Shown here piece after piece: positions 1-32,000 of a stretch of DNA of 32,000 nucleotides (positions are counted from its first letter, which is position 1; each line of letters opens with the position of its first letter). A model generated the notes under the pieces. It saw only the letters and a program-made list of their open reading frames with translations, did not search any database and was not told the DNA's origin. The DNA comes from Akkermansia muciniphila ATCC BAA-835 (GTDB lineage: Bacteria; Verrucomicrobiota; Verrucomicrobiia; Verrucomicrobiales; Akkermansiaceae), in assembly GCF_000020225.1 (NCBI RefSeq), contig NC_010655.1:210001-242000 (forward strand), read 5' to 3'. Position numbers and translations under genes: made by a program.

Positions 1-23
1 CCTGACCCTTTCATTAAGCCCGG

Positions 24-57
24 GGCCTTTTCCGGAATTTCCATTCCGGAAAAGGCC
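24..57 (+). terminator. Putative rho-independent terminator of the gene upstream of the window
   Basis: Hairpin ggccttttccgga / tccggaaaaggcc around an 8-nt loop, followed by a T-rich run (ttctctttcc) just before the symporter start. Confidence 0.4.
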
Positions 58-71
58 TTCTCTTTCCAGGC

Positions 72-1634
72 ATGCTCACGGACCTTTTCGTCATCGTCAT
101 TTACTTTCTTGCTATCTTCTGCATTGGCATTTATGCGGGACGAAAGCAAAACTCCCTGACAGACTATGCCCTGGGCAACCGCTCCCTGCCCTGGTGGGCT
201 ATTCTGGCCTCTATCCTGGCGGCGGAAATCAGCGCGGCCACCTTCCTGGGGGCTCCCGGAGAAGGGTACCATACCCGCAACTTCACATACGCCCAGCTCT
301 GCATCGGCACCATCCTGGGCCGCATCATCGTCGGCAGGCTCTTTCTCAAGCCCTATTATGACTACAAGGTTGTTTCCATCTATGAATACCTGGAAAAAAG
401 ATTCGGGCTCCTGACGCGGCGGACAGCCTCCATGGTCTTCCTGATCAGCCGGGTGCTCGCCAGCGGAACCAGGCTCTATTTCGCGGGCATTCTGCTGGTC
501 ATTGCCTACCAGTTCCTGACAGGCGTCACGGCAGACGCCGACCAGATTGTCCTGCTCTACATTGCCGCCCTGGTTGCCATCTCCGTCGCCACGACAATTT
601 ATACCGCGATCGGAGGATTGAAAGCCGTCGTCTGGACGGACGTCCTCCAGGCCGTCGTTCTGGGAGTCTCCATGCTTTCCGCCCTGTGGGTACTGTTCTC
701 CCATATCCCCGGAGGGTGGAGCTCCATCTCCGCCGCCATGAATGGCGGAGACGATTGGAAATTCTTCTCCTGGGGAACCGGAGAAGGCCTGGACTTCCTC
801 CAACAAGGCGCCCGCGTGCTGGGCCAGGAATACACGGTGTGGGCAGCCTTCCTGGGAGCAACCTTCATCACCATGGCTACGCATGGCACGGACCAGGACA
901 TGGTGCAGCGCATGCTGGCGGCAAAAAACAGCAAGGCGGGAACGCGTGCAGTCATCGTATCCGGCTTGCTGGACTTCCCCATCGTCATCATTTTCCTCTT
1001 CACGGGCATTCTTCTCTATGTCTTCTACCAATACAACCCGGCAAACCTCCCTGCAGACACGCCGCAGCTGCATGTGTTTCCCTACTTCATCATCCATGAA
1101 CTTCCCAACGGCATCCGCGGGCTGCTGATCGCCGGACTTCTGGCGACGGCCATGGGCTCCCTCTCCACGGCTCTAAACTCCCTGGCGACTACCGCCACCA
1201 AGGACTGGTACCAGGGGATATTCAAACCGGAAGCCACGGAACGGCAGCTGCTCCGGTGCGTGCGCTGGGGAACGGCCGTTTTCTCCCTGCTGCTCATCCT
1301 CGTGGGTTCCATCACAGCGTGGTATGTGGTGCATCACCCGGAAGTCCGCATCATCCAAATAGCCCTGGGCATTTTCGGCTATACCTATGGCTCCCTGCTT
1401 GGCATTTTCCTGTTGGGAATGCTGACCCGCACCAGAGGCAGCGACTCAGGAAACATCATTGCCATGGCGGCAGGATTCTTTGTCATCGCTTTACTGACGG
1501 AACTCATCCCTCTGCCCTCCGGCTGGCAACAATATGTTCCGGAAATAGCATTTCCGTGGCGCGTTACCATCGGAACTCTGGTTACTTTTACCGTCGGCTT
1601 CTGTTTCAGAAAACGCCGCCTTCCCATGCGCTGA
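72..1634 (+). CDS. Sodium:solute symporter family (SSF) transporter
   Basis: 520-aa ORF, polytopic and hydrophobic. The N-terminus (IVIYFLAIFCIGIYAGRK...DYALGNRSLPWW..ASILAAEISAATFLGAPGEGY) is typical of SSS-family Na+/solute symporters. Confidence 0.9.
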   Translation: MLTDLFVIVIYFLAIFCIGIYAGRKQNSLTDYALGNRSLPWWAILASILAAEISAATFLGAPGEGYHTRNFTYAQLCIGTILGRIIVGRLFLKPYYDYKVVSIYEYLEKRFGLLTRRTASMVFLISRVLASGTRLYFAGILLVIAYQFLTGVTADADQIVLLYIAALVAISVATTIYTAIGGLKAVVWTDVLQAVVLGVSMLSALWVLFSHIPGGWSSISAAMNGGDDWKFFSWGTGEGLDFLQQGARVLGQEYTVWAAFLGATFITMATHGTDQDMVQRMLAAKNSKAGTRAVIVSGLLDFPIVIIFLFTGILLYVFYQYNPANLPADTPQLHVFPYFIIHELPNGIRGLLIAGLLATAMGSLSTALNSLATTATKDWYQGIFKPEATERQLLRCVRWGTAVFSLLLILVGSITAWYVVHHPEVRIIQIALGIFGYTYGSLLGIFLLGMLTRTRGSDSGNIIAMAAGFFVIALLTELIPLPSGWQQYVPEIAFPWRVTIGTLVTFTVGFCFRKRRLPMR

Positions 1635-1695
1635 ACGGTGAACGCCGTTACTTGGCCACGTTCATGTTCCGCATTCCCCTTCAAACCGCCCCGTC

Positions 1696-3484
1696 AATGG
1701 GAGTAAAGGTGCAAGCGAAAAATAGGGGATTAGGGGATAAAAATCCCTGAGGGGGGGCGCTCCCTGTCCAACGGGTGCGCCGGAACTCCTTCTCCCGGAC
1801 ACAAAAGCGCCGCTTTCCCGGAAAGGGAAAGCGGCGTGAAACGGAATGGAAACACGCTCCCTCCGCTACACTTCTTCGGGGGACAGCCAGCGGAAGGAAA
1901 CGATGTTGAACTTTCTTCCAAACGCCTTGTTCACGGCGCTCAGCTCCGTATCCTCCAGCGCGCCGCTCTTCATGTTGACCTGCCGGGCCGGAGTTTCCGG
2001 GCTGTTCACCGGATCCACGTAGTTGATCCCCCTCTGCACCACCGCTTCGCACCACGCGCGCGACAGCACCACTCCTTCGCGGTTGGCCAGCTCTCCGTAG
2101 GCGCGCACCGTAAACGTATCGTCCCTCGTCGTCAGGATGTTGCCCAGCACCGCCAGCACGTCAGACTGGATCAGGTAGCCGGGGGCGGCCGTATACACCG
2201 ATCCCCTGGCCGCGTCCTGGTTCGGGTAGCCTCCCTTGGGCGCGATCACCATGTCGGAAAGTTCGTCAAACGTGCTGTTGATGGAGCTCTCGTCAATAGC
2301 CGCCTGAAGCGCTCCCTTCACCCCCATTTCCCCGCTCTGCAGACGGCGGTTGACAAAGTCGGACATGTTCAGGAAGGGGCCTCTCTTTTTGACCTCCTTG
2401 ACCATGTTCCGGGCCAGGGACCTGATTTGCGTGTCGCTCAGGGTTCTCAGGTCCGACCACGCCATAGCCTCCCCGTCCGGGATGCCCTGGGTCACCCCTA
2501 TCGAACCATAGTCGTCCACGTGGGACTTGTCGCTGCTGGCCACTCCGAAACGGGAAAAGGACGTCTGGGAGTTGTTGAGCACGGAGGGCCTGCCGCTCCT
2601 GGAATAGAGAATCTTGCGCTTCTTGAGCCCCAGGAGGGTGGCTTCCCAGGCGCGCTGGGAGGTGGAGTTGACATTGAATCCTCCGGCGACGGTGAGGTAC
2701 TTGGAGGCATGCTTGTAGCCTTCGTCCGTTCTGGCGAGTTCTTCGACGACAGCTTCCGAGGGTTTGCCCTGAAGGTCGGGCAGGAAGCGGCGGTTGGCGA
2801 TACCTGAAGCCCTGTTGGATGAAGCGTCCGTAGAGAAAGCCTGCTGAAGCACGGTTTTAAGTTCTTCCCTGCCCGTGCCCCCAAGGCTGGAAGGACGGGC
2901 GGCCAGGGAGGAGGCGAACCAGGAGTCCCAGAGGGCGTCGTTGATCATCAGGCCGTGGTCCCAGAAGTCCCCCAGGGCGGCGTCCCCCATGATTTCGTTG
3001 TGGGAGAAAACCTTGTCGGCAGGAAGCATGGGATCGGCAAAAGCATTGCCGATGCCTACGCCCGGCACGCCGGACTGGTAGGCGAAGCGTTTGGCGATAG
3101 CCGCCCTGGAGTCGCTCCTGTACCATCCCGGGGTGAGGCGGCATCCGGCAAAGCCGGCCAGGCTGGAGGGCTGCTGGAAGGGAAGCTCCGCGGCGACAAT
3201 CTTGTTGACCTGCTCGGCTCCCGGTCCTCCGAAGGGGGAGAGCCTGGTGCCGTCATTGGAGAGGATGTTGGAGATGGTAATCGGGAAGAAATCGCTGTTG
3301 GCGTTCTTGACTTCAAACTGGTACGGGCTGTAGAGGCGCCCCAGTTCGGAGGCGGTGGGCATCTGGCCTCCCCAGAAAAGGGGGCTGGAGTGCTGCCATG
3401 TCTTGGCCCGGTAGTCCTTGCCCTCCGGATAGGCTCCTATCACGGGGGGCTTGCCCCATTTTACCGATACTCCATAGTAGGCGA
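1696..3484. repeat. Outer inverted-repeat arm, left copy (1,789 bp). Partner is 7414..9202.
   Basis: Coordinates pair as x+y=10898. All six-frame ORF translations inside the arm equal those of the partner (e.g. 1836..2807 = 8091..9062, 2498..2884 = 8014..8400, 3056..3316 = 7582..7842). I checked both ends by hand: identity stops at 1696/9202 and 3484/7414. Confidence 0.95.
1800..1836 (-). terminator. Rho-independent terminator of the full-length giant gene (lies inside the outer arm)
   Basis: Mirror image of 9062..9098. A 12-bp GC-rich stem (cgccgctttccc/gggaaagcggcg) is followed on the minus strand by cttttgtgt, about 30 nt after the stop codon. Confidence 0.6.
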
Positions 3485-5765
3485 CAAACGTGGAGTCCAA
3501 AGAGGGCGTGCCGTATTCGCCCGCTTTTTTAGCTTCTTCATTGGTCCCTTCGTTGCGTTCCCACATTTCTGCGGGAAGTTTAATTTGGTCAACAAGAGGT
3601 TTTTCCCAGGCACCCCAGTTCAGGTTGAGGATGGCCGGCATGGTCTTGGAGAAAATTTCTATTTCCGCCGTGCTTTTCCCATTCAGGGAAGAGGAACTGT
3701 TCATTTTGTTGGGATCCATCAGGCCGGCCCCCATCACGAAGGTTCCCAGGGCTTTGGAGGCACCCTTGTCTCCGTATTTGACGGCGAGAACATGATTGTC
3801 CGGCGTTCCGTTGAGCCGGCTGGTATCTTCCGCGAAGATAACGGAAGCCTTGGCAATACCTACCTGGTTATATCCGCTGCCGTCCAGAAGTTCATAACGG
3901 ACGCCGTCCGTCAGGTTGACGGCATAAGAGCTGACTTGTCCCGGTTCCTGGGACCATCCCTCTTTGAGCGGGAATCTGTCCGGTTTGAAATCACCGCTGT
4001 TGGGCTTTGTTTTGTAAACTTCGTTACCGTTGGCGATATTGGAAACGACCGGCTGGGCAAAGACGACGATCTCGCCTGCTTTCAAGGTGGAAGGCTCTCC
4101 CTTGACGGTGGAACCGTCACTGTTAAGTTTGGCCGTAGTTCGGAAAGAGGCGCCGAAATCCGCCACCTGGCGGTTGTTATAAGAAGCGTTCAAATAGGGG
4201 ATCAGGCAGGATTCTCCATAATTGGAGAGTGCATTCTCATCCAGTTGGTTCCATGCGAATTTAACATTATGGGAAAGCAGCAGGGGCATGAAGCGGTGCT
4301 CGCCGAAGTAGGCGCCCCAGACACCTCCGTTGGCCCCGGTCAGCTTCATATCCACATTATAAGGATTCCACCAGACGTACACGGGAATGACGGCAATACG
4401 GAAGTCGATCCATCCTCCACGGTTGGGATGCTTGTTGCCGTGTTTGACGTAGTTAAGTCCTACAAAGGAATAAAAGCGCAGCAGGATGGGATGGCGCATG
4501 TACGTGTAGCGGTTGTCCATCATTTCCATGCTGGCTGCGGAGTCCGCCGCAATCAGCGTGCTGGGAGCGCTTCCATTCCATTGAAGGGTGGCGGAGGCAT
4601 CCTGGCCTTCCCTCTTCGTGGAGGAGTCCCACACGTTCGCCCACAGGTAAAGCTGGTTCCAGGAGCCGATCGGCCGGTTCTGGTCCGACGGGTTGCCGTC
4701 CTCGGACGTGTACGGACGCAACCCTATGTCCGCCGTATCGCCGCGAAATTCTTCAGGAAGTTTTTCCTGGGAAAACATAATGTTGAGGTCTTTCTTAAGA
4801 CCGCCGAATTTAGAATCCGTCAGCAAACTGGAAGAAACCAGAGAGATGTCGTGGTAAACGTCACCCAAATCCTTCAAACGTCCGTTTTTATTGTTGGCCA
4901 GCAGAGAATCAAGAGAGATAAGCTTTCTGACTGCGGACATGTCGTTCCCGGATCCCGCCGTCATTACGGAAGAAAGATTGAGAGACTCCAGATCGGGGCC
5001 GGGCGTATCCCAGGTGGAACGCAGCACCGTCAGGGCATCCGTACTTTCTTCAGAAGCATGCGGCATCAAATTGATACGCGCTTTCTGGTTTTCCCCCGTG
5101 ACCCACCAGGCTATATATTTACGGGAGTTAGCATTCTTTTTCAGTCCTGTGGTCTTGGAGGAATCATCTACGCGCACCATGCGGGCGTAGATTTCCTTTT
5201 TATCCTGATTCCTGGCTCCAACGGGTGTCCCTATCGTGCCTGGTCCCACCAGGGCGACGCTGCGGAAGTTCTGGTTAGAGAGAGAACGTTTGCCCAACAG
5301 GTTTTTACCCGCTTCCAGAGAACTGAGCCTGCGCAAATCAGGGTCGGAAATGAGCCAGCGGCGGAACATGGATTTTCTTCCTGTATCATAGGTGGCCGAG
5401 ATGTTCATACCCTCGGAGTTATTCGTATTGAGCCAGGAATCCCAGCTGTTCCAGACACCCAGAATATAAGGGGCGTTTCCTTCGCTGGTTCCGGAAGAAA
5501 GAATGCCGGAATTGGCGGAAACACGCTGGTCAGGGCCCAATTCACACTGAAGCTGGCCCAAAGCTACTTCCAGGGAAAATCTGGCGAGGGATTTGGCCTC
5601 CGCCGCAAAAAGCTGTTTCTCGGAAATACGGACCTGTGAAGATGCAATGGTTAAAAGGCCGACGCTGAGGAGGGCTAAAAGCATCATCAGGGTAATGGTG
5701 GCAATCAGGGCAAACCCCTTGCTGACATGCCTGACAGGACGTTTAGTGAAAAGTTTGATCTTCAT
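1866..5765 (-). CDS. Giant (~1,299 aa) secreted or surface protein with a GspK/PilX_N-like pseudopilin N-terminus. This is the expressed copy of the two-cassette locus.
   Basis: The ORF is open from 5849. I prefer the ATG at 5765 (MKIKLFTKRPVRHVSKGFALIATITLMMLLALLSVGLLTIASSQVRISEKQLFAAEA...) because it gives a basic leader, then G-F-A-L-I, then a hydrophobic helix. The C-terminal ~560 aa are identical to the plus-strand copy. Confidence 0.85.
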   Translation of the reverse strand: MKIKLFTKRPVRHVSKGFALIATITLMMLLALLSVGLLTIASSQVRISEKQLFAAEAKSLARFSLEVALGQLQCELGPDQRVSANSGILSSGTSEGNAPYILGVWNSWDSWLNTNNSEGMNISATYDTGRKSMFRRWLISDPDLRRLSSLEAGKNLLGKRSLSNQNFRSVALVGPGTIGTPVGARNQDKKEIYARMVRVDDSSKTTGLKKNANSRKYIAWWVTGENQKARINLMPHASEESTDALTVLRSTWDTPGPDLESLNLSSVMTAGSGNDMSAVRKLISLDSLLANNKNGRLKDLGDVYHDISLVSSSLLTDSKFGGLKKDLNIMFSQEKLPEEFRGDTADIGLRPYTSEDGNPSDQNRPIGSWNQLYLWANVWDSSTKREGQDASATLQWNGSAPSTLIAADSAASMEMMDNRYTYMRHPILLRFYSFVGLNYVKHGNKHPNRGGWIDFRIAVIPVYVWWNPYNVDMKLTGANGGVWGAYFGEHRFMPLLLSHNVKFAWNQLDENALSNYGESCLIPYLNASYNNRQVADFGASFRTTAKLNSDGSTVKGEPSTLKAGEIVVFAQPVVSNIANGNEVYKTKPNSGDFKPDRFPLKEGWSQEPGQVSSYAVNLTDGVRYELLDGSGYNQVGIAKASVIFAEDTSRLNGTPDNHVLAVKYGDKGASKALGTFVMGAGLMDPNKMNSSSSLNGKSTAEIEIFSKTMPAILNLNWGAWEKPLVDQIKLPAEMWERNEGTNEEAKKAGEYGTPSLDSTFVAYYGVSVKWGKPPVIGAYPEGKDYRAKTWQHSSPLFWGGQMPTASELGRLYSPYQFEVKNANSDFFPITISNILSNDGTRLSPFGGPGAEQVNKIVAAELPFQQPSSLAGFAGCRLTPGWYRSDSRAAIAKRFAYQSGVPGVGIGNAFADPMLPADKVFSHNEIMGDAALGDFWDHGLMINDALWDSWFASSLAARPSSLGGTGREELKTVLQQAFSTDASSNRASGIANRRFLPDLQGKPSEAVVEELARTDEGYKHASKYLTVAGGFNVNSTSQRAWEATLLGLKKRKILYSRSGRPSVLNNSQTSFSRFGVASSDKSHVDDYGSIGVTQGIPDGEAMAWSDLRTLSDTQIRSLARNMVKEVKKRGPFLNMSDFVNRRLQSGEMGVKGALQAAIDESSINSTFDELSDMVIAPKGGYPNQDAARGSVYTAAPGYLIQSDVLAVLGNILTTRDDTFTVRAYGELANREGVVLSRAWCEAVVQRGINYVDPVNSPETPARQVNMKSGALEDTELSAVNKAFGRKFNIVSFRWLSPEEV
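4477..4819. repeat. Inner inverted-repeat arm, left copy (343 bp, imperfect). Partner is 6034..6376.
   Basis: Coordinates pair as x+y=10853. By manual alignment, the promoter-proximal ~77 bp are roughly 75-80% identical. The remaining ~266 bp have about 11 mismatches, with perfect blocks of roughly 47-68 bp. Confidence 0.9.
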
Positions 5766-6033
5766 GAAAATGATGGGTTTCGGCAGGCCCCTTTCCGTTC
5801 GAGTGTGAGGAGGAAAAACCTCTGCTGTCACAAAGGTGCGAAGAGCCAATTCTTAACTCTAGCCAATACAAAAAAGAGGCAGTTCATGCAAGCTCAAAGT
5901 TGGTTCAACAGGGCACACGTTGAGCAGAGCAAACAGGCTCCGGGACAATTGGAAAGAAAAATAAGGCAAGAAAAATCGCATTTTTATCCAATTCCGTTCT
6001 TAAAGGTTTATATTATGATTTTTATAGAAAAAT
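4820..6033. other. Candidate invertible segment (1,214 bp) bounded by the inner arms. It carries the 5' ~315 codons of the giant gene plus its upstream region.
   Basis: It lies exactly between the inner inverted repeats. It contains the only pilin-like N-terminus and the AT-rich non-coding region. Inversion is inferred, not observed. Confidence 0.45.
5766..6014. promoter_or_regulatory. AT-rich divergent intergenic region, presumed promoter region of the giant gene
   Basis: This is the only sizeable non-coding stretch between the head-to-head genes. It is markedly AT-rich (e.g. aaagaaaaataaggcaagaaaaatcgcatttttatcc, tttatattatgatttttatagaaaaatc). No promoter motif could be assigned confidently. 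Confidence 0.3.
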
Positions 6034-9032
6034 CGGATTCTAAATTCGGTGGATTAAAAAAAGACTTGAATATCATATTTTCTCAAGAAAAACTGCCTGC
6101 GGAATTTCGTGGCGATACGGCGGACATAGGGTTGCGTCCGTACACGTCCGAGGACGGCAACCCGTCGGACCGGAACCGGCCGATTGGCTCCTGGAACCAG
6201 CTTTACCTCTGGGCGAACGTGTGGGACTCCTCCACGAAGAGGGAAGGCCAGGATGCCTCCGCCACCCTTCAATGGAACGGAAGCGCTCCCAGCACGCTGA
6301 TTGCGGCGGATGCCGCGGCGAACCTGGAGATGATGGACAACCGCTACACGTACATGCGCCATCCCATCCTGCTGCGTTATTACAATTTTATCGGTTCTTA
6401 TTTAACAAAGAATGATCGGCAATCTCAAAACGGAGGCTGGATTAACACAGCTGTATCAGTCGTTCTTGTTTATGTCTGGTGGAATCCGTATAATGTGGAC
6501 ATGAAATTTCAGGGAGCCGGAGGAAATCCATGGGGCTCTTACTTTGGCGAACATCGTTTTAAACCCATGCTTTTTGCGGATAACATCGCTTCCTCTGGAC
6601 CTCTTTCCAGCTTAAAAATGTATACGGAGCATCCTTTGACGCCATATACGCAAGGGGCTTTCGGAGCTATACATGATCGGCAGGTAGCCGATTTCGGTGC
6701 CTCTTACAGGAAAACTTCCCGGCTGAACGACGGTACAGGAGAAGTAGTGAAAGGAGAGGTATCTGTTCTTAAAGCAGGAGAAATCGTTGTTTTTTCCCAA
6801 CCATCTACAACTCGTACCAACAAAATTCAAAATGGTGCTGTATATAAATCTAAAAGTGGGGGATATGATATTCGAACGGATAATTTTGCTTTTAGAGAAG
6901 GGTGGCCGCAAGACATGAGTGAGATGGTTTCTTATGGCGTTAATATATACACAGGTCTTCAATATCAATACTTTGAAAGATCTGGCTATCCAACAGAGAA
7001 TAAGTACACGTTTTGGGCCCGCTTTGCGGAAACGGATAATGACCTGATAGGGAATGGAGGAAATACCTCCTTGGGAACTCCTCCCAATCATGTTCTGTGC
7101 CATAAGTATACGGACGAATACAACTCCAATTCCAAAAAATTGGGAACTTTCATGATGGGTGCTGGCATTATGGACGCCAGCCAAATTGGAAAAGATACAC
7201 GTTTAAGCGGGGCTTCCACACCGGACCCTGTCGTTTTTTCTAAGATGTCCCCAACGATGCTCAATCTGAACTGGGGATTTGAGGAACAAATCATGCAGGC
7301 GACAAAAATGCCAGTAGATGGATGGATTAACTTCAAAAGAAATGACGATGAAGATGGCACGAAACGCGGCAAATACGCAGAACCTGAGCCGAACGGTCCA
7401 TTCCCCTATTTCATCGCCTACTATGGAGTATCGGTAAAATGGGGCAAGCCCCCCGTGATAGGAGCCTATCCGGAGGGCAAGGACTACCGGGCCAAGACAT
7501 GGCAGCACTCCAGCCCCCTTTTCTGGGGAGGCCAGATGCCCACCGCCTCCGAACTGGGGCGCCTCTACAGCCCGTACCAGTTTGAAGTCAAGAACGCCAA
7601 CAGCGATTTCTTCCCGATTACCATCTCCAACATCCTCTCCAATGACGGCACCAGGCTCTCCCCCTTCGGAGGACCGGGAGCCGAGCAGGTCAACAAGATT
7701 GTCGCCGCGGAGCTTCCCTTCCAGCAGCCCTCCAGCCTGGCCGGCTTTGCCGGATGCCGCCTCACCCCGGGATGGTACAGGAGCGACTCCAGGGCGGCTA
7801 TCGCCAAACGCTTCGCCTACCAGTCCGGCGTGCCGGGCGTAGGCATCGGCAATGCTTTTGCCGATCCCATGCTTCCTGCCGACAAGGTTTTCTCCCACAA
7901 CGAAATCATGGGGGACGCCGCCCTGGGGGACTTCTGGGACCACGGCCTGATGATCAACGACGCCCTCTGGGACTCCTGGTTCGCCTCCTCCCTGGCCGCC
8001 CGTCCTTCCAGCCTTGGGGGCACGGGCAGGGAAGAACTTAAAACCGTGCTTCAGCAGGCTTTCTCTACGGACGCTTCATCCAACAGGGCTTCAGGTATCG
8101 CCAACCGCCGCTTCCTGCCCGACCTTCAGGGCAAACCCTCGGAAGCTGTCGTCGAAGAACTCGCCAGAACGGACGAAGGCTACAAGCATGCCTCCAAGTA
8201 CCTCACCGTCGCCGGAGGATTCAATGTCAACTCCACCTCCCAGCGCGCCTGGGAAGCCACCCTCCTGGGGCTCAAGAAGCGCAAGATTCTCTATTCCAGG
8301 AGCGGCAGGCCCTCCGTGCTCAACAACTCCCAGACGTCCTTTTCCCGTTTCGGAGTGGCCAGCAGCGACAAGTCCCACGTGGACGACTATGGTTCGATAG
8401 GGGTGACCCAGGGCATCCCGGACGGGGAGGCTATGGCGTGGTCGGACCTGAGAACCCTGAGCGACACGCAAATCAGGTCCCTGGCCCGGAACATGGTCAA
8501 GGAGGTCAAAAAGAGAGGCCCCTTCCTGAACATGTCCGACTTTGTCAACCGCCGTCTGCAGAGCGGGGAAATGGGGGTGAAGGGAGCGCTTCAGGCGGCT
8601 ATTGACGAGAGCTCCATCAACAGCACGTTTGACGAACTTTCCGACATGGTGATCGCGCCCAAGGGAGGCTACCCGAACCAGGACGCGGCCAGGGGATCGG
8701 TGTATACGGCCGCCCCCGGCTACCTGATCCAGTCTGACGTGCTGGCGGTGCTGGGCAACATCCTGACGACGAGGGACGATACGTTTACGGTGCGCGCCTA
8801 CGGAGAGCTGGCCAACCGCGAAGGAGTGGTGCTGTCGCGCGCGTGGTGCGAAGCGGTGGTGCAGAGGGGGATCAACTACGTGGATCCGGTGAACAGCCCG
8901 GAAACTCCGGCCCGGCAGGTCAACATGAAGAGCGGCGCGCTGGAGGATACGGAGCTGAGCGCCGTGAACAAGGCGTTTGGAAGAAAGTTCAACATCGTTT
9001 CCTTCCGCTGGCTGTCCCCCGAAGAAGTGTAG
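6015..9032 (+). CDS. 5'-truncated paralogue (~1,005 aa) of the giant gene with no pilin-like N-terminus. Probable silent or archival cassette.
   Basis: Homology to the minus-strand gene starts at 6034 (DSKFGGLKKDLNI...). The first in-frame ATG near that point is 6015. The ORF stays open back to 5727, but there it overlaps the other gene's start. It holds a diverged middle module and an identical C-terminal ~560 aa. Confidence 0.6.
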   Translation: MIFIEKSDSKFGGLKKDLNIIFSQEKLPAEFRGDTADIGLRPYTSEDGNPSDRNRPIGSWNQLYLWANVWDSSTKREGQDASATLQWNGSAPSTLIAADAAANLEMMDNRYTYMRHPILLRYYNFIGSYLTKNDRQSQNGGWINTAVSVVLVYVWWNPYNVDMKFQGAGGNPWGSYFGEHRFKPMLFADNIASSGPLSSLKMYTEHPLTPYTQGAFGAIHDRQVADFGASYRKTSRLNDGTGEVVKGEVSVLKAGEIVVFSQPSTTRTNKIQNGAVYKSKSGGYDIRTDNFAFREGWPQDMSEMVSYGVNIYTGLQYQYFERSGYPTENKYTFWARFAETDNDLIGNGGNTSLGTPPNHVLCHKYTDEYNSNSKKLGTFMMGAGIMDASQIGKDTRLSGASTPDPVVFSKMSPTMLNLNWGFEEQIMQATKMPVDGWINFKRNDDEDGTKRGKYAEPEPNGPFPYFIAYYGVSVKWGKPPVIGAYPEGKDYRAKTWQHSSPLFWGGQMPTASELGRLYSPYQFEVKNANSDFFPITISNILSNDGTRLSPFGGPGAEQVNKIVAAELPFQQPSSLAGFAGCRLTPGWYRSDSRAAIAKRFAYQSGVPGVGIGNAFADPMLPADKVFSHNEIMGDAALGDFWDHGLMINDALWDSWFASSLAARPSSLGGTGREELKTVLQQAFSTDASSNRASGIANRRFLPDLQGKPSEAVVEELARTDEGYKHASKYLTVAGGFNVNSTSQRAWEATLLGLKKRKILYSRSGRPSVLNNSQTSFSRFGVASSDKSHVDDYGSIGVTQGIPDGEAMAWSDLRTLSDTQIRSLARNMVKEVKKRGPFLNMSDFVNRRLQSGEMGVKGALQAAIDESSINSTFDELSDMVIAPKGGYPNQDAARGSVYTAAPGYLIQSDVLAVLGNILTTRDDTFTVRAYGELANREGVVLSRAWCEAVVQRGINYVDPVNSPETPARQVNMKSGALEDTELSAVNKAFGRKFNIVSFRWLSPEEV
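6034..6376. repeat. Inner inverted-repeat arm, right copy
   Basis: Reverse complement of 4477..4819 with the mismatches described for that arm. Similarity drops abruptly after ...catcccatcctgctgcg. Confidence 0.9.
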
Positions 9033-9202
9033 CGGAGGGAGCGTGTTTCCATTCCGTTTCACGCCGCTTTCCCTTTCCGGGAAAGCGGCGCTTTTGTGTC
9101 CGGGAGAAGGAGTTCCGGCGCACCCGTTGGACAGGGAGCGCCCCCCCTCAGGGATTTTTATCCCCTAATCCCCTATTTTTCGCTTGCACCTTTACTCCCA
9201 TT
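7414..9202. repeat. Outer inverted-repeat arm, right copy (1,789 bp)
   Basis: Reverse complement of 1696..3484. It starts at tcgcctactatgg (codons AYYGVSVKWG...) and ends at ...tttactcccatt, 170 bp after the stop codon at 9032. Confidence 0.95.
9062..9098 (+). terminator. Rho-independent terminator after the plus-strand copy
   Basis: Stem cgccgctttccc, loop tttcc, stem gggaaagcggcg, followed by cttttgtgt. Confidence 0.6.
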
Positions 9203-9361
9203 CATGTACTTCACAAGGGATAAAAGCCCGTCAGGGGCCTGCCATCGCGCTCCGCTGCGCGGGCCGATACCCATGCCCTTCCGCATTTCCTCCGTGCGGT
9301 TATCCGCCAAAGGGTTATGCAATGTATCAAAACTTTTTCCATTCCCCAGAACCCAGAATAT

Positions 9362-10174
9362 ATGCGTATTTTACCCATCCTGGCCTTTACCTGCCTTTTC
9401 GGAAGCATTTCCTTCGCCCAAGGACAGAGCCGCACCCCCTCCAGGCCGGAACCGGCCCAACCGGCAGCAAATGCTCCGGCGGCCGATACCGTGGACAAGT
9501 CCCTGCCGCCAGCCGCCGTCAACGGCATCCGGTTCGTTCTGAAGGAGCCCATGTCTCTTCCTTCTCCCATTTACATGCCTATTGATTCCAAAAGGCTGGA
9601 AAAAGTGGAAATCCGCGCCGCCCTTCCGGGGCGCCGCAGCGTTTACCCCAAGAGCAAGATCATTACCCTGTTCGGGGGCCTGGACCAGAAAGGCATGCCG
9701 ACCAATAAACTCGTCAGCAAGCCCCTGCCGCCCGATCTTGGCTCCAAAACCCTGGCTCTGGTCGGCAAAAACAGCAAAGGGGAATTGACGCTGGATTTTA
9801 TTAATGAGTCGGAACTGCCGCTGAACTGCGTTTACATCCAGAACCTGACCGGACGCACGTTCACTTTGGAACTTCCCAAACCTCCCTCGGGAGAAAAGAG
9901 CGCTATCGAACTGCCCAGCAAATCCACTTACATTTTCGGCAAGAACTCTACAGACAGCAACATTTCCCGCACCACCCCCGCCAATTTGACGTACATGACC
10001 CGTTTAAAGAACGGCAAAGTCGTCAAGGTGAAGGACAGAGGCATGATGCTGACGACCTACCCGGGACGAAAAGTGGTTATGATTATTTCCCCGGATTCCA
10101 CCGGCCGCACCGTCGTTTTGACGGAACTGATGATTTTCAAGGAAAGGCCGGGAGCGGCTTCCTCTGACAAGTAA
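9362..10174 (+). CDS. Secreted hypothetical protein with a signal peptide and Pro/Ala-rich linker
   Basis: The ORF is open from 9317. The ATG at 9362 gives MRILPILAFTCLFGSISFAQG, a signal-peptide-like start. I recognised no family. Confidence 0.6.
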   Translation: MRILPILAFTCLFGSISFAQGQSRTPSRPEPAQPAANAPAADTVDKSLPPAAVNGIRFVLKEPMSLPSPIYMPIDSKRLEKVEIRAALPGRRSVYPKSKIITLFGGLDQKGMPTNKLVSKPLPPDLGSKTLALVGKNSKGELTLDFINESELPLNCVYIQNLTGRTFTLELPKPPSGEKSAIELPSKSTYIFGKNSTDSNISRTTPANLTYMTRLKNGKVVKVKDRGMMLTTYPGRKVVMIISPDSTGRTVVLTELMIFKERPGAASSDK

Positions 10175-10233
10175 ATTTTCTTCCGATATCCGGGAAGCCG
10201 GAAGCTGCTCTGGAGTATATCCGGATTATTCAG

Positions 10234-10262
10234 AAAAACGGGCATTGCTGCCCGTTTTTTTA
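10234..10262 (+). terminator. Rho-independent terminator, possibly bidirectional
   Basis: Sequence aaaaacgggca-ttgc-tgcccgttttttt: a GC-rich stem flanked by an A-run and a T-run, between convergent genes. Confidence 0.7.
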
Positions 10263-10440
10263 TTTTTCTTCTCCTGACGCCATGGATTGAGGGAATAAAC
10301 CACTCCGGACATTTTTCCGGCACGGGAACAATGTCCACCCTGTTTCCCGCGGCTCCAATGCGGCAGGCGGAGAAAGAGGTCTCGAAGCCATGCGGTTTGC
10401 CGAAAAAGTTCACCTGCCGCCTTCCGGCATCCGGGCAGGC

Positions 10441-11613
10441 TTAATAAACTTTGGGCACCAGTCCCTGACGGCTCATCTTATCCTCCACCTTTCGCCGGTT
10501 TTCCTCCAGACGCCGGGCGTCATAGGAATCATCCACAGGCTGGGCCTCCGGAATGTTTTCCCCGCGTCCCGCCCGGTATTGCTGAACCTGCGGGAGCACT
10601 CCTTCCACCAGTTCCCTGCATATCCAGGAAGGCAGGATATAGGTCTCCGTGCGTCCGGCCCGGCTCAGAGCCAGCCCAACAAATTTTCCGTTGACGTCAA
10701 TGACCGGGCATCCAGCCCGTTCCGGGAACAAGGTCATGTCCGACTGGATAACCAAAGGGAATTCATCCCTTTTCAAGCTCATCCGGTTGCCCATGGAGTT
10801 CATCATGTCGAGACGCTTTTGCGGGAATTTCATCACCCTGGGCCTGGGCCCCGTGAGGAGTTTTCCTTCTATCACCTGGTTCCGCCGCCTTACTTCCACG
10901 GGAACCGTCTCACCGGGACGCACCCCGACCATGGCGGCACGGATGGAGTACATTCCATCCACCGGCTTTCCATTCAGCTTCATCAGCACATCGCCGGCCG
11001 TCAATCCGCTGCGGTGCGCGCCGCTTCCGGCTTCCACGCCGCCTATCATGACCCCCTCCCCGTCCCAGCGGGGATCGGAAACAATGCCGAGATAAGGCTG
11101 GTCATCCGCCCGCAGGCTGCGCTGAGCCACGGAAACGACTCCGAAGTCGCTCACATGCCCCGTGGGCGACACGGCTGCAATCACGTCCCCTTCCTTCGCC
11201 TGCACATAGGAATCCAGGTCAATGGGAGGAGCGGGAAGCCCCGGCACATCCATCATCAGCAGATCATGCTCCGGAAGGGCAAAGAGCACCTTGGCGTCAT
11301 AAACCCGCCCGGAAGAATCCACCAGCATGACCGGACGCCGTTCCTTCTGGAGATCGCTCAGCTTGGTGAGGACTTTTCCCTTCCCCACCACTGTTCCCAA
11401 AGCCACCTGGGTATTGCCGGCAACCAGAGCCACTACGGACTGCCCCACCGGAACAGCCACCTTGTCCCATTCCCGGAAAATCTCCTTGGCCTGGCTGTCC
11501 AGCACGCTTTTGTCCTCCGGGGCAATCATCTGCTCCGGAGGCAGCGGGGAAGCTATTTCCTGGGCATACGCGGAAGCCGCCGCAAATGCCGCCCATAAAT
11601 ATTTCATCATCAT
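10441..11613 (-). CDS. Trypsin-fold (S1C/HtrA-like) protein with an internal PDZ domain, apparently lacking catalytic His and Ser
   Basis: It has a signal peptide (MMMKYLWAAFAAASAYAQE). HtrA-like blocks are present, but TKLSDL stands where T-N-A-H-V is expected and PERAGCPVID where G-N-S-G-G-P is expected. A PDZ-like segment (GVMIGGVEAGSGAHRSGLTAGDVLMKLNGKPV...) sits between the blocks. Confidence 0.7.
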   Translation of the reverse strand: MMMKYLWAAFAAASAYAQEIASPLPPEQMIAPEDKSVLDSQAKEIFREWDKVAVPVGQSVVALVAGNTQVALGTVVGKGKVLTKLSDLQKERRPVMLVDSSGRVYDAKVLFALPEHDLLMMDVPGLPAPPIDLDSYVQAKEGDVIAAVSPTGHVSDFGVVSVAQRSLRADDQPYLGIVSDPRWDGEGVMIGGVEAGSGAHRSGLTAGDVLMKLNGKPVDGMYSIRAAMVGVRPGETVPVEVRRRNQVIEGKLLTGPRPRVMKFPQKRLDMMNSMGNRMSLKRDEFPLVIQSDMTLFPERAGCPVIDVNGKFVGLALSRAGRTETYILPSWICRELVEGVLPQVQQYRAGRGENIPEAQPVDDSYDARRLEENRRKVEDKMSRQGLVPKVY

Positions 11614-12662
11614 CCTTGAGTTTGTTCCTGGTATTTCAGGCCGGACATCAGGTCGCCGCGCCTGCCGAATGTAAGATCCGCCTTGTAAGCCGTACCTTTC
11701 CTCACCACCACCAATGGAACGGTTTCCCCCGGACGGTGCCTGCCCAGTTCACGGAGCATATCCCGCACGGAACGCAGGCTCCGGCTGTCCATATGGGTAA
11801 TGACGTCCCCCGGCTGGATGCCGGCGGTATCCGCCGGAGAATTCACCACAACGTCTTCCACCACCACGCCGTCCACGCCCAGCACATCCATCATGGCAAA
11901 CCCGAGCACAGGAGATTCGGGGTCCGCCATGGGATGAAGGCCCAGCTGGCCCCAATGCCTGCCGGAGAGCAGTTTGTCCCAGTCTCTCCTGAAAACGGAA
12001 ACAGGGACATGGTTGTTGATTTTCAACATAGGGCCAATGGAGGAATGGATGCCAACCAACTTGCCGGACAGGTCAAAGAGGGGACCGCCGGAATCTCCGC
12101 CAATCAGCGTACATTCCGAAATAAGGAAGCGCTGCTTTCCGTCCGTGCACAATCTTCCCATGCGGATGGGCGCGCGGCGTTCCGGGTCAAATCCCTTGGA
12201 ATGGCCCAGAGCCACCACAAAATCCCCCACATGAAGACCGTCGGATTCCCCCAGTTCCACATGAGGATAGTTTCCTCCGTCCATGATTTGCACCATGGCG
12301 GCATCCCGCGTGAAGTTGGCGCCCAGCACCCGTCCCTTTACCACGCGCCCGTCGGCAAAGACCACACGCATGATTTCATCGCCGCCCACGACGTGGGCCG
12401 CCGTCAAAATCAGGCCCCGCGGAGAGACAATGACGCCGCTGCCCGTCTCTCCCCCGTCGGAAACCAGAGCCACCGTAGCAGCCGTAACCCTGGAGGCCAC
12501 CTCATGCACATGTTTCTGCAAATCCGCCATGGAAGAAACATTCCCCGCAAGGCTCGCCCCCCCTGACAGCAGGGACACAAGCCCCCCAACGACCAAGCAA
12601 CAAAAACTCGTCATTCTCAATAGTGATATCATGAAATTACCGATAATCGAATGATAGGACAT
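11610..12662 (-). CDS. Trypsin-like serine protease (S1C family) with a C-terminal PDZ domain
   Basis: The catalytic triad context is present: LILTAAHVV (His), RDAAMVQI (Asp), GGDSGGPLFD (Ser). The C-terminal PDZ reads GVVVEDVVVNSPADTAGIQPGDVITHMD. Its stop overlaps the next gene's start by 4 nt (ATGA). The exact start is uncertain. Confidence 0.85.
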   Translation of the reverse strand: MSYHSIIGNFMISLLRMTSFCCLVVGGLVSLLSGGASLAGNVSSMADLQKHVHEVASRVTAATVALVSDGGETGSGVIVSPRGLILTAAHVVGGDEIMRVVFADGRVVKGRVLGANFTRDAAMVQIMDGGNYPHVELGESDGLHVGDFVVALGHSKGFDPERRAPIRMGRLCTDGKQRFLISECTLIGGDSGGPLFDLSGKLVGIHSSIGPMLKINNHVPVSVFRRDWDKLLSGRHWGQLGLHPMADPESPVLGFAMMDVLGVDGVVVEDVVVNSPADTAGIQPGDVITHMDSRSLRSVRDMLRELGRHRPGETVPLVVVRKGTAYKADLTFGRRGDLMSGLKYQEQTQG

Positions 12663-12696
12663 ACCCTACTGTATAAACGTTCAAAACGGCAGAATT

Positions 12697-15435
12697 TTGT
12701 CTATGGATTGCGACATGGCGCCCCATCTTTTGCTTAGACCATTTCGGTTATTTATGATAAACTCCGGCCCACGGATGGGTTTAAACGACAAATCAAGGAA
12801 ACGAAATGCCGCCTCCTGGAGGGAACGCATCCAAGATGGAGAAATGTCTTCCCGTTCCCAGACGGAACGCAAAAAAAGGCCCCTTCCCCGTCCATCCTAT
12901 CCCGGGTTGCCGCAGGAAGCTCCTGATCCGGCTGTCATTCCCGGCCCTACCCGCAGAACGGGGAATTCCCGCAACGGTCCTTCCCGGTATGACACGCCGC
13001 CCCAGCGACGGACCTCCCGCCCGTCTCCGAAGGAAGAGTACGAAGGCAATCCGGAAAGAGAAGAAGAAAACCGCCCCGCACGCGCAGGAACCATGCGCAG
13101 GCCGCGTTTCACGATTTTCGGAGCCCTGCTGTTTGTCCTGCTGATGCCGTTCCGCTTCATCGGCTCCCTGACGCGGAATATCCGCTGGTTCATTTGCTGG
13201 CCCCTGCGCATCCTTCTGGGATGCTGCTTCGTCGGCATTGTGATCGGGGCCATCCTGGTGTTTCTTTACGGCACCATTTCCAACCGCTATGACATTTCCG
13301 AGGTAAAGAGCAACATCCCGGAACGCACGGTGATTCTGGACCGTAAAAACCGGACCATCGGAACCCTGCACGGGGAAAACCGCAAGCGGGTATCCCTTCA
13401 GGAAGTTCCTCCCGTTTTTATTGATGCCCTGCTCCTGCGCGAAGACAACCGCTTTTACGACCATGGCGGCGTGGACTGGATAGGCGTGGGCCGCGCCTTT
13501 GCGCAGGTGCTCAAGCACAAGAGAGCTACGCAGGGGGCTTCCACCCTGACGATGCAGCTTGCTAAAATTACATATAACCACCGGGAGCGCAACCTCCATT
13601 CCAAACTGACGGAAGTGGCCCTGGCGAAACGCATTGAAGCCACTTATACGAAGGACGAAATTCTGGAGACTTACATCAACCGTATTTTCTGGGGGCACAC
13701 CTTCCTGGGGATAGCGGCGGCGGCGCGGGGATATTACGACAAGGAACCCCGGGATTTATCCCTGGCGGAATGCGCCACCCTGGCCGGCATTATTTACGGC
13801 CCAAATGATTTTTCCCCCATCAAACATCCGGAGGAAGCAAAAAAAGTGCGCGATATTGTCCTTGGCCTGCTGAAAAACGAAGGCAAGATTACAGAAGTGC
13901 AGTATCAGGCGGCCCTGGCGGAGCCTATCGTCACCCGGACGCCCCAGTCCCGGTCTGAGGAAAATTACGCCATGGGTCTCGTGCGCCGGGAGCTGGACGC
14001 CATTCTGGAGGAAGAAGACATCCGCCTGGGAGGGCTGGTGGTGCATACCACATTGGACCTTGATCTGCAGAACGCCACGCTGGACGCCATCAATAAGCAC
14101 ATGGACGCGCTGGAAGCCCGCAAGGATTTCAAGAAGCACCTGGCTTCCCTGCAGGCCAAGAGGGAGAAGAGGGGAATTCTGAAAAACAAGCTGACCACCA
14201 AGGCGGAATATGAGGCCTCCCTGGCCGCCTGGAAGGCGCTCCCTGCGGAACAGAAGGAAAAGACGCAGCCGCCGATGCCCAATTACATCCAATCCGCCGC
14301 CGTAGTCATGGACAATGCCACGGGGGCTCTTCTGGCCGTCGTCGGCGGCCGGGACGCGGAAGAATCCAAGCTGAACCGCGCCATTCAGTCCAGGCGGCAG
14401 ACCGGCTCCCTGTTCAAACCTTTCATTTACGCCACGTTTTTCCAGCAGGGCAATTCTGCGGATACCCGCATTTCGGATGACAGGATTGCCTACGGGGAAA
14501 TACGCGGAGCCGCCAACTGGTCCCCCCGCAATTCGGACGGAACGTACCGAGGCATGAAGCCGGCCTCCTTCGGCCTCATCCTTTCCCGCAACACCATGTC
14601 CGTGCGCATCGGCAACCGCGCCGGTTTGTCCAATGTCATTCAATCCGCACAACTGGCGGGCTTCCACGGAAATATTTCCCGCACCCCGGCCCTTTATCTG
14701 GGCACGTGGGAGGCGTCCCCTCTGGACATTGCCAGCGCCTACAGCGTTTTTGCCAACGGGGGCGTACGCCCCACACCGTACATCATTGACCATATTACGG
14801 ATTCCCAGGGCCAGCCGCGCTTCGCCATCACCAAGAGCAAGCGCACCGTCTATTCCCAGCGGGCGGCGAACATTACCTCTTCCATCCTCCAGCAGGTCTG
14901 CAAGCCCGGAGGCACGGCAGGCAAAATTACCACGCTGGGCTTTAAATCCCCCTGCGGCGGCAAAACTGGAACCACGAATAATTATACGAACGCATGGTTC
15001 GCCGGATATACGTCCAACCTCACCTGCAGTGTCTGGGTGGGGTTTGATTCCTCCACCAAAATTCTGGAAAAAGGCTACGGAGGCACCCTGGCCCTGCCCG
15101 TCTGGGTGGACATTATGCTTGCCGCCCAGAAGGAAGGCTATCCCGCCAACGCCATCCGTACGCGTCCCGGTTCGGAAGGGCAGGCCGTACTCGTCTGCCG
15201 GGAATCCAATCAACTGGCCCATTCCGGCTGCCAGTACGCCAAGACTGCGTATTTTGAAACCTCCGCAGGCTACCAGGCCCCCGCCAACATGTGTGAACAG
15301 CACATTCCCATGGCGGAACCGGATTCGGAAGAGAGCATTCCCTATGCGGAACCGCTGGACGGCAGCGACGATAACATCCCCCTGGCCGAACCCGTGGAAG
15401 AAACGGACGGCATCCCCTACGCCACCCCCATCTGA
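12697..15435 (+). CDS. PBP1A-family bifunctional penicillin-binding protein (glycosyltransferase GT51 plus transpeptidase)
   Basis: GT51 motifs are EDNRFYDHGGVD and GASTLTMQLAK. Transpeptidase motifs are SLFKPF (SxxK), SRN (SxN) and KTGTT. The start is uncertain: 12697 is only 34 bp from the divergent gene, and alternative ATGs lie at 12775, 12844 and 13093. Confidence 0.9.
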   Translation: MSMDCDMAPHLLLRPFRLFMINSGPRMGLNDKSRKRNAASWRERIQDGEMSSRSQTERKKRPLPRPSYPGLPQEAPDPAVIPGPTRRTGNSRNGPSRYDTPPQRRTSRPSPKEEYEGNPEREEENRPARAGTMRRPRFTIFGALLFVLLMPFRFIGSLTRNIRWFICWPLRILLGCCFVGIVIGAILVFLYGTISNRYDISEVKSNIPERTVILDRKNRTIGTLHGENRKRVSLQEVPPVFIDALLLREDNRFYDHGGVDWIGVGRAFAQVLKHKRATQGASTLTMQLAKITYNHRERNLHSKLTEVALAKRIEATYTKDEILETYINRIFWGHTFLGIAAAARGYYDKEPRDLSLAECATLAGIIYGPNDFSPIKHPEEAKKVRDIVLGLLKNEGKITEVQYQAALAEPIVTRTPQSRSEENYAMGLVRRELDAILEEEDIRLGGLVVHTTLDLDLQNATLDAINKHMDALEARKDFKKHLASLQAKREKRGILKNKLTTKAEYEASLAAWKALPAEQKEKTQPPMPNYIQSAAVVMDNATGALLAVVGGRDAEESKLNRAIQSRRQTGSLFKPFIYATFFQQGNSADTRISDDRIAYGEIRGAANWSPRNSDGTYRGMKPASFGLILSRNTMSVRIGNRAGLSNVIQSAQLAGFHGNISRTPALYLGTWEASPLDIASAYSVFANGGVRPTPYIIDHITDSQGQPRFAITKSKRTVYSQRAANITSSILQQVCKPGGTAGKITTLGFKSPCGGKTGTTNNYTNAWFAGYTSNLTCSVWVGFDSSTKILEKGYGGTLALPVWVDIMLAAQKEGYPANAIRTRPGSEGQAVLVCRESNQLAHSGCQYAKTAYFETSAGYQAPANMCEQHIPMAEPDSEESIPYAEPLDGSDDNIPLAEPVEETDGIPYATPI

Positions 15436-15452
15436 TTGCTTATTTTTTCCTT

Positions 15453-16706
15453 ATGATTTCCCCATTTTTTCCCTGGTTCCTGGCCTTTTTGCTGCTGATC
15501 GCCTGCGTGGCGCTGCTGGTTCTGCTGCTGCGGTACCGGGACCGCTCCGTCCGCCTCGAAGCGGAATCCCGCTCCTGGCAGGAACGGGCGGAGGACAGAA
15601 CCCAGATGCTCCGCCGGGCGGAAGAGGTGCTGAAAGATTCCTTCGCCGGCATCAGCGCGGAAGTTCTCCGGAACTCGGAGAAACAGTTTCTGAACCTGGC
15701 GGAAACGCGGCTGCAAAGCCAGCGCCAGCAGGCCAACCATGACCTGGATTCCCGCAAACAGGCCATCGAGTCCATGCTGAAGCCGGTGAGCGAATCCCTG
15801 AAACTGGTCCAGTCCCGGCTGGGAGAGATGGAAAAGGAACGCGTGGGCGCCTATACGGACCTGAAAACGCAAATCCGCTATATCCTTTCCGGCAATGAAG
15901 CCCTGAAAAATGAAACCGCCAGGCTTTCCCAGGCTCTGCACCACAACAGCGTTCGCGGCCAATGGGGAGAGCTCCAACTGCGCCGCGTGGTGGAACTGGC
16001 GGGAATGGTGGAGTACTGCGATTTCACGACTCAGGAAACCCGTTCCAGGGAGGAGGAACGGGTGCGGCCGGACATGGTCATTCACCTTCCTGGAGGCCGT
16101 TCCATCATCATTGACGCGAAAGCGCCCATGGCATCCTACCTGAATGCCGGGCAGACGGAGAATCCGGAAGAGCGCAGCCAGTGGATGGCCCGCCATGCCG
16201 CGGACGTCAAGAGGCATTTGCAGCAATTAAGCGCCAAGAATTACTTTGCCCAGTTTTCCCAATGCCCCGAATTCGTCATTATGTTCCTGCCCGGGGAATC
16301 CTTTTTCCAGGCGGCTCTGGAAGCAGACCCCTCCCTGATTGAATTCGGCGCGGAGAATAAAGTCATTCTTTCCACCCCATCCACCCTGATTGCCCTGCTG
16401 AAAGCCGTCGCTTACGGATGGAAGCAGGAGCAGCTGGCGGATAATGCCAAGAAAATTTCGGAAGCGGGAGCGGACCTGTACAATACCTGCTCTATCCTTT
16501 CCGGTCATTTTTCCTCTCTGGGCAAGAGCCTGAACCAGGCGGTAGCCCAGTACAACAAAACCGTTTCCTCTTTTGAACACCGGTTCATCCCCCGGGCCCA
16601 GAAGTTGAAAAATCTGGGCGTCACCTCCACGAAGGAACTTCCCCGCTCCCTGGAAGACATTACCGAACAGGCCAAATCTGCGGATGTTCCGGATACTACG
16701 TCCTGA
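15453..16706 (+). CDS. rmuC: DNA recombination protein RmuC
   Basis: An N-terminal TM helix is followed by a long coiled-coil-like region and then the RmuC core (GQWGELQLRRVVELAGM..YCDF...RPDMVIHLPGGRSIIIDAKAP). Confidence 0.85.
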   Translation: MISPFFPWFLAFLLLIACVALLVLLLRYRDRSVRLEAESRSWQERAEDRTQMLRRAEEVLKDSFAGISAEVLRNSEKQFLNLAETRLQSQRQQANHDLDSRKQAIESMLKPVSESLKLVQSRLGEMEKERVGAYTDLKTQIRYILSGNEALKNETARLSQALHHNSVRGQWGELQLRRVVELAGMVEYCDFTTQETRSREEERVRPDMVIHLPGGRSIIIDAKAPMASYLNAGQTENPEERSQWMARHAADVKRHLQQLSAKNYFAQFSQCPEFVIMFLPGESFFQAALEADPSLIEFGAENKVILSTPSTLIALLKAVAYGWKQEQLADNAKKISEAGADLYNTCSILSGHFSSLGKSLNQAVAQYNKTVSSFEHRFIPRAQKLKNLGVTSTKELPRSLEDITEQAKSADVPDTTS

Positions 16707-16863
16707 AAGAGCGGCAACAATACGTCTTTTTCCCTTCCTGCCCATTTCCGAGCCGGGAAAATACAGCTCTAAGGCATCCCCCGCAAACGCTTTCCTGCGC
16801 TTGAAAGCATCTTGGAGATGTAGAGGAATTCAGCCTCCGGCGGCCCTGCACTTCCCGGAATTT

Positions 16864-17565
16864 TCAACAATTCCTATGCGCGGCAACGGGAAACGGCAGG
16901 CTGCTTTCATCATGCAGCCGGGCAGATAATTCCCCCGCGGCGGCGCACACCGGCACCCGGAAGGCATCCAGAGCGGAACGGGAACTGTAGCCCCACCCCA
17001 CCAGAATAAGCCGTGTTCCGGCGTTCACGGCCGTGTTGCCGTCATGGGCGGAGTCCCCCACCATGCACACCTGCGCCGGCTCCCTGCCCCAGGAACGGAC
17101 GATGGACAGCAGGGAGTCAGGTTCCGGCTTGCGCGGAAAGCGTTCGGAAAAACCCATCACCTCCCGGAAGGGAATTTCAGGCAGGATATGGCGCACCAGC
17201 GGCACCGTAACCGCATGGGGCTTGTTGGATAAAACGCCCAGAGGATGGCCTTCTCCGGCCAGGGACAACAGCATTTCCCGGATGCCGGGGTACGGAACCG
17301 TGCCCTCCTGCCAGGTGTGCGGGTATTCACGCATGAATCCCCGGTGCACCGCTTCAAAAGCTTCCTCCGGCACGTTTCCGTTGAAATAGCCTTTCAGGGA
17401 AGCCAGGCAAAGCTCCCGGGCCCCCTTGCCCACCATTTCCCGGATGGCGTCCACGGAATGCTCCGGATACCCCAGCGCTTTCAAGGCCAGATTCAGGCCG
17501 CGGGCGATACCGGGAATAGAGTCCACCAGCGTCCCGTCCAGGTCAAAGACAAAACCCGTTTTCAT
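16864..17565 (-). CDS. HAD-superfamily hydrolase, phosphoglycolate-phosphatase-like
   Basis: HAD motifs are present: FVFDLDGTLVDS (motif I), GVLSNKP (motif II) and MVGDSAHDGNTAVNAG (motifs III/IV). Confidence 0.8.
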   Translation of the reverse strand: MKTGFVFDLDGTLVDSIPGIARGLNLALKALGYPEHSVDAIREMVGKGARELCLASLKGYFNGNVPEEAFEAVHRGFMREYPHTWQEGTVPYPGIREMLLSLAGEGHPLGVLSNKPHAVTVPLVRHILPEIPFREVMGFSERFPRKPEPDSLLSIVRSWGREPAQVCMVGDSAHDGNTAVNAGTRLILVGWGYSSRSALDAFRVPVCAAAGELSARLHDESSLPFPVAAHRNC

Positions 17566-17569
17566 GGAT

Positions 17570-18349
17570 TCAATGGCAGAACCCCCGTTCGGAAGTTTCC
17601 ACGAATTGGATGATTCTCCTCAGGCAGGCATTTTCCGCATACCCCGAATGCCGCAGTTCCTCCAGAGCTTCATGAACGGTCAGCTTTTTATTGACGAAAA
17701 GCTTTTTATAGCACATGCGCACGGCTTTCAGGTCTTCTTCGGAAAAGCCGCGCCTCTGCATGCCGATGGAGTTAACGGAACGCGTTACGGCCGGGTGGCC
17801 CTCCACGATCGTGTACGGCAGGACATCCTGGCTCACGCGGGCCATTGCTCCCACCATGGCATGTTCCCCGATGCTCACAAACTGGTGTACGGCGCAACAT
17901 CCCGCCAGGATGGCGTAATCCCCCACCGTAACATGGCCGGCGGCGGTAGCGAACCCGGAGAAAATCACATGATTGCCGATCTGGCAATCGTGCCCGGCAT
18001 GGCAGGAAACCAGGAAAAGGTTGTTATTCCCTATCCGCGTTGCGCCGCCAATGTCCGTAGCCCGGTTGATGGTGGCGTTTTCACGGAAGACGTTGTTATC
18101 CCCCACTTCCAGATAAGTCGGCTCTCCCTTGTATTTCAAATCCTGGCTTTTCAGGCCGATGACGGAAAACGGGAAAAATTCGTTGCCGCTGCCGAAGGAA
18201 GAAGGACCGTCTATAACCACATGGCTGTGCAGCACGCAGCCGGGCCCCAGTTTGACATGTTCCCCGACAACGCAAAAGGGACCGATTTTAACATCATCCG
18301 CGATCTCTGCAGCAGGATGCACTACTGCCGTTGGGTGTATTTCTGGCAT
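17570..18349 (-). CDS. lpxA: Acyl-ACP--UDP-N-acetylglucosamine O-acyltransferase
   Basis: 259 aa with left-handed beta-helix hexapeptide repeats (IHPTAVVHPAAEIADDVKIGPFCVVGEHVKLG...). The C-terminal helical domain (GMQRRGFSEEDLKAVRMCYKKLF) is typical of LpxA. Confidence 0.9.
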   Translation of the reverse strand: MPEIHPTAVVHPAAEIADDVKIGPFCVVGEHVKLGPGCVLHSHVVIDGPSSFGSGNEFFPFSVIGLKSQDLKYKGEPTYLEVGDNNVFRENATINRATDIGGATRIGNNNLFLVSCHAGHDCQIGNHVIFSGFATAAGHVTVGDYAILAGCCAVHQFVSIGEHAMVGAMARVSQDVLPYTIVEGHPAVTRSVNSIGMQRRGFSEEDLKAVRMCYKKLFVNKKLTVHEALEELRHSGYAENACLRRIIQFVETSERGFCH

Positions 18350-18415
18350 GGCTGAAACAAGTATGAAACAAATTCAGGTGATTAAAAGCCTAAACCCCAC
18401 AGGGCCGTCTTTTTA

Positions 18416-19282
18416 TCACATTTGGCCGGAAGCGGCCGCATAAGCCTCCATCTCAGGCAGCCAGGGAATCAGCAGAACGTAGATGAGTTGAAGGCACAGA
18501 ATGATCAGCACCAACGTCATCACCACTTTACGGAGCGTGAGGGAGCCGTTCAGCACATCCGTAGTCCCCAGCTTCCTGTCCCAGGGAGTAAAACCGAAAC
18601 GGCGCACCCACCACCAGGAAAAAAACAGGGCCAGCAGCATCAGGGAAGGAGCAAAACACCCCAGACCAAGCACCATGACGAACAGGGAGCGCCGGAATGC
18701 CATGGGGAAAGAAAGGCGTCTTCCCCGGTAGTCCCTGACGGAAACGCCCAGCATGGCTTTTCCCGGGGTTGTACCCAATGTTCCAAGAAATGCAGTTTCC
18801 ATGAGAACCATCGGGAGGCAGAGGTAAAGCAGAGCTTCATAGGAACCAGGAAGAAAACCGGGATTGAAAGCAGCGCCGGATACCCTAAGCACAGCCAGGT
18901 ACAGCGTCATGTGCATCATTACATCAGCCATTCTGCCAAGAAAACGGACGTACGCATACGGAACCACCAGCGGCACTCCCTCCTCCGCGTCCTCCCCTCC
19001 TTCTTCCGGTAGGCAATCCGCATCTGCGGAAAGCGCCGGGACATCTTCTCCCCCTGCGTTTTCCAGCCTCTCTTCCCTCCCGTTCCGCCGTTCCCCTTCT
19101 TCTCTGCTGACGGCACCTGCTCCTTTCAATGCCGGAAGGTCACGGATGCATACCCACTCCGGGCATCCGGCATGCCACGCCCGGGCGTTTTCCGGAATGA
19201 GGCCCGCCTCCAGCATGGAAATGACCTCCACTTCCGGCAGAGGCCCCTTCCGTTCATGATCCTGAATCCAGTAAATATCCAT
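18416..19282 (-). CDS. GYF_2 (DUF4339) domain fused to an RDD-family membrane domain
   Basis: The N-terminus (YWIQDHERKGPLPEVEVISMLEAGLIPENARAWHAGCPEWVCIRDLPAL) matches the GYF_2 pattern. An acidic linker follows, then 3-4 TM helices with an RDD-like layout. Confidence 0.6.
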   Translation of the reverse strand: MDIYWIQDHERKGPLPEVEVISMLEAGLIPENARAWHAGCPEWVCIRDLPALKGAGAVSREEGERRNGREERLENAGGEDVPALSADADCLPEEGGEDAEEGVPLVVPYAYVRFLGRMADVMMHMTLYLAVLRVSGAAFNPGFLPGSYEALLYLCLPMVLMETAFLGTLGTTPGKAMLGVSVRDYRGRRLSFPMAFRRSLFVMVLGLGCFAPSLMLLALFFSWWWVRRFGFTPWDRKLGTTDVLNGSLTLRKVVMTLVLIILCLQLIYVLLIPWLPEMEAYAAASGQM

Positions 19283-19294
19283 AGGCGATTCCTG

Positions 19295-20920
19295 TTACAT
19301 ACTGCGCAGGGAGCGGGCCGGATCCTGGCGCGCCGTGATCAGGGCAGGAATGATGGATGCCACCACGACCATGACAAAAGCTTTCACCGCCTGCCATGCC
19401 AGCTCCGCCCAGTCAATCACCACCGGGATATTCGCCGTGCCGTGGAAGGCCACAGGGAACGGGTCAAAGCCTATTCCCGCAAGAAAACCCTGAATCTGCA
19501 TGCGGTATTCCAGCACCAGAAGCCCCAGCCCTACACCCAGGAGAGCTCCCACAAAACCGATGATGACGCCCTGCCACAGAAAAACGCGCACCACCTGGAA
19601 CGGCGTGGCTCCCAAAGCCTTCATCACGGCGATTTCCTTTTTCCTCTGGATGGAAACGGTAAACATCACCGCCATGATGCAAAAAGCGGAAATCAGGGAG
19701 ATGAAGGACAGGACAAAGCTCATCATCATGCGCTCCTTCTGCATCAATTCAAACCACGCGTTAAAGCGGTCATGCCAGGTTTCCAGCGTCCATGCGGAAG
19801 AAGGCTTCTCCTTTTCCAGCGCCTGCATCACGGGGGCCAGCATCGTTTCCACATGGTAAGGGTCTTCCACGCGCAGGGCCACGGCCTGCACCACGTCATC
19901 CTCATAACCCAGCAATTCCTGACCGATGACCAGCGGAATGAAAAGATCCGGGCTGGGCGTATGCTGGGAGGCCCGGTAAATTCCGATCACCTCCAGGTCT
20001 TTCGGCATCACCAGCTCCTTGATTTTCCGGAAGCATTCCATATCCGCCTCATTTTTTGCCCCGGCCTTGAAACCATTCAAAACGGTTTCCCATTCCTTCC
20101 GCGTTCCTTGCGAAAAGGCCACCCTGCCGTTGTCCGCAATTTCCCCGTCGTTCAGCACGGCAAGCAGATCCATCAGGCTGGAACGTTCCGCATCCCTGCG
20201 CGGGACGGACAACAGCCCGTTAAGCAGGGAAAACGCCCTGTCCACGGAGGCTCTGCCGGCCATTTCACGCTCTCCCTCCGTCTTCAGGTTCTTTCCCCAC
20301 TCCTTCAAATCCTTGAGTTCCCGCGCGTTTTTTTCCGCCAGCATCGGCAGCTCCGTCTGCTGGTAGGCGTGGGAAATTTCCTGAAAATTGCGGGTCGTAT
20401 AAACCCGGACAACATCTCCCACATTCAATCCCATATTCTCCGCCACGATGGAGGAAACCACAGCCTTTTCCCCCATGTCCAGTTCCGCATCGCCAGCTAC
20501 CACCAAACGCTTCAAATCCTCCAGCTGGACGGCGTTTTCCGTATCAATGGCCCGGAAAAAGCAGGGCCTCTGCCGCCCCTGCACATCCACCAGCGCATAG
20601 TCTTCTATCAGGGCGTAGGTGGACTGGACGCCGGGAACGTGCCTGAGTTTCTCCCCCAAATCCATCCAGTCCGGAATCACTTCCCTCACGCCGAAGTCGT
20701 TCCGGTAGCATACCTGGACGTGCGGGGAGTGCGCAAACAGATTCCCCTGAATTTCCTTCTGGAGGCCTCCCATGACGGACAGCACGACAATGAGCACCAT
20801 TACCCCCAGAGATACGCCCAGCAGGCAAATCAGGGTAATAATGGAAAAGAAAGTCCGCAACGGGTTCAAATACCGCAGCGCCAGACTCAGGCTGATGTAC
20901 CGGCTCAATAGGTTCTTCAT
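19295..20920 (-). CDS. LolC/LolE-type (FtsX/MacB-like) ABC transporter permease with an enlarged periplasmic domain
   Basis: The N-terminus (LSLALRYLNPLRTFFSIITLICLLGVSLGVMVLIVVLSVMGGLQKEI) is typical of LolC/E. The C-terminal FtsX-like helices include KKEIAVMKALGAT. At 541 aa it is longer than the ~415 aa typical of the family. Confidence 0.8.
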   Translation of the reverse strand: MKNLLSRYISLSLALRYLNPLRTFFSIITLICLLGVSLGVMVLIVVLSVMGGLQKEIQGNLFAHSPHVQVCYRNDFGVREVIPDWMDLGEKLRHVPGVQSTYALIEDYALVDVQGRQRPCFFRAIDTENAVQLEDLKRLVVAGDAELDMGEKAVVSSIVAENMGLNVGDVVRVYTTRNFQEISHAYQQTELPMLAEKNARELKDLKEWGKNLKTEGEREMAGRASVDRAFSLLNGLLSVPRRDAERSSLMDLLAVLNDGEIADNGRVAFSQGTRKEWETVLNGFKAGAKNEADMECFRKIKELVMPKDLEVIGIYRASQHTPSPDLFIPLVIGQELLGYEDDVVQAVALRVEDPYHVETMLAPVMQALEKEKPSSAWTLETWHDRFNAWFELMQKERMMMSFVLSFISLISAFCIMAVMFTVSIQRKKEIAVMKALGATPFQVVRVFLWQGVIIGFVGALLGVGLGLLVLEYRMQIQGFLAGIGFDPFPVAFHGTANIPVVIDWAELAWQAVKAFVMVVVASIIPALITARQDPARSLRSM

Positions 20921-20994
20921 GAATAACGCGGCACACCTTGCCTGATCCCGCTCCCCTTTCCAAGCCTAAAACATGTTCCGGGGAAGGAGATCGT

Positions 20995-21924
20995 TTACCT
21001 GCCTCCGGCACCCAGCCATTCCAGGCACAGCCAGCGGGCCATGGAGGCGATCACCCGGTCACAAGCGGATTCAGAATCCTTTGAATCCCTGATGAACACG
21101 GAAACCGCCATTTTCCGGCCGTTGGGAAGAACAATGATGCCGACGTCATTGCGGGCGGTAACGCCACCCCCCGGCAGCGTGAATCCGGATCCCGTCTTAT
21201 GCGCCACCACGTAATCCCGCGGCAGCTGCCCTTTCAGACGTTCAGGACCTGTAGAACATCCCGCCATGATGTTCCAAAGAACACTCTGTGTGCCTTTTTT
21301 CAAAATTTTACCTTCGTCAAACGCCCGGAGAAGGGAGTTCATGGCCGACGGACGGCTTGAGTTGACATATTGCAAATCATGATTCCGGTGTATTTCTTCT
21401 TCCGTAAAACGGACATTAATGCCGTCAATTCCCCATTCCTTCAAATCCTTCTGCACGGCCTGCGGCCCTCCAATAAGGCCAAACAGGAGGTCGCAGGTAT
21501 TGTTGTCGCTTTCCTGGACAGTCACTCTCAGCAGTTCCTTCAGAGAGAAATCGCCGCCTTGCGGGAAACGCTCCCGGAGGGGGCTCCAGGTATCTTTCAC
21601 CAGTTGTTCCGGACGTATGCGGATGATCTGTTCCAGATTCATGGCGCCCTGGTCCACCCGCTTCAAGACGGACAAGGCCAGCACGAATTTGACGACGCTC
21701 TGCATGGGATAGGCCGCCTCATCCCCCACCATGACGGTTTCCCCCGTATCCAGCATTTCCGCAGCCATGCCCACACGGGCCTTCAGGGAATGGGCCAGTT
21801 CGCGTACGGCGGAGGAATCCGCTGCGGAAACGGCTGGCGGAGAAGACGTGGCCCCCTGAGAAAAAACGCAAAAGAACATGATGCAACCGCATAGATAAAC
21901 ACCGGTGGAAGTCATAGGCGCCAT
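20995..21924 (-). CDS. Class A beta-lactamase
   Basis: A signal peptide is followed by PMQSVVKF (S-x-x-K), ESDNNTCD (S-D-N) and HKTGSG (K-T-G), in canonical order and spacing. Confidence 0.85.
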   Translation of the reverse strand: MAPMTSTGVYLCGCIMFFCVFSQGATSSPPAVSAADSSAVRELAHSLKARVGMAAEMLDTGETVMVGDEAAYPMQSVVKFVLALSVLKRVDQGAMNLEQIIRIRPEQLVKDTWSPLRERFPQGGDFSLKELLRVTVQESDNNTCDLLFGLIGGPQAVQKDLKEWGIDGINVRFTEEEIHRNHDLQYVNSSRPSAMNSLLRAFDEGKILKKGTQSVLWNIMAGCSTGPERLKGQLPRDYVVAHKTGSGFTLPGGGVTARNDVGIIVLPNGRKMAVSVFIRDSKDSESACDRVIASMARWLCLEWLGAGGR

Positions 21925-22043
21925 TCCATATCACGCCCGCAGCAACCGCAATAATAATTTCTCCCCCTTTTTTCCTTTCTTCGTCATCCGCAAGCCGGGC
22001 AGAAACCTTGCCACCTGTCCGGCTTCCTGATAAAAAGGAAAGC

Positions 22044-22547
22044 ATGCCCCATCTCCTTTCGGAAACCCTCGTCTGGTGCGTCACCCTGCTGTTATTCGGC
22101 ATGGGGCTGATCGGCACGCTCATCCCCATGCTTCCCGGCATTATGATCATTGCGGCCGGGTGCGTCTGGCAGGGAGTCATGGGCAGAGAAAACCTGGCGT
22201 GGTGGGAATGGACCGTCCTGGCGCTGCTGGTGGCGGGAGGCATGGTCATTGACAAGCTTTCCGGAGGCATGGGCGCCAAAAAATTCGGCAGCACTGCCGC
22301 CGGCATCTGGGGAGCCATCATCGGCGCCGTCGCGGGGAGCCTCCTTTTCTCCCCCATTACGGGCCTTTTGTTCATGCCGTTCCTGGGGGCGCTGCTGGCG
22401 GAACTTATCTTTGCCAGAAAGGATATCATGAACGCTTTCAGGGCCGGGTCCGGAGCGGCGCTTGGGATGCTTGCCGGTCTGCTGCTGGAATTTACCTGCG
22501 GCCTGCTCATCATCGCCTGGTTCTGTTCCTGCTGCTTCCTGTTTTGA
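22044..22547 (+). CDS. DUF456-family membrane protein
   Basis: A small polytopic protein with the IGTLIPMLPGIMIIAAG motif. The ORF is open from 22008, but the ATG at 22044 is preferred. Confidence 0.65.
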   Translation: MPHLLSETLVWCVTLLLFGMGLIGTLIPMLPGIMIIAAGCVWQGVMGRENLAWWEWTVLALLVAGGMVIDKLSGGMGAKKFGSTAAGIWGAIIGAVAGSLLFSPITGLLFMPFLGALLAELIFARKDIMNAFRAGSGAALGMLAGLLLEFTCGLLIIAWFCSCCFLF

Positions 22548-22700
22548 TGCCGCGCCCGGCGGAAGTTTCCGGCAGGAAAAGCAGACATTTTTCTGCTGCT
22601 GAAAAAAACACAGTTTCCCCAACGTATTCAGTTAAACGCCGCTCTACACGCGCATCCGTCCGAACGGACGGGTTCTCCCATTCCCTCATTTTACCAGCTT

Positions 22701-23021
22701 ATGGATGCACCTGTTCCGATACCCGTCGCCATGATGGCAGGTTTCATGATTCTTGGAGCCATTCTTTCCATGGGGAAATGTTCCTTCCTCATCGCAGGCT
22801 ACAGCATGATGAACAGAGGGCAGAAAAAGCAATATGATGAACAGGCGCTGTGCCGGTTCATGGGGAAGATCATGTACTGCCTCGCCTTCGCCATGCTGCT
22901 CTGGCTCTCCAGCATCATTCTCCAGAACTCCGTGCTCCTGTCCGCCTCCCTGTACTTTCTGGTGGGAAGCATTGCATTTGCGGTCATTTACGCTGGCGCC
23001 GGAAGCCGGTTCAAAAAATAG
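22701..23021 (+). CDS. DUF3784-family small membrane protein
   Basis: The segment GKCSFLIAGYSMMNRGQKKQYDEQALCRFMGKI matches the characteristic LIAGYNTMS..EK.KYD...L.RF.G pattern, flanked by TM helices. Confidence 0.65.
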   Translation: MDAPVPIPVAMMAGFMILGAILSMGKCSFLIAGYSMMNRGQKKQYDEQALCRFMGKIMYCLAFAMLLWLSSIILQNSVLLSASLYFLVGSIAFAVIYAGAGSRFKK

Positions 23022-23076
23022 CATTTTTTACACCAGCTTTCTTTTACTTTTATTATACGCAACATTATCTTTTCCC

Positions 23077-25443
23077 ATGAACGTCCCTGCAACCTTGAAA
23101 CATTCCTTCCTGCTCTGCCTTTTCGCGGCAGCCGTCCCCCTCCGGGCCATTCCGGCCCCCATGCAGGTCACCGCCTCCACCCCCGCCCGGGTATGGACGG
23201 AAGGATACGGCACGGGCAACGGAAGGCTGGGCATCCTCTCTTTCGGCGTTTTTCCGAAGGAAACCGTCGTCCTCAATGAAGGAAGCATTTTCGCAAAAAA
23301 AAATTTCCAAATGAGGGAAGGCGCCGCGGAAGCTCTGGACAAGGCGCGCGAACTTTGCAAGGAAGGAAAATACCGCAGTGCAGACCAGCTATTCCGTAAG
23401 AATATCCTTCCCCCCGGCAACATTGCGGGGGATTACCAGCAGGGGGGGCGTCTTCAGGTGGAATTCCAGGGGCTTCCTTCACCTTCCTCCTATCAGCGTA
23501 CACTGGATATGCGACGGGGCAAGGCAACCACCCGCGCCCAATTCGGCACGGGGGAATTGACCACAGAAATCCTGGCGGCCCCGTCCAGCGACTGCGCCGC
23601 CTACCACATTGCCTGCACGATGCCGTCCGGATGCCGCGTTTCCCTGAATCTGGAACACCCGGATCCGTCCGCCCGAATTGTTGCGCAGCCGAATGGCTGG
23701 GTGCTGGAAGGACAGGGAAGCAACGGAGGCACCCGGTTTGAAAACACGGTGGTCATCCTGGCGCCCGGAGCCTCCGTTACCCGCAAAGGCTCAACAATTA
23801 TTCTTGATTCCGCCCGGGAAGTGATGGTGCTTTCATCCATTTCCACAGATTACAATATCCGGAAGCCGGAAGCTCCCCTGACGCATTCCCTGGCGGCTAA
23901 AAACGCGAGAATCCTGGCAAAAGCGCAAAAGGCGGGATGGAAAAAACTGGCGGCGGAAACGGAAGATTATTTTTCCCGGCTCATGACGCGCTGTCAGGTG
24001 GATCTGGGGGATTCCCCGGCCGGGGTTTCCGCCATGACCACCGCCCAAAGGCTGGAGCGGGTCAAACAGGGAAAGAAGGATCCGGATCTTCTGGAACAGC
24101 TTTTCCAGTTCGGCCGCTTCTGCACGATTGCCCACACCAGGCCGGGGCAGCTTCCCTGCGGTTTGCAGGGATTATGGAATCCGGAGCTGAGGGCGGCGTG
24201 GATGGGCTGCTATTTCCTGAATATCAACAGCCAGATGAACCAGTGGCCCTCCCATGTCACCGGGCTGGGAGAATTCCAGAGCTCCTATCTTGATTTTGTC
24301 CGCAGCCTGCGCCCCCACGGAGAGGAGTTTGCGCGCTTCATCAAACGGGACGGCTTCTGCTTCGGCCACTATACGGATTGCTGGAAGCGCACCTATTTTT
24401 CAGGCAACAATCCGGAATGGGGGGCCAGCCTCATGAACGGGGCATGGGCATGCGCCCACCTGGTGGACAGTTACCGCTTTACCGGAGACCGGGAAGACCT
24501 TAAAAAATCGCTGCCCATTCTGGAATCCAACGCGCGTTTCATCATGTCCTGGTTTGAAGACGACGGCGAGGGCCGTTACCTCTCCGGCCCGGGGGTGTCT
24601 CCGGAGACCGGATTTTACGCGCCGGACGGCACAGGCCCCAACGTGCTTTCCTATGTTTCCAACGGCACGTCCCATGACCAGCTTCTGGGCAGGGAGGCTC
24701 TCCGCAATTATATCTACGCCTGCGGAGAGCTGGGCATAAGGACTCCCACCCTGCTTAAAGCCGTCCAATTTCTCAGGAAAATCCCCCAGCCTGCCATCGG
24801 TCCCGACGGAAGGGTGCAGGAATGGAGGCAGCCTTTTGAAGAAATGCAGAAGGGCCACCGGCACATCAGCCACCTTTACGGCCTGTTCCCCGGCACGGAA
24901 TGGGATGTTCTCAATACTCCGGAATATGCGGAGGCCGTACGCAAGTCAGCCGATTTCCGGCGCAAGTACGCGGATATGGGAAACAACGGCATCAGGACGG
25001 GATGGAGCACGGCGTGGCTCATCAATCTTTATGCCGCCCTTGGCGACGGGAACGCCGCAGAGGACAGGATGTACACCATGCTGAGGCACTACATCAACTC
25101 CAACCTTTTTGACCTCCATCCCCCGTTCCAGATAGAAGGGAATTTCGGCTTTTCCTCCGGCGTGGCCGAATGCCTGATCCAGAGCCGGATCATGCAGGAC
25201 GGGTTCCAGGTTATCCTGCTGGCTCCGGCCCTGGCAGACGACTGGAAGAAGGGGTCTGCCACGGGATTGCGCACGCGGGGAGGGCTTAAGGTGGACTTGT
25301 CCTGGCAAGACGGCCGGGTGCAGGCCACGGCTACCGCTGCGCGTCCGGGCAAATTCCGGTTCATGCATCAGGGCCGGAAAAAGGATTTGTCCATGAATAA
25401 GGGAGAAACGGTGCGTCTTGATTTTCCTCCGCTTTCCCATTAG
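23077..25443 (+). CDS. Glycoside hydrolase family 95 (alpha-L-fucosidase type)
   Basis: A signal peptide begins at the ATG at 23077. The GH95 N-terminal motif is WTEGYGTGNGRLGILSFG...VVLNEGS. The catalytic-domain motif is LQGLWNPELRAAWMGCYFLNINSQMNQWP. The 22834 ORF start overlaps the preceding gene and was rejected. Confidence 0.85.
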   Translation: MNVPATLKHSFLLCLFAAAVPLRAIPAPMQVTASTPARVWTEGYGTGNGRLGILSFGVFPKETVVLNEGSIFAKKNFQMREGAAEALDKARELCKEGKYRSADQLFRKNILPPGNIAGDYQQGGRLQVEFQGLPSPSSYQRTLDMRRGKATTRAQFGTGELTTEILAAPSSDCAAYHIACTMPSGCRVSLNLEHPDPSARIVAQPNGWVLEGQGSNGGTRFENTVVILAPGASVTRKGSTIILDSAREVMVLSSISTDYNIRKPEAPLTHSLAAKNARILAKAQKAGWKKLAAETEDYFSRLMTRCQVDLGDSPAGVSAMTTAQRLERVKQGKKDPDLLEQLFQFGRFCTIAHTRPGQLPCGLQGLWNPELRAAWMGCYFLNINSQMNQWPSHVTGLGEFQSSYLDFVRSLRPHGEEFARFIKRDGFCFGHYTDCWKRTYFSGNNPEWGASLMNGAWACAHLVDSYRFTGDREDLKKSLPILESNARFIMSWFEDDGEGRYLSGPGVSPETGFYAPDGTGPNVLSYVSNGTSHDQLLGREALRNYIYACGELGIRTPTLLKAVQFLRKIPQPAIGPDGRVQEWRQPFEEMQKGHRHISHLYGLFPGTEWDVLNTPEYAEAVRKSADFRRKYADMGNNGIRTGWSTAWLINLYAALGDGNAAEDRMYTMLRHYINSNLFDLHPPFQIEGNFGFSSGVAECLIQSRIMQDGFQVILLAPALADDWKKGSATGLRTRGGLKVDLSWQDGRVQATATAARPGKFRFMHQGRKKDLSMNKGETVRLDFPPLSH

Positions 25444-25479
25444 GACTCCCCTTTCTGCGTTACCTCTTCAATTTCCGCT

Positions 25480-26550
25480 ATGCATTTCTTTTCCATGACT
25501 TTCAGGCTCGGTCTGCTCATAGTGGTGGTCTGCATCGCCCTCAGCTCCTGTTCCAAGCTTTTTTCTCCCCGCGGAAGCGGAGAAATACCGGACACGGACC
25601 AAACGGAAACGCTCCTGAAAGCGCATGTATTCCACCTGGCGGATACCATCGGTGAACGGAACGTCTACCACCCCGGCTCCATGGAGCGTTCCGCCCGCTA
25701 CATTGAACAAAAACTGGAGGGAATGGGTTATGCCGTCACGCGCCAGGCTGTTCATATCCCGCCCTCCGGAGAATTCGGCGCCGTAAAGGACTGGACGGCA
25801 TATAATCTCATCGCCATCAAGAAAGGAACCTCCCCCCAGCCCAAAATGCTCATCGTCGGCGCGCATTACGATACCAAAGTGGGCATGGACAACTGGCACG
25901 ACCACGGTCCTGCCCGGCCTTCCCGCACCGGAACTCCGGGAGCCAATGACAACGCTTCCGGCGTAGCCGCCCTGCTGGAAACGGCACGTGCCCTTGCAGC
26001 AACTTCCACCCTCCACGATGTTTGTCTGGTGGCCTACGCCAATGAAGAGCCTCCTTTTTACCAGACGCCCGCCATGGGCAGCGCAGTACATGCCAAATCC
26101 GTCTCCCATCATTCGGGCAGGGAAAAAATCATTGGCATGATTGCCCTGGAAACGCTGGGCTGCTATTCCCCCCGGGTGAATAAAAAACGCCAATCCGCCG
26201 TGGTTGCCGGATTGGCCGGCCTGCCGGACCGCTGCGACTATGTTGCTTTCCTCTCCACCAACACGGGCCGCAAACTGGCACGCTCCTGCGCGGAGGAATT
26301 TTCCGCCTTGAGCCGCTTTCCGGTGCGTTCCGCCGTGTTCCCGTATTACACCCGCGGCGTTTCCTGGTCTGACGACTGGGGATACATGAAGGAAGGCATC
26401 CCCTCCTTTGCCGCCACGGATACGGCCTTCCTCCGCTGCGACGATTACCATGAAACCAGCGATACGGCTGAAAAGCTGGACTATCCCCAGTTTGCAGAAG
26501 TGGTGCAGGGCCTTTCCAAACTCGTCATTTCACTGGCCAACAAACCATGA
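25480..26550 (+). CDS. M28-family metallopeptidase (aminopeptidase-like)
   Basis: It has a lipoprotein-like signal (LSSCSK). The M28 core reads LIVGAHYDTK...GANDNASGVAALLETARAL...NEEPP. Confidence 0.8.
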   Translation: MHFFSMTFRLGLLIVVVCIALSSCSKLFSPRGSGEIPDTDQTETLLKAHVFHLADTIGERNVYHPGSMERSARYIEQKLEGMGYAVTRQAVHIPPSGEFGAVKDWTAYNLIAIKKGTSPQPKMLIVGAHYDTKVGMDNWHDHGPARPSRTGTPGANDNASGVAALLETARALAATSTLHDVCLVAYANEEPPFYQTPAMGSAVHAKSVSHHSGREKIIGMIALETLGCYSPRVNKKRQSAVVAGLAGLPDRCDYVAFLSTNTGRKLARSCAEEFSALSRFPVRSAVFPYYTRGVSWSDDWGYMKEGIPSFAATDTAFLRCDDYHETSDTAEKLDYPQFAEVVQGLSKLVISLANKP

Positions 26551-27587
26551 ATAAGAAACAGATATTACTCTCCGCTCTTTTTCTGACATTCGCCTGTGCT
26601 TCAGCCGGGGCCGCTCCGCCTGAGCCGTCCGCGCTGGGCGCCTTCTGCCCTCCCTCAGAGGGAAAAGCCTTTCACTCCGGATGGATTTCCCTTGGGCTCA
26701 AAGCGGCGGACCTGAAAGAAAAACAAGCCTCCGCCGGACACATTACGGACGTAGGGGAAGCGCAAATCCAGCTTCACTTTCCCGCCGGATGGAGTCCGCA
26801 GGACAGGCGCACGGCCCTGTGTATTTTTCCGGGAGGGGGGTATGCCATCCAGGCCATTGAAAAGGAAGGGAGCCGCATTGCCGGCTGGGCGGCGGAACAC
26901 GGCATGGTGGGGGTTGTCGTGAAATACCGCGTTTCAGGAACCGGCAATGCCCTGGGGAAGTTTCCCGGTCCCCTGCTGGACGCCCGCCAGGCTCTGAGGA
27001 CCGTGCGGAAAAACGCCTCTTCCCTGGGAATTGCCCCTCTTCGCATCGGCGTCATGGGCTTTTCCGCTGGCGGCCATCTGGCGGCCATGGCCTCTACGCT
27101 GTGGAACCGCACCCTGCCGGAAGAAGCGGAAAATCCGCTGAAAAACATTTCCGCCCGTCCGGATTTTTCCATGTTTATTTATCCCGTCATTACCATGGCG
27201 CCCCATACTACCCACGGGGGAACGCGCAACAAAATATTGGGGGCCCATCCATCCCCTGCCCTGGAGGAGATGTGTTCCGCGGAGAGACAGGTGACGGAGC
27301 AGGCGCCGCCAGTGTTCCTCGTCCACGCTCTGGATGACGGCGTTTCCTGCGCCAACAGCAGGCTGATGGAACAGGCTTGCCGGGAAAAGGGGGTTCCCGC
27401 CAGTCTGAACTTCTATCCCACGGGAGGCCACGGGTATGGCATGGAAAAACGCGGACATCCCACGGATCAATGGCCTGAAGCCGCCGAACAATGGCTCAGG
27501 GAACAGGGATTCCTTTCTTCCCCGTCTTCTGCCCGCGGGGGTGCGCCCTCCGGAGCGGGCACTTCCTCCGGAACACGGCGGGAATGA
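26547..27587 (+). CDS. Secreted alpha/beta-hydrolase (esterase-like)
   Basis: A signal peptide is followed by FPGGGY (oxyanion region), a GFSAGGHLA nucleophile elbow (GxSxG) and a distal D...GGHGY. Its start overlaps the M28 stop by 4 nt (ATGA). Confidence 0.75.
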   Translation: MNKKQILLSALFLTFACASAGAAPPEPSALGAFCPPSEGKAFHSGWISLGLKAADLKEKQASAGHITDVGEAQIQLHFPAGWSPQDRRTALCIFPGGGYAIQAIEKEGSRIAGWAAEHGMVGVVVKYRVSGTGNALGKFPGPLLDARQALRTVRKNASSLGIAPLRIGVMGFSAGGHLAAMASTLWNRTLPEEAENPLKNISARPDFSMFIYPVITMAPHTTHGGTRNKILGAHPSPALEEMCSAERQVTEQAPPVFLVHALDDGVSCANSRLMEQACREKGVPASLNFYPTGGHGYGMEKRGHPTDQWPEAAEQWLREQGFLSSPSSARGGAPSGAGTSSGTRRE

Positions 27588-27658
27588 ATGTGCTAGGACC
27601 GGCGTGTGCCGCACCGCAGGGTTGACCGGAACCGGGCCCGGTGGTACTTTTTCCGGGC

Positions 27659-30388
27659 ATGAGTGCGCCCGAAAAGAATTACAAAGACACCATCCTGTTG
27701 CCGGAGACCGGTTTCCCCATGAGAGGGGATCTGACGAAAAACGAACCCGTACGCCTGAAAAAGTGGGAAGACACCGGGCTGTACGAACGAATTTTGTCCC
27801 GCAGGATGGCACAGGGCGCACCCCGGTTCCTCCTTCATGACGGCCCCCCCTTCGCCAACGGGGACGTGCACATGGGTACGGCCCTGAACAAAATTCTCAA
27901 GGACCTGGTCCTGAAATCAAAAACCATGGCCGGTTATGCCGCCCCCTATATTCCGGGCTGGGACTGCCACGGCCTCCCCATCGAATTCAAGGTGGTTCAG
28001 AAGGCCCGTGACCTGGATGCGGCGGAAATCCGCCGACGCTGTGCGGAATTCGCCAAAGGCTTCATTGACATTCAGCGCACTTCCTTCCGCCGCCTGGGCG
28101 TGTTCGGCGACTGGGAGAATCCCTACCTGACCATGAAGCCGGCGTATGAGGCCAACATCCTGCGCGTGTTCGCCAAACTGGTGGAAGACGGAGCGGTGTA
28201 CCAGAGCCGCAAACCCGTCCAGTGGTCCTATGGGGCCTATACGGCGCTGGCGGAAGCGGAAATCGACTACAAGGAAAAGGTCAGTTCCTCCGTTTTCGTG
28301 CGCTTCCCGCTTCTGGACAATCCCCTGGGCCTGAAAGCATCCATGGTCATCTGGACCACTACTCCGTGGACGCTGCCCGCCAACGTAGGTCTCGCACTCC
28401 ATCCGCGTTTCACCTACGTGGCAGGCAGGTTCATGAAAAACGGCCAGACGGAAAACCTCATCATCGTCAAGGATCTGCTGGATGCCTTCGCTCAGAAAAC
28501 GGGCTGGGCTCTTGCGGAAACCATCCGTGAATTCAAGGGAGCCGAACTGGAAAACTGCGAGGCCCGCCATCCCTTCCTTTCCCGCACGTCAACAATCATC
28601 CTGGCGGACTTTGTCACCACGGACACCGGAACCGGCATCGTTCACATCGCGCCCGGCCATGGCGCAGACGACTATAACGTGGGGCGCCAATACGGGTTGC
28701 CTGTCCTCTCCCCTGTGGACGATGACGGCAAATACACGGAGGAAGTGGGCGTGCCCTCCCTGGTGGGCAAACATGTCTTTGACGCCAACAAGGACATCAT
28801 TTCCATGCTGGAACAGGGCAACAACCTCTTCGGCGTGGAGGAATACCGCCACCAGTACCCGCACTGCTGGCGTTCCAAGACGCCTATTATCTTCCGGGCC
28901 GTGGAACAGTTCTTCATCTCCATGGACAAGCTCCGCCCGCAGGCCCTGGAAGAAATAGACAAGGTGCAGTGGCTGCCCGCCTGGGGCCGCAACCGCATTT
29001 ACGGCACAGTGGAAGCCAGGCCGGACTGGTGCATCTCCCGCCAGCGCACCTGGGGCGTGCCGCTGCCCGTCTTCTTTGATGAAAACGGCAAAGCCGTTCT
29101 GGATGCCGCCCTGGTTCGCAAAATCGCGGATATGGTGGAGAAACACGGTTCCAACATCTGGTTCGAACTCTCCGATGAAGACCTGTGCGAACGCCTCGGC
29201 CTGCCGAAGACCTGGAAGAAGGGCAAAGATACGCTGGACGTCTGGATTGATTCCGGCAGTTCCCATATGGCCGTCATGGACAGCCGCCCCGGGCTGGATG
29301 CTCCTGCGGACCTGTACCTGGAAGCTACGGACCAGCACCGCGGCTGGTTCCAGAGTTCCCTGATGCTTTCCGTCGCCTGGCGCGGCAAGGCCCCGTACAA
29401 GGCCGTGATGACCCACGGCTTCGTCGTGGACAAGGACACCGGGAAAAAAACCTCCAAATCCGACGCCAAGAGCGGCAAACCCATTGACGCGGCCTATTAC
29501 TACGACAAATACGGCGCAGACATCGTGCGCCTGTGGGCCGCCTCCGTGGACTGGCAAAATGAAGTCCCCTTCGGGGAAGATCTCTTCAAACAGGTGACGG
29601 AACCCTACCGCCGCCTCCGCAATACCCTGCGCATCCTGCTGGGCAATATCAGCGGATTTGACTTCGCCGCGCAGGCGGTCGCCCCGGAACACATGCCCAT
29701 CCTGGACCGCTGGATTCTGGAACGCCTGAACGCCGTCATCAGGGAAACGCTGAAGGCCTATGAAGCTTATGACTTCCGCAAAGCGTTCAGTGCCATCAAC
29801 CAGTTCTGCACCAGCGACCTGTCCGCTCTGTACGTGGACACCACCAAGGACCGCCTGTACTGCGACGCTTCCTCCTCCGTGCGCCGCCGCGCCACACAAA
29901 CGGCCATGACCATTATCTTCAAGGCTCTGTGCCGCCTGCTGGCACCCATCCTGGCCTTCACGGCGGATGAAGCCTGGGAATACGCGGGATATGAAGGCAG
30001 CGTGCATGAGCAGGACTTTCCCGCCCCCATGCCGGAATACGATACCCAGGAGGCGTCCTCCGTCATTTCCCGTCTCCAGGAAATCAGGTCCGTCATCCAG
30101 GTAGCCATTGAAGAACAAGTGAAAGCCAAGGTATTTTCCAAAAATAATGAGGCCTCCATTACCCTGACCGTTCCCGTGAATGAGAGCGAAGACGTAGTGG
30201 CGCTGCTGGAAGACCGGGCGTTTGCCACGGAATTTTTCATCATTGCGGACCTTGACGTGAAAACCGGTCCGGAACTGGCGGCCTCCGCTGCAAAAACGGA
30301 ACATGCTATGTGCCCGCGCTGCCGCCGGTATGAACCGGCGGCGGAAGGCGGAGACGTATGCGAACGCTGCGCGGAAGTTCTTTCCTGA
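27659..30388 (+). CDS. ileS: Isoleucine--tRNA ligase
   Basis: It shows PPFANGDVHMGTALNKILKD (HIGH-type), a CP1 editing region, KKTSKSD (KMSKS-type) and a C-terminal Cys4 zinc knuckle (CPRCRRY...CERCAEV). The ATG at 27659 (MSAPEKNYKDTILLPETGFPMRG) is preferred over 27641. Confidence 0.93.
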   Translation: MSAPEKNYKDTILLPETGFPMRGDLTKNEPVRLKKWEDTGLYERILSRRMAQGAPRFLLHDGPPFANGDVHMGTALNKILKDLVLKSKTMAGYAAPYIPGWDCHGLPIEFKVVQKARDLDAAEIRRRCAEFAKGFIDIQRTSFRRLGVFGDWENPYLTMKPAYEANILRVFAKLVEDGAVYQSRKPVQWSYGAYTALAEAEIDYKEKVSSSVFVRFPLLDNPLGLKASMVIWTTTPWTLPANVGLALHPRFTYVAGRFMKNGQTENLIIVKDLLDAFAQKTGWALAETIREFKGAELENCEARHPFLSRTSTIILADFVTTDTGTGIVHIAPGHGADDYNVGRQYGLPVLSPVDDDGKYTEEVGVPSLVGKHVFDANKDIISMLEQGNNLFGVEEYRHQYPHCWRSKTPIIFRAVEQFFISMDKLRPQALEEIDKVQWLPAWGRNRIYGTVEARPDWCISRQRTWGVPLPVFFDENGKAVLDAALVRKIADMVEKHGSNIWFELSDEDLCERLGLPKTWKKGKDTLDVWIDSGSSHMAVMDSRPGLDAPADLYLEATDQHRGWFQSSLMLSVAWRGKAPYKAVMTHGFVVDKDTGKKTSKSDAKSGKPIDAAYYYDKYGADIVRLWAASVDWQNEVPFGEDLFKQVTEPYRRLRNTLRILLGNISGFDFAAQAVAPEHMPILDRWILERLNAVIRETLKAYEAYDFRKAFSAINQFCTSDLSALYVDTTKDRLYCDASSSVRRRATQTAMTIIFKALCRLLAPILAFTADEAWEYAGYEGSVHEQDFPAPMPEYDTQEASSVISRLQEIRSVIQVAIEEQVKAKVFSKNNEASITLTVPVNESEDVVALLEDRAFATEFFIIADLDVKTGPELAASAAKTEHAMCPRCRRYEPAAEGGDVCERCAEVLS

Positions 30389-30418
30389 ACCGCATCCACT
30401 CCATTTCCCGACCTTTAT

Positions 30419-31192
30419 ATGGACCCCCAGACGGAAAAAGAACCCGCCCCCCATAAAAAGACGCCTCCCGGCTGGCTCTGGTGGAGCTTGCTGGGCGCAG
30501 GGCTGTATGTGCTGGACCAGGCCAGCAAGCTGTGGATTATCCGCCGCTTCCCGCTGAACTACCTGAACGAAAAGCACCATAAGTACGCCTACCTGCCGGA
30601 CTTTCCGGGCTTCTCTCACATCAATGCGGACGGCACGCTGGACTTCGCCACGAACGGGCGCATGCCGGAAGCGGAACTGGCGAGGCTCCCGGATCTGAAT
30701 CCAAACACGGTGGACGCCCTGAACAAACTGAGGGAACTGGAACCCATCTCCTTTCTGGACGGAACCATGAACATTACCCGCGTGCACAACACGGGCGTTG
30801 CCTTCGGGCTGGGGAACGGCACCGTCTGGTCCAGCTATCTTTTCCTGGCAGTTCCCGTGCTCGCCATCGTAGTCCTGGTCGTGCTTTACCGGAAAAACCT
30901 CTTCCACACGGCATGGCTCAAGCTGGCCTATGTCCTGCTGCTGGCGGGCGTAGCCGGCAACCTGACGGACCGACTGATTCAGGGGTTCCTGATTCCGTAT
31001 GAGCAACAGCACGGTTTCTTCACCAAGCTGATGAACGGTTACGTGGTGGACTTCATTGACGTCACCATCCCCCTCTTCAACTACCGCTGGCCCGCCTTCA
31101 ATGTGGCGGACTCCTGCATCTTCGTAGCGGCAATTATTTTCTTCGTCGCCAGCATTTTCTCCGCCAAGAATAAAGAAGAAAAAACATCCTGA
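30419..31192 (+). CDS. lspA: Lipoprotein signal peptidase II, with an extra periplasmic insertion
   Basis: LspA motifs are present: DQASKLWI, NTGVAFG, VVDFID and WPAFNVADS. The classic ileS-lspA synteny holds. At 257 aa it is longer than the ~160-170 aa typical of the family. Confidence 0.88.
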   Translation: MDPQTEKEPAPHKKTPPGWLWWSLLGAGLYVLDQASKLWIIRRFPLNYLNEKHHKYAYLPDFPGFSHINADGTLDFATNGRMPEAELARLPDLNPNTVDALNKLRELEPISFLDGTMNITRVHNTGVAFGLGNGTVWSSYLFLAVPVLAIVVLVVLYRKNLFHTAWLKLAYVLLLAGVAGNLTDRLIQGFLIPYEQQHGFFTKLMNGYVVDFIDVTIPLFNYRWPAFNVADSCIFVAAIIFFVASIFSAKNKEEKTS

Positions 31193-31199
31193 AACGCCC

Positions 31200-31862
31200 A
31201 TGACCACCCGGCTCGTTATTCTGTCAGGACTGCTTTTGTGCGGAAGCCTCGCCTCCGGCAAAAATGAATTGTCCTTCAAGGAAACGGTGGTTCCGGTAAA
31301 GGTGGCTCCGGACCAGGACAGCATCACGGCATCCTTCCCCTTCACCAACACTTCCGGCACCCCGGTCACCATCAGTAAAATCCACGTTTCCTGCGACTGC
31401 ACCACCGCCGGAGCGAAGGATAACAAGCTGACGTATGCCCCGGGGGAATCCGGCGTCATCAGCGCCGTAATGAAAACCGGCAATTTTTCCGGCACCGTGG
31501 ACAAGGACATGACGGTGCACGCCAACGGCTCCGCCTACAAGCTGGTAATACGCGCGCAGATCCCGGACATCATCCGGATGGAACCCCGCAAGCTGGAATG
31601 GGCCAGAGGAGAGGCCGCCGTGCCCAAAACCATAAAAATCACCATCTCCAAAGAATTGCCCGTCAACCTGACCACGGTGGATTTGACGGGAGACGCCTTT
31701 GACTACGAGCCTGTAACCGTGAAAAAAGGCAGGGAATATAAAATCATCGTCACTCCCAAATCCACGGCCAGGCCGGCCTTCAACACCATCTGGGTGCGCA
31801 CGGATTCCGCCGTGCCGCGCTACAAGCGCCAAATGGGGTTCCTGGCCATCAAGGAAAACTGA
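31200..31862 (+). CDS. DUF1573-domain secreted protein
   Basis: A signal peptide is followed by ITASFPFTNTSGTPVTISKIHVSCDCTTA, which matches the DUF1573 F.F.N.G..P..I......SCGCT pattern. Confidence 0.65.
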   Translation: MTTRLVILSGLLLCGSLASGKNELSFKETVVPVKVAPDQDSITASFPFTNTSGTPVTISKIHVSCDCTTAGAKDNKLTYAPGESGVISAVMKTGNFSGTVDKDMTVHANGSAYKLVIRAQIPDIIRMEPRKLEWARGEAAVPKTIKITISKELPVNLTTVDLTGDAFDYEPVTVKKGREYKIIVTPKSTARPAFNTIWVRTDSAVPRYKRQMGFLAIKEN

Positions 31863-31879
31863 CATCCGCCCTTCTTTCC

Positions 31880-32000
31880 ATGAGAGACGCCTTTTCCACC
31901 GCTCTGAAACTCCTGCTGGCCGTATTTCTGCTGGCCGTAGGCGTCGCCGCGCTGGATCTGCGCGTCATCCAGCCGTTCCGCACGCCGCCCTGCAACCCGG
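31880..32000 (+). CDS. 5' end of a membrane-protein ORF running off the window
   Basis: The ATG at 31880 is followed by MRDAFSTALKLLLAVFLLAVGVAALDL..., open to the window end. There is too little sequence to classify it. Confidence 0.3.
   Translation, partial: MRDAFSTALKLLLAVFLLAVGVAALDLRVIQPFRTPPCNP

Follow-up and report, generated by a model that had tools for sequence, protein, structure and literature searches.

A giant, N-terminally pseudopilin-like protein of Akkermansia muciniphila and its probable switching by recombination between two cassettes

In Akkermansia muciniphila, one locus probably switches a giant protein, pseudopilin-like at its N-terminus, by recombination between two cassettes. 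The locus was analysed in a window of 32,000 nucleotides, that is the whole stretch of DNA studied, with positions counted from its first letter. In the proposed mechanism the promoter and the first ~316 codons would be placed between two oppositely oriented cassettes, each made up of a conserved 5' arm (349 nt), a variable module (~330-380 codons) and a conserved 3' body (1.8 kb) that carries its own terminator. Reciprocal homologous recombination in the near-identical parts of the 5' arm, or in an island within the module, would invert the promoter-bearing piece and join it in frame to the other module, and the prior module would turn silent. The exchange would presumably depend on RecA and be reversible within a clone. 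Recombination in the 1.8-kb 3' arms would flip the whole core with the protein unchanged, and would also hold the outer arms identical through concerted evolution. Among gut commensals, A. muciniphila is a leading therapeutic candidate; its colonisation varies by strain, and the host responds to it with specific IgA and T cells. The inversion is likely to be a way of changing the protein presented to the host. The swapping of a ~340-residue module in an anchored, presumably surface-exposed and pilus-subunit-like protein of 1,300 residues would offer a basis for within-strain antigenic or adhesive variation, and module replacement could also underlie phage or immune escape. Such variation is missed by short-read assemblies and by inverton finders tuned to short repeats.

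The genes, cassettes and modules of the locus are as follows.

1866..5765, minus strand: expressed full-length gene, 1,299 aa, starting MKIKLF (open reading frame and translation)
4820..5765, minus strand: 5' coding segment found once only, comprising codons 1-315 plus the opening base of codon 316
5766..6033, no strand: non-coding spacer between gene start and silent cassette, AT-rich, 41% GC
6034..9032, plus strand: silent 5'-truncated cassette gene, 999 codons from core to stop, reading frame intact
3485..4470, minus strand: module A, the expressed variable cassette, 986 nt, ~329 codons, GC 52%
6383..7413, plus strand: module B, the silent variable cassette, 1,031 nt, ~344 codons, GC 44%, GC3 40%
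4351..4376, minus strand: conserved island in module A (VWWNPYNVD), secondary crossover point
6474..6499, plus strand: partner conserved island in module B, counterpart of the module A island

The open reading frames and the extent of homology confirmed the original prediction of a full-length gene facing a 5'-truncated paralogue head to head. From its pseudopilin-like N-terminus the full-length protein runs through the inner-arm region and module A into a conserved C-terminal body. Protein cluster P0001 (841 members) matches it at 100% identity, and the silent cassette gene corresponds to cluster P0022 (328 members). The plus-strand copy is homologous from 6034 onward only and thus is without the first ~316 codons. 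The unique 5' segment, which includes the prepilin-like hydrophobic stretch KGFALIATITLMMLLALL, has no counterpart in that copy and showed 100% amino acid identity in 21 metagenome contigs. The sequence also bore out that the sole 5' leader and the AT-rich spacer lie between the inner arms of the oppositely oriented copies. The spacer is the presumed place of the only promoter; a consensus scan of 5766-6033 for a sigma-70 promoter gave no match, so the promoter is something that we infer. Modules A and B share 42% amino acid identity and differ in length by 45 nt, as had been predicted, which keeps the reading frame; the predicted chimera with the other module is in frame and 1,314 aa long. 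The module in the silent position is m20, m24 or m18 in other strains. The in-module island of strain L002 is a 56-nt repeat at 96%.

Two nested pairs of inverted repeats were found by the repeat search of the window.

1696..3484, minus strand: left outer arm, 1,789 nt, running from the final 539 codons through the stop codon into 170 nt of 3' flank
7414..9202, plus strand: right outer arm, 1,789 nt
4471..4819, minus strand: left inner arm, 349 nt, codons 316-431
6034..6382, plus strand: right inner arm, 349 nt

The outer arms are 100% complementary and 3,929 nt apart, and the inner arms are 92% complementary and 1,214 nt apart. No further long repeats were found in the 32-kb window, and inverted repeats of such length cannot be explained by chance. 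The outer arms have the coordinates and the length first given for them; the inner arms had been given as 343 nt (4477..4819 and 6034..6376), a trivial discrepancy. The same nested architecture is found in another strain, L002, in a contig of 2.76 Mb (outer arms 1,796 nt at 100%, inner arms 366 nt at 93%, gap between inner arms 1,214 nt), so the architecture cannot be an artefact of how the window was assembled. Each outer arm contains a terminator-like hairpin, at 1808-1836 on the minus strand and at 9062-9090 on the plus strand. The inner arm is composed of a 16-nt core, a diverged block at nt 16-76, and a stretch at nt 77-243 that is ~98% identical; natural crossovers occupy nt 77-343 and the sequence shortly past it. 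The diverged block, i.e. the 60 nt beyond the core, holds 16 mismatches between the inner arms, 11 of them synonymous (pS 0.86, pN 0.08). The two outer arms match each other at 100% in each of three genomes (the window, L002 and L023), whereas arms from different strains diverge by 1-2%; the single-nucleotide differences of the inner arms form mosaics, and the complete contig L002 is no exception. This pattern shows concerted evolution and marks the copies as still recombining.

The prediction that exchange between the outer arms flips the core is supported by natural isomers, since either orientation was seen in long-read or large contigs. The full gene adjoins the symporter in L002, L013 and L016, and the silent copy adjoins it in L015 (a 3.01-Mb contig), L023 and L050. 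Two further loci, L001 and L010, were discounted as proof of this inversion because 1.8 kb cannot be spanned by short reads.

The natural state of the inner arms was examined in 21 contigs from a metagenome scan for the N-terminal junction; further loci brought the classified set to about 30 contigs. The usual state among them is A expressed and B, m20 or m24 silent. Four contigs have a module other than A fused to the N-terminus: m24 in L017 and L031 (OHVJ01000961.1), m20 in L025 (OXEG01004030.1) and B in L024 (OKSR01005766.1). Module A stands in the promoter-less position in three others: L008, L028 (OJNI01008529.1) and L030. An exchange of modules between the expressed and silent positions, as had been foreseen, is supported by the predicted products in seven contigs, all of them short-read metagenome assemblies. 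All four cassette types (A, B, m20 and m24) were found both expressed and silent, and the N-terminal amino acid identity is 100% across the contigs with exchanged modules. Expressed and silent copies share 99.2-99.9% nucleotide identity for m24 and 99.3% for m20, so that both cassettes appear to have moved recently. The fused reading frames are intact, with 1,348 aa in L031, 1,335 aa in L017 and 1,311 aa in L025.

The crossovers are dispersed from nt 77 to about nt 370 from the core, or lie at the in-module island, and never fall in the first 60 diverged nt. They map to nt 77-137 in L031, to nt 175-244 in L024 and L017, to nt 245-276 in L028, and past nt 296 in L008 and L025; the hybrids L017 and L024 change module type at the in-module island. 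The varying positions fit homologous recombination in the inner arms, as first proposed, along the near-identical stretch or at the island. The junction in L028 is a single crossover whose identical stretch of just 32 nt is too short for an assembler path switch at typical k-mer sizes. L008, an 888-nt scaffold with silent context and A, was first judged on its own to be a likely chimera for its 25-nt deletion; it was kept as weak support given the same arrangement in L028 and L030.

An alternative, which we regard as unlikely, is a static locus produced by inverted partial duplication. In that case only gene conversion would keep the truncated copy, a relic in decay, similar to the full gene; the outer arms might invert with the expressed protein constant, and the flipped contigs would be mis-joins or strain mixtures. 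Several features of the flipped contigs weigh against the switch. Those with an inner flip are all short-read metagenome assemblies, some of them at very low coverage (L017 2.6x, L025 5.3x, L030 1.7x), and identical arm stretches of 60-76 nt could let an assembler join the wrong exits. Several of these contigs are multiply switched (L017, L024 and L008), and none carries both a new expressed module and a silent A. The N-terminus joined to module B, the fusion foreseen in the original prediction, occurs in the short-read contig L024. All long-read or complete contigs express A.

In the protein database the full-length A cluster is P0001 with its 841 members, and no full-length protein with B, m20 or m24 was returned by searches that were clearly incomplete. 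An exact chimera of the N-terminus and module B was likewise not found in these searches. The search for the N-terminus with m24 returned short fragments only and missed known full-length relatives, so absence there is weak evidence. P0012, a full-length protein with a B-like module (74%), was rejected as evidence of switching because it belongs to another locus, adjoining pstB, in a lineage of just 77-79% nucleotide identity. The GC3 of the alternative modules is 29-40% vs 62% in A, as expected for long-silent DNA under AT-biased mutation. Frameshifts occur in the silent copies of L014, L032 and L050, and silent module B gave pN/pS of ~0.5-1.4 on very few differences, with no clear purifying selection. 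As judged from the sequences, module A is the usual expressed form, and B, m20 and m24 are AT-richer and rarely the majority form. Against a relic stand the predicted products in seven independent contigs from different samples, the single-crossover cases including L028, the intact fused frames of 1,311-1,348 aa, and silent cassettes of ~1,000 codons that are intact at 8 loci. Further, the type of the silent cassette varies among near-identical strains with identical arms, which is not the behaviour of a relic.

Non-reciprocal gene conversion of the Neisseria pilE/pilS kind could also place a new module behind the N-terminus. The silent module would be donated by double crossovers in the inner and outer arms, and the promoter piece would not be inverted. 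The silent copy is indeed 5'-truncated, promoter-less and set between conserved 5' and 3' homology; the inner arms show mosaic tracts, the hybrid modules of L017 and L024 look like conversion tracts, and the identical outer arms point to active conversion. However, silent A in L008, L028 and L030 suggests a reciprocal product, as expected of an inversion and not of one-way conversion. Since the copies are inverted, one crossover yields a viable inversion, and the existence of outer-arm isomers indicates that crossovers do resolve as inversions here. We therefore hold the conversion model to be very improbable.

The preferred reading, inversion by homologous recombination, was further weighed against the short core at the edge of the inner arms.

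4804..4819, minus strand: core CGGATTCTAAATTCGG, inner edge of the left inner arm, encoding T-D-S-K-F-G
6034..6049, plus strand: partner core CGGATTCTAAATTCGG, exactly where the homology of the silent cassette starts

The core has two exact matches in the window, in inverted orientation, and 0.27 matches with <=3 mismatches were expected by chance. It resembles the published Akkermansia inverton repeat CGGATT..AATCCG and sits at the ends of the invertible DNA. It may thus be proposed that a site-specific invertase acting in trans cuts both cores and flips exactly 1,214 nt, the scattered crossovers being secondary gene conversion or assembly noise. Identical inverted 16-mers stand exactly where the silent-copy homology begins and the next 60 nt hold the 16 mismatches, as this proposal would have it. 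The paralogous pstB-adjacent locus gives it further weight: L007 and L009 differ there by a ~1.2-kb inversion (1,167 nt between the cores) with flanks 99.4% identical. The breakpoints lie inside the core, where half-sites are exchanged, and both forms are common in the protein clusters (ON 220 members, OFF 94 members). In addition, partner sites agree in a central dinucleotide that varies from pair to pair (CT/CT, AT/AT, GC/GC), and another species has short promoter invertons with CGGATT repeats upstream of paralogues. In L005, a cassette typical of the window-type locus adjoins pstB.

At the window-type locus itself the data argue against such an invertase. The 60 nt beyond the core stay tied to position, with cggtcttaag always after the N-terminus side and tggatt always on the silent side, and no core-level recombinant was seen among more than 30 contigs. 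A core-level recombinant junction would read CCAGTTTGCTGACGGATTCTAAATTCGGTGGATTAAAAAAAGAC; a dedicated scan of metagenome contigs for the N-terminus followed by the core and TGGATT gave 0 matches vs 21 parental junctions. Neither the 32-kb window nor the DNA flanking related loci, the pstB locus included, yielded a recombinase gene; a cognate invertase may act in trans. The window cores are both of the imperfect AAATTCGG type, whereas the pstB-side partner is the perfect palindrome CGGATTnnnAATCCG, and the right half of CGGATTCTAAATTCGG is one base away from the perfect palindrome of pstB. Inversion at the cores is accordingly thought improbable as the account of this locus. The core is read as a footprint of the origin of the locus and possibly as a second, site-specific route. 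The locus would then show a route from a site-specific inverton architecture to a homologous-recombination cassette switch. The original prediction had set the locus apart from fimS-type invertons. The contrast is less sharp than that, since the core resembles an inverton repeat and relatives invert a promoter with a 5' gene segment at such sites.

The repeat CGGATT..AATCCG is attributed to Jiang et al. 2019, as cited in PMC13343947 and PMC11892184. The published Akkermansia invertons, cps1 among them, are short intergenic promoter flips with ~16-nt repeats, the one cited example being ~158 nt (PMC13343947, PMC11892184). The supplements of PMC11892184 contained no Akkermansia coordinates. The locus of the window shares with them the species and the type of repeat that bounds the inverted DNA. 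It differs in that its piece measures 1.2 kb and takes in part of the 5' coding region, that the site lies inside the reading frame (DSKFGG), and that the exchanges observed at window-type loci are homologous, with none at the core. A wider arrangement can tentatively be put forward, a family-wide '5'-exon inverton' in Akkermansia. In this possible scheme an invertase site in frame at DSKFGG of giant pseudopilin-like genes would make the promoter and anchor module mobile, to be joined to or detached from alternative bodies, with homologous and site-specific inversion cooperating. The forms matching it are the on/off state at pstB, the cassette swapping described here and promoter toggling between divergent paralogues. 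If it is true, exchange between distant loci could yield large chromosomal inversions, as L005 hints.

The closest precedent is the sap system of Campylobacter fetus, where a single promoter lies on an invertible piece between oppositely oriented homologous cassettes. Homologous recombination in the conserved 5' regions of sap produces nested inversions of varied size and leads to S-layer antigenic replacement. The likeness to sap claimed at the outset holds for the opposed cassettes around a promoter-type piece and for the isomers with crossovers in the conserved 5' region, these being short-read contigs; it does not hold for the silent copy, which is not a complete open reading frame. The sap homologues are complete reading frames, whereas the mobile piece here also bears the first ~316 codons, and the silent copy is consequently a headless gene fragment. 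The present locus further differs in having two cassettes per genome only, a 1.8-kb 3' arm of 100% identity that provides a second, silent inversion, a core of site-specific type at the cassette boundary, and a pseudopilin-like protein instead of an S-layer protein.

A constant N-terminus and a single promoter with C-terminal parts swapped by inversion are known from the R64 shufflon (pilV/Rci), Moraxella tfpQ/I (Piv), the G segment of phage Mu (Gin) and the susC-type shufflon of Bacteroides thetaiotaomicron. In several of them the varying product is a pilin or a pilus tip protein, and they use short specific sites and a dedicated recombinase encoded beside the invertible DNA. Unlike the shufflon and Gin-Hin-Piv systems, the locus has no adjacent recombinase in the 32-kb window, and its crossovers spread over ~300 nt of homology. 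In Neisseria pilE/pilS, many silent copies act as donors for non-reciprocal gene conversion. The likeness to this system is that a promoter-less, 5'-truncated silent copy supplies a variable segment to one pilin-like expression site; the differences are the one inverted silent copy and the reciprocal-type products with silent A. No paper describing the locus of the window was found, and the locus is considered a variation on known cassette-inversion systems that is itself apparently undescribed.

The giant protein was compared with known families by sequence and profile searches, which gave no Pfam domain, informative NCBIfam match or PDB relative. A weak resemblance to TIGR02600 and T2SS GspK is confined to the N-terminal 60 aa, with residues 16-78 only matching and scores below the curated cut-offs (TIGR02600 19.7 bits vs 332.3; NF037980 GspK 18.2 bits vs 130). 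The N-terminal sequence HVSKGFALIATITLMMLLALLSVGLL is a segment invariant across the family, and the prepilin-like hydrophobic segment KGFALIATITLM is without Glu5. GspK is likewise without Glu5. One relative is annotated 'pseudopilin PulG' in one source. The size of ~1,300 aa is similar to that of the Verru_Chthon cassette protein A (TIGR02600), a model of 1,296 positions, but no B, C or D cassette partners are nearby here. Module A was predicted as a mostly beta domain with pLDDT above 90 in the structure model, and a fold search of the PDB with this model gave no match; the C-terminal model was too poor for a fold search.

The gene that follows the locus was also considered.

9317..10174, plus strand: conserved 285-aa gene, predicted secreted from a signal-like N-terminus in the translation

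Family searches with the 285-aa protein gave no match. Its gene stands after the giant gene in every species examined (L038, L039, L041 and L044), at 28-80% identity, and the protein may be a functional partner of the giant protein. In more distant Akkermansia species a single giant gene is found in the order symporter, gene, 285-aa gene with the silent copy absent, and this order is taken as the probable ancestral state.

The organization of the locus was analysed by repeat search, open reading frames and translations. Two inverted repeats, and no others, were detected in window positions 1-12000, and the repeat search found no repeat of comparable kind in the rest of the 32 kb. The original prediction of nested repeats shared by two facing copies of a giant gene proved accurate. 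The features are as follows (window coordinates, then residues of the protein).

1696-3484 and 7414-9202: outer inverted repeat, 1,789 nt, 100% complementary, 3,929 nt between arms
4471-4819 and 6034-6382: inner inverted repeat, 349 nt, 92% complementary, 1,214 nt between arms
1866..5765, minus strand: full gene, 1,299 aa, start MKIKLFTKRPVRHVSKGFALIATITLMMLLALL
6034 to the stop at 9032, plus strand: truncated copy, homologous only from 6034 (…SDSKFGGLKK…)
Residues 1-315: unique N-terminus
Residues 316-431: inner arm
Residues 432-760: variable module
Residues 761-1299: outer arm

A module joined to the N-terminal segment is termed expressed and one in the promoter-less, 5'-truncated copy silent, the promoter itself being putative. 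In the window, module A is expressed and module B is silent; the two share 42% identity and differ in length by 15 codons. Each outer arm also includes 170 nt beyond the stop codon, with a terminator-like hairpin. Upstream of the inner edge of the inner arm, the frame of the silent copy continues without a stop for about 100 codons (5727-6033, plus strand), across the AT-rich spacer and on into the beginning of the opposite gene, so gene callers have given this copy assorted artificial starts (1,002-1,048 aa).

The same layout was observed in related loci from public contigs (L001-L050). The 2.76-Mb contig L002, from another strain, carries the symporter, full gene, truncated copy and a 270-aa gene in order, with outer arms of 1,796 nt (100%) and inner arms of 366 nt (93%) separated by 1,214 nt; its silent module is m20, unlike that of the window. 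Strains whose N- and C-termini are nearly identical carry several silent module types, namely B (cluster of 328 members), m24 (498), m20 (40) and m19 (16). In more distant Akkermansia species the symporter and the 285-aa gene are separated by one giant gene and the silent copy is absent, which indicates that the inverted partial duplication is derived. The silent cassette is frameshifted in some strains (L014, L032, L050); L014 has four G where a five-G run stands at about window 6857-6861. Genuine decay, slippage or errors of sequencing could each account for such frameshifts.

The exchange of modules between the two positions was analysed by scanning public metagenome contigs for the junction of N-terminus and core, the 16-nt inner edge of the inner arm. 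This gave 21 loci, to which, together with the loci fetched earlier, module types were assigned by tblastn. In most contigs A was the expressed module and B, m20 or m24 the silent one. Short-read metagenome contigs revealed the N-terminus fused to m24 (L031, L017), to m20 (L025) and to B (L024), and module A at the promoter-less position (L028, L030, L008); N-terminal amino acid identity was 100% in all these contigs. The expressed m24 of L031 is 99.2-99.9% identical in nucleotides to the silent m24 of L013, L015, L016 and L020, and the expressed m20 of L025 is 99.3% identical to the silent m20 of L002; judged by sequence, the moved cassettes are the same as their silent counterparts. The fused reading frames are intact (1,348, 1,335 and 1,311 aa), that of L024 being frameshifted. 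All the inner-flip contigs are short-read metagenome assemblies, some at 2-5x coverage, and runs of 60-76 identical nt in the inner arm could mislead a k=55 assembler; several type switches per contig occur in L017, L024 and L008. L028 is harder to dismiss as such an artefact because the identical stretch that holds its switch is 32 nt long; the same goes for L025 and L031, each with a single switch and an intact frame. No contig holds both cassettes of a flipped genome, and we infer the reciprocity of the swap from the existence of the silent-A contigs. Protein-database searches with 350-450-aa queries returned short fragment proteins only and missed known full-length relatives, so their negatives are unreliable on swapping.

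The positions of the crossovers were then compared with the divergence of the inner arms. The core is identical in both arms, the 60 nt after it carry 16 mismatches, nt 77-243 only 3, and nt 277-295 form a short diverged block. In all 30-plus contigs the 60-nt diverged block is linked to its position, after the N-terminus or the silent upstream sequence, and the type switch lies further downstream, as follows (distances from the core).

L031: crossover at nt 77-137
L024 and L017: crossover at nt 175-244
L028: crossover at nt 245-276
L008 and L025: crossover beyond nt 296
L017 and L024: second switch at the conserved in-module island VWWNPYNVD (window 4351-4376 and 6474-6499)

Crossovers that are scattered, and only in near-identical sequence, are at sequence level the signature of homologous recombination, and the exchange between inner arms proposed earlier is thereby supported by short-read contigs.

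The segment between the outer arms was found in both orientations relative to its flanks in long-read or large contigs. The symporter is adjoined by the full gene in L002, L013 and L016, and by the silent copy in L015 (3.01-Mb contig), L023 (267-kb contig) and L050. The outer arms are 100% identical inside the window, L002 and L023 but differ by 1-2% between strains, which is concerted evolution and shows continual recombination of the two copies.

Base composition differed among the segments. Module A (window 3485-4470) has 52% GC and a GC3 of 62%, module B (6383-7413) 44% and 40%, and m20 and m24 38-42% and 29-38%, against a GC3 of 73-80% for the recombining arms (1866-3484 compared). The GC3 contrast is consistent with A being the form usually expressed and with B, m20 and m24 being mostly silent or foreign in origin; long silence, foreign origin and GC-biased conversion in the arms are possible causes.

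The silent copy starts exactly at CGGATTCTAAATTCGG, and the same sequence inside the full gene encodes T-D-S-K-F-G. Both PMC13343947 and PMC11892184 give CGGATT..AATCCG as the inverton repeat reported for Akkermansia by Jiang et al. 2019. A paralogous giant gene of another A. muciniphila lineage lies at the pstB locus, where L009 carries the gene in full (1,305 aa), divergently oriented to pstB. The flanks of L007 are 99.4% identical to those of L009, but in L007 the promoter and N-terminal segment of about 1.2 kb is inverted (L009:9764-10962 vs L007:39-1237), with 1,167 nt between cores. The N-terminus of L007 then runs on into the DNA upstream of pstB and terminates past the core; its product is 362 aa long. 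Half-sites have been swapped within the core, whose 16 nt contain the breakpoints.

L009: gene-side or cassette-side site …CTAAATTCGG; pstB-side site …CTAAATCCGC
L007: gene-side or cassette-side site …ATAAATTCGG; pstB-side site …ATAAATCCGC

At only 12-19 nt, the repeat of this locus falls short of the length that homologous recombination needs to be efficient, so a site-specific inversion is most likely here. The ON form (220 members) and the OFF form (94) are both common. The central dinucleotide of the core covaries in partner sites, which are CT/CT, AT/AT or GC/GC among the cores of the window, L005/L006, L007 and L009; it varies between strains and is always equal in the partner sites of one genome, as a need for matching crossover regions would predict. 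The pstB-side partner is a lone, perfect palindrome, CGGATTCTAAATCCG, in non-coding DNA, and the OFF-state gene yields a 322-362-aa stub, annotated by one source as 'pseudopilin PulG'. In a distant Akkermansia species, giant-gene paralogues are preceded by AT-rich segments of 300-330 nt that are bounded by short inverted repeats with CGGATT, about 11-20 nt in length (L044:6432-6800, L046:6546-6869); the L044 segment sits between two divergent paralogues and looks like a promoter toggle. Judging from these repeats and the pstB-locus inversion, the Akkermansia inversion machinery habitually acts on the giant-gene family.

At the window-type locus, beside the symporter, metagenome contigs gave 0 matches for N-terminus, core and TGGATT in series vs 21 parental junctions. 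We read the core there as a footprint of the cassette's origin; it is possibly also a minor second exchange route. Module m18 is the silent cassette of the symporter locus in L010 (2676-4145), whereas in another genome (L005:1-2625; 99.3% nucleotide identity) it lies beside the pstB-locus invertible segment, next to an N-terminal segment of a third type (80-85% nucleotide identity). This placement suggests exchange between the two loci, possibly as a large chromosomal inversion via the cores.

Full-text literature searches found no paper on the window locus. Its working logic is that of Campylobacter fetus sap. Unlike sap, it has 316 codons of the gene on the mobile piece and a silent copy reduced to a headless fragment; in addition, a second, 3' repeat of 1.8 kb is perfectly homogenised, and the cassette boundary is marked by an invertase-type site. 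Like shufflons, Piv and Gin, it joins a constant N-terminus to alternative C-terminal parts, but without an adjacent recombinase or fixed crossover sites; no recombinase gene was found in the 32-kb window. It falls outside the class of short promoter invertons, although relatives belong to it.

Pfam and PDB searches gave no domain and no solved-structure relative for the giant protein, whose homologues carry the names Akkermansia muciniphila or Akkermansia sp. Residues 1-60 show weak similarity to TIGR02600 (Verru_Chthon cassette protein A, E = 1.6e-4) and T2SS GspK (E = 1.4e-3), both far under curated cut-offs, so the 'pilin-like' label derives only from the N-terminal hydrophobic segment, which is invariant throughout the family. 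In the AlphaFold model of residues 316-840 the module is confident (pLDDT above 90) and mostly beta strands, and a PDB fold search with these residues gave no match; the model of the C-terminal part is poor. The neighbours are ordinary chromosomal genes (sodium:solute symporter, two HtrA-like proteases, PBP1A, RmuC). Downstream, a class A beta-lactamase family gene (20995-21924, minus strand) and a GH95 (fucosidase-type) gene (22834-25443, plus strand) appear unrelated to the inverted-repeat locus. The 285-aa protein (9317-10174, plus strand) has a signal-like N-terminus and no family match; its gene lies after the giant gene in all the species examined (28-80% identity), and it may be a functional partner of the giant protein.
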